Source of the DNA: the human T2T-CHM13v2.0 reference genome, Homo sapiens
DNA length: 64,000 nucleotides
NCBI RefSeq assembly: GCF_009914755.1
Contig: NC_060947.1
Direction: 5' to 3' (one strand)
This document shows, in pieces, positions 1 to 64,000 of this stretch (position 1 is the stretch's first letter; every line of letters starts with the position of its first letter). The position numbers and the translations under genes were made by a program. The notes under the pieces are model-generated. The model worked only from the letters and a program-made list of their open reading frames with translations. It was not told the DNA's origin and did no database searches.

Positions 1-71
1 GTCTTTTCACTACTGCAAAATCTATTACAATTAAAAATAAAGGACTCTGGCCAAAGTACTAAAAGCAGGCC

Positions 72-2778
72 TGTATTAGGTTGTTCTCACATTGCTATAA
101 AGAAATATCTGAGACTGGGTAATTTATAAAGAAAATAGATTTAATTGGCTCATGGTTCTGTAGGCTATACAGGAAGCATAGCGGTATGTGCTTCTGGGGA
201 GGCCTCGGAAAACTTACAATCATGGTGGAAGGTGAAGGGAAAGCGGGCATGACTCACATGGCTGGAACAGGAGGAAGAGAAAGAAGGGGTAGGTGCCACA
301 CACTTTTAAACAACCAGATCTCATGAGAACTCAGGACAGTATGAAGGGGGAAATCTACCCCCGTAATACAATCACCTCCCACCAGACATCATCTCTAGCC
401 TTGGGGATTACATTTCACCATGAGATTTGGGTGGGGACACATAGCCAAACTGTATCATTTCATCCCTGGCCCCTCTCGAATCTCATGTCCTTCTCACATT
501 GCAAAATCCAATCATCCCTTCCCAACAGTGCCCCAAAGTCTTAACTCATTCCAGCATTAACTCAAAAGTCCAAAGTCTCATCTGAGACAAGGCTAGTCCC
601 TTTCACTTATGGGAAAGAAAAAAAGTTACTTCCAAGATACAAAGATACAATGGCAGTAAAAGCATTGGTTAAATACTCCCATTCCAAAAGGGAGAAATCA
701 GCCCAAAGAAGGGGAATACAGGCCCCATGCAAGTCAGAAACCTAGCAGGGCAGTCAGTAAATATTAAAGCTCCAAAATAATCTTTTTTTTTTTTTGAGAC
801 GGAGTTTCACTCTTGCTGCCCAGGCTGGAGTGCATGCCTTCTGCCTTCAAGTGATTCTCCTGCCTCAGCCTCCAAAATAGCTGGGATTACAGGTGTGTGC
901 CACCACGCCTGGCTAATTTTGTATTTTTTTTTTAGTAGAGAGGGGGTTTCACCATGTTGGTCAGGCTGGTCTCGAACTCCTGACCTCAAGTGATCCACCT
1001 GCCTCGGCCTCCCAAAGTGCTGGGATTACAGGTGTGAGCCCCCGCGCCTGGCCCAAAGTAATCTTTTTTGACTCCGTATTCCATATCCAAAGCACTCTGA
1101 TACTCCCAAGCTCCACCCTTGTGGCTTTGCAGGCTTTAACCCCTGTGGTTGCTCTCATGGGCTGGCACTGAGTGCCTGCAGCTTTTCCAGGTGCATAGTG
1201 CAAGCTTCCAGTAGATCTAACATCACAGAGTCTGGAGGACGATGGCCCTCTTATCATAACTACACTAGACAGTGTCCCAGTGGGGATTACGTCTGGGGGC
1301 TCCAACCCCACATTTCCCCTCAACACTGCCTTAGTAGAGGCTCTCCATGAGGGCTTGGGCCCTGCAGCAGGCTTCTGTCTGGACATCCAGGTGTTTCCAT
1401 ACATCCTCTGAAATCTAGGTGGAGGCTCCCAAGCCTCAAGTCTTGCACACTGTGTAACGATAGACTTAACATAATGTGGAAGCTGCCAAGGCTTACAACT
1501 TGCACCCTCTGAAGCAGCAGCCTGAGCTGTACCTGGGCCCCTTTGAGCCACAGCTGGTGCTGGAGTGGTCAGGATGCAGGGAGCAGTATCCTGAGGCTAC
1601 ACAGAAAGCAAGAGCGGGTGGGGAGGGCTGGGCATGGCCCACAAAACCAACCATTCATTTCTCCTAGACCACTGGGCCTGTGACGGTAGAGACTGCTGTG
1701 AAGTCTCTGCAATGCCTTCAAGGCCTTTTTCCCAGGGTCTTGGCTATTAGCACTTGGCTCCTTTTCACTTATGCAAATTTCTGCAGCCTGCTTGAATTCC
1801 TCCCCTGAAAATAGGCATTTGTTTTCTACCACATGGCCAGGCTGCAAATTTTCCAAACTTTTATGCTCTGCTTCCCTTTTGAATATAAAGCTCCAGTTTT
1901 ACATCATTTGTTTGATCACATATATGAGCATATATTGTTAGAGGCAGCCAGCTCACATCTTGAATGCTTTGCTGCTTAGAAATTTCTTCTACCAGGTAAC
2001 CTAAATCATCACTCTCAAGTTCAAAGTTCCACAGATCCCTAGGGCAGGGGCACAATGCCACCAGGTTCTTGGCTAACACATAACAAAAGTGACCTTTGCT
2101 CCAGTTCCCAGTACGTTTCTTATTTCCATCTGAGACCTCCTCACCTCCTCAACCTGAACTTCATTGTCCAAATCACTATCAGCATTTTGGTCACAACCAT
2201 TCCACAAGTCACTAGGAAGTCCCAAATTTTCCCTCACCTTCCTGTCTTCTGAGCCCTCCAAAACCTTCCAATCTCTTCCCATTACCCAGTTCCAAAGCTG
2301 CTTCCGCATTTTCAGGTATCTTTGTAGCAGTGCCCCACTCCTGGATACCTTGGGCAGCCCTTCTTTTCTTTATAAATTATCCAGTCTCAGATATTTCTTT
2401 ATAGCAAAGCCATTCTCACATTGTTCTAAAGAAATACCTGAGACTGGGTAATTTATAAAGAAAAGAGGTTTAATTGGCTCACAGTTCTGTAGGCTGTACA
2501 GGATGTTTCTGCTTCTGGGGAGGCCTCAGAAAACTTGCGATCATGGCAGAAGGTGAGGGGGAAGCAGGCACATCTTACATGGCTGAAGCAGGAGGAAGAG
2601 AGAGAATGGAGAAGTACTACACACTTTTAAAAAACAAGATCTCATGAAAACTCAGGACAGTACCAAGGGGGAAATCTGCCCCCATAATTCAATTACCTTC
2701 CACAGTGCCCCACCTCCAGCCCTTGGGATTGTATTTCAACATGAGATTTGTGGGAGGACATAGATCCAAACCATAACA
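72..2778 (-). mobile_element. MaLR (MSTA/MSTB-like) provirus: LTR 72-457, internal region, second LTR ~2410-2778
   Basis: Reverse-complement MaLR LTR ends (tgtattagg...actgtatca; ...ccataaca). The two LTRs are similar. 5-bp TSD AGGCC at 67-71 and 2779-2783. Confidence 0.9.
783..1053 (-). mobile_element. AluS (Sq/Sp-like) inserted in the MST internal region, with an internal deletion
   Basis: poly-T then gagacggagtttcactcttg...cgcctggcc. Flanking near-duplicate caaaataatct / caaagtaatct. Confidence 0.92.
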
Positions 2779-4049
2779 AGGCCTAAATAAGGAAGGTAAA
2801 GATGAGAATAAAGCATACATTTGGGATTATTTGTGGGATTCATTTTCTGAGGATCCTCCTGTCCCTAGCCCAAGGTTTCCTTGAGAGTAGAATTCTGCCC
2901 AAGTGCTGGGACATGAGTCCTGATTCAGCACTTTCTTACATTACAGCACCTTTCCCCTAAGTATTCCCCAGTGTGCCTTCATATATAAACTGGCACCTTG
3001 TCTTCTACCGAGCTCTTCACTGCCTTCTCTGAAGATTGCACCCCTGTTTTCCGTGATACGGACAGACCAGAATCACTTGTCTGACTCTAGACTTAGAGCA
3101 TCCTGCTCTCTGCAGATGCCCCTTGGAGGTCCCATCCCTTTCAGTGGAACCTCTGACAGTGATGTTTAGATATCTGATTACCACAACCGCCCCTTCCACC
3201 CCACATCTTTAAGTAGTCTTAAAGTGTATTTCAAATGAACCAATTATTAGAGTCTGGTTATGATTTTTCACAGATGATGTACTGGTTCTTGGGATGTAAC
3301 TGAAGTGTGAAAGAAGGTTTTTTTTAATAACCCAGATTTTCAGTAGGATTTTTAAAGGGTGTGCTATTTGAGACCAGTCCCTGAACAAATGCACTGATGG
3401 GTGAGACTACCTAGATGGTCCAAAACAAAGCCACCTTCGTAAGTTGGAGGTGAGGAAAGGCCATGGAAATCACTGTGAAGCAAACATCTACTGAGGCCAA
3501 ATTCCTCAGCCCTCCTCCCATCAGAGTCTGTCTAAGAAGAAAAAAATGGCTTTTTGGCAGACATGCTGTGTTTGAACAGCAAAGATAAAAATAATTCACC
3601 ATTGTTGTGCTGCCTCTTATCTCACTACTGGTCCCAGAGGAAAATCCTGATTTTTTCCTTGTGCCAAATGGCACTTGTAAGTGTCCTGCACGTTCAGTCA
3701 TGTTGAGGTTTGCAGAATTCATAAGTCAAGATTCTTACCATGCAGAAATAGAAAGGTGCACATTCTTATCCTATTGACACTCAGTGCAGTGAGATCAGTG
3801 CAGAAAGGTGCTACTGAATGAAAAAGGAGAATTCCCCATGCTGAGATTTTACAGGGTCCTTTTGAAAATGAAATGTGATCCTGTATTTGAAAGCAACTGT
3901 CATGTAGGAGGCTGACAGAAATTGTTGAAGAATTGCAAGGCAAATTTGCCTCCTTAGAAACTCCACCAAGAAATGAAGAGGGTTGTTTTCATAACAAATT
4001 CTAATAATTATTCCTTTACCATGCACTTATTATGTAACAGTTAATGAGA

Positions 4050-4372
4050 GAGACTGCAAGTGCTCATCCACATGGTGTCTTACTCTCCTTTCTGGACTCA
4101 TGGGAAGACTGTATTACCCAGTTCACCTGTAGTTAGGAAGAATTATGTGACTTCCCTTGCCCCTGAAACATAAGCTATCAAGAGCTCATGCTGAGATGTA
4201 AAGCAACATGTTGGAGGCAGCCTGTATCTCTGGATCACCTGTTAGTGGAGACCCCTGCCCACTTACATCAGATTTTATGTGTATGAGATATGAACTTTTG
4301 TTGTTTTAAGCCGTTCAGTTGCTGATTTTGTATGTTGTATCAGCTAGCAGTTACTTTATATGATTAATGCAC
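4050..4372 (+). mobile_element. Old MLT1-type LTR fragment
   Basis: End resembles MLT1 3' part (ttttgttgttttaagcc...tgttgtatcagctagc). Boundaries approximate. Confidence 0.4.
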
Positions 4373-4399
4373 AGCTACTACTTTTGTGGTTGTATTAAA

Positions 4400-5090
4400 A
4401 TATTTTAATTACAAAGGTAATAGTACATATATTCTTGTTACCAAAAATTCTAACAGTATGGAATAAATCACAATCTCCCCCTTTCCTCAAAATTCAGCCC
4501 CCTCTCTGGAGGTAAACACAATTAATCTTGTATGTATCATTTTAAAGTTGATACTAGGCTTTTTTTTCATATATAGGTGTGCTATAAAAATATATTGAAT
4601 TCTTAATATGCATAGGTAACAATGTCCATATTGTTCTGCCTCTTGACCTGATGATTTAATAAAATGAGTGCAGGATATTTCCATGACAGCACATGTAGAC
4701 CCACCTCACTTTTTAACTACTCTCTAGAATTATTATGCTTGTACAATAATTAATTGATTTGTCTCCTGATGGACACATAAATTGTTTACCATTTGTTGCT
4801 ATGATTAATGAAACTAAAATGAACATTTTTGAACATGAAATCTTGAGGAAAATGTGCACACCTTCTCATAAGAAAGACATAGAGAAGTGCAAATTGGATT
4901 AAAGTGGGAAAGGTGTGAAGATTGAAATGTTTTACAAATGCTGTACTGCTGAAGTTCTGTTTCCAAAATGCTATACTACAGTTCCTAGTTTCTTAATGTA
5001 TATGAGTGCCTTATATTCTCAGAGACATTTACTTTTATCATCATTCTTTTACATTTTATTCAATCTTTGTGGTGAAAAATATTGTCTCAT
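4400..5090 (-). mobile_element. Old L1M 3' fragment
   Basis: Degenerate L1M-like text (aaattgtttaccatttgttgctatg; tgaaaaatattgtctcattgt). Confidence 0.5.
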
Positions 5091-5099
5091 TGTTATTCG

Positions 5100-5590
5100 A
5101 AGCCCATGGAACAGGTCTTTGGCCTTGAATTGAAAGAAGTCAACCTTATAGTCATTCTTCTTATGCCTTTATTAGGAAGCTGGATTCCCCCCAATGAGAG
5201 AAGTCTGAGTGGTGATAAGTGATTATCTAAGACCGTTGGTTTCCTAATGACTCTCCTGGGTGTGATCTTCTTGAAGGGCAACTGTCACACTGAAGAGAAA
5301 ATCTGGAAATTCCTGAATACAATGAAGGTGCAGGATAGAAGCTAACACTTCATCTATGGACAGCCAGAAAGCTCATTACCAGAAATTTGGTACAGGAAAA
5401 GTACCTGGAATACTGGCACGTGTCCAATAATTATCCTTCACTCTATGAGTTCCAGCAGGGTCAAAGAGCCCATGCTGAAACCAAAAAGATTAAAATCCTG
5501 GAAGTTTTGGCTAAGATCAATGATACCATCTGTAGTATCTTCCTGAATCTGTATGAAGAGTTTTCGAGAGATGAGAAAGAGCAGGAGTGA
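5100..5590 (+). pseudogene. MAGE-B pseudogene fragment (C-terminal part of the MAGE homology domain), 5'-truncated, with 3'UTR remnant to ~6170
   Basis: Translates to VFGLELKEV..., [30 protein letters not shown]..., RAHAETKKIKILEVLAKIND. Contains stops and frameshifts. Confidence 0.88.
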
Positions 5591-6171
5591 GACTAGCACT
5601 CCTATCTATGAACGGTGCATGTTCTGGGGCTACTGTCCCACTGCTTCTCCCATCTGTAATGAATAAATCTGAGTTAGTTTCTCCACTTTGTGGTTGAAGA
5701 AAGCAGTCAACAGTCTAAGTAGTGAGGGACTGGTATCGGACTGGAGGAAACACAATGTGTAACATTTTGTCTTCCTGTTTTATGTGTCAACACAGAGTTA
5801 CTTTTCTTTCTTTCTTCTTCTTCTTCCTTTCCTTTCTTTTGCTTTACTTCTTTTTCTTACTTTCATTCATTCTTTTATAGTTTCTTTCTTTCTAGTTCCT
5901 TTCTAAATGTTGCTTATTTTAATAGAAAATGTGAATAGCCTTACAATACAAATATATGAATCACCACTTCAATTATTCAATACATTTGTTGCTGTGTATC
6001 AGGTTTAAGAGTAGAAGCTTTCTATTTTATAAAACAAATGTGGGAATTTTCCATCTCATTTTATTATTTGGAACAGGATAACAGAGCATCAAGTGGGTGT
6101 TTCTTTGGAAATATGAAATAACTCAGTTGTAAAGTTTTGAGGCTCAAAAAACGGAGATCAAGTGAAATGTG

Positions 6172-8823
6172 TATGGATGTTATCCTATGCCTATCCCACC
6201 ACTGTGCACTGGATGTGTTAGGACTGATGACTAGTCTCTTTCATTTCACAGGTCCACAAATAGAGATATATTGTCCCCAGCTGGTATGCTTAATGAACTA
6301 CTCTCCACACAGCCTCATCATGTGCAGTTAGACCTGATTTAGATGATGAGACTTGAACTTTGAGCTGATGTTGTAATTGTGTCAGATTTTTGGGGACCTT
6401 GGAGGAAGGTAAATGTATTTCGAATAAGGTAGGGACATTAAACATTGGGACCTAGAGAATGGACTGTGGCTGACAGAATCTCATGGGTATCCCATGAGCT
6501 CCACCTCCTGACAGTCATGCCTTTGTGTGTGACTATCCTTGAGCATTAGTAGGCCTGTGACTTGCTTCTATGTAATCAGTTATTGTAAAGATGATGAAAT
6601 GACATCCTCATGATTATATGTGTTGAGGAAACAGAAACAAAATATCTTGCTAACGCAAAAATACCTCTCCACAAAATATATGGCAAATAAAAAACAATTC
6701 AGACTTAGTAAGAACGGATTTTTCTCAAAAATAATTATTGCAAGAGAGACTTTTGAAGTAGGTGGAGACTACTGCAATAGGAAGAACACTGTGACTATAA
6801 GATCTGCAAGTATCTCAAGAGTTAGGCAGTTTTTCTTTTATAGAGAGAAATAAACAAAGCTAGAAAGAACCAGGTGTGTGAGGAAGTGGGATGAAAGGCT
6901 GTTGTGACTTGATAGTTGATTAGAGAATTTTTACCGAGGCCAATCCATGCTCAAGAGGGGTTGCATACTGGCTTAGCCGAGAGTGGGCCAAAGTTCAGGA
7001 GCGTTGAGGAAAAAGAAAATCCTAACCAAAGTTTGGCCAACAAGTATTTTGTTTCGATTGATTAGTAGAAACAAGGAGTTTATTTATCATGTACAAGGAA
7101 AAGAAAGGGAATATTGAGGATCTTTGGCCTTGTCATCGGTAAACCAGAGAGGCTTCCATGAGTCTTGTCTAAGTCACGTGGTGAAGAGTGGTTCTTTCCA
7201 ATAAACCTTTTTCTGCTAGAATACAAAGTTGGGGGCTCAAGGGGGAAAAGAAAGCTTCTTAACCTTCACTGTTTCCCAAGATCACAGGGCTTAGGTAAAC
7301 ATCAACATTATCATATAAGAAAGAAAAACAAGTTTTCTTGAGTAATCATTAAACTGGAATGTGATGCACATCATAGGCAATCCACTAAAGAGATACCAAA
7401 GACAGAAAGCAATATCCACCTTTTATATAGCCAAGCCGATACAATCTGTTAAATACATATTCTTCATAGAAAGATAATTAGTCCTCAAGGAAGAGAACTT
7501 GATGGCACCATTTGTCACACAGAGTCCTTTCTAAATTCACTTAAAAATTAAGGTGGCCTTCTGTGTTGGCTAATTGTTTTCATCAAAAGGGAAAACAATC
7601 CTGAGCTATAAAACTGGCAAGTGGCTTATTTAGCTTATAAAAGAAAATATTTTATATTTATAGTTTCTCTGAAGTAAATGCTCTAAGAAAAAAGGGTAGG
7701 GAAAATCCTCACTCCTTTTTCTACACCAGGAGAGAGGAATTAAAACAAAGTCAAAGTATCAGTTTTGTATTGCTCTTTAGTTTCTGAGGCTACCAGCAAA
7801 TCATCGAAGTATTAAACAATTAGAGAGTCCCCTAATGGGACAAATTACTCTAAGTTTTCCTGTAAATGGCTAGAGAAAATTGTAGGAGAGTCCTAAAGTT
7901 CTTGAGGAATCCTTTGCCATAAATACTGGACTTCTGTATAAGCAAACACAAGACTATAGACTCGTGTGCTAGAAGAACAGAAAAAGAGGGAGAATAAAAT
8001 CAGATCATAGATCAACTATAGAGAAAAATAAACATTGCAAATAATTGTACCAAAGTAACAAGTCAGAATAGTTGCATGATTGTGGGTTAATAGAATGATA
8101 CATTTATTTCTCTAAGATCTTATACAAATATATATTGCAGTCAATACTCTTTATAACATTTTACTTTCCTTCTTTACTGGAAATATGGTGGTATTATGTG
8201 GAGAGTGACTTTTTTCTTTTTGATTCTCCCCCTTCTGTGTCATTCTTTTAAAATTAGTTTTATTACTTCTAAATGAGCTCTTAACAAAAGATCTGGTTTT
8301 ACATATGGCCATGGCTTATTCTTTTGGTAAGCTATTTTTCACTGGTTCTATATGTTTAGTTAAACAAATTTCATTATTCTCCATAGCCCAAAGTGATGCA
8401 TAGATTTATTTCAGCTTAGAGTGCTTTTCCAGCATGGAGTGATACTGCCGTATTCTGCCATACCCTTTGTCTTTCAGAAGGCACATCTTAAAATCAGGTG
8501 TCTTTTCTTTTTCCAAGGAGCTCCACAGACACTTCATCCAGTGTATAAAACACAGTAACTTTACATTTGCACAGCAGGTTTCTTAGCTCTATTGCCAACA
8601 CAGTGACACAGTGAGTGAGTTTAGATTTTTCTCCATTTAGCATTCAGATGAGAACACAGCTCAGCTGATACCTTGAATGCAGACAGGTAAAACTCTAAAG
8701 CAGAAACCTCAGTTGAGTTTTGCCTGGACGCTTTATACACAGATACTGTGAGATAATAAATTTGTTTTTCTTACCTTGCTAAATTGGCGATACTTTGTTA
8801 TGCAGCAATAGAAAATGAATATA
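6172..8823 (+). mobile_element. MLT1 internal end plus LTR, interrupted at ~6620-8640 by other sequence
   Basis: MLT1-int-like 6172-6465, LTR start ~6466. LTR 3' end resumes ~8640-8823 (tttgttatgcagcaatagaaaatgaatata). Confidence 0.55.
6620..7750. mobile_element. Probable ERV LTR-type insertion(s) inside MLT1, family not assigned
   Basis: Abrupt break of MLT1 at tgttgaggaaac; LTR-like text (gactactgcaatagg). Confidence 0.3.
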
Positions 8824-9266
8824 AGAAAAATAGTCTATTATATTTACCCAGATAGTAACTCTTCCTTCTGGTTTTTCTTCATTCTTTATGTTCCAAGTTT
8901 CTAAGCCAAAAGTGTTACCTGTAACAGGTACAAATAAGTTCATGAAATATTTGAGTAAGGAGGAGTTGTTCTTATTGTCAAAGTTGAGGATAGCCGGAAG
9001 GAAGTATGTAGAATAGAGGTGGAAACCAACCTTGCTCTGGGCTAGGAAGTACCCATGATTGAGGAGGCAAGCAAGACAGCACCCATCCTCCTCCAGTTCC
9101 CCTCAGATTATGATCCTTTGGATCAATTTCTGGGTGACTTCTCCACATTTAAGCATAGGCTATCAGCCTAAATTACTTCCCTCTGGAGCCCCAAATACCA
9201 TTTACATGGTAGAGAGTCCTCATTTAGGCACACTTCCAAGGACAACCTGCCCTGTGTGGTTGTATT

Positions 9267-9322
9267 GTTTTGCCATTACTTTTAATGGCAAAAGCCACGA
9301 TTACTTTTGCACCAAACTAATA
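9267..9322. mobile_element. MADE1 mariner MITE, one arm truncated
   Basis: ttttgccattacttttaatggcaaaagccacgattacttttgcaccaaactaata matches the MADE1 consensus. Confidence 0.8.
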
Positions 9323-10469
9323 GTTCACTAGCTAGAGGAAGAGGCCCTCACAATGGGATCATTCTAAGCTGCCTGCCCACTGTGGAATTAACTCAATGTT
9401 ACTCCCTGCTTTCTGGCCTCTTTTCATTCAGAGTAGTCCTGAAAGCAACAAAGAGAGAGACTCCTCCCTTGCTCCATTAAGTACTCTAAACCTCAATTAT
9501 GAGCTTCTACAAGAGGGTTTCCCAGCTAAACACAAGAATGTGTAGGATGCCTCCACTTGGACAAAAGAGGGAGAGGGCCATGCTCCAAATTTTTTTTTTA
9601 ACCTTACATCAGAAATATTCATCCTGTTGAGGAATGAGGTAGGATACTGCTCCTGTCACATGTGGATAAGTTGGCACTGCCTCTAGGTCAGTAACATTTT
9701 GGTTCTCTTCAGTGTGTTTGTAATCATTCCTATATCCCTTAGTCACTACTTTTTATAACACTACTGTCAAATTTATACTTATTGGGAAAGCAGAGATCCA
9801 CAGGTCAGTGGGGAGAATGGTGCTGGTGTGCAGGTAGATGGAATGAACAGATCTTTTGGCCCAGGTAAGCTTTCTCCCAAGCCAGCAACAAGTCTCAACC
9901 ACTACTCTTTGAAAGTAAAGGTCCATAATGGTATCAGGGACAACAAATGGTATTGAGGGGGGAAAAGGGGAATAATGGAGTTACCATTTATTAGAAAGAC
10001 TTACCATTTCATCTCTTCCTCTCCAGCTCACATGTTACCCAGCCAGCCCTACTGTTATTCACTTGACTAGTGTCACCAGTCTTTCAGTACATAACTTCCA
10101 TACGTCCTGCTTGCCCAGTGCTGTTGTCTCCCTAGTTGAGAAAAACATATATGTAAAATTATTTTTATTCTTCTCTACTATTTTGTAAGTTTAAACATTT
10201 TCATCATAAAATATTTAAAGTAAGGACTTAATCCCTCCTAGAATGGATTTTTGTATAGTGTGAAGAAGTGTTCCAGACACTTTTTTTCATATTTGTATAT
10301 CCAGTTGTTCCACTGTCTTATTTTGGTAAAAATACTCTTCTTTATCCACTTCCCTGAAATGACATTTTTAATAATCGAGAATCCAGTCTATTTTAGGACA
10401 TTCTATTCAGTTCTCCTAGTCTATTTGCTTATCTCTGTAAGTATACCATAAATTTTAAATTACTATAGT

Positions 10470-10966
10470 ATTTTGAAATTTATTTTACTTGGTAAAAGTA
10501 ATTGTGCATATTTATGAGATACAATGTAATGTTTTGTCTGTGTATACATTGTAGAAAGATTTAATCAAACTAACATAGCCATCATCTCATCAACTTATGT
10601 TTTTTGTGGTAAAGACTTTAAAAATCCATTATTTTAGCAATTTTGAAATGTGCGATAATTATGATTAATTGTGGTCACCATGTAGTGCAATTGATTACAA
10701 AAACTTACCCCTCCAGTCTAACTGAAACTTTATATTCTTTGATCAACATCTCTCTATTCCCTATCCCCTACACCCCAGTTTCTGGTAACCTTTTACTCTC
10801 TGTTTCCATGAGATCTACTTTTTTAGATTGCACATATAAGTAAGATCATATAGTATTTTTCTTTCTGTTCCTAGCTTATTTCAGTTAGCATAATGTCCTC
10901 CAAGTCTATCCATGTTGTCATGAATGACAGGATCCCCTTCTTATTTAAGGCTGTATAGTATTCCAC

Positions 10967-11000
<34 letters not shown>

Positions 11001-11395
11001 CGTATATATACATATAAATATATAAACATTTTCTTTATCCATTCATCCTTTGAAGGGCACTTACATCACATCCATATCTTGGTTATTGGGAGTAATGCTG
11101 AAATGACTGATTTCAATTTCTTTGAATATATACCCAGAAGTAGGATTGCTAGATCATATGGTAATTCTAATTTTAGTTTCGGAGGAACTTCTATACCATT
11201 TTCCAAAATGACTGCACTAATTTACATTCCCACCAGCAGTGTAAAAGGATTCCCTTTTCTCCACATCATTGTCAACACTTGCTATCACTTGTCTTTTTTA
11301 TAAAACCAGTTCTAACAGGTGTGGGGTGATATCTCATACTGGTTTTAATTGGCATTCCCCTATATATTGGCCTATATATTTGGCATTTTTTTCCT
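10470..11395 (-). mobile_element. L1MA-type 3' end, containing (TA)n at ~10972-11020
   Basis: Typical L1MA 3'UTR text (ttttagcaattttgaaatg, ctagcttatttcagttagcataatgtcctcc, tacccagaagtaggattgctagatcatatgg). Confidence 0.75.
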
Positions 11396-11451
11396 ATATC
11401 ATTTGATCACGTGCAGGGGCAGAGTTGAAGCCTTTGATAAAAATTCAACAC

Positions 11452-11860
11452 AATCGAAACAATTGAACTCATGGACATGGGGAGTAGAAGGATGATTACC
11501 AGAGTCTGGGTAGGGTAGTGGGAGTTGAAGGGGATGTGGGGATGTGGGGATGTGGGGATGTGGGGATGTGGGGATGTGGGGATGTTTAATGGGCACAAAA
11601 ACATAGTTAGAAAAAATGAATAATACATATTATTTTATCACACATCAAGGTGACTATAGTCAATAATAACTTATTTGTGTATTTTAAAATAACTAAAAGA
11701 CTGTAATTGGATTGTTTGTAACACAAAGGATATATGCTTGAGGGGACTGATACCCCATTCTCCATGACATGCTTATTTCACATTGCATGCCTCCATCAAA
11801 ACATCTCATGTACTCCATAAATATATACACCCACTATGTCCACACAAACATTAAACAATG
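11452..11860 (+). mobile_element. L1MA (L1MA1-3-like) 3' end
   Basis: aaacaattgaactcatggaca...catctcatgtactccataaatatatacacc. Confidence 0.75.
11530..11585 (+). repeat. (GGGGATGT)7 perfect tandem repeat
   Basis: Directly read. Confidence 0.95.
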
Positions 11861-12260
11861 ACTAATACAAATTCAAGACAAGTACATGGCAATAACTTTT
11901 AGCACACTTACATATGAATGAAATTTCCATATGGTAAATTGTTGCCAAACCTTTGTAACTTTGAAATTAGAAGCATTCCCAATAAAGTCTGGAAAAACAC
12001 ACAGAGGTATGATACCACAAATCTGGATTGGCATGTGTAGCCAATAAAAAGCCATACATAAAAATACCAAAATAAATAAGAGGTATGAAATGGAAAAAAA
12101 ATACCATTCACAACACCAACAATACCTAAAACATACTTAAGTTGAAACCTTACTGAAATGTACAAGATCTTTATGGAGGCAATTATAAAAATTTACTGAT
12201 ACAGTTGGGAAAAAGTACCAAATACAGCAGTATTCTATGTTTATTCAGGAAAACAGAATA

Positions 12261-15200
12261 TAGGCACACCTCAGAAATATTGTGGGTTCAGATCCAGACA
12301 CCACAATGAAGTGAATGTTGCAATAAATGAGTCACAATTTTTTGGTTTCCTGGTCCATAAAAAAGTTATGTCCACACTATACTGTAGCCTATTAAGTTTG
12401 CAATTACATGATTTTTTAAAAGTGTACATACCTTAATTTTAAAAATACTTTATTGCTAAAAAATGCTAATGATCATCTGAGCCTTCAGTGAATTGTAACC
12501 TTTTTTGCTGGTGGAGGATCATGCCTTAATGTTGATGGCTGCCTATTAATAAGAGTAATGATTGCCAAGGGTTGAGGTGGCTGTGGTAATTTCTCAAAAT
12601 AAGGCAACAATGTTTTCTTAGTCCATTCTCACACTGCTATACAGATACTAACCGAGACTGGATAATTTGTAAAGGAAAGAGGTTTAATTGACTCACAGTT
12701 CCACATGGCTGGGGAGGCCTCGGGAAACTTACAATCATGGTGGAAGGTGAAGGGGAAGCAAGGACCTTCATCACATGGTGGCAGGAAACAGAAGAGCAAG
12801 CAGGGGAAATGCCAGATGCTGATAAAACCGTCAGATCTCATGAGAACTCACTCATTATCAAGAGAACAGCATGGGGGAAACCACCCCCATGATCCAATCA
12901 CCTCCTGCCCTCCACACATGGGGATTACAGGTCCTTCCCTCAACACACAGGAATTACAATTCAAGATGAGATTTGGGTAGGGACACAGAGCCAAACCATA
13001 TCATTCCACCCCAGCCCCTCCCAAATCTCATGTCTTTTCACATTTCAAAAGCAATCATGCCTTCCCAACAGTCCCCCAAAGCCTTAACTAATTCCAGCAT
13101 TAACCTGAAAGTCCAAGTCCAAAGTCTCATCTGATACAAGGCAGGTCCCTTCCACGTATGAGCCTGTAAAATCAAAAGCAAGTTAGTTACTTCCAAGATA
13201 CAACAGGGGTACAGGCATTGGATAAATGCTTCCATTCCAAATGGCCAAAACAAAGGGGCTACAGGCTCCATGCAAGTGTGAAATCCAGTGAGGCAGCCAT
13301 TAAATCTTAAAGTTTCAAAATGATCTCCTTTGACTCCACGTCTCACATCTGGGGCACACTGATGGAAGGTTGGGCTCCCATGGCCTTGGCCTGCTGCTTT
13401 TCCAGGCACATGCTGCAAGCTGTTGGTGGATCGACCATTTTGGAGTCTGGTGGATGGTGCCCTCTTCTCACTGCTCCATTAGGCAGTGCCCAGTAGGGAC
13501 TCTGTGTGGGGGACCCAACCCCACATTTCCCTTCCGCATTGCCCTAGCAATGGTTCTACATGAGGGTTCCACTCCTGTAGCAAACTTCTGCCTGGACACC
13601 CAGGCATTTCCATGCATCTTCTGAAATCTAGGTGGAGGTTCCCAAACCTCATTTCTTGCCTTCAGTGCACCCACAGGGCCAACACCACATGGAAGCTGCC
13701 AAGGCCTGGGGCTTGCACCCTCTGAAGCAATGGCCCGAGCTGTACCTTGGCCCCTTTTAGCCATGACTGGAGCAGGGGCAGCTGGGAGACAGGAAAATGA
13801 GTCCGGAGGCTGCACAGAGGGGTCCTGGGGCCCGCCCATGAAACCAATTTTTACCTTTTAGCCCTCTGGGCCTGTGATAGGAGGGGCTGCCACAAAGGTC
13901 TCCTAAATGCCCTGGAAAAATTTTCCCCATTGTCTTGGCAATTAACATTTGGCTTCTTATTACTTGTGCAAATTTCTGCAGCCGGCTTGAATTTCTTCCC
14001 AGAAAGTGGGTTTTTCTTTTCTATTGCATCATCAGGCTGCAAATTTTTCAAGCTTTTATGCTCTATCCCATCTTGAACACTTTGCTGCTTAGAAATTTCT
14101 TCAGCCAGATGCCCTAATCGTCTCTCTCAGGTTCAAAGTTTCACAGATCTCTAGCACAGAGGCAAAATGCTGCCAGTTGCTTTGCTAAAGCATAGCAAGA
14201 GTGATCTTTGTTCCAGTTCCCAATAAGTTCCTCATCTCCTTCTGAGACCACCTCAGCCTGGACTTCATTGTTCACATGACTATCAGCATTTTGGTTAAAA
14301 CCATTCGACAAGTCTCTAGGAAGTTCCAAACGTTCCCACATCTTCCTGTCTTCTTCTGAGCTCTCCAAACTGTTCCAACCTCTGCCTGTTACCCAGTTCC
14401 AATGTTGCTTCCACATTTTCAAGTATCTTTATAGCAGTGCCCCAAACTCCTGGTACTAATTTATTGTATTAGTCTTTTCTCACATGGCTGTAAAATACTA
14501 CCTGGGACTGGGTAATTTATAAAGAAAAGAGGTTTAATTGACTCACAGTTCCACATGGCTGGGGAGGCCTCAAGAAACTTATGATCATGGTGGAAGGTGA
14601 AGGGGAAGCAAGGACCTTCTTCAGATGGTGGCAGGAGAGAGAAGAGCACTTAGGGTAAATGTCAGACACTTATAGAACCATCAGGTGTCATGAGAACTCA
14701 CTCACTATCATAAGAACACCATGGGGGCAACTGCCCCCATGATCCAATCACTTTCCTCCCTCAACACTTGGATATTACAATTCAAGATGAGATTTGGGTG
14801 GGGACACAGAGCCAAACCATATTAAATGAAGTCTGCCACATCGATTGACTCTTCCTTTCACAAAATATTCCCTGTAGCATGCCATGCTGTTTGATAACAT
14901 TTTACCCGCAGTAGAACATCTTTCAAAACTACAGTCAATCCTCTTGAAACCTGCACCTGCTTTATCAACTAAGTTTTTGCAATATTTAAAATATTTTGTT
15001 TTCATTTCAACAATGCTCACAGCATTGTCACAAAGAGTAGATTCAATCTCAAGAAACTACTTTATTAGTTCATACATAAGAAACAACTCCTCATCCATTC
15101 AAGTTTTATCATGAGATTACAGCAATTCAGTCACATCTACAAGCACCATTTCTAATTCTAATTCTCTTGCTATTCTACCACATCTGCAGTTACTTCCTCC

Positions 15201-15415
15201 ACTGAAGTCCTGAACCCCTCAAAATCATCCATACGGGTTAGAGTCCATTTCTTCCAAGCTCCTATTATGTTGATATTTTGATATGCACATACTGTTGGAA
15301 AGATGGCACTGAATGACTTGCTTGAATCAAGGTTGACGCAAAGCTTCAATCTGTAAGGAAACACAATAACTGCAAAGTGTAATATATCAGATTGTAATAA
15401 AATAAGGTATGCCTA
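12261..15415. mobile_element. Tigger2-type DNA transposon, split by THE1 and inserted in an old L1M
   Basis: Terminal inverted repeats taggcacacctc / aaggtatgccta flanked by TA. Sequence continues across the THE1 insertion. Confidence 0.8.
12614..14824 (-). mobile_element. THE1 (THE1C/D-like) MaLR provirus: LTRs 12614-13003 and 14465-14824
   Basis: Two similar LTRs ending gagccaaaccatatca / gagccaaaccatatta around a THE1-int region. TSD aatgt / aatga. Confidence 0.9.
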
Positions 15416-16739
15416 TATTGCAAAGATATCCATTCTCCTTAGGTTATTTACAGATATAGTTTTTATCTACAGCTTCCAAGATGACAAACAAGCTAGTGCT
15501 TCTTTCCCATGCCTAAAATTAACCATGGGAAATCTAAAGAAAAAATAAAGAACAATGTCATAAACATCAGTAAAATAACAGAATGAGAACCCCCTGAGAG
15601 ACATTAAGTCTCTGTTGAACCAGTGCTTATATGGCGGCATGCCCTGAAGTGAAAACAAGTCCATAGCCTGCAGTAAGAAACAGATGACAGCATTAGTTGC
15701 AGGAATTATTTTAAAGTTCTGCCTTTGCTTCTTTATGCGTGCCTGGGACAATTATTTTCTACAGCTTCATTTAAAGAATCTGAGGCAACATCTCAGGCGC
15801 CACATGCTGGAATCATGGGGTAATAACCATTAGAACAACACAAACAATTGAGTTTGTTAAAGCAATATGAGTTCAGACATTGTAGTAATAACCACCTAAA
15901 ACCTCTATAGCGAATGAGGGCTGACTTTTTAAATGATCACTGTAATAGAATATGAAACATATACTAAAATAGAAGGGTCACAGTGAAGCACATGTAATAA
16001 GAACATTAATATACTCCTGAAATATTTGATGATGCTGATGTCAGCCAAAAGAAAGCACAGACCAACTGCCATGATAAGGAGTCCCCTTATTTTCTCCTTG
16101 TTGATTTTTGAAGGCTATGGTTGGGAGAAGGGGATGAATTCATATCAGAAAAGGGAAAAATCACAAGGCCTGACAGCAGTCAGTGGGTGGACCTTAATTG
16201 ACTGCTGAAAGGCTGCACATTTCAGAAGAGAGGAGGGCTCAGCATGTCTCCTCCTTTCCCTAACTCCACAGCATAACTAACTGGCTGCAGCTAGGTCTAG
16301 GAGGCCCCAGACAGTAGTGGCCAGGTGAATTGCACATGAGGAGTCTCAGGAAGTTGAAGTCTAGTCTGAGAGGGTGTCCTCAAGTCAGTAGAGGGAAGGA
16401 ACATGGCGCAAGAATGAAGCCACGACACTGAATGAGAGCTGAGGGCAAAGTCCATTCTGGGAGAGGGGGTTCCACAGAGCCCCACCCCTACTGTCAGTCT
16501 TGGAAGGTCCTGGCATGGCTTCCCAGCTCCTACTACTTCCCAGCTCAGTACTTCCTACTCAGGACTCTCAGGGAATAAGATCCTCCGTCTCCTGTTGACT
16601 GACTCAGCTCAGCAGACAGAGAAGTCCAAGGGTCCACAAAGAGCCCCTGAAAGAATTTTATGTGAGCTTTTCGGCGGCCACCCAGTCCACAGAACACATG
16701 GAGAGTGACAGAGCCCCACCCCTGCTGTTATGTTGGGAA

Positions 16740-16870
16740 GGCCAGGTGGGCATGGCCGGAAGTAGTTCCTCCTGACTTCCGCGTAGAAAAGCGTCCACAC
16801 CGGAGGCCTTGGTCTGAAAAGTGCTGCGTCAGGTGAGCGGAAGAGGGCATCCCAGATCTTCTCAGGTATC
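16740..16870 (+). promoter_or_regulatory. Putative MAGEB6B promoter/first exon: inverted ETS pair and splice donors
   Basis: CCGGAAGT 16756-16763 and ACTTCCGC 16775-16782, local CpGs. Donors CAG|GTGAGC (16832/16833) and CAG|GTATCT (16865/16866). Paralogous to 49710-49845. Confidence 0.55.
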
Positions 16871-17913
16871 TTATGGGTATCTTGACCTAGAACTCGGGGG
16901 ACATTCCCCAACAACTGCAACCCCCTACCTCCTAAAATAGGCAGCTCCAGAGAGCCCTGCCCCATCCTGCCCCTAAGATGGTAACTGAGGAGTCCCCAAG
17001 CATGGCCGTTAGGCCCAAAGTCCGTTCACTTTTTCTGTGGGGTTGAAGAGCATGAAGTCCTCGGTCCAAGGCTGGTGGACTCAGGTCAGTAGACAGAGAA
17101 ATCTCAGGCACTACATAGCTAAAAAGAAGACTCTGCTTAAGACTGAGGGGACTCCATGCCCATGCCGCAGCACGGGTTGCACCAAACTACGCCCCTGATG
17201 TCAGCCTGGGGGTCCGGGCAGGTCTCTAGAGAGAGGTGTGTTCTCACTTTGTCCCCGTGAGAGTCAGAGAGGTAGGTCCCTGGTTGTAAGAAGATGGCAG
17301 CAGGTCAGCGAGGGTGATTTCCAAGTGGTGGGAAGAGTCAGGGTGAGGAGTCTGATTACCGTGGGGGTCATTCTCAATATAACAGCAAGTGCATTCAAAT
17401 GCCTCCGCTGCTGTCAGCCCTAGGCGGTCTGGGTGTCCCCGGAAAGAAGTGCTGGGCAGGAGCGCTTCTTTATTTCCTCCTCATTGGTACTGTAAAAATT
17501 CCTAGTGTCAATTTCAGAGCGGCAGAGGGGAATGGGCCTCTGGGACTTGACAACAATTTTTATGATGATCCAGAATAAAAACGGAGAGGACCCCACCTCT
17601 GAACAAAGGGGCCCCCACTGCCAGTCCCTGCTATCACCTCAGTAAGCCCCAAAATGGGCTGTCATGCTATAGTCTAACACTGACTCTTAACTTCCTCCTA
17701 AGTTCGAAGGAGACAAACAGACCAAGCGAACAGGAGTCCTGCGAGTTCCTGGAGCAATTGCTTAATGAAACCTCCAGAAGGGCCCCTGGTTAAAGCCAAG
17801 ATGGTTGCTCTCTGCTGAAGGTGTTGACATGATGTCACTCTCTCCCGTCCAGGTGCCAGCCTTGCCAACCTTTATGCCCACACTCCTACCTGCTGTCATA
17901 GGCCACAGCCACC

Positions 17914-19137
17914 ATGCCTCGGGGTCAGAAGAGTAAGCTCCGTGCCCGTGGGAAACGCCGAGAGACCCATGATCAGCCGCAAGGTCTCACAGGTCCCCAG
18001 GCCACTGCAGAGAAACAAGAAGAGTCTCGCTCTTCGTCATCCTCTTCTGCTGTTTGTCAGGGTGCTCGTCGTAGGTCTTCTGGTTCCTCCGTTCCTCAGG
18101 AGTCTCAGGGAGCTTCACCCACTGGCTATCCTGATGCAGGTGCTTCATGCTCAAAATATGATGTGGCTGCCATGGGTCAAGATGAGAAAAGTCCTAGTAC
18201 CTCCCGTGATGCCTCCGTTTCTCAAGAGTCTCAGGGAGCTTCACCCATTGGCCCTCCTGATGCAGGTATTTCATGCTCAAAATCTGATGAGGCTGCCAAG
18301 GGTCAAAATGAGAAAAGTCCAAGCACCTCCCGTGATGCCTCTGTTCCTCAGGAGTCTCAGGGAGCTTCACCCACTGGCTCGCCTGATGCAGATGTTTCAG
18401 GCTCAAAATCTGATGTGGCTGCCAAGGGTCAAGATGAGGAAAGTTTAAGCTCCTCCAAGAGAGCTGCGTTCTTTACAACCACAGACGGAGATCCTATAAA
18501 AAGGAAGGCAAACAAGATGGTGCAATTCCTGCAGAAGAAGTTTGAGAAGAAAGAGCCCATTTTGAAGGCAGACATGCTGAAGCGTCTCCGCAGACAGTAC
18601 AAGCCATGCTTCCCTGAGATCCTCAAGAGAACCTCCGAACATTTGACGGTGTTCTTTGGCGTTGAATTGAAAGAAACGGATTCCAGCGGCGAGTCCTACA
18701 CCCTTGTCAGCAAGCTGGGTCTCTCCAGTGAAGGAAGTCTGAGTGGTGATAATGCGCTGCCGAAGTCGGGTCTCCTGATGTCGATCCTGGGTTTGATCTT
18801 CATGAGAGGCAACCGTGCCACTGAAGAGGAGGTCTGGAAGTTCCTGGGTCTGTTGGGGATATATGATGGGATCCTGCATTCAATCTATGGGGATGCTCGG
18901 AAGATCATTACTGAAGATTTGGTGCAAGATAAGTACGTGGTTTACCGGCAGGTGTGCAACAGTGATCCTCCATGCTATGAGTTCCTGTGGGGTCCACGAG
19001 CCTATGCTGAAACCACCAAGATGAGAGTCCTGCGTGTTTTGGCCGAGATCAATAACACCAGTCCCGGTTTATACCCACATCTGTATGAAGACGCTTTGAC
19101 AGATGAGGTAGAGAGAGCATTGAGACTGAGAGCTTAA
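17914..19137 (+). CDS. MAGEB6B: Melanoma-associated antigen B6B (MAGEB6 paralog), 407 aa
   Basis: MPRGQKSK N-terminus, complete MAGE homology domain (FGVELKE, GLLM, YEFLWGPRAYAET). Kozak gccaccATG. Splice acceptor ccag| at 17852. Colinear with MAGEB6. Confidence 0.9.
   Translation: MPRGQKSKLRARGKRRETHDQPQGLTGPQATAEKQEESRSSSSSSAVCQGARRRSSGSSVPQESQGASPTGYPDAGASCSKYDVAAMGQDEKSPSTSRDASVSQESQGASPIGPPDAGISCSKSDEAAKGQNEKSPSTSRDASVPQESQGASPTGSPDADVSGSKSDVAAKGQDEESLSSSKRAAFFTTTDGDPIKRKANKMVQFLQKKFEKKEPILKADMLKRLRRQYKPCFPEILKRTSEHLTVFFGVELKETDSSGESYTLVSKLGLSSEGSLSGDNALPKSGLLMSILGLIFMRGNRATEEEVWKFLGLLGIYDGILHSIYGDARKIITEDLVQDKYVVYRQVCNSDPPCYEFLWGPRAYAETTKMRVLRVLAEINNTSPGLYPHLYEDALTDEVERALRLRA
18088..18445 (+). 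repeat. Coding tandem repeat, ~3 x 126 bp (42 aa)
   Basis: Units start at 18088, 18214 and 18340 (SV[P/S]QESQGASP...DEKSPSTSRDA). Confidence 0.93.
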
Positions 19138-19696
19138 GGCAGGGCTGGCACTGTTCCCTTGGCCAGGGCACCTTATGGGGCCATATCCTACAGATCCTCC
19201 CATTTCTAGGGAGGTCTGAAGTAGAATTTTCGCTTTATGTTAGAAGAGAGTAGTGAGCCTTCTAAGTAGTGCAGTATAGTAGAGGCTGGAGGGAACAAGA
19301 TATGTATTTCTTTTGTCTTGTTATACATGAGTAACTTGTAGATTTATGTTTTACCTCCTTGTCAATTTTCAACATTGTTCCTGTTAAGTGAAGGTTTATT
19401 TTGCTTCAGATTATACATTTATCAATAACATAGCTCTCACATTCATGGCCGTTTAATCAATTTGAAAGTTACGGTTTGGGTATTAGTAAAACAAAATCAT
19501 ACACCATTCATATTTTCTTTATAATTCAGAACTAGATAACATGATAATAGAGAAGGGACTTTGATATGAATCTTAAAGAACTCCACAGTAAAATAGTTGA
19601 CATCATAATATGAAGAGAAAGAAAAGGAAAAACAGAAATGTAAAAATTGTTTAATTCTTGGTTTGCCTAATTCGTTTTCCTATTTCTTTTCATATA

Positions 19697-19702
19697 AATA
19701 AA
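19697..19702 (+). terminator. Polyadenylation signal AATAAA (MAGEB6B)
   Basis: Followed by a GT/T-rich tract; conserved in the paralog at 52933. Confidence 0.65.
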
Positions 19703-20749
19703 GGATACCTGGATTTATTTAGGTTATTAAGACTGCCGTTAGTTTGTTTTGTTCTAGTGCACTTCATATTCCATGTTATCTACTGCATCAAAAAACCCCT
19801 CTGATTGGAGGGTGGTATTTTCTGGGTTTAAAATAATCACATGAAATGCAGTGATCAATATAAGCCAGAATGAGTTCACTAAAAACCTTTTTGAAACAAG
19901 GCTGCTAAATTCAAAGAACTTCCATAGGCTTAAACTGTCTCAAATATTTTCAAGATGTGGTAATTTTGTTTCTTAATATATAGTTAGGAAAATTAAAAAT
20001 TAATAATTTGTGTAAAAACATATATTATGGTAACTGTCATTTATGAAAGACTCAGTATTTCCTACTTAGTATGCCATATGTTTTATGGACAGTACTTATA
20101 CCCCAAAATTCCTACAAGATAGGGTTTAGCAGACTCACTTCAAAATGAAGAAATTGCAAATTTCTAAAAGCTCACAAGCTTGTAATTGACAGAGCTGGGA
20201 TTAGATCTCTGGTCTGGATTCATCTAGAGCCCATATTTTTCCAATCCTCTCAGCCTGAGCCAGACTTTGTGTCTTTTAATCCACTTTTCCTCTCACTGCC
20301 CAAAATGCTTACCAGAGCATTAAAAGGACACTGTACCCAAAGCACTTCTTTGGATTCTACAACTAGAGTAATCATAATGCTGAAAAAATGAGTAGTATGA
20401 ATTATGAAAAGAAAAAAATAATACACAGTGACAATATGATCATCTACATATGCAACATTAGATAACCCAATAAGATCAGGAGCTCCCAAAATCATCCTGC
20501 TCTGCCCTTTCCCCATAGAAATTAAATCTCCTCAAAGCAAAGTACATAATAGGCTAAGTCTGGCTGGTGAAGCAAAGGAATAGATCAGGGTGCTTTTTTC
20601 ACTGACAGCCCACCACCTGTCCTGGGCCTCCTGCCTTGTGGTACAGCTTCCCTATCTCATACAGAACCTGGGACAGTGAGCCATTGTCTGCAAGGTTTGC
20701 AGTAGGGAACCTGCTCAAGTGTTTGCAGGTGTATGGCATTTCCCAGCAG

Positions 20750-23345
20750 TGTTAAAGAGTAAGGAGGCATGATGAGAACCCCCATAAATGAAGATTCTGG
20801 AGATCACTGCCTCAGAATATCGGGGTCACAGAAAGACCAGGCCCTGCCTACTCTCAGATCTAGAAGGCCCAAGCTATAGCAGTAAGCTAAAATTTCTCTA
20901 TTTACTCAAGGTTCTCAGGTACATAAGAGTCCTGGTCTAAGGGTGGTGTGCTCTGGTTATTGGGAGGAGGATCTCAGCCTCTGAAAATGATCAAGATGAG
21001 GACTCTGAATGAGAAATGAGGAATTATCCACCCAGAACAGCAGGGGCTCTTAAAGCTATATCTTGCTTTCTGCCTTGGGTGGCCATAGGCAGGGCTATCT
21101 GGTTGAGGTTTCCCCTCATTTTCTTTAGGGCTTCTACTGGTGCCCCAGGGAGATAAAGGCTTTGATCTCATGGCAGTAGCTCCGATTCTGCCCACGAAGG
21201 AGGTCCTCTCAAGCCTGGATTGGATTTAAGGTGAGGACACTGGGGTAGCCAAGGAGAAGCACCCTGACTTCCCCCTCTGGTTTCTCAGTAAAGGAAAAGC
21301 TTTGGCTTCAGGCTGGCAGACTCAGATTAGCAGAGGAAGGAGTTCCACATCCCCAAATCAATGTTAGAAACCTGAGTGAGAACTGAGGGAGCCACTGACT
21401 CCAAAACAGTGGAATCTTGTAGGATTCTGACCCTGCTATTATTCTTCAGAGGATCCTCAATAACTGTGGCCAGATGTGCCTGTTCCTCACTTCCAACTGG
21501 GAGATTCCAGGAAGATATGGCCTTGGTCTGAGGAGTGAGGCCTTGAGTCAGTGGAGGGTAGAGTTTCAGATTTCATTAGGTAGGAGTCAAGGTAAAGATG
21601 CTGAGGGAGGATAGAGGAGACCACTCACCACAGAACAGTGGGAATGCACAGTGTCCTGACCCTAATGTCAGCCCTAGGAGGCCCAGGGCAGAACTCTCAG
21701 GCTGAAGTGCCCCCTCAGTTCCTCTGGGAGTGGTCTCAAGGAAGTGAGAGTCTTAGTCTAATGGGAGCAACCCTAGTCAGCAGAGGATGTTTAATAGGAG
21801 TCACACTGCTGACCCTAAACAGGGATGACGGTACTCCTCCCAGAACAGGTGGAGCCACACGAAGCCCTGCCATTGATGTCTCTCCCTGGCAAACCCAGGA
21901 ATTCTGAGATGATGAGTCCCACTCATTTCCTTTCAAGGCATCTCAAGGAGGTAAGGCATCTGGTGTAAGGGGTCAGCCTGAGATTACCACAGGGATAAAT
22001 TCCAGGTCATGCAAACAGTCAAGCTGAGGACCATGAAGATGGAAGGAACCACTCAAATCATAACAGTACAGACAACGCAGAATCCCTTAGGTACTGTCAG
22101 CTGTAGGTGATCATAAGGCTTTCGTGCTCAGATGAGGAAACTCTTACATCCTTCTTGGTAGTATTAGGGAATTAAAGGCTGTACATAAGCAGACAGGCCT
22201 CTAGGTCTTGGGAATGTTCATTGTGAGGACCCTGAGCAAGGACTGAGGGGAGCAACCAACCTAGAAGAGACAGGAACCCACATAGCCCCACCCATTTCAG
22301 CCCTCGAAATCCCCAGCACGAATAACCCGAATATGTCAGCCACTCACTCCTCTCCCTGGAGGACTCATGTCACTAGAGGGAGGAGTCAGAGATCCTGGCT
22401 GAGAAGTCAAGGAGTCACAAACCCCTGAACAGTTGGGTCCCATAGAGTCTTTCTCCTGCTATTAGTTCTCAGAATCCCCTAATAGCTCCAGCGAGGTCAC
22501 TTTGACTTCCACGTCTGGGGACTCCAGGTGGTGAGGAACTTGGTCTGAGGCTGGCCATCTCATCATAGAGAACATTACCAGGTCGAGCCAGGAGTCAGGG
22601 CAAGGACAATGAGGAAGGAGCAGAACATGAAACCTCCTATAACAATGGAGGCAGCACATAATCTCTCCCCTACTGTTAGGCCTGGCAGATTCAGGGATAA
22701 ATGTCAGGCAGAGCAGAGGCACCCCTCAATTCCCCCTCAGGGTGACAGAGAAATGAGGGCCTTATTCTGAGGGGGATGGTATCAGGCCACGAAAGGGAGA
22801 AATTGTGGGCACTGTCACGAGTCAAAATGAAGAATCTGAGCGAGGACTGGTGAGGCCAACCCTCATGAGGCCCAAAAGCGCCTGCCACAGCTTTCTGCCT
22901 TGGGAGACTCCAGGCAGGTATGGCCAAATAAGGCTGCCCTCCCTTCCCTCTACTAGGTCTCAGAGAGTTCTGGGCCTTGCTATGAGGAGATGCCTTCAAG
23001 TCAAAGAACAGAGGAGCTGCAGGTCCTTCTAGGAGTCAAATTGAGGACCCTTGGTGAAGACTAAGATGATCATACTCCTTCCCCCAATAGAAGGGGCAAC
23101 ATAATGTCCAACCCCCACCCTGGCTTTCAGCATTTGAAAACCCATAGCAGGACTGTCAGGGAGAGGCTTCGCCAATGTTTTACATTGGGTCTAAGGGAGA
23201 TGAGCTCCTTAGTAAGAAAGTGAAGCCACGATAGAACAGAAGAGGGGGTCCCAGGCCCTACACGGAGTCAATATGAGAACTCTGAATAAGGACTGAGGGT
23301 CAGTGATCCCAAGACAGAAAGGATCCCCCAAAGTTGTCACCCCTG
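20750..23345 (+). repeat. Degenerate ~200-230-bp array of MAGE 5'-region units
   Basis: Recurring ggccttggtctgagg ... gagtcaa(g)gtgaggac-ctgag ... gactgaggg ... tgtcagccct motifs. Confidence 0.6.
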
Positions 23346-23349
23346 TTCA

Positions 23350-23632
23350 AGTGGGAAGTCAGGAAACAACTGATGACCCAGCTTGAATGAAGTAATGAGG
23401 GAGAAATTTTCTCATATTCAAGGAAAAGTTATTGTTTTTGTCATTCAGGCCTTCAACTGATTGAATGAGGCCCATACATATTGGGGAAGGAAATATGCTT
23501 TACCCAGTCTACTGATTCAAATGTTAATTTCATCCAAAAATAGCCCTACAGAAACACCCAGAATAATGTGTTTGAGTAAATATTTGGGCACTCCATGGCT
23601 CAGGCAAGTTGACATGTAAAATTAACCATCAC
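23350..23632 (-). mobile_element. MLT2 (ERVL) LTR fragment at the duplication boundary
   Basis: Ends aagttgacatgtaaaattaaccatcaca, the reverse complement of the MLT2 start. Confidence 0.75.
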
Positions 23633-23861
23633 AATACTAATAATGAACACACATCCTCTAGGTTTTTATTGTTGCTGTTGTTGTTTTTTTAATATTATTC
23701 AACCTCTTGCCTGACTCTATTTAGCCTCTGATTTACTTGCTGTTTTTATAACTAGGTGAAAACATTAAAAGTTAAGTATAGGCTATGTCTATTCAACCAA
23801 CTTGAAATACTCCCTCCAGAAAAAGTTTCAAAGTATATTTTAAGAGCAGAAATTATATTTA

Positions 23862-24030
23862 CAGATCGTCTCCAACTTATGAGGTTCAAGTTATGACTTT
23901 TTTGGTTTTACAATGGGTTTATCAGGATGTAACCCCATTGTAAGTGGTATTAAATTCATTTTCAATTGATATTTTTCACTTAGGATTTTTTTGGAATGTA
24001 GTCCCATCATAAGTCAAAGAACAACATCTC
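23862..24030. mobile_element. Tigger4/MER46-like fragment
   Basis: cagatcgtctccaacttatg ... cccatcataagtcaaagaacaacatct ends; internal gtaaccccattgtaagt. Confidence 0.55.
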
Positions 24031-24119
24031 TGTGTCTAAAACACATGTTCCTTGACATGACTGGATTCAATATTTATATGAAGGACTGCATGCAACTAAA
24101 CTTTTTATTGTGTCTTTAA

Positions 24120-26215
24120 TCTCGTCACTTGTTATTTATCTGTTCAGGTTTTGAATTTCTTCCTGAATCAAACTTGGTAGGTTGTATGTATCTAGAAATT
24201 TGTCCATTTCTCCTAGATTTTGTAATATATCGGCATATAGTTGCTTACAGCTGCCACTAACGATCCTTTCCATTTCTGCAGCATCAGTTGTAATGTCTCC
24301 TTACAAGCTGTTTCTTATAAGCTGTTTCTGCTTTATGGAGCATCCCAAGCCCAGTAACCTTGTGATTGTTGCAGACTCATAGAGGTACCGCCTTGATGGT
24401 CTTGGACCCAATCCAAGAGAATTCTCTGGATTACCAGGCAGAGACTCTTGTTCTCTTCCCTTAATTTGTCACAGACATACAGAGTCTCTCTCTCTCTCTG
24501 TTCTGAGCCACCTAATGCTGCATGTTGAGTGACACAAGCGCCCCTGTGGCCACCACCACTATGATTTCACTGGGTCAGACCTGAAGCCAGCACAGTGCTG
24601 GGTCTCACCCAAGGCCTGTGTAACCATTCCCTGGCTACTGCCCATGTTTGCTCAAAGCCTTGGGGTTCTACATTCAGCATGTGACAAAGCCAACCAGGCC
24701 TGTGTCCTTCCTTTCAGGGCAGCAAGGTGCCTCAGGCTCCATGTGGGTACAGCAGTGCTTTCTGGGAGTCAGGGATTAGAGCCAAAAACTTAGAAGTCTA
24801 CTTCATATTCCATTGTATTGTGGCTGAGCTGGCATTCAAACCACAAGACACAGTTCTTCCCACTCAGCAGTCCCCTTCACAAAGGCAGATTAACCTTACC
24901 CCATAGCCACCACCACCCCTGGCCATGAGCTGTACTACCAGACTAACACTGATGTTCTCTTAAGGCCTAAAGACTCTTAAGTCAGTTTGTGGTGAACGTT
25001 GCCTGAGCTGGGACTCTTCAGAGCAGTGGTCTCCCGTCTGGCCAAGGGCAGGTCTAGAAATGCTGTACAAGAACCAAGTCCTGGAACTGGGGACCCCAAG
25101 AACCTGCTTGGGGCTCCACGCTCTTGTGATGGTGCTGGTACCTAAGGTGCAAGACAAAGTTCCCTTTACTTCTCCCTCTGCTTTTCTCAAGCAGAAGGAG
25201 CTTTTCCCCAGCACAGCTGGTAAGGTTCCAAGTCTAACATGAAGCCCACAAGTGTCAGAAGCTCACCATGACCCTCCATGTAGTACCTGGGTATTACTAC
25301 TGGTTATTCAGGGCTTCAGGGCTCTTCAGTTATCAGGCGACGATTGCTGCCAGGACTGAGTCCTTTCCTTCAAGGCAGCGGGTTCCCTTCTGGCCCAGGG
25401 TGTGTCTAGAAATGTCACCTGGGAGCTAAAGCTTGAAACGGGGGCCTCACAACTCTCACCAGTGCCCTGTTCGGCTTTGGCTGAGCTGGTATCCAAGATG
25501 CAAGACAAAGCCTTCCCCACTCTTCCTTCTCCTCTCCTCAAGTGGAGGGAAGGGGTTTCTTTTGGAGCTGTGAGCTATGCATCCTGGGTTTAAGTGAGGG
25601 GCAATGGCAGCACTCCCTTGGCTGCCCCAGCTGATGTCTGAGTATGTTTTGTGCCCCCCATCCGCTGTCTATGGGCCTAGTTCAGCCCTAGTACTCACCT
25701 AAGATTTGCAGTCATTATGGCCTAGACTGCCTTTCAAATTTACCTGGAGACCCAGAGTGCTATAGTCCTCTGTGGCGAGGTTTCCACGCAAGTTTGGACC
25801 ACTGGGAATGGTGATTCCCTTCTGGCTAGGGCTGGTTTAAATGCTCCCTCTGTGGGAGGGCGTCAGTTGAGTTTGGCCTGGTTTTCCTTTCTGCTCTAAC
25901 AGAACAGCTGAGTTCAATGCCTCGCAATTGCTGTGTTCCCCCTCCCCCAGCACCGAGAGATGCTCTCTGCACCATGCCACTGCTGCCCAGGGGTAGGCGA
26001 GAGCTGGTGTGTCAATGATTCAGGACTATTTTTGCTATCTCTTCAGTGCCTCTTTCAGCGATGTGAAGTTAAAATCAGGTACTATGAGTGCTCACCTGAT
26101 TTTTGGTCCTTAACAACGTGTTTTTTCTGTGTAGACTGTTGTTAACTTTGTGTCCTTGTGGGAAGGGGGTACAATTGGTGAAGCTTTCTATTCCACCACC
26201 TTGCTCTACCTCTCC
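24120..26215 (-). mobile_element. L1M1/L1MA-type 5' region joined to a short ORF2 piece (internally deleted)
   Basis: ORF2-like 24120-24300. 5'UTR-like body ending ctttctattccaccaccttgctctacctc. Confidence 0.65.
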
Positions 26216-27289
26216 CTCAATTTTTAGTTTTGATAAGGGACAATTTATGTATGCTTTTTTAAGGATCCAATTTTAGGTCAAAAAATGCTTTGTGGTGGAG
26301 GGAAGGAGCGTATCCTGAAGTCGAGGTTGTTCTACAGTCTGCAATAGAAGATGTATGACAAGATCAGTTGGACAAAAGGTTTTCAAAAATTCTGCCCTTG
26401 TTTCTCCCCAGTGTGTCTTGGAACATTCATTTCTACTGCTTTCCTATAGGAATCTGAGACAACACTTTAGACTACAGGTTACAGTACCATGCGTTTATAT
26501 AATGGAGCACAGAAGTTTGCATTGTTGAGGCACTGTGACTCCAGAGGATATACTAATTAACACATGAAACTCCTTTAGAGGTAAGTCTTGGAATTCTTTA
26601 TTATCTTATAAAGTATAGCTAATGGACTAAAAATAGAATAGTAAATATCAGAATGAATCACACATAGATAAGCTAGGTAATTTTGTGTGGAACTTTTGAG
26701 ATTATATGTATGTACATATAAACTCCAAATCACTAACACATTTGGTAGATATTTCTTACTATTATACTATATTTGAGGTTAAAAATAAAGGTCCCTGCAC
26801 TGGAGTATGCAATGTTACATACAACTTGGAAAGATCAGGGGCTTACAAAATCTTCCAGTTCTGCCTCTTCCCTGTAGAAATATATATTTTTTGAACACAG
26901 GATTCATAGAGAAGTCTGACTGGTCAAGAGAAAGAATAGGTCAGTGTGTTTTTTTTCTCTGACAGTCCTCCTATCCTGTGCTTTATGCCTTTGGTGCAGC
27001 TTCCCTATTTCACATCTACAGTGAGACCCTGACTTATTCTTTATAAGGTATGCAGTTGGGCAAAAGCTCAGAGCTTGCAGGAAGGTGTTATTACCAGAGA
27101 GCCTTTGATCAAAAAACAAGGATCCCACATGAAGACCTGCGTGAGAGAAGACTGAGGTGACCACAAATTTCAGAACATAAAGATTAACACATTCTTACCT
27201 CTGCTTTCAGCCCTGAGAGACACCAGGCAGCTGTGTCTCACATATTTGCCTGAGGTGGTACCCAGAATCTAGGGAAGGTGGGGAAAATC

Positions 27290-28240
27290 ATAGGCCACTG
27301 CAGTAGAAGGATTATTTTTCTGAGTATTCTTCAGACTTTGCTGGCTGTTAGGACACACAGCTCTCCCTAGGCCCCTCGGATCACCCCATTCACCATGAAT
27401 AGTGCTGTAAATGTTTTGTGTACAAAGACTGATGAAGGGGTGAACAGCCACGAGGATGAAAATCCAAGCATTTCACAAGCACCACCTGCCCCTGAAAACT
27501 CATGCAAATACCTTCTAACCAAGGAGGTGGCTTTGTTTATGCACAACTGCATATGTTTACTTTGTTCAAATATAAAATTAGACTTTTATCATGAAAGCAC
27601 ACATTCTAAAAAATGTCAGCAAAAATTATAAGGACCACATCTCCATAATCCAATGGAGAGCCTCTGACATGTGGAGTTGCTCATTGGCTTTGACTCAACG
27701 GATTTTAACTCTATGAAGCATCTCTATACCCTTGTCAGCAAATTGGAACTCATCAATGATGGGAGTTGGAGTGCTGGTAGGGGTTGCCAAAGAGCAGATT
27801 GTTGATGATTCTTCTTAGTGTGACCTTCATGAAGAGCACCTGCACCACTAAAGAGAAGGTCTGAGAGTTTCTAAATATGATAAATATATATGCTGGGACA
27901 AAGCATTTCATCGGTAGGTACTTCAGAAAGCTCATCACCAGAAATTTTACACAGGAAAGGTACCTGGAGTACCAGCAAGTTCCCAGTAGTGATCCTACAT
28001 GCTATAAATTCCTGTGGTATCCAGGAGCTCACGGTTAAATCAGCAAGAATAAAGGTCCTAAAATTTTTGTCTAAGGCCAATGATATGTCACTGTTTCTTT
28101 CTATTCCTGTGTGAAAAGTCATTGTGAGATGAGTAAAAGAGAGCCCAAGCCAGTGTTGCAGCCAGGATTGGCACTATCATTATGGCCAGGGCATGTTCCA
28201 GGGCCATGTACAACAGCCTTTTACACCCCTAGTAAAGTCT
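27290..28240 (+). pseudogene. Highly decayed MAGE-B pseudogene, with 3'UTR remnant to ~28830
   Basis: TKTDEGVNSHEDENPSISQA linker; tacccttgtcagcaaattgg; aaagctcatcaccaga; tacctggagtaccagcaagttcccagtagtgatcct; ttcctgtgg. Many indels. Confidence 0.82.
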
Positions 28241-28841
28241 GAGGTAGGTTCTTCTATTTCCAATTGAATAGAGCAAACAACTTTCAAGTAGTAGAGGCCA
28301 TTTTGGGGCAGGAGGAAACACACTGTACATGCATCATTTTTGTATTTTGTTTTACCAAATAACAAAGATTTTCCTTCCTTCCTTCCTTCCATTATCTTGT
28401 TCTTTCTTAACTCTTTCCTTTTTTCTTAATTCTCTTTCTTTTCAGTTAATTTCTAAATGTTATTTTTTAAATCAAAGGTTTAAATTGCTTCAGAATATAA
28501 GTTTATGAATTGTCACTTGGATTATACATTTATTGCTGTGTATTAGGTCTAAGGGTAGGAACTAAGCTATTTTGAGAAAAAAGGAAAATCTTCTATTTTA
28601 CTTCATGATCTGAAACAAGATAATGTGGCAATCAATTAAGTGTTTCATTGGAAATATGAAATAACAGTAAAATTGTTTGAATCAAGAAATGGAGACAAAT
28701 GAAGTGGAAGATGTTCAACTTTTAGATTCTCTAAATTTTCAGTGTATTGTTCTTTAAAATTTACATATACATACATACATACATAAATTTACTTAGCTTA
28801 TTCAAGAATGCAGGAGAAATTAAATATTAATAAATATAGAC

Positions 28842-29075
28842 AGATCAAGGCCCCTGGTTTGCAGATGGCTGTCTTCTCGTGGTATCCTCACATGGCAGAG
28901 AGAGAGAAAGCAAGCTTCCTCATGTATTTTTATAAGTGCACTAATTCCATTCACAAGGGCTCCACCCTCATGGCCTAATTACTATTCAAAGACCTTGACT
29001 CTTAATACCATCATATTGGAAGTTAGGATTTCAACACACAGATTTTAGACTGACGCAAACATTCAGTATATAACA
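28842..29075 (-). mobile_element. MLT1A/MSTD-like LTR fragment
   Basis: gcagatggctgtcttctc...ttaggatttcaaca...aaacattcagtatataaca. Confidence 0.65.
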
Positions 29076-29599
29076 ATGCTAATTGGCTCATTTATTCTCT
29101 AAATATTAATTGAATATCCACTTTTTGGAAAACACCATGTTATTGTTGGAGATCCTAGGATTTCTGTTATAGGAGCAGTAGAAGTTGGTGGCATCTAATG
29201 GTAGTCAGGTGGGATGATTTAAAAGAAGGAATGAGAAGGTGGGAATCAAGGCAAGAACAATTAAGTGTAAGCGTCTTGAGATAAGTCTGTTTGGGTACTT
29301 GAGAAACAGTATTTCTTCAGTGGTACTGATGTTTAGGTTTCTCCCTGTGGTTAGTGAGGTAAGGCTCTGGGAGTGACGAACTGGCACCAGGGCCTCAAAT
29401 GGTGTGTCTCAGGGTCAAGAGATTAAAACTTAGAATGCAAAATGGCTCTAGCAATTATTCTTGAATCCTGGATAAACTAAAGCAAAATTTTCCAGACAGA
29501 AGTAAGATAGGCGTTCCCTGTACTTGACTCAGTGTATTTGATCGCAGTTTGGTAAATAATTGTTCTGCATACTAAACTGCAAACATATGCTACCTTCCA

Positions 29600-30515
29600 T
29601 TAAAAAAGAAAGGTGAAACAGAAGGTACAACCAAGAACCCACAGGATGGAGCCACTATCCAAGAAAATTATTCTTAGGCTTTGAAATCTAATCAAGGAAC
29701 AGACAACCTTTGTTCATTGGGATTTCAGAACTGCTATTTTCTAGATACTTTTTGTACCTCCAATTCTGCCTGTTTTTACATAAGCATGTTGATAGCTGTT
29801 ATCCTATGCATATCTCATCATTGTACATTGGGTGTGTTGACAGACAACTTGTTTCTTTTGTTACAGAAATCTACATATAAAGGTGTATCTTGCCCAACTG
29901 CTGTACTTAACAACTACCCCAGAGCCTCTTCATCTACAGATGGACCTGATTTAGATAGTGCAATTTGAATTTGGAGCTGATGCTGTAATGAGAACAGAGT
30001 TTTGGGGATCTTTGGAAGGGATGTATGTATTTTGCATAAGGTAGAGACAGGAAACAATGGGTTCTACAGGGCAGACTGCAACAGAAAAAAAACCTTATGG
30101 GTCCCCAGAAAGTCCCACCTTCTGGTGGTCATGACTTGTGTACTCCTAACTTTAATGTAGGTGGGGCATATGATTTTATGCTAAAAAATAGATTATGACA
30201 AAGGTGATGGGATATCACTCAAGCAATTACATTAGAAGTCAGAGTAGAGATGACACTCATCTAATAACAGATACGATGTAAGACACTATTTTGCTGTCAG
30301 ATAGGCTCTTGCTATCCTGCTTGTCTTGAAGAAGAAACCTGCCATGTTTTGAATGGCCTGTAAAGAGGGAAATGTGGCATGACATTGCAGGCTTTGGTTA
30401 GGACTGAGGTTGGTCTCTAAGCAAGAGCTTAAAAAACACTCTTAGTCCTATAGACAAGAGGAAATGAATTATGCAAAAAAAAAAAAAAAAAGCGAGTTTG
30501 ACAGTGGATATTTTC
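29600..30515 (+). mobile_element. MLT1 internal end plus partial LTR
   Basis: Homologous to 6172-6620 (tatcctatgc...gagctgatgctgtaat...). LTR-like from ~30075. Confidence 0.55.
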
Positions 30516-32402
30516 TTGTCCACTTTCAGTTTCCAGTCCAACATGTAAGGAGCTTAGACATGTGTCACTTCCAACCTACCAATCAGAAAAAAGTTGAACA
30601 AACTGAAAATCAACCACCTTTCTTAGACCAATCAGTTAACTGAGGTCACAGAGCAAATGGCTGTCCCCACAAAAGGAAGACAGACTAGAAGATACAGAGA
30701 ATCCACAGCTCACTGGAACAGAACCCCAGGAGCAGAAACCACTGCTAGAGCTGGTACCAGGATAGGAAAATGTAAGTTATGTTTGACAAGTTACTGAATC
30801 TTCAGTGTAGACTAGCTTCACAGTTAAAAACTCTACTGGGGCCCAGTATATTAGGGGGCCTTCTTACTCTTTTGAGTTTTTCCTCCAGTGGTCCTAATAG
30901 GTTCTCACAGTGAAGAGTGGAGATCAGATAAAAATGCCCTTGTCCTTTCAGCAGGGGGAGGAAAAAAGCCATTTTGAAATGTGCCCAGAGCAACCTGTTC
31001 CTTATAACAAGGCCTGCTTAAAGATAAACCTATTTACCAGAGTCTAACTGACAAGGGTTTCACTAGGGCCTAAACAACTTCAAAAGAGGAAAAGTCTCCA
31101 TTCCAGCCCCCTCTATATCCTTGTAAGTGGAGGACGAGAAATACTCATTTACAGGTCCTCTTGACTTCCTGTTTCCCCTAAGGGGTAAAAAACCTGAAGT
31201 ACTTGTGAAGTCATAGCTTAGTGAACTGGCAGTCTCATCAAAAGATTGAGACTTAACTACAGGGTCATAGAATGCTTCCCCTCACTGCATACATTACCAC
31301 TACATCACCAAGGCTCCTATATAAGAACCAAGGATTATAACTGAAAGAACTGCACATCGCTAAGACTTATTTAAGAAGAACAGGGGAGACAAAAACAAGG
31401 GCATCCAAGGAAATGATGGAATCTAACACCTACAGCTATAGCAAGCAGTAAACACAGACTCATTCCTGGCCAGAAAAATATGAAAACTCACACTAAAGGC
31501 CTACTGACCTTTGCTCCTTTCACCCAGTATATTATGTTTGGTTTTTGACAAAAAAATTACAAGTAAAAGACAAAATACACAGTTTGAAGAGATAGATCAA
31601 TCATCAGAACCAGACTTAGATATGGCAGACATTTTGGAATTATCAGACCAGGAATTTAAAATAATTATGATTAATATGCTAAGGACTATAATGGAAAAAG
31701 TGCACAACATGCAAGAATGGTGGGTAAACAGAAAAATGAGACAGAAGAGAGTTGAGTTAAAGACATAAACTTTTAAAATAAAAAAGCCTAGAATTTTATA
31801 TTCAGTAAAAATAATCTTCAAAATGAAGGGGGAGAAAAAACTCTCTCAAATAAAAATCAAAACCTGAGGGACATTATCACCAGTAGACATGCCTTGCAAG
31901 AAAGGTTAAAAGAAGTTTGTCAGAGAGAAGGAAAATTATATATATCAGAAACTCAGATCTACATGCAGGCAGGAAGAGTGTTACAAAATAAATGATGGTA
32001 AAAGAAAGCATTTTCTTATTCTTGGTTGATCAAAGTGACAACAGTTTGTTCAAAATAATAATAGCAATAATGTATTCAATGATTATACCTTATGAACAAG
32101 TAAAATAAATGACAGCAGTGTTATAAGAGATAGGAAGTAGGTATTGGGAATATTCTTCTATAAGGTACTTGTGCTACTTGTGAAGTGGTGGGGTATGTTT
32201 TGAATGTGGACTTGGATTAGTTGTGATCATATTTCAAACTCTACGGCAACTACTGAAAGAACTAAAAACACAGAAGTATAATTGATGTGCTAAAGAGTAG
32301 AGAAAATGGAATTGCACAAAATACTCAAAACCAGAGAATGCAGCAAAAGAGTGGAAGATGAAAAATAACATAAAATAAAATAAAAATAAAAATAAAAATA
32401 AA

Positions 32403-43690
<11,288 letters not shown>

Positions 43691-46399
43691 CACACAATGA
43701 CCACAAAGTTAAAACCGAACAAATTGGTAGATATTAACCCAACTATACCAATAATAACTTTTAAATACAATGATTTAAATACACCAATAAAAAGACAAAA
43801 CCAGAAATTATCAGAGGAGATTAAAAAAAAAAACTTTTATGTTGCCTACAAGAAATCCACCTTAAACATAAAGATTCAGACAGGTTAAAAGTAAAGGAAC
43901 TGGAAAAAGATATGTGATTACATCACAAATGTAAAGAAAGCTGGAGTAGCCATGTTTATTTCAATCCAAGCAGAATTCAGGTTAAGGAAAATTATGAGGT
44001 ATAAAGAGGGGCATTTCATAATGATAAAGGGGTCAATTCTCCAAGAATATATACCAGTCCTTATTGTGTATGCACCAAAACTAGGGTGTTAAAATGAGTC
44101 ACATAAGGCAAATACTGATGAGACACATCCACTCTTAAAGTTGAAGACTTCAACACACCTCTATCAGTAATTGATAGATACAGCAGGAGAAAATCAGTAA
44201 GGGTATAGTTAAACTGAACAGCACCATCAATCAACCACATCTAAACGACTTTTATATAATACTTAACCAAATGATAAAATGCACTTTTTCAGGCTCACAT
44301 ACACCAAGATAGAACACATTCTGTCCCATAAAAACACACCATCAAATTTAAAGGGATAGAAAGCATACAAAGTATGCTCTAAATTTACAGTTGAATTTAA
44401 CTAGAAATTGAAAACAGAATGATAGCTGGAAAATCCCCAAACATATGTAGATTGAACAACATGCTTCTAAATATCACATGGGTCAAAGAAGGCATCTCAA
44501 GAGAAATTTTAAAACTACAACTTATCAAAATGTGTGAGGTGCAGCAAAAGTAGAACTCGGAGGGAAATTTATGTCATTGACTGCATATACTAGCAAAAGG
44601 GACAACTAATATATTAATCTAACCTTCCACCTTAGAAAAGTACAAAAAGAAGAGTGAATTAAATCCTAATAAAATTAAAAATAAATATTAGAGAAGAAAT
44701 CAATAAAACTGAACACATCAATAGAGAAAATCAGCAAAACTAAAAGGCAGTCCTTTGATAAGATTAATAAAATTAATAAACCTCCAGTCACATTAACTAA
44801 GAAAAGAAGAGAGAAGACACAAATTGCTAATGTCAAAAATGAAAGAAAGGCCATCACTGATTATTCTATTGACATTAAACAGATAGTAAAGGAATGTTAT
44901 GAAAAATTCTATGCCCACCAACTTGGTAACCTAGATGAGACAGACCAATTCCTTGAAAGACACAATCTACCAAAACTCACACAAGGAGACTGAGATCATC
45001 TTAATAGGCCTATATCTATTAAAGAAATTGAATCAATGACTGATAAGCTTCCAAAAGAGTAAACAACAGTCCCAAATGAGCTCACTGGTGAATGCTGTCA
45101 AATCTTTAGGAAGGAATGATATCAATTCTCTACAAACAAGCACAAAGATGAAAAGATGCTTTATATCATGGATCATTAGGGAACTGCAAATTAAAACAAC
45201 AATCAGATATCACTACACATGTATTAGAGTGGATAAAATCCAAAACACTGACAAGACACATACTGGAGAGGATGTAGGGCATAGAATCTCTCATTCAGTA
45301 ATGATGGCAGTGCAAAGATGGTACAGCCTCGTTGGAAGACAGTTTGTCAATATCTTACAAAATTAAAATACTCTCGTCATATGATTCAGCAGTTACTCTC
45401 CTTGGTATTTAGTCAAATGGGTTGAAAACTGATGTCCACACCAAAACTTGAATACAAATGTTCAAAGCAGCTTTATTCCTAATTGTCAAAACTTAGCAGA
45501 AACCAACAAGAATTAAGTGTCCCACAAGCATACAATGAAATATTGTTTAGTGATTAAACAATGTGTTATTAAGCTATGAAAAGACATGCAGGAGCCTAAA
45601 TGCATATTGCTAAGTGAAAGTAGCCTATTTGAAAAGGTTACATGCTGTAGGATTCTAACTATATGACATTCTGGAAAAGGCAAAATTATGGAGACAGCTA
45701 AAAAAAGGGGGGTTCTGGGGGGATGGGGGAATAAGGGGAACACAGTGGATTTTTTTTAGTATAGTGAAACTGTTCTGTATGATACTGTTATAGTGTGTAC
45801 GTGTCATTCATTTTAAAAAACCCATAAGATATATAATAGAAAGATTAAACTCTAATATAAATGGTTAACTTTAATTAATAAAAATGTATCAATATTAGCT
45901 CATCAATTTTAACAAGTATACCACATTAATGTGTGATAATAATAGGAGAAACTGTGTGTGAACCGATGAGAGGGTATAAGAGAATTCTTTGTATTTACCA
46001 CCGAATTTTTCTGTAAACTTGGAAACTGCTCTACAAAATAAAGTATGCCCATTAAAACTCCATCCCTGTGTTATATATTTAGAGTAGTTTGTTTTCCTGG
46101 AATAACCCATGAATATTTGCAGTTAGCTAATTATTTGTATTGATTTTCTCATCTGAAGCTCTTTCAGCCATTAACAATTTTAAGCAGCCATTTTAAGAAT
46201 GGCTGCTTAAAAAAACATCCATTCTGTCATTAGTAATTAAATTTGCTCAAGTGTCTTCTATCATTAAGTAAAATATAACACAACACAACATACCATGGCT
46301 CTTTAAACCTCCTTTAAATAATTCTCTGTTTCTGTCCTAAATAAATTTTACACTCCCTAGTTTTTGTATGCATAAACACACACACAAAATATATACATA

Positions 46400-48480
46400 T
46401 ATTTATATTTAGATATTGAAAATATTATAGAGCATTAAGAGATATATGTTCAGCTTGTAAAAAAATTGAGCTCTACACATAAAGTTCTATTAGCATAATT
46501 GTTGAAAAGTAGCCCAAGCAGTACTTATGGGGATATTTATTGCATTAAATAGATTTACTATAAAAAAGTTTGAAACATTGTAACAATTCAAGAAGCTAGA
46601 GAATGAATAGCATATTAAACACAAAGAAGAAGGTAGGAATAATGAAGATAAATTCAAAAGTGATAAATGAGAAAATAGTCAAACCAACTAGTAAAAGCCA
46701 GTTCTTTGAAAGGATTTATATAACAATGTGTATGAGTACCATCAATTACAAATGAAAAAAGCAGAAATAAATGATATTAGATAAGTAAAATTATACAAAA
46801 CTTAGGTGTAGAAAAGATGTAATACTAATAGAGAACACTGTAAGTGTTATCAAGTATTATCTGTATCTCAAGATAACAAATGATGGACAAGGAGAAGGTT
46901 CTATCTGAAAAATTTCGGGTAATAAACTCAAAAGAATTTTAGAATCAGAGAATTACCATCTTGCAACCCATGACAGATTAATGGATAAAAGTGATGGCTG
47001 CCAACATCATCACAAAAGAAACAACAGAAATTATATATCTCTTAATGAAACTGCACCATATCACCTCTGGAGTGCACTTGCCAATAAACTTTAATATGAA
47101 CAATATTCTACTCATAAAAATTGAAGATTATTAGTGACAAATCTTAGCTAATTGAGTTTATTATTCTATTCTCTGTACTACTGCATATATTTGAGAATTT
47201 CCATAACAGGATTTTATTATGAATATCATGCTTTTAAATATGAAAACCTAAGTAAAATGGAACAATTTTTAGCAAAATGAAAATGACTCATAAAAATACA
47301 GAACTCTTTGAATGCACAGTAGAAAATGAAACTATAGTCCAAACCCAAAGTACCTTCAAACTGTTTTAGGACCAGCCAGGTTTAGAGACCCATTACATCA
47401 AATGGTGAAGAAGAAACTAATCACCACTTCATGTAAACTCTTCCAAACAACACGAAAAGATTGGGAGAATTACTCCATCATTTTAACAGGCTTGCTTTCT
47501 TTGACACAAAGACCAGATGAAGATAGTCCAATAAAACAACATTTGAGATCAGTTCATTCACATAGAGACAAAATATTCTCAATAAATTCATAGTATATCC
47601 AATATAGGCATATCCAATATAGCAGTGAATTAATGAATAAATAGCCTGCATCCAAGAAATGCAAAGATGATACCATATTAGAAAATACCATCAATTGGAA
47701 ATCACTATGTTACCAAAAATGGTGAAAAAGCATGTGATCATGTGCAGGGGTAAAGGAGAAGCCTTAAAAAACCCTCAATACCAGTGTATGATAGTAACTT
47801 TTAGCAAACTTACATTAGGAGAGAATTTCCATCTTGTAAAATCTATAATTGACATACTAAATGTGAAACATTACAAACATCCCGAATAGAGTCCAGAAGA
47901 ATATACACCTGTATAGTATAAACCCTACTGCTGACAACTGGATGAAAATACATCTATAGTTCACAACTATAATAATAATACTGAGTAAATTAGAGGTAAC
48001 AATAACAAAAGGAGATAATTGTGATAATATAATCTCCTAATTTAAAAATAAAACAACGTAATTGGTGCAAAAATATTTAAATGTATAAGGAAATAAAGAA
48101 AACGTGTGTACAAAAGATCACCATAGGTAAGTCAGGAGTATAGTCACACAAAATCAATAACTAATTATAATATGTAATGTGAAATATGCCTTTCACAACA
48201 GCAACAATATCCAAAATATATCTAACAGAAAACCAAATAGAAATGTACATGTTCATTAAGGAGACAGCTATAAAAATTTACTGAAAGACTTAGGAAAAAT
48301 AAATCTCCAATAAAGCAGTGTACTATGTTTATTTACTGTGGAGGAGATATTGTAAAGTTATTGATTCTCCTTAAATTTTTTACAGATTCATTGCCTTAGC
48401 CATAGCTGTGAAGATGACAACCAAACCCGGGTGGTTCTTTCCCATGACCAAACTCAACCATAGAAAAGTTAAAGGAAGAA
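46400..48480 (+). mobile_element. Very old L1M ORF2 fragments
   Basis: Degenerate ORF2-like A-rich text (aagaagctagagaatgaa, aaactcttcca, caaaatcaataac). Confidence 0.55.
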
Positions 48481-49709
48481 TTTTTTTTTTAAAAAAAAGC
48501 AGTATTAACAACAGCAAAACAACAAAAATGCGAACCTTGAGAGATGGTCAGTTTGTATTGAACAAGAATGGGTGTGTGGGCAGGTAGGGGCATGAGCTGA
48601 AGTAGAGACAGGTCTGTGGCCTACAACAGACGCAGATAACGGAATTGGCTAGAGGAAAAGCTTTAAAACTTTGGTCTTTGCTTCTTTCACTGTGCCATTG
48701 GACAATGCATTTTTTTTTCTGCTTCACTAAAGGAAATTCAGTCAGAAACTTGGACCCTATGTGCCAGTTCCATGGGGTAATATTGCCACAGCAAAAACAT
48801 CTGGGTAGGCTGAAGAAGTATGAATCCAGACACTGTGCTAATAACTACCTGAAACTTCTTTAGTGGAAGTGGACTGGCCTTTAAATTCGTATTATTTTAA
48901 TATAATATAAAGAATGGACTAAATTAGGATAGCAAATATTGCAGTGAGTCACACAAGATAATGGTAGAAATTCATTCATGAAGGTGTTGAATACAGACAC
49001 TGATGTCAGCCAAGAGAGAAGTCCCAGACATAGCTATCAGGCTAAGAAGTCTTCTCACTTTCTCCTTATGAATTTTACAGGATCTAGTCAGAGGAAGGGG
49101 ATGAATTTACATCAGAAAATGGAGAAAACTGAGACCCTGCCAGCAGTCAATGTGAGGACCCTGAGTGAGGACTGAGGGGCTCCACATATCAGAAGAGACA
49201 AGAGTGCCCCCCAAATCTCCCTTCATTCCCCGATCTTGCATCACAACTTAATAGCAGCAGCCAGGTTTAGGAGGCCCCAGGCAGTAGTGGCCAGGTGAGG
49301 TGTAACTGAATTGCACATGAGGAGTCTCAGGAAGTTGAAGTCTAGTCTGAGAGGGTGTCCTCAAGTCAGTAGAGGGGACATGGCAAGAATGAAGCGACGA
49401 CACTGAGTGAGGGCTGAGGGCAAAGTCCATTCCAAAAAGGGGGTCTCACAGAGCTCCACCCCTACTGTCAGTCTTGGAAGGTCCCGGCATGGCTCCCGAG
49501 CTCAGGCTGCACCTTACTTCCAACTCTGGACTCTCAGGGAATGAGAGCCTCTATCTCCGGTTGACTGATTCAGCTCAACAGATAGAGAAGTCCAAGGGTC
49601 CGCGAAGAGCCCCTGAAAGAACTTTATGTGAGTTCCCTGGAATCTGCTGCACCCACAGAACACAAGGGGGAGTAACAGAGCCCTGCAGCTACTGTTACGC
49701 AGGGAGCGC

Positions 49710-49845
49710 CAGGTGGGCGTGGCCGGAAGTGGTTCCTCTTGACTTCCACCTAATAAAGGGGTCTGAGCCGGTCGCCTGAGTCTGAAAAGTGCTGTCACGT
49801 CAGCGGAAGGAGGCGTCCCAGATCTTCTCAGCTGTCTTGGTGGGT
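49710..49845 (+). promoter_or_regulatory. Putative MAGEB6 promoter and non-coding exon 1
   Basis: GC box gggcgtgg, ETS CCGGAAGT 49723-49730, CpG cluster, candidate donor TTG|GTGGGT at 49839/49840. Confidence 0.6.
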
Positions 49846-50509
49846 ATCCTGACCTAGAACGGGGGGCATTCCCCGACAACTTCAACCCCCTTCCCCCGAA
49901 GAAAGGCGGCTCCACAGAGCCCTGCCCCAACCTGCCCCGACCTGGTCCCTGAGGAGTCCCCAAACATGGCTGTTAGGCCCAAAGTCCATTCATTTTTTTC
50001 CGTCGTGTTGAAGAACATGAAGGCCTCGGTCCAAGGCTTGTGGACCCAGGTCAGTAGAGGGAGAAATCTCAGGCCCTACATAGTTAAGAGGACCCTCCTT
50101 AGAATTGAGGGAGGGGATTCCATGTCCCGTAACGGGTTGCACCGAACTCTGCCCTTGACGTTAGCCTGGGGGTCCGGGCAGGTCTCTAGAGACTGAGGTG
50201 CATTCTCACTTTGTCCCTGTGAGAGTCAGAGAGGTAGGCCCCTGGTTGTAAGGAGATGGCAGCAGGTCAGTGAGGGTGATTTCCAGGTTGTGGGAAGAGT
50301 CAGGGTGAGGAGTCTAATTACTGTGAGGAGCATTCTCACTATAACTGGAAGAGCACTCAAATGCCTCCGCTGTTGTCAGCCCTAGGTGGTCTGGGTGTCC
50401 CCGGAATGAAGTGTTGGGCAGAAGTGCTTCCTTATTTCCTCCGGGTTAAAATTCCTACTGTCAATTTCAGAGTGGCAGAAGGAAATGGGCCTCTGGGTCT
50501 TGTCAACAA

Positions 50510-50804
50510 TTTTTTTTTATTATACTTTAAGTTTTAGGGTACATGTGCACAATGTGCAGGTTTGTTACATATGTATACATGTGCCATGCTGGTGTGCTGC
50601 ACCCATTAACTCGTCATTTAGCACTAGGTATATCTCCTAATGCTATCCCTCCCCCCTCCCCCCACCCCACAACAGTCCTCGGAGTGTGATGTTCCCCTTC
50701 CTGTGTCCATGTGTTCTCACTGTTAACTTCCCACCTATGAGTGAGAACATGCGGTGTTTGGTTTTTTGTCCTTGCGATAGTTTGCTGAGAATGATGGTTT
50801 CCAG
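50510..50804 (-). mobile_element. 5'-truncated L1PA3/4-like 3' end in the MAGEB6 intron
   Basis: L1 3'UTR sequence. The empty site is visible in the paralog (caacaatttttatgatgatcc, ~17550). Confidence 0.93.
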
Positions 50805-51157
50805 TTTTAATGATGATCCTGAATGTAAACAGAGAGGATCCAACCCCTGAACAGAGGGGCCCCCACTGCCAGCCCCTGCTGTCACCTCAGTAAGCCCCAA
50901 AATGGGCTGTCATGCTATAGTCTAATACTCTAACTTCCTCCTGAGTTTGAAGGAGACAAACTGACCAGGAGAAAAGGAGTCCTGTGGGTTCCTAGAGCAG
51001 CTGTTCTGCGGAAACCTGCAGAAGGGGCCCTAGTTAAAGCCAAGATGGTCGCTCTCTGCTGAAGATATTGACGTGACGTCACTCTCTCCCATCCAGGTGC
51101 CAGCCTTCCTAGTCTTCCTACCCACACTCCTACCTGCTGTCACAGGCCACAGCCATC

Positions 51158-52381
51158 ATGCCTCGGGGTCACAAGAGTAAGCTCCGTACCTGTGAGAAAC
51201 GCCAAGAGACCAATGGTCAGCCACAGGGTCTCACGGGTCCCCAGGCCACTGCAGAGAAGCAGGAAGAGTCCCACTCTTCCTCATCCTCTTCTCGCGCTTG
51301 TCTGGGTGATTGTCGTAGGTCTTCTGATGCCTCCATTCCTCAGGAGTCTCAGGGAGTGTCACCCACTGGGTCTCCTGATGCAGTTGTTTCATATTCAAAA
51401 TCCGATGTGGCTGCCAACGGCCAAGATGAGAAAAGTCCAAGCACCTCCCGTGATGCCTCCGTTCCTCAGGAGTCTCAGGGAGCTTCACCCACTGGCTCTC
51501 CTGATGCAGGTGTTTCAGGCTCAAAATATGATGTGGCTGCCAACGGCCAAGATGAGAAAAGTCCAAGCACTTCCCATGATGTCTCCGTTCCTCAGGAGTC
51601 TCAGGGAGCTTCACCCACTGGCTCGCCTGATGCAGGTGTTTCAGGCTCAAAATATGATGTGGCTGCCGAGGGTGAAGATGAGGAAAGTGTAAGCGCCTCA
51701 CAGAAAGCCATCATTTTTAAGCGCTTAAGCAAAGATGCTGTAAAGAAGAAGGCGTGCACGTTGGCGCAATTCCTGCAGAAGAAGTTTGAGAAGAAAGAGT
51801 CCATTTTGAAGGCAGACATGCTGAAGTGTGTCCGCAGAGAGTACAAGCCCTACTTCCCTCAGATCCTCAACAGAACCTCCCAACATTTGGTGGTGGCCTT
51901 TGGCGTTGAATTGAAAGAAATGGATTCCAGCGGCGAGTCCTACACCCTTGTCAGCAAGCTAGGCCTCCCCAGTGAAGGAATTCTGAGTGGTGATAATGCG
52001 CTGCCGAAGTCGGGTCTCCTGATGTCGCTCCTGGTTGTGATCTTCATGAACGGCAACTGTGCCACTGAAGAGGAGGTCTGGGAGTTCCTGGGTCTGTTGG
52101 GGATATATGATGGGATCCTGCATTCAATCTATGGGGATGCTCGGAAGATCATTACTGAAGATTTGGTGCAAGATAAGTACGTGGTTTACCGGCAGGTGTG
52201 CAACAGTGATCCTCCATGCTATGAGTTCCTGTGGGGTCCACGAGCCTATGCTGAAACCACCAAGATGAGAGTCCTGCGTGTTTTGGCCGACAGCAGTAAC
52301 ACCAGTCCCGGTTTATACCCACATCTGTATGAAGACGCTTTGATAGATGAGGTAGAGAGAGCATTGAGACTGAGAGCTTAA
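51158..52381 (+). CDS. MAGEB6: Melanoma-associated antigen B6, 407 aa
   Basis: Recognised protein MPRGHKSKLRTCEKRQETNGQPQG...EVERALRLRA with complete MAGE domain. Acceptor ccag| at 51096. Confidence 0.95.
   Translation: MPRGHKSKLRTCEKRQETNGQPQGLTGPQATAEKQEESHSSSSSSRACLGDCRRSSDASIPQESQGVSPTGSPDAVVSYSKSDVAANGQDEKSPSTSRDASVPQESQGASPTGSPDAGVSGSKYDVAANGQDEKSPSTSHDVSVPQESQGASPTGSPDAGVSGSKYDVAAEGEDEESVSASQKAIIFKRLSKDAVKKKACTLAQFLQKKFEKKESILKADMLKCVRREYKPYFPQILNRTSQHLVVAFGVELKEMDSSGESYTLVSKLGLPSEGILSGDNALPKSGLLMSLLVVIFMNGNCATEEEVWEFLGLLGIYDGILHSIYGDARKIITEDLVQDKYVVYRQVCNSDPPCYEFLWGPRAYAETTKMRVLRVLADSSNTSPGLYPHLYEDALIDEVERALRLRA
51332..51690 (+). repeat. Coding tandem repeat, ~3 x 126 bp (42 aa)
   Basis: Units at 51332, 51458 and 51584. 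Confidence 0.93.
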
Positions 52382-52932
52382 GGCAGGGCTGGCACTATTT
52401 CCTTGGCCAGGGCACCTTATGGGGCCATATCCTACAGATCCTCCCATTTCTAGGGAGGTCTGAAGTAGAATTTTCACTTTATGTTAGAAGAGAGTAGTGA
52501 GCTTTCTAAGTAGTGCAGTATAGTAGAGGCTGGAGGGAACAAGATATGTATCTTTCTTTTGTCTTGTTACACATGAGTAACTTGCAGATTTATGTTTTAT
52601 CTCTGTCAGTTATCAACATTGTTCCTGTTAAGTGAAGGTTTATTTTGCTTCAGATTATACAATTATCAATAACATAGCTCTCACATTCATGGCTGTTTAA
52701 CCAATCTGAAAGTTACGGTTTGGGAATTAATAAAACAAAGTCATACAACACATTTTCTTTGTAATTGAGAACTAGATAACATGGTAACAGAGAATTGATT
52801 TTCATATGAATCTTAACTCCACAGTAAAATAGTTGACATCATAATATGAAGAGAAAGAAAAGGAAAAACAGAAATGTAAAAGTTGTTTAATTCTTGGTTT
52901 GCCTAATTCGTTTTCCTATTTCTTTTCATACA

Positions 52933-52938
52933 AATAAA
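52933..52938 (+). terminator. Polyadenylation signal AATAAA (MAGEB6)
   Basis: Followed by GT/T-rich downstream sequence. Confidence 0.7.
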
Positions 52939-53989
52939 GGATACCTGGATTTATTTAGGTTATTAAGACTGCCGTTAGTTTGTTTTGTTCTAGTGCACTT
53001 CATATTCCATGTTATCTACTGCATCAAAAAACCCCTCTGATTGGAGGGTGGTATTTTCTGGGTTTAAAATAATCACATGAAATGCAGTGATCAATATAAG
53101 CCAGAATGAGTTCACTAAAAACCTTTTTGAAACAAGGCTGCTAAATTCAAAGAACTTCCATAGGCTTAAACTGTCTCAAATATTTTCAAGATGTGGTAAT
53201 TTTGTTTCTTAATATATAGTTAGGAAAATTAAAAATAATTTGTGTAAAAACACATATTATGATATCTGTCATTTATGAAAGACTCAGTATTTCCTACTTA
53301 GTATGCCATATGTTTTATGGACAGTACTTATACCCCAAAATTCCTACAAGATAGGATTTAGCAGACTCACTTCAAAATGAAGAAATTGCAAATTTCTAAA
53401 AGCTCACAAGCTTGTAATTGACAGAGCTGGGATTAGATCTCTGGTCTGGATTCATCCAGAGCCCACATTTTTCCAATCCTCTCAGCCTGAGCCAGACTTT
53501 GTGTCTTTTAATCCATTTTTCCTCTCACTGCCCAAAATGCTTACCAGAGCATTAAAAGGACACTGTACCCAAAGCACTTCTTTGGATTCTACAACTAGAG
53601 TAATCATAATGCTGAAAAAATGAGTAGTATGAATTACGAAAAGAAAAAAATAATACACAGTGACAATATGATCATCTACATATGCAACATTAGATAACCC
53701 AATAAGATCAGGAGCTCCCAAAATCATCCTGCTCTGCCCTTTCCCCATAGAAATTAAATCTCCTCAAAGCAAAGTACATAATAGGCTAAGTCTGGCTGGT
53801 GAAGCAAAGGAATAGATCAGGGTGCTTTTTTCACTGACAGCCCACCACCTGTCCTGGGCCTCCTGCCTTGTGGTACAGCTTCCCTATCTCATACAGAACC
53901 TGGGACAGTGAGCCATTGTCTGCAAGGTTTGCAGTAGGGAATCTGCTCAATTGTTTGCAGGTGTGTGACATTTCCCAGCAGTCTTAAAG

Positions 53990-56880
53990 AGAAAGGAGGC
54001 ATGATGAGAACCCCCATAAATGAGGATTCTGGAGATCACTGCCTCAGAATATCGGGGTCACAGAAAGACCAGGCCCTGCCTACTCTCAGATCTAGAAGGC
54101 CCAAGCTATAGCAGTAAGCTAAAATTTCTCTATTTACTCAAAGTTCTCAGGTACATAAGAGTCCCGGTCTAAGGGTAATATGCTCTGGTTACTGGGAGGA
54201 GGATCTCAGCCTCTGAAAATGATCAAGATGAGGACTCTGAATGAGAAATGAGGAATTATCCACCCAGAACAGTAGGGGCTCTTAAAGTTATATCTTGCTT
54301 TCTGCCTTGGGTGGCCATAGGCAGGGCTATCTGGTTGAGGTTCCCCCTCATTAAGGCTTCTACTGGTGCCCCAGGGAGATAAAGCTTTGATCTCATGGCA
54401 GTAGCTCCAATTCTGCCCACGAAGGAGGTCCTCTCAAGCCTGGATTGGATTTAAGGTGAGGACACTGGGGTAGCCAAGGAGAAGCACCCTGACTTCCCCC
54501 TCTGGTTTCTCAGTAAAGGAAAAGCTTTGGCTTCAGGCTGGCAGACTCAGATTAGCAGAGGAAGGAGTTCCACATCCCCAAATCAATGTTAGAAACCTGA
54601 GTGAGAACTGAGGGAGCCACTGACTCCAAAACAGTGGAATCTTGTAGGATTCTGACCCTGCTATTATTCTTCAGAGGATCCTCAATAACTGTGGCCAGAT
54701 GTGCCTGTTCCTAACTTCCAACTGGGAGATTCCAGGAAGATATGGCCTTGGTCTGAGGAGTGAGGCCTTGAGTCAGTGGAGGGTAGAGTTTCAGATTTCG
54801 TTAGGTAGGAGTCAAGGTAAAGATGCTGAGGAAGGATAGAGGAGACCACTCACCACAGAACAGTGGGAATGCACAGTGTCCTGACCCTAATGTCAGCCCT
54901 AGGAGGCCCAGGGCAGAACTCTCAGGCTGAAGTGCCCCCTCAGTTCCTCTGGGAGTGGTCTCAAGGAAGTGAGAGTCTTAGTCTAATGGGAGCAACCCTA
55001 GTCAGCAGAGGATGTTTAATAGGAGTCACACTGCTGACCCTAAACAGGGATGACGGTACTCCTCCCAGAACAGGTGGAGCCACACAAAGCCCTGCCATTG
55101 ATGTCTCTCCCTGGCAAACCCGGGAATTCTGAGATGATGAGTCCCACTCATTTCCTTTCAAGGCATCTCAAGGAGGTAAGGCATCTGGTCTAAGGGGCCA
55201 GCCTCAGGTTACCACAGGGATAAATTCCAGGTCATGCAAACAGTCAAGCTGAGGACCGTGAGGATGGAAGGAACCACCCAAATCATAACAGTACAGACAA
55301 CGCAGTATCCCTCAGGTACTGTCAGCTGTAGGTGACCATAAGGCTTTCATGCTCAGATAAGGAAACTCTTACATCCTTCTTGGTAGTCAAGGAAACTCGT
55401 ATTTCCTTCTTGGTAGTCATAGGGAATTAAAGGCTGTACATAAGCAGACAGGCCTCTAGGTCTTAGGAATGTTCATTGTGAGGACCCTGAGCAAGGACTG
55501 AGGGGAGCAACCAACCTAGAAGAGACAGGAACCCACATAGTCCTGCCCCTTTCAGCCCTGGAAATCCCCAGGCACGAATAACCCGAGTATGTCAGCCACT
55601 CATTCCTCTCCCTGGAGGACTCATGTCACTGGAGGGAGGAGTCAGAGATCCTGGCTGAGTGAGAACTCAAGGAGTCACAAACCCTTGAACAGTGGAGTCC
55701 CACAGAGTCTTTCTCCTGCTATTAGTTCTCAGAATCCCCTAATAGCTCCAGCAAGATCACTTTGACTTCCACGTCTGGGGACTCCAGGTGGTGAGGAACT
55801 TGGTCTGAGGCTGGCCATCTCATCATAGAGAACATTACCAGGTCGAGCCAGGAGTCAGGGCGAGGACCATGAGGAAGGAGCAGAACATGAAACCTCCTAT
55901 AACAATGGAGGCAGCACATAATATCTCCCCTACTGTTAGTCCTGGCAGATTCAGGGATAAATGTCAGGCAGAGCAGAGGCACCCCTCAATTCCCCCTCAG
56001 GGTGACAGAGAAATGAGGGCCTTATTCTGAGGGGGATGGTATCAGGCCACGAAAGGGAGAAATTGTGGGCACTGTCACGAGTCAAAATGAAGAATCTGAG
56101 CGAGGACTGGTGAGGCCAACCCTCATGAGGCCCAAAAGCGCCTGCCACAGCTTTCTGCCTGGGGAGACTCCAGGCAGGTATGGCCAAATAAGGCTGCCCT
56201 CCCTTCCCTCTACTAGGTCTCAGAGAGTTCTGGGCCTTGCTATGAGGAGATGCCTTCAAGTCAAAGAACAGAGGAGCTGCAAGTCCTTCTAGGAGTCAAA
56301 TTGAGGACCCTTGGTGAAGACTAAGATGATCATACTCCTTCCCCCAGTAGAAGGGGCAACATAATGTCCAACCCCCACCCTGGCTTTCAGCATTTGAAAA
56401 CCCATAGCAGGACTGTCAGGGAGAGGCTTCGCCCATGTTTTATACTGGGTCTAAGGGAGGTGAGCTACTTAGTAAGAAAGTGAAGCCACGATAGAACAGA
56501 AGAGGGGGTCCCAAGCCCTACACAGAGCCAATATGAGAACTCTGAATAAGGACTGAGGGTCCAGTGATCCCAAGACAGAAAGGATCCCCCAAGGTTGTCA
56601 CCCCTGACAAGGGTGGTAGGCTGAGCCACTGTCTCACTTTTTGTGGGTTCCAGGGGGCTTCAAAGTGTCAACTTCAGAGCAGAACAGGAAAGAGGTACCA
56701 GGCTCTGTCAACAGTTAGCATAATGATCTGAAATATCATCTGAGTGTTCTCCCCAACCCCAGAACACAGGGATCTCCACAGTTAATCTCTGCTGTCACTC
56801 CAGTAGGCCCCAAGCTGGGTTGCAAGCTGCAGCCTAAGACTCACTCTAAGTTGCTTTACCAGGTTCTCAGGGGACAGACT
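53990..56880 (+). repeat. Degenerate array of MAGE 5'-region units upstream of the 57-kb pseudogene
   Basis: Same motifs as 20750-23345, running into the penultimate-exon/acceptor region (~56860-57020), which resembles 50940-51100. Confidence 0.6.
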
Positions 56881-57072
56881 CACTGGGAGAACAATTGCCC
56901 AATAGGTTCCTAGAGCAGTGATTTCACAGAAACCTGCATTGGCAGCCTTGGTTAAAGCCAAGGTGGTCTCTCCCTGCTGACGGTGCTCACAGCATTTCAT
57001 TCTCCTTCCACCAAGTGACCATGTCACCTGCGACCCTATTCACGCTTCTGTCTGCTGTCTCTGCCCACAGTC

Positions 57073-58065
57073 ATGCCTTGGGGTCAGAAGAGGAAGTTCC
57101 ACACTCATGAGAAATGCCACTAGGGTGCTCACATCACTGCAGGAGAGGAAGAGTCCCTCTCCTCCTTTTCTCCTGTTTTGGAGAGTGCTCTTCAGAGCTC
57201 TCTTGCTACTGACATTCCCCAGGAGTCTCAGAGAGCCCCCTTCATCATCACTTATTCTGTAGATGTTTCATGCACAAGATCTGATGAACATGCCAAGAAC
57301 CAAAATGAGGAAAAGCCAAGAACCTCTCCAGCAAGAGCCACCACTGGAGCTCACACAGAGACCTTCTATTCAGGAAGGGAAGTTTGGTAATACAATTTCT
57401 GCTGGAGAAGTGTAAAATTAAAGATCCCATGACAAAAGCAGCATTGCTGAACGTTATTAACAAAAAGTGCAAGGACCATTTCCCTGAGATCCTCAGGAGA
57501 ATCTCTGAGTGCATGGAGCTGGTCTTTGGCCTTGAATTGAAGAAGTTGACCCCAGCAGTCATGTCAATGCTCTTTTCAGTGAACTGGATGACCCCAGCAA
57601 CAGGAGTCTGAGTGGTGATAAAGCATTGCCTAAAAGTGGTATCTTGATGATGCTCCTGGGTATAAGCTTCATGAAAGGTAACTGCACTGCAGAAGAGGAG
57701 ATCCGAACATTTCTGAGTAAGATTTGGATCTACACTGGGAGAGTGATTTCATATATGAAGAGTCCAGAAAAAAGTTTGGTACAGGAAAGTAGCTAGAGTA
57801 CCAGCAGGTGTCCAACAGAGATCCTCTACACCATGAATTCCTGTGGAATCCAAGAGTCCATGCTGAAATCAGCAAGATGAAAAACTGGTGACTTTTGGTC
57901 AAAGTCAATGATACCATCCCAAGGTGTCTTCCTATCCCTTTATACAAGGCACTGAGACATGAGGAAGAGAGAGCCTGAGGTATAGCTGCAGCCAGGACTG
58001 AGGCTAATCCCATGGCCAGTGCACATTCTGGGGCTACAAACAGCAGTTTCTCCCATGTCAAGTGA
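57073..58065 (+). pseudogene. Full-length disabled MAGE-B pseudogene
   Basis: agtcATG-PWGQKRKFHTHEKCH then stop; IPQESQRAP; IQFLLEKCKIKDPMTKAALL; HFPEILRRISECMELVFGLELK; [14 protein letters not shown]. Multiple frameshifts. Confidence 0.9.
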
Positions 58066-58217
58066 AGGTTGAGGGAGATTCTTTACCCTTTTGAAAAATA
58101 ATGCAGTTAATGTTCAACTTAGTAGAGGACCTAAGCAGGACTAGAAGAAATATAGTTTATATCTTCTTCGTGTTTCTGTTCTATGTGAATAACTTGATTT
58201 TTTTTTTTTGGTTTTCA

Positions 58218-60687
58218 AATATTGTTTTATTTATTTTTTTCCTTCCAACTTTTATTTTAGGTTCAGGGGGTGCATGTCCAGAATTTTTACATGGGTAAAC
58301 TGCAACTTGCTGGGGTTTGGTATACAAATTATTTCATCACCCAAGTAGTAAGTATCGTACCCAACAGGTAGTTTTTGATCCTCACCCTAGTCCCACCTTC
58401 CACCCTCAAGTAGAATCTAGTGTTTATTTTTCCATTCGTTATGTCTGTGTATACTCAATATTTAGCTTCCACATGTGAGTGAGAACGTGTGGTATGTAGT
58501 TTCCTGTTCCTGTGTTAATTTGCTTAGGATAATGGCCTTCAGCTGCATCCCTGTTGCTGCAAAAGGCATGCTTTTGTTCTTTTTTATGGCTGTGTAGTAT
58601 TCTGTGATGTATATGTGCCATATTTTTTTTTTATCCCACTCACTGTTGATGGGCATCTAGGTGAATTTGTCTTGGCTATTGTGAATAGTGCTGTGATGAA
58701 CATATGTGTGCATGTCTCTTTATGGTAGAAAGTTTTATATTTCTTTGTGTGTATACCCAGTAATGGGATTGCTGGATGAAATGGTAAATTCTGTCTTAAG
58801 TTCTTTGAGAAACGTCCATACTCCTCTTCACAGTGGCTGAACTAATTTACATGCCCACTACCAGTGTATAAGTGTTGCCTTTTCACCACAACCTCACCAA
58901 CATTTATTTTTTTCACTTTCAAATCATAGTCATTCTAAATGGCATCAGATGGTATCTCATTGTGGTCATGATAACATTTCTCGAATGATTGGTGATGTTG
59001 AACATACACAAATCAATAAATGTGATTCATCATATAACCAGAAGTAAAAGCAAAAACTACATGATCATTTTAATAGATACAGAAAAAGATGTTGATAATA
59101 TTCCACATCCCTTCATGTTAAAAGCTCTCATCAGACTAGGCATTAAAGGAAGATACCTCAAAATAATAAGAGCCATCTATGACAAACCCACAGTCAACAT
59201 CATACTGAATGGGCAAAAGCTAAAAGCATTCCCTCGAGAACTGGAACAAGACAAGGATGCCCACTCTCGCCAGTCCTATTCAATATTGTTCTGGAAGTCC
59301 TAGCCAGAGCAATCAGGAAAAAAGAAAGAAAGAAAAAGGCAACCAAATAGGAAGAGAGGAAGTCAAACTATCACTCTTTGCAGATGACATGATACTATAC
59401 CTAGAAAAACCCATAGTCTCTTCCAAAGGCTCTTACATCAGATAAACAACTTTAGTCAAGTTTAGGATACAAAGTTAATGTAGAAAAATCAGTAGCATTT
59501 CTATATATCAATAATGTCCAAGCTGAGGTCAAATCAAAAATGCAATCCCATTCACATAGCCACAAAAAGAATAAAACACCTAGCTATACATCTAGCCAGG
59601 GAGGGGAATGATCACTGCAATGAGAATTATAAAACACTGCTCAAAGAAATCAGAGACAACACAAACAAATGGAAAAACATTCCATATTCATAGACAGGAG
59701 GAATTAATATTGTTAAGATGGCCATACTGCCCAAACCAATTCACCAATTCAATGATATACCAACAACGGTTTTCACAGAAGTAGAAAAAACTATCCAACA
59801 TTCATATGAAACCAGAAAAGGGCCCGAATAGCCAAAGCAATTCTAAGCAAAAGGAGCAAAGCCAGAGCTCTCCCACTACATGACGTCAAATTATACTACA
59901 AGTCTACAGTAACTAAAACAGCAAGTTGCTGGCAGCAAAATAGACACATAGACCAATGGAACAGGTTAAGGAGCCCAGAAATCAAGTCGCACACCTACAA
60001 CCATCTGATCTTCTGCAAATTCTACAATAACAAGCAATGGGGAAAGGACTCTTTATTCAATAAATGGTACTGGGATTACTGGCTGGCCACATGCAGAAGA
60101 GTGAAACTGAACTCCTTCCTTACACCATATACAAAACTCAATTCAAGATGGATTAAAGGCTTAAATGTAAAACCTAAAACTATAAAACCCTTGAAGAAAA
60201 TCTAGGAAATACCATTCTGGACAGAGTTCCCGGCAAACATTTCATGATGAAGACACCGTAAGCAATTGTAACAAAAATAACAACAACAAAAAATAGACCA
60301 AAAAAAAAAACAAAAACAGAAAAATAGACAAAAACAAAAAATAGGCAAAAATTAGGCAAAAATAAATAAAAAATAGACAAAATACCAAAAATAGACCAAA
60401 AAAAAAAAACAAAAACAAAAATAAACAAGTGGGGCCTAATTAAACTAAAGACCTTCTGCACAGCCAAGGAAGCTATCAACAGAACAAACACACAACCTAA
60501 AGAATGAGGGAAAATGTTTTCAAACTATGCATCTGACAAATGTCTAATATCCAGAATCTAAAAGGAATGTAAAGAAATCAATAAGCACAAAACAAACAAC
60601 CCTAATAAAAAATGGGTGAAGGACCTAAACAGACACTTCTTAAAAGAAGACATACAAGTGGCCAATAAATATATGGGAAAAATGCTC
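58218..60687 (-). mobile_element. L1PA15/L1PB-like element with 5' inversion (3' part on - strand 58218-59005, ORF2 part on + strand 59000-60687)
   Basis: The + segment ends aaaaatgctc, where the reverse complement of the - segment starts (atgttcaacatcac). Confidence 0.85.
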
Positions 60688-61157
60688 TTTTATGCATGTA
60701 TTTATCAGTTAAAAAAATTTTTTAACTTATATCAAAGCTTTATTTGCTATTTTCACAGTCTGCATGCAGTATCCTTGTACATGCAAAAGTCATCTTGTTT
60801 TATTGCAGTTAACTTGATTTCCAATTGCTCTTTTGATTTTCCAACTGTGCGTTTTAACTCTTTACAGTTACAAATTATAAAAAACACTTATACACATACA
60901 ATAATGTGTGGGTCCATAAAGCCTCATTTTTTAAACATTAAAAATATAGGTTTTTGTAGATGAGTGGGACTGGATAAAGTGCCTCTTGCTTATTCTCAAA
61001 ACTCCTAGAGCTTGTGAATACACAAGGCAATTTCCAGAACACCAGCAGGCAGGAAGCTTAAATTTCCTACACACAGAAATTCAGTTCCTTTTCTATCATG
61101 ACTCAAACAGGAAGCTCAGGAAGGAATTCACAAGAAAGGTTAGAAAAATGTATACTC

Positions 61158-61274
61158 TGTGTGTGTGTGTATACATAAATATTATATATATTACACATAT
61201 ATATAAAATTTCTACTCCCCTCACCCCATCTTACAAAGCATTTTGAAGATCATAATAATCTGGGAAGTGCATGC

Positions 61275-61309
<35 letters not shown>

Positions 61310-61473
61310 CACACATAAATATTATATATATATATAAAATATCACCATGCCTTGATAAATTTTAAAAATATTTACATATATATTATATATATATATTATA
61401 CATATATATTTCCACTCCCCTCACCCCATCTTACAAAGCATTTTGAAGATCATAATAAACTGGGAAGTGCATG
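61158..61473 (+). repeat. TG/TA microsatellites with a duplicated ~66-bp unique block (61208-61273 and 61408-61473)
   Basis: Directly read; 2 mismatches. Confidence 0.9.
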
Positions 61474-61932
61474 ACTTCTAAGATACTAGTATGATTTAGG
61501 AAACAACACTGTATGAAATATCTGCCATGACACAATATATTATCTTCGTGATCCCCCTATTTACAGGATCTATAAGGTTATGTAGAATGAGATAATTTAA
61601 AAGCTCAAATTCCTTCGAAACCAGCATAACTTTTAGTAGGCGGGATGCCACCAGGGTTGTCCAGAAAGTGCCAGTAGGAGTCATGGAAGATGTTACAGCA
61701 TCAAGTGCAACAGTAATTGCGTAAGGAGACTCTGGAAGGGCAAAGGGGAGAGACTGAGAAGTGTTAATTTTAAGGATTATCTTGCCAGAAATCTCTGGCT
61801 GACTTCCCAGAGCAAAGAGACTGATTTTCTGTCCTCCTCCCTGCAGGAACTCACCTAGACAAAAGAGAAAATTCTAAAGACTGGTGGGGACAATAGGAAA
61901 CATAGACTGGCTAAGACCCAGAACAAGCATAC

Positions 61933-63377
61933 TGAGAGGTGACAGCGTGCTGGCAGTACTCACAGCCCTCGCTCACTCTCGGTGCCTCCTCTGCCTGGGC
62001 TCCCACTTTGGCAGCACTTGAGGAGCCCTTCTGCCCGCCGCTGCACTGTGGGAGCCCCTTTCTGGGCTGGCCAAGGCCAGAGCTGGCTCCCTCAGCTTGC
62101 AGGGAGGTGTGGAGGGAGAGGCGCCGGCGGGAACCAGGGCTGTCCGCGGTGCTTGCGGGCTAGCGCGAGTTCCGGGTGGGCGTGGGCTGGGCGGACCCTG
62201 CACTCGGAGCAGCCAGCTGGCCCCACTGGCCCCGGGCAGTGAGGGGTTTAGCACCTGGGCCAGCAGCTGCTGTGCTCAATTTCTCGCGGGGCCTTAGCTC
62301 CCTTCCCCAGGGGCAGGGCTCGGGACCTGCAGCCCGCCATGCCTGAGCCTCCCCCGCCTCCGTGTGCTCCTGTGCAGCCCGAGTCTCCCCGACGAGCGCC
62401 GCCCCCTGCTCCACGGCAGGCAGTCCCATCGACCACCCAAGGGCTGAGGAGTGTGGGTGCACGGCACGGGACTGGCAGGCAGCTCCACCTGCAGCCCCAG
62501 TGGGAGATCCACTGGGTAAAGCCACCTGAGCTCCTGAGTCTGGTGGGGATGTGGAGAACCTTTATGTCTAGCTCAGGGATTGTGAATGCACCAATCGGCA
62601 TTCTATGTCTAGCTCAAGGTTTGTGAACATACCAATCAGCACCCTGTGTCTAGCTCAGGGTTTGTGAATGCACCAATCAACACTCTGTATCTAGCTACTC
62701 TGGTGGAGCCTTGGAGAACCTTTATGTCTAACTCAGGGATTGTAAATACACCAATCGGCACTCTGTATCTAGCTCAAGGTTTGTAAAGACACCAATCAGC
62801 ACCCTGTGTCTAGCTCAGGGTTTGTGAATGCACCAATCGACACTCTGTATCTAGCTACTCTGGTGGGGACTTGGAGAAGCTTTGTGTCCACAATCTGTAT
62901 CTAGCTAATCCGGTGGGGACATGGAGAACCTTTGTGTCTAGCTCAGGGATTGTAAATGCACCAATCAGTGCCCTGTCAAAACAGACCACTCGGCTCTACC
63001 AATCAGCAGGATGTGGGTGGGGCCAGACAAGAGAATAAAAGCAGGCTGCCCGAGCCAGCAGTGGGAACCCACTTGGGTCCCCTTCCACAGTGTGGAAGCT
63101 TTGTTCTTTCGCTCTTTGCAATAAATCCTGCTGTTGCTCACTCTTTGGGTCCACACTGCCTTTATGAGCTGTAACATTCACCGCGAAGGTCTGCAGCTTC
63201 ACTCCTGAGCCAGCGAGATCACGAACCCACCAGAAGGAAGAAACTCCAAACACATCCGAACATCAGAAGGAACAAACTCCGGACACGCCGCCTTTAAGAA
63301 CTGTAACACTCACTGTGAGGGTCCGTGGCTTCATTCTTGAAGTCAGTGAGACCAAGAACCCACCAATTCCGGACACA
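61933..63377 (+). mobile_element. Solo LTR12 (LTR12C-like, ERV9)
   Basis: tgagaggtgacagcgtgctggc...ccaattccggacaca, with tandem caccaatc repeats. 4-bp TSD ATAC (61929-61932, 63378-63381). Confidence 0.95.
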
Positions 63378-63860
63378 ATACCTACTGCCTTTCTATCTGG
63401 CTTTAAGCTACCAGAGGCTTGGCTGGCCCAGAATTGCAACAGGATTCTTAGCAGTTTCTGAGAACGCAGCAGAGGTCCCCTACTCCCTAAGGGCATCTGG
63501 CCCAAGGCAGAGCCCCTTCCTGATGTAGAGTGGGTTCTGCTTGTTTCAGGTGGCTTCCTCCACCTCAGTACTATTCCTTTTACCCATGGAATCATGGTGC
63601 CATAGGACTTCTAATTTAATGTTTTAGATTGGGCAGAGGGGAAAGGCACATTCAGAGGCTATAGGATGTCTCTCTATCACTGTCAAGATTTGTCATGATT
63701 TCAACATAGAAATTGTGGCAGAAGGTAATTTCCCAGTGGATAGAGCCTTTCTTTTACTTTCCAACTCTCCTGAAAGTTCACCCTGAAATGCCAGTTCACA
63801 CAAAGACAACAACTAATCTGGCTTCCTGTTTTAAAGAACAAGGCTGGGTGGCTGGGACTG

Positions 63861-63900
63861 CAGAAATCCAGTGGGACATGCAGAAATCCAGTGGGACATG
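63861..63900 (+). repeat. 20-bp perfect tandem duplication
   Basis: cagaaatccagtgggacatg x2, plus a degenerate third copy. Confidence 0.85.
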
Positions 63901-64000
63901 AAGAAACCAGTAAGGAATAGATTTATGTGATAGCCCTCTTCCAGGGTGGGACAGTCTTCCACACAGGCCTGAGTCACCTTTAAGAAGTATTTGGTTTGGG

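What the first reader, a model, noticed from the sequence alone, without database searches (positions are those of the whole stretch)
18520..19056. MAGE domain is split: amino-acid-biased divergence next to a perfectly homogenised block
Hand comparison with MAGEB6 (offset +33244). In the 108 codons 18520-18843 I count 20 codons with amino-acid changes and only 3 with synonymous changes. The linker just upstream (SKRAAFFTTTDGDPIKRKANKM vs SQKAIIFKRLSKDAVKKKACTL) is more divergent still. Then 18839-19046 is identical at the nucleotide level, followed by a cluster of replacements (EIN vs DSS). Inference: diversifying selection on the first winged-helix half, which may resist gene conversion that homogenises the second half. 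MAGE domains are known adaptors for RING E3 ligases, so the paralogs may have different partners.
Basis: partly seen in the sequence, partly recalled or inferred. Interest (0 to 1): 0.72.

Follow-up and report, generated by a model that had tools for sequence, protein, structure and literature searches.

The report
MAGEB6/MAGEB6B gene-conversion mosaic, selection unproven
The two neighbouring human MAGEB6 genes are an old duplicate pair whose 3' part has been repeatedly copied from one to the other in apes, which explains the "split" domain; the excess of amino-acid changes in the other part is real as a count but not statistically distinguishable from neutral drift.

Summary

dN/dS is above 1 but not significantly. 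Nei-Gojobori gives 2.2 (Fisher p=0.22); codon ML gives 2.76 (p=0.072). Five of the replacement changes are CpG transitions.

The identical block is only the sixth-longest identical run in a roughly 4.4 kb tract of about 2% divergence (18839 to ~23200). That tract runs through the stop codon, the 3'UTR and intergenic DNA.

Primate proteins show the C-terminal part differs between paralogs in monkeys (18-36 of 99) but not in apes (0-9 of 99). In gibbons the first half is nearly homogenised too (3 of 106). So the first half does not generally resist conversion.

The persistent island is the 66-nt patch 18456-18521: 44% divergent in human, and 10-15 of 22 residues differ in 11 of 11 paralog comparisons.

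The human breakpoint falls inside helix alpha5 of WH-B, not between the winged helices.

A 2026 paper reports positive selection here. It sampled paralogs at random onto a species tree, and 24 of 28 of its sites are paralog differences.

The parts
16035..23345 (+). MAGEB6B copy of the ~7.3 kb direct duplicon
   Evidence: blastn of the window halves: 16035-17561 vs 49000-50514 at 81.0% (1555 columns) and 17554-23345 vs 50802-56606 at 94.2% (5836 columns)
49000..56606 (+). MAGEB6 copy of the duplicon. It carries an extra ~295-bp insertion near 50500-50810 relative to the B6B copy
   Evidence: a 295-nt indel event in the 5' flank
17914..19137 (+). MAGEB6B coding sequence, 407 codons. N-terminus 1-189 predicted disordered; MAGE homology domain about 194-406
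   Evidence: ORF; Pfam MAGE_N E=1.2e-32 and MAGE E=6.1e-16 at 205-369; PDB MAGE-B1 6R7T E=8e-77; AF2 model; Foldseek MAGE-A11 E=1e-19
51158..52381 (+). MAGEB6 coding sequence, 407 codons
18456..18521 (+). Hyper-divergent patch (residues ~182-203: end of the disordered linker plus the N-terminal half of helix alpha1). It is the one segment that stays paralog-specific in all primates compared
   Evidence: 29 of 66 nt differ (43.9%), picked out as its own segment by segmentation at K>=3. 10-15 of 22 residues differ in 11 of 11 paralog comparisons. Trans-simian paralog clades with support 92/87
18520..18843 (+). Intermediate divergence
   Evidence: 20 replaced and 3 synonymous-only codons; omega 2.2-2.8, not significant; 25 of 317 nt = 7.9%; helices from AF2
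18839..23200 (+). Low-divergence (about 2%) tract, read as the product of recurrent interlocus gene conversion. It covers codons 309-407, the stop codon, the 3'UTR and about 3.5 kb beyond
   Evidence: 4 of 299 and 100 of 4042 differences. Over-dispersed: index 2.27 over 43 bins. Zero synonymous differences in codons 311-407
18839..19046 (+). It is the sixth-longest identical run of the tract
   Evidence: Longer runs of 325, 304, 303, 253 and 220 nt, all noncoding
19047..19052 (+). EIN/DSS cluster (residues 378-380). I/S and N/S are shared with other ape B6 proteins and so predate the human lineage; only E to D is human-specific
   Evidence: Ape B6 shows E-I/G/S/S-N/S/S/N and B6B orthologs mostly EIN (table)
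19400..19563 (+). 3'UTR island of higher divergence inside the low tract, read as a stretch that escaped the latest conversion
   Evidence: 17 of 160 = 10.6%, versus 13 of 559 before it and 74 of 3622 after it; alignment shown

Best explanation
MAGEB6B and MAGEB6 are an old direct duplicate pair, 33.2 kb apart, that predates the split of New World and Old World simians. Both are kept as open 407-codon genes and evolve at roughly the neutral rate (omega about 1) along their whole length.

The 'split' MAGE domain in human is a historical mosaic made by recurrent, patchy, non-allelic gene conversion between the copies.
- From about 18839 to about 23200 the copies were homogenised recently. In apes the direction was at least partly B6B into B6.
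- The stretch 18522-18838 belongs to an older stratum, about 8% divergent.
- The 5' flank and N-terminus are older still, about 13-15%.
- A 66-nt patch at the linker/alpha1 junction (18456-18521) has never been homogenised in any lineage examined.

The excess of replacements over synonymous changes in 18520-18843 is what a near-neutral, fast-evolving cancer-testis gene with 3 synonymous hits can give by chance. It is partly made of CpG transitions.

Shown: the counts, the divergence steps, the extent of the tract into noncoding DNA, and the monkey-versus-ape contrast.
Inferred: conversion as the mechanism, its direction, and the dating.
For: (1) Divergence profile and segmentation: 16200-18455 13.9%, 18456-18521 43.9%, 18522-19563 5.3%, 19564-23200 2.0%.

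(2) The low tract is mostly noncoding, so constraint cannot explain it. Zero of about 68 synonymous sites differ in codons 311-407.

(3) Paralog amino-acid differences in residues 309-407:
- human 5 of 99, orangutan 9 of 99, gibbon 0 of 69 (within Hylobates) and 3 of 99 (Nomascus B6B vs Hylobates B6);
- Old World monkeys 18 of 99 twice;
- New World monkeys 27-36 of 99 (5 pairs).

(4) Ape B6 proteins carry the B6B-type state at 10-11 of 12 monkey-defined diagnostic positions in 309-407, but the B6-type at 7 of 10 in the linker. The two strict ancient B6 markers in that part (320M, 378K) are absent from all 5 ape B6 proteins, while the linker marker 190L is kept.

(5) Partition trees. The linker gives two trans-simian paralog clades (92/87). 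In 309-407 gibbon B6 and B6B pair (99/95) and great-ape B6 and B6B group (82/85). The AU test rejects a catarrhine B6 clade including gibbon, p=0.0014.

(6) Both genes sit 26-33 kb apart in 7 species in Table S2 of PMC13616518, so copy number and order were kept.

Published human pair: 1.28, ns.

(8) The ORFs are maintained. There are 0 indel events in the 925 aligned CDS nt of the high-divergence part versus 22 in 1671 nt of the 5' flank. Only 1.7% of 20000 simulations with 119 random substitutions stay stop-free.
Against:
- If 18522-18838 was itself homogenised later than the 5' flank, its low dS (0.044) is the proper yardstick, and dN (0.097) exceeds it.
- For great apes alone, the protein AU test does not reject orthology in 309-407 (p=0.13), nor in 203-308 (p=0.30-0.34). 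The intermediate stratum is therefore inferred from nucleotide divergence only.
- Helices alpha4-alpha5 change fast even among B6B orthologs (18 changes on 29 sites).
- PAML site models in PMC13616518 favour positive selection (M1 vs M2 2dlnL 58-156 in 5 of 6 iterations), though with mixed paralogs.
- Monkey-defined 'diagnostic' sites may partly reflect monkey-specific change. Only 4 strict ancient markers exist.
- Some primate proteins are gene models that could be chimeric. One example is the gorilla B6 entry with a largely B6B-type N-terminus.
Confidence: 0.72

Rival explanations
1. Real diversifying selection acts on alpha1-alpha5 of the MAGE domain (partner- or substrate-binding surfaces). 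It drives the paralogs apart and removes convertant alleles, so the divergent first part is protected while the neutral rest is homogenised.
For: - Omega 2.2-2.8 in 18520-18843 and 4.5 in codons 203-247.
- By my reading of the table, five B6B-lineage and three human-only B6 replacements in 203-310.
- Six differences lie in alpha4/alpha5 or their connector, and alpha4/alpha5 line the ligase-peptide groove of MAGEA4.
- Alpha4-alpha5 and the linker are the fastest segments among B6B orthologs (18 on 29 sites and 19 on 22 sites).
- The linker patch stays paralog-specific in 11 of 11 comparisons, although conversion reaches it from the 3' side in gibbons and apparently from the 5' side in Saimiri and Plecturocebus (N-terminus 0.08-0.09).
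- Published site tests and the MAGE-A3/A6 precedent.
Against: - No test reaches significance (p=0.072-0.22).
- Five CpG transitions are among the replacements. Dropping them gives omega of about 1.7 (arithmetic).
- The first half is homogenised in gibbons (3 of 106), so there is no general protection.
- The first and second halves change at equal amino-acid rates within orthologs (p=0.68).
- The published hotspot coincides with paralog-diagnostic sites: 24 of 28 against 4.8 expected, P=2e-18. It disappears in the one PAML iteration with the best likelihood. Its method samples paralogs at random onto a species tree.
- In the patch, synonymous divergence is also very high (pS 0.49), which amino-acid selection alone does not explain.
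Confidence: 0.2
2. MAGEB6B is a decaying or unconstrained copy, and the replacements are simply relaxed constraint in one copy.
For: Whole-gene omega is about 1. Several human-B6B-only residues are at positions otherwise invariant in the primates aligned (215P, 291I, 309K). The annotated transcript starts exactly at the ATG. The counterpart of the MAGEB6 exon-1 donor reads AT instead of GT in the B6B copy.
Against: - 407-codon ORF with 0 indels against 22 indel events in the flank.
- Only 1.7% of simulations stay stop-free.
- B6B-type proteins of 407 aa are predicted in many catarrhines.
- Replacements are spread over both copies: B6 has its own human-only changes at 203A, 224C, 242Q and 378D.
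- The fold is predicted with pLDDT 80-95 across the domain.
Confidence: 0.04
3. The step reflects two duplications of different age, or an unequal crossover that made a hybrid gene, rather than gene conversion.
For: A single sharp step (support interval 18653-18845) and a long 3' tract that ends with the duplicon at about 23200-23345 are also what a crossover or a later partial re-duplication would give.
Against: - Two copies at conserved spacing in 7 species.
- Monkeys have both genes with distinct C-terminal parts.
- The tract is a patchwork: index of dispersion 2.27, a 10.6% island at 19400-19563, and old EIN/SS markers inside it.
- Tract ends differ among human, bonobo, gorilla, orangutan and gibbon.
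Confidence: 0.04

Closest known systems
MAGE-A3/MAGE-A6 on an X-linked palindrome (Katsura & Satta 2011, PMC3112145; passages read)
   Same: A type I MAGE paralog pair that is nearly identical through gene conversion, except for a diverged stretch in the coding region. dN/dS is near 1 (0.9). The authors' interpretation is selection against homogenisation.
   Different: A3/A6 lie on inverted palindrome arms and the diverged island is about 2% over 673 bp at the 5' end. MAGEB6/B6B are direct repeats 33 kb apart and outside palindromes (Table S2). Strata range from 2% to 44%, and the persistent island is only 66 nt.
MAGEB6 'ampliconic cluster' in PMC13616518 (GBE 2026; passages and Tables S2, S8-S10 read)
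   Same: The same two genes. [quoted passage not shown]
   Different: It presents MAGEB6 as the clearest case of two clean clades and describes no conversion mosaic for it. 'GARD' does not occur in the text. Its site and branch tests draw one random copy per species onto the species tree, which mixes the two old paralogs.
Interlocus (non-allelic) gene conversion and concerted evolution of segmental duplicates. General knowledge, recalled.
   Same: An abrupt change of paralog divergence regardless of coding status, species-specific sharing of residues between paralogs, and variable tract ends.
   Different: Nothing unusual, except the very small and very old unconverted island at the linker.
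MAGE homology domain adaptors of RING ligases (MAGEA4-RAD18, PMC10987633, passages read; MAGE-B1 structure 6R7T)
   Same: Tandem winged-helix fold, with alpha4/alpha5/alpha8 forming a variable peptide groove that binds the ligase.
   Different: No partner is known here for MAGEB6 or MAGEB6B. No binding was tested.

Membership tests
Type I MAGE protein (MAGEB subfamily) | MAGE homology domain and MAGE_N by profile | tested here: met
   PF01454 E=6.1e-16 (B6B) and 9.1e-14 (B6). PF12440 E about 1e-32. All above the curated cut-offs.
Type I MAGE protein (MAGEB subfamily) | Tandem winged-helix fold like solved MAGE structures | tested here: met
   PDB sequence hit MAGE-B1 6R7T E=8e-77. AF2 domain pLDDT about 80-95. 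Foldseek: MAGE-A11 6WJH E=1e-19 and 6R7T TM(target) 0.80.
Type I MAGE protein (MAGEB subfamily) | Germline- or testis-restricted expression | not testable with these tools
Interlocus gene-conversion tract | Step in paralog divergence that ignores the coding/noncoding boundary | tested here: met
   12.4% to 1.3% inside the CDS, continuing at 2.5% for 4 kb of noncoding DNA. lnL gain 170. Segmentation.
Interlocus gene-conversion tract | Phylogenetic incongruence between partitions (paralogs group by species or clade in the tract and by paralog outside it) | tested here: inconclusive
   The linker tree groups by paralog (92/87). In 309-407 the gibbon copies pair (99/95) and the AU test rejects orthology with gibbon included (p=0.0014). 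For great apes alone p=0.13. These are protein data only.
Interlocus gene-conversion tract | Divergent state retained in lineages without the event | tested here: met
   Residues 309-407 differ at 18 of 99 (two Old World monkey pairs) and 27-36 of 99 (five New World monkey pairs), against 0-9 of 99 in apes.
Domain under positive (diversifying) selection | dN/dS significantly above 1 in the partition | tested here: not met
   NG86 2.22, Fisher p=0.22. GY94 2.76, LRT p=0.072. CpG transitions supply 5 replacement changes.
Domain under positive (diversifying) selection | Replacement rate above a neutral yardstick of the same history | tested here: inconclusive
   dN is 0.097. The yardsticks are the 5' flank 0.148, the 3'UTR island 0.106 and local dS 0.044. 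Which yardstick shares the region's history is unknown.
Domain under positive (diversifying) selection | Ortholog-only, recombination-aware site or branch-site test | not testable with these tools
   No primate nucleotide sequences could be fetched. Proteins only.
Island kept by selection against homogenisation (MAGE-A3/A6 type) | Island more divergent than the DNA on both sides, and persistent across species | tested here: met
   18456-18521 is 43.9% divergent, between 13.9% and 5.3%. 10-15 of 22 residues differ in 11 of 11 comparisons. Whether selection or a heterology barrier keeps it was not tested.

The most novel reading that the evidence does not exclude
The 66-nt linker/alpha1 patch (18456-18521) may be a paralog-identity determinant, possibly together with the alpha4-alpha5 groove differences. 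On this reading it has been actively protected for more than 40 million years against gene conversion reaching it from both sides, because it gives MAGEB6 and MAGEB6B different ligase or substrate partners in the male germline. The human WH-A/alpha4-alpha5 replacements would then be a second, ongoing round of the same divergence after an ape-stem homogenisation.
Probability: 0.2. Interest if true: 0.55.

Novelty: new member of a known kind. Interest (0 to 1): 0.3.

Why it matters
It gives a concrete, checkable map of how one X-linked cancer-testis gene pair is shaped by conversion.

It shows that the eye-catching N:S imbalance is not evidence of selection on its own.

It flags that the published 'positively selected hotspot' for MAGEB6 largely coincides with fixed paralog differences, and arose under a sampling scheme that mixes paralogs. 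The claim of adaptive evolution for this family therefore still needs an ortholog-only, breakpoint-aware test.

If the small linker island is truly protected, it points to the residues to swap when asking whether the two proteins have different partners.

Tried and rejected
- **Compensated frameshift as the cause of the linker divergence.** Rejected. Gapped alignments do not restore identity, and the other two frames of both copies contain stops.
- **Ectopic conversion of the patch from another human MAGEB gene.** Not supported. Against 12 other MAGEB loci of the same genome, both versions are 23-39 of 57-66 identical, with no favoured donor. The segment is hypervariable family-wide.
Abandoned as decisive once the region proved significantly less diverged than the upstream DNA (p=0.0034), which suggests a different history.
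- **AU tests on 99-106-residue protein partitions.** Inconclusive for great apes (p=0.13) and for 203-308 (p=0.30-0.34).
- **Strict 'ancient marker' definition.** Gave only 4 positions, too few for a map.
Could not be run. No tool returns primate nucleotide sequences. The protein database is clustered at 90% identity, so chimpanzee and gorilla B6B were not separately available.
- **Rows dropped from the trees: 7 of 35.** These were the ENA fragment P0035, the two Macaca mulatta entries (P0005 near-identical and P0009 closely similar to P0003), P0018, P0025, the truncated P0015 and P0040.
Full report
**1. The observation**

The two annotated coding sequences (17914-19137 and 51158-52381) are both 1224 nt. 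They align without gaps at offset +33244 and differ at 119 positions.

The differences flanking the identical run are at 18838 and 19047, so 18839-19046 is identical. EIN/DSS is 19047, 19049 and 19052. The 22-residue linker differs at 15 of 22 residues.

**2. Is the imbalance more than chance?**

- Nei-Gojobori: Nd 23.0 on 253.2 sites and Sd 3.0 on 70.8 sites. dN is 0.097, dS 0.044 and omega 2.22, with Fisher p=0.22.
- One-sided binomial for at least 23 of 26 changes being replacements: p=0.15.
- Pairwise Goldman-Yang codon likelihood written for this purpose: omega 2.76, kappa 2.7, 2dlnL=3.23 against omega=1, p=0.072.
- Other partitions by the same method: whole gene 1.22 (p=0.38), N-terminus 0.89, linker 1.47 (p=0.54).
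- CpG context: of the 26 nucleotide differences in the region, 5 are CpG transitions and 2 are CpG-context transversions. All seven are replacements. Without the five transitions omega is about 1.7 (arithmetic).

The partition was chosen after seeing the data.

**3. What the 'homogenised block' is**

The duplicon is about 7.3 kb: 16035-23345 versus 49000-56606.

| Segment | Differences | Divergence | Indel events |
|---|---|---|---|
| 5' flank 16200-17913 | 247 of 1671 | 14.8% | 22 |
| CDS up to 18838 | 115 of 925 | 12.4% | 0 |
| CDS 18839-19137 | 4 of 299 | 1.3% | 0 |
| 3' flank 19138-23200 | 100 of 4042 | 2.5% | 10 |

The 208-nt identical run is only the sixth-longest in the low tract. Runs of 325, 304, 303, 253 and 220 nt lie in noncoding DNA. 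The block is simply the first gap between differences in a tract of about 4.4 kb that ignores the stop codon. Constraint cannot explain it.

A single change-point is best at 18654, with a 2-lnL support interval of 18653-18845. With three or more change-points the segmentation becomes:
- 16200-18455: 13.9%
- 18456-18521: 43.9%
- 18522-19563: 5.3%
- 19564-23200: 2.0%

The low tract is over-dispersed (index 2.27 over 43 bins). It contains a 3'UTR island at 19400-19563 with 17 of 160 differences, 10.6%. It is therefore a patchwork of events and not one tract.

That upstream segment is 16200-18455, 308 of 2213, and includes the N-terminal coding part. The Fisher test as run used 26 of 319 and gave p=0.0034. 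The region is close to the 3'UTR island. At the nucleotide level the 'divergent half' is thus an intermediate stratum and not an accelerated one. The high omega comes from a low dS rather than a high dN.

**4. Primate proteins**

One database search returned B6- and B6B-type proteins from apes, Old World monkeys and New World monkeys. I aligned 33 of them with the two human proteins.

Paralog differences by partition. Nine of the eleven pairs are within one species; the Nomascus/Hylobates and Callithrix/Saguinus pairs are cross-genus stand-ins:

| Partition | Apes | Old World monkeys | New World monkeys |
|---|---|---|---|
| Residues 309-407 | human 5 of 99; orangutan 9 of 99; Hylobates 0 of 69; Nomascus B6B vs Hylobates B6 3 of 99 | Cercocebus 18 of 99; Colobus 18 of 99 | 27-36 of 99 (five pairs) |
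| Residues 203-308 | human 19 of 106; orangutan 17; Hylobates 10; Nomascus vs Hylobates 3 of 106 | 17-26 | 21-31 |
| Linker 181-202 | 14-15 of 22 | 14-15 of 22 | 10-14 of 22 |

Taken together, the linker differs at 10-15 of 22 residues in all 11 pairs.

Three conclusions follow:
- The C-terminal part is homogenised in apes only.
- The first part is also nearly homogenised in gibbons.
- Only the linker patch is never homogenised.

Further support:
- At positions that distinguish the two monkey paralogs, ape B6 proteins carry the B6B-type state at 10-11 of 12 positions in 309-407, and the B6-type at 7 of 10 in the linker. In 203-308 they are mosaics, with 6-11 B6B-type and 4-6 B6-type of 16.
- Human and bonobo B6 have the B6B-type state at 281 and 283 where gorilla (and, at 281, orangutan) keeps the B6 type (residues ~279-283 in the alignment).
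- Under a strict definition only 4 ancient B6 markers exist. The two in 309-407 are lost from all five ape B6 proteins and the linker one is kept.

Trees of 28 rows (7 of 35 dropped, listed under Tried and rejected) gave the following:
- The linker gives two paralog clades spanning New and Old World simians (92/87).
- In 309-407 gibbon B6 and B6B pair (99/95) and great-ape B6 and B6B group (82/85).
- The AU test rejects a catarrhine B6 clade when gibbon B6 is included (p=0.0014), but not for great apes alone (p=0.13).
- For 203-308 orthology is not rejected (p=0.30-0.34).

The ape homogenisation is therefore well supported by the monkey/ape contrast and the human nucleotide step. The direction (B6B into B6) and an ape-stem event over 203-308 are inferences.

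By recalled great-ape divergences, 2% would place the last homogenisation roughly in the great-ape or African-ape ancestor. I did not test this.

**5. Does the first half evolve faster within orthologs?**

Fitch counts on the species tree:

| Clade | 203-310 | 311-407 | Linker | alpha4-alpha5 (285-313) | N-terminus |
|---|---|---|---|---|---|
| B6B (9 sequences) | 39 changes on 108 sites | 31 on 97 (p=0.68) | 19 on 22 | 18 on 29 | 81 on 180 |
| B6 (8 sequences) | 54 on 108 | 54 on 97 | 16 on 22 | 13 on 29 | 93 on 180 |

The B6 figures are confounded by conversion. The two halves do not differ. The fast spots are the linker and alpha4-alpha5.

Polarising the 20 human differences in 203-310 from the table (my reading of it):
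- About 5 are B6B-lineage-only: 215P, 245T, 247F, 291I, 309K.
- 3 are human-only in B6: 203A, 224C, 242Q. All three are in CpG context.
- 4 are shared by some apes' B6: 228, 235, 271, 301.
- About 8 are older paralog differences.

In EIN/DSS, only E to D is human-specific. I/S and N/S are shared with other ape B6 proteins, so they predate the human lineage.

**6. Structure**

The domain matches MAGE-B1 6R7T by sequence (E=8e-77).

An AlphaFold2 model from an 88-row alignment has residues 1-189 disordered and the domain at pLDDT about 80-95. Helices are at 194-211, 218-223, 227-248, 285-297, 304-313, 328-338, 361-366, 369-379 and 388-406, with a hairpin at 250-266. Foldseek finds the MAGE structures.

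In MAGEA4, WH-A is alpha1-3 and WH-B is alpha4-8. The RAD18 peptide binds a variable groove lined by alpha4, alpha5 and alpha8 (PMC10987633, passages read).

The human breakpoint (residue 309) is therefore inside alpha5 of WH-B and not between the winged helices. Six of the human differences fall there or in the connector between the two helices: 291, 293, 294, 298, 301 and 309. This keeps the 'different partners' idea plausible, but nothing here tests binding.

**7. The linker patch**

- 29 of 66 nt differ.
- It is not a frameshift.
- Neither version is closer to any of 12 other human MAGEB loci.
- The two versions are about as far from each other (37 of 66 identical) as from other MAGEB genes (up to 39 of 66).
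- Synonymous divergence is also very high there: pS 0.49, and 4 of the 7 codons with unchanged residues differ.

Amino-acid selection alone does not account for this. Two readings remain:
- It is the only remnant of the original divergence.
- It is a family-wide hypervariable segment that acts as a heterology barrier, or is protected by selection.

I cannot separate these readings.

**8. Are both genes real?**

There are no indels in the CDS against 22 events in the equally diverged 5' flank. About 12 would be expected in 925 nt (arithmetic). Only 1.7% of 20000 simulations with 119 random substitutions stay free of stops. Both ORFs are maintained, so omega near 1 is not pseudogene decay.

**9. 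What is in print**

PMC13616518 (GBE 2026; passages and supplementary Tables S2, S8, S9 and S10 read) treats these two genes as the 'MAGEB6 cluster'. It reports:
- The human pair: dS 0.080, dN 0.103, omega 1.28, ns.
- A branch test for African great apes significant in 3 of 6 iterations.
- Site tests with M1 vs M2 2dlnL of 58-156 in 5 of 6 iterations.

Its 361-codon site numbers map to human residues by +46. Of its 28 sites at residue 181 or above, 24 fall on the 39 positions of 227 where the human paralogs differ, against 4.8 expected (P=2e-18).

Its methods draw one random copy per species and use the species tree. For two paralogs older than the simians, that turns every fixed paralog difference into repeated change. 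The iteration with the best likelihood (iteration 5, lnL -2485.6) has no M2 site and a single M8 site. This is what an ortholog-only draw would give. I cannot see which copies were drawn, so this is an inference.

The paper does not describe a conversion mosaic for MAGEB6, and 'GARD' does not occur in its text.

The idea of selection against homogenisation in a MAGE pair was published for MAGE-A3/A6 (PMC3112145, passages read). Rapid evolution of type I MAGEs is also in print (PMC3484994, passages read). A search for 'MAGEB6B' found 4 papers, none on its evolution by their titles and abstract starts in the listing.

**10. Verdict**

The counts are right. The homogenisation is real and much larger than described. 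The selection claim is unproven here and only weakly supported in print. The 'resistance' of the first half is contradicted by gibbons.

This is an ordinary conversion mosaic in a fast-evolving cancer-testis gene pair. It has one feature worth a follow-up, the tiny ever-divergent linker/alpha1 patch, and it raises a methodological caveat for the published site tests.

Noticed in passing
window 18080-18450 (and 51320-51700): The N-terminal half holds three tandem 126-nt (42-residue) repeats, seen as off-diagonal blastn hits at +126 and -126 and as three MAGE_N stretches in Pfam. Primate proteins differ by whole units: 361-365 aa B6 in bonobo, orangutan and gibbon, and 449 aa B6B in Pongo and Callithrix. 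Repeat number therefore varies.
   Followed up: partly
window 5118-5584, 27668-28032 and 57214-57975: Three MAGE-like fragments with in-frame stops (tblastn, 39-50% identity to MAGEB6B). Only the middle one is in the gene table, as LOC100420245. The other two are MAGE pseudogene pieces not listed there.
   Followed up: partly
window 16785-16873 and 17852: The counterpart of MAGEB6 exon 1 lies inside the RefSeq 'enhancer' 16792-17991 of the B6B copy. The exon-1 donor GT reads AT there, with a 1-nt deletion, while the exon-2 acceptor is conserved. The annotated MAGEB6B transcript starts exactly at the ATG, so its real 5' exon and promoter are probably not annotated.
   Followed up: partly
window 50500-50810: A ~295-nt insertion is present only in the MAGEB6 copy, in its intron. 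It coincides with a repeat-masked stretch and is probably a SINE inserted after the duplication.
   Followed up: no
P0013 (gorilla 'MAGE family member B6'): The N-terminus carries mostly B6B-type states (13 B6B-type versus 5 B6-type of 20 diagnostic positions) although the linker is B6-type. This is either N-terminal conversion in gorilla or a chimeric gene model from an older assembly.
   Followed up: no
Saimiri and Plecturocebus protein pairs (P0031/P0028, P0040/P0037): The N-terminal regions of the two paralogs differ at only 8-9% of residues, against 19-27% in other species, while the linker still differs at 11-14 of 22. This suggests conversion reaching the linker from the 5' side in these New World monkeys.
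   Followed up: no
window 16298-16420: At K=5 the segmentation isolates a stretch with 2 of 117 differences (1.7%) inside the otherwise 13-30% diverged 5' flank. It may be a small separate conversion patch or a conserved regulatory element.
   Followed up: no
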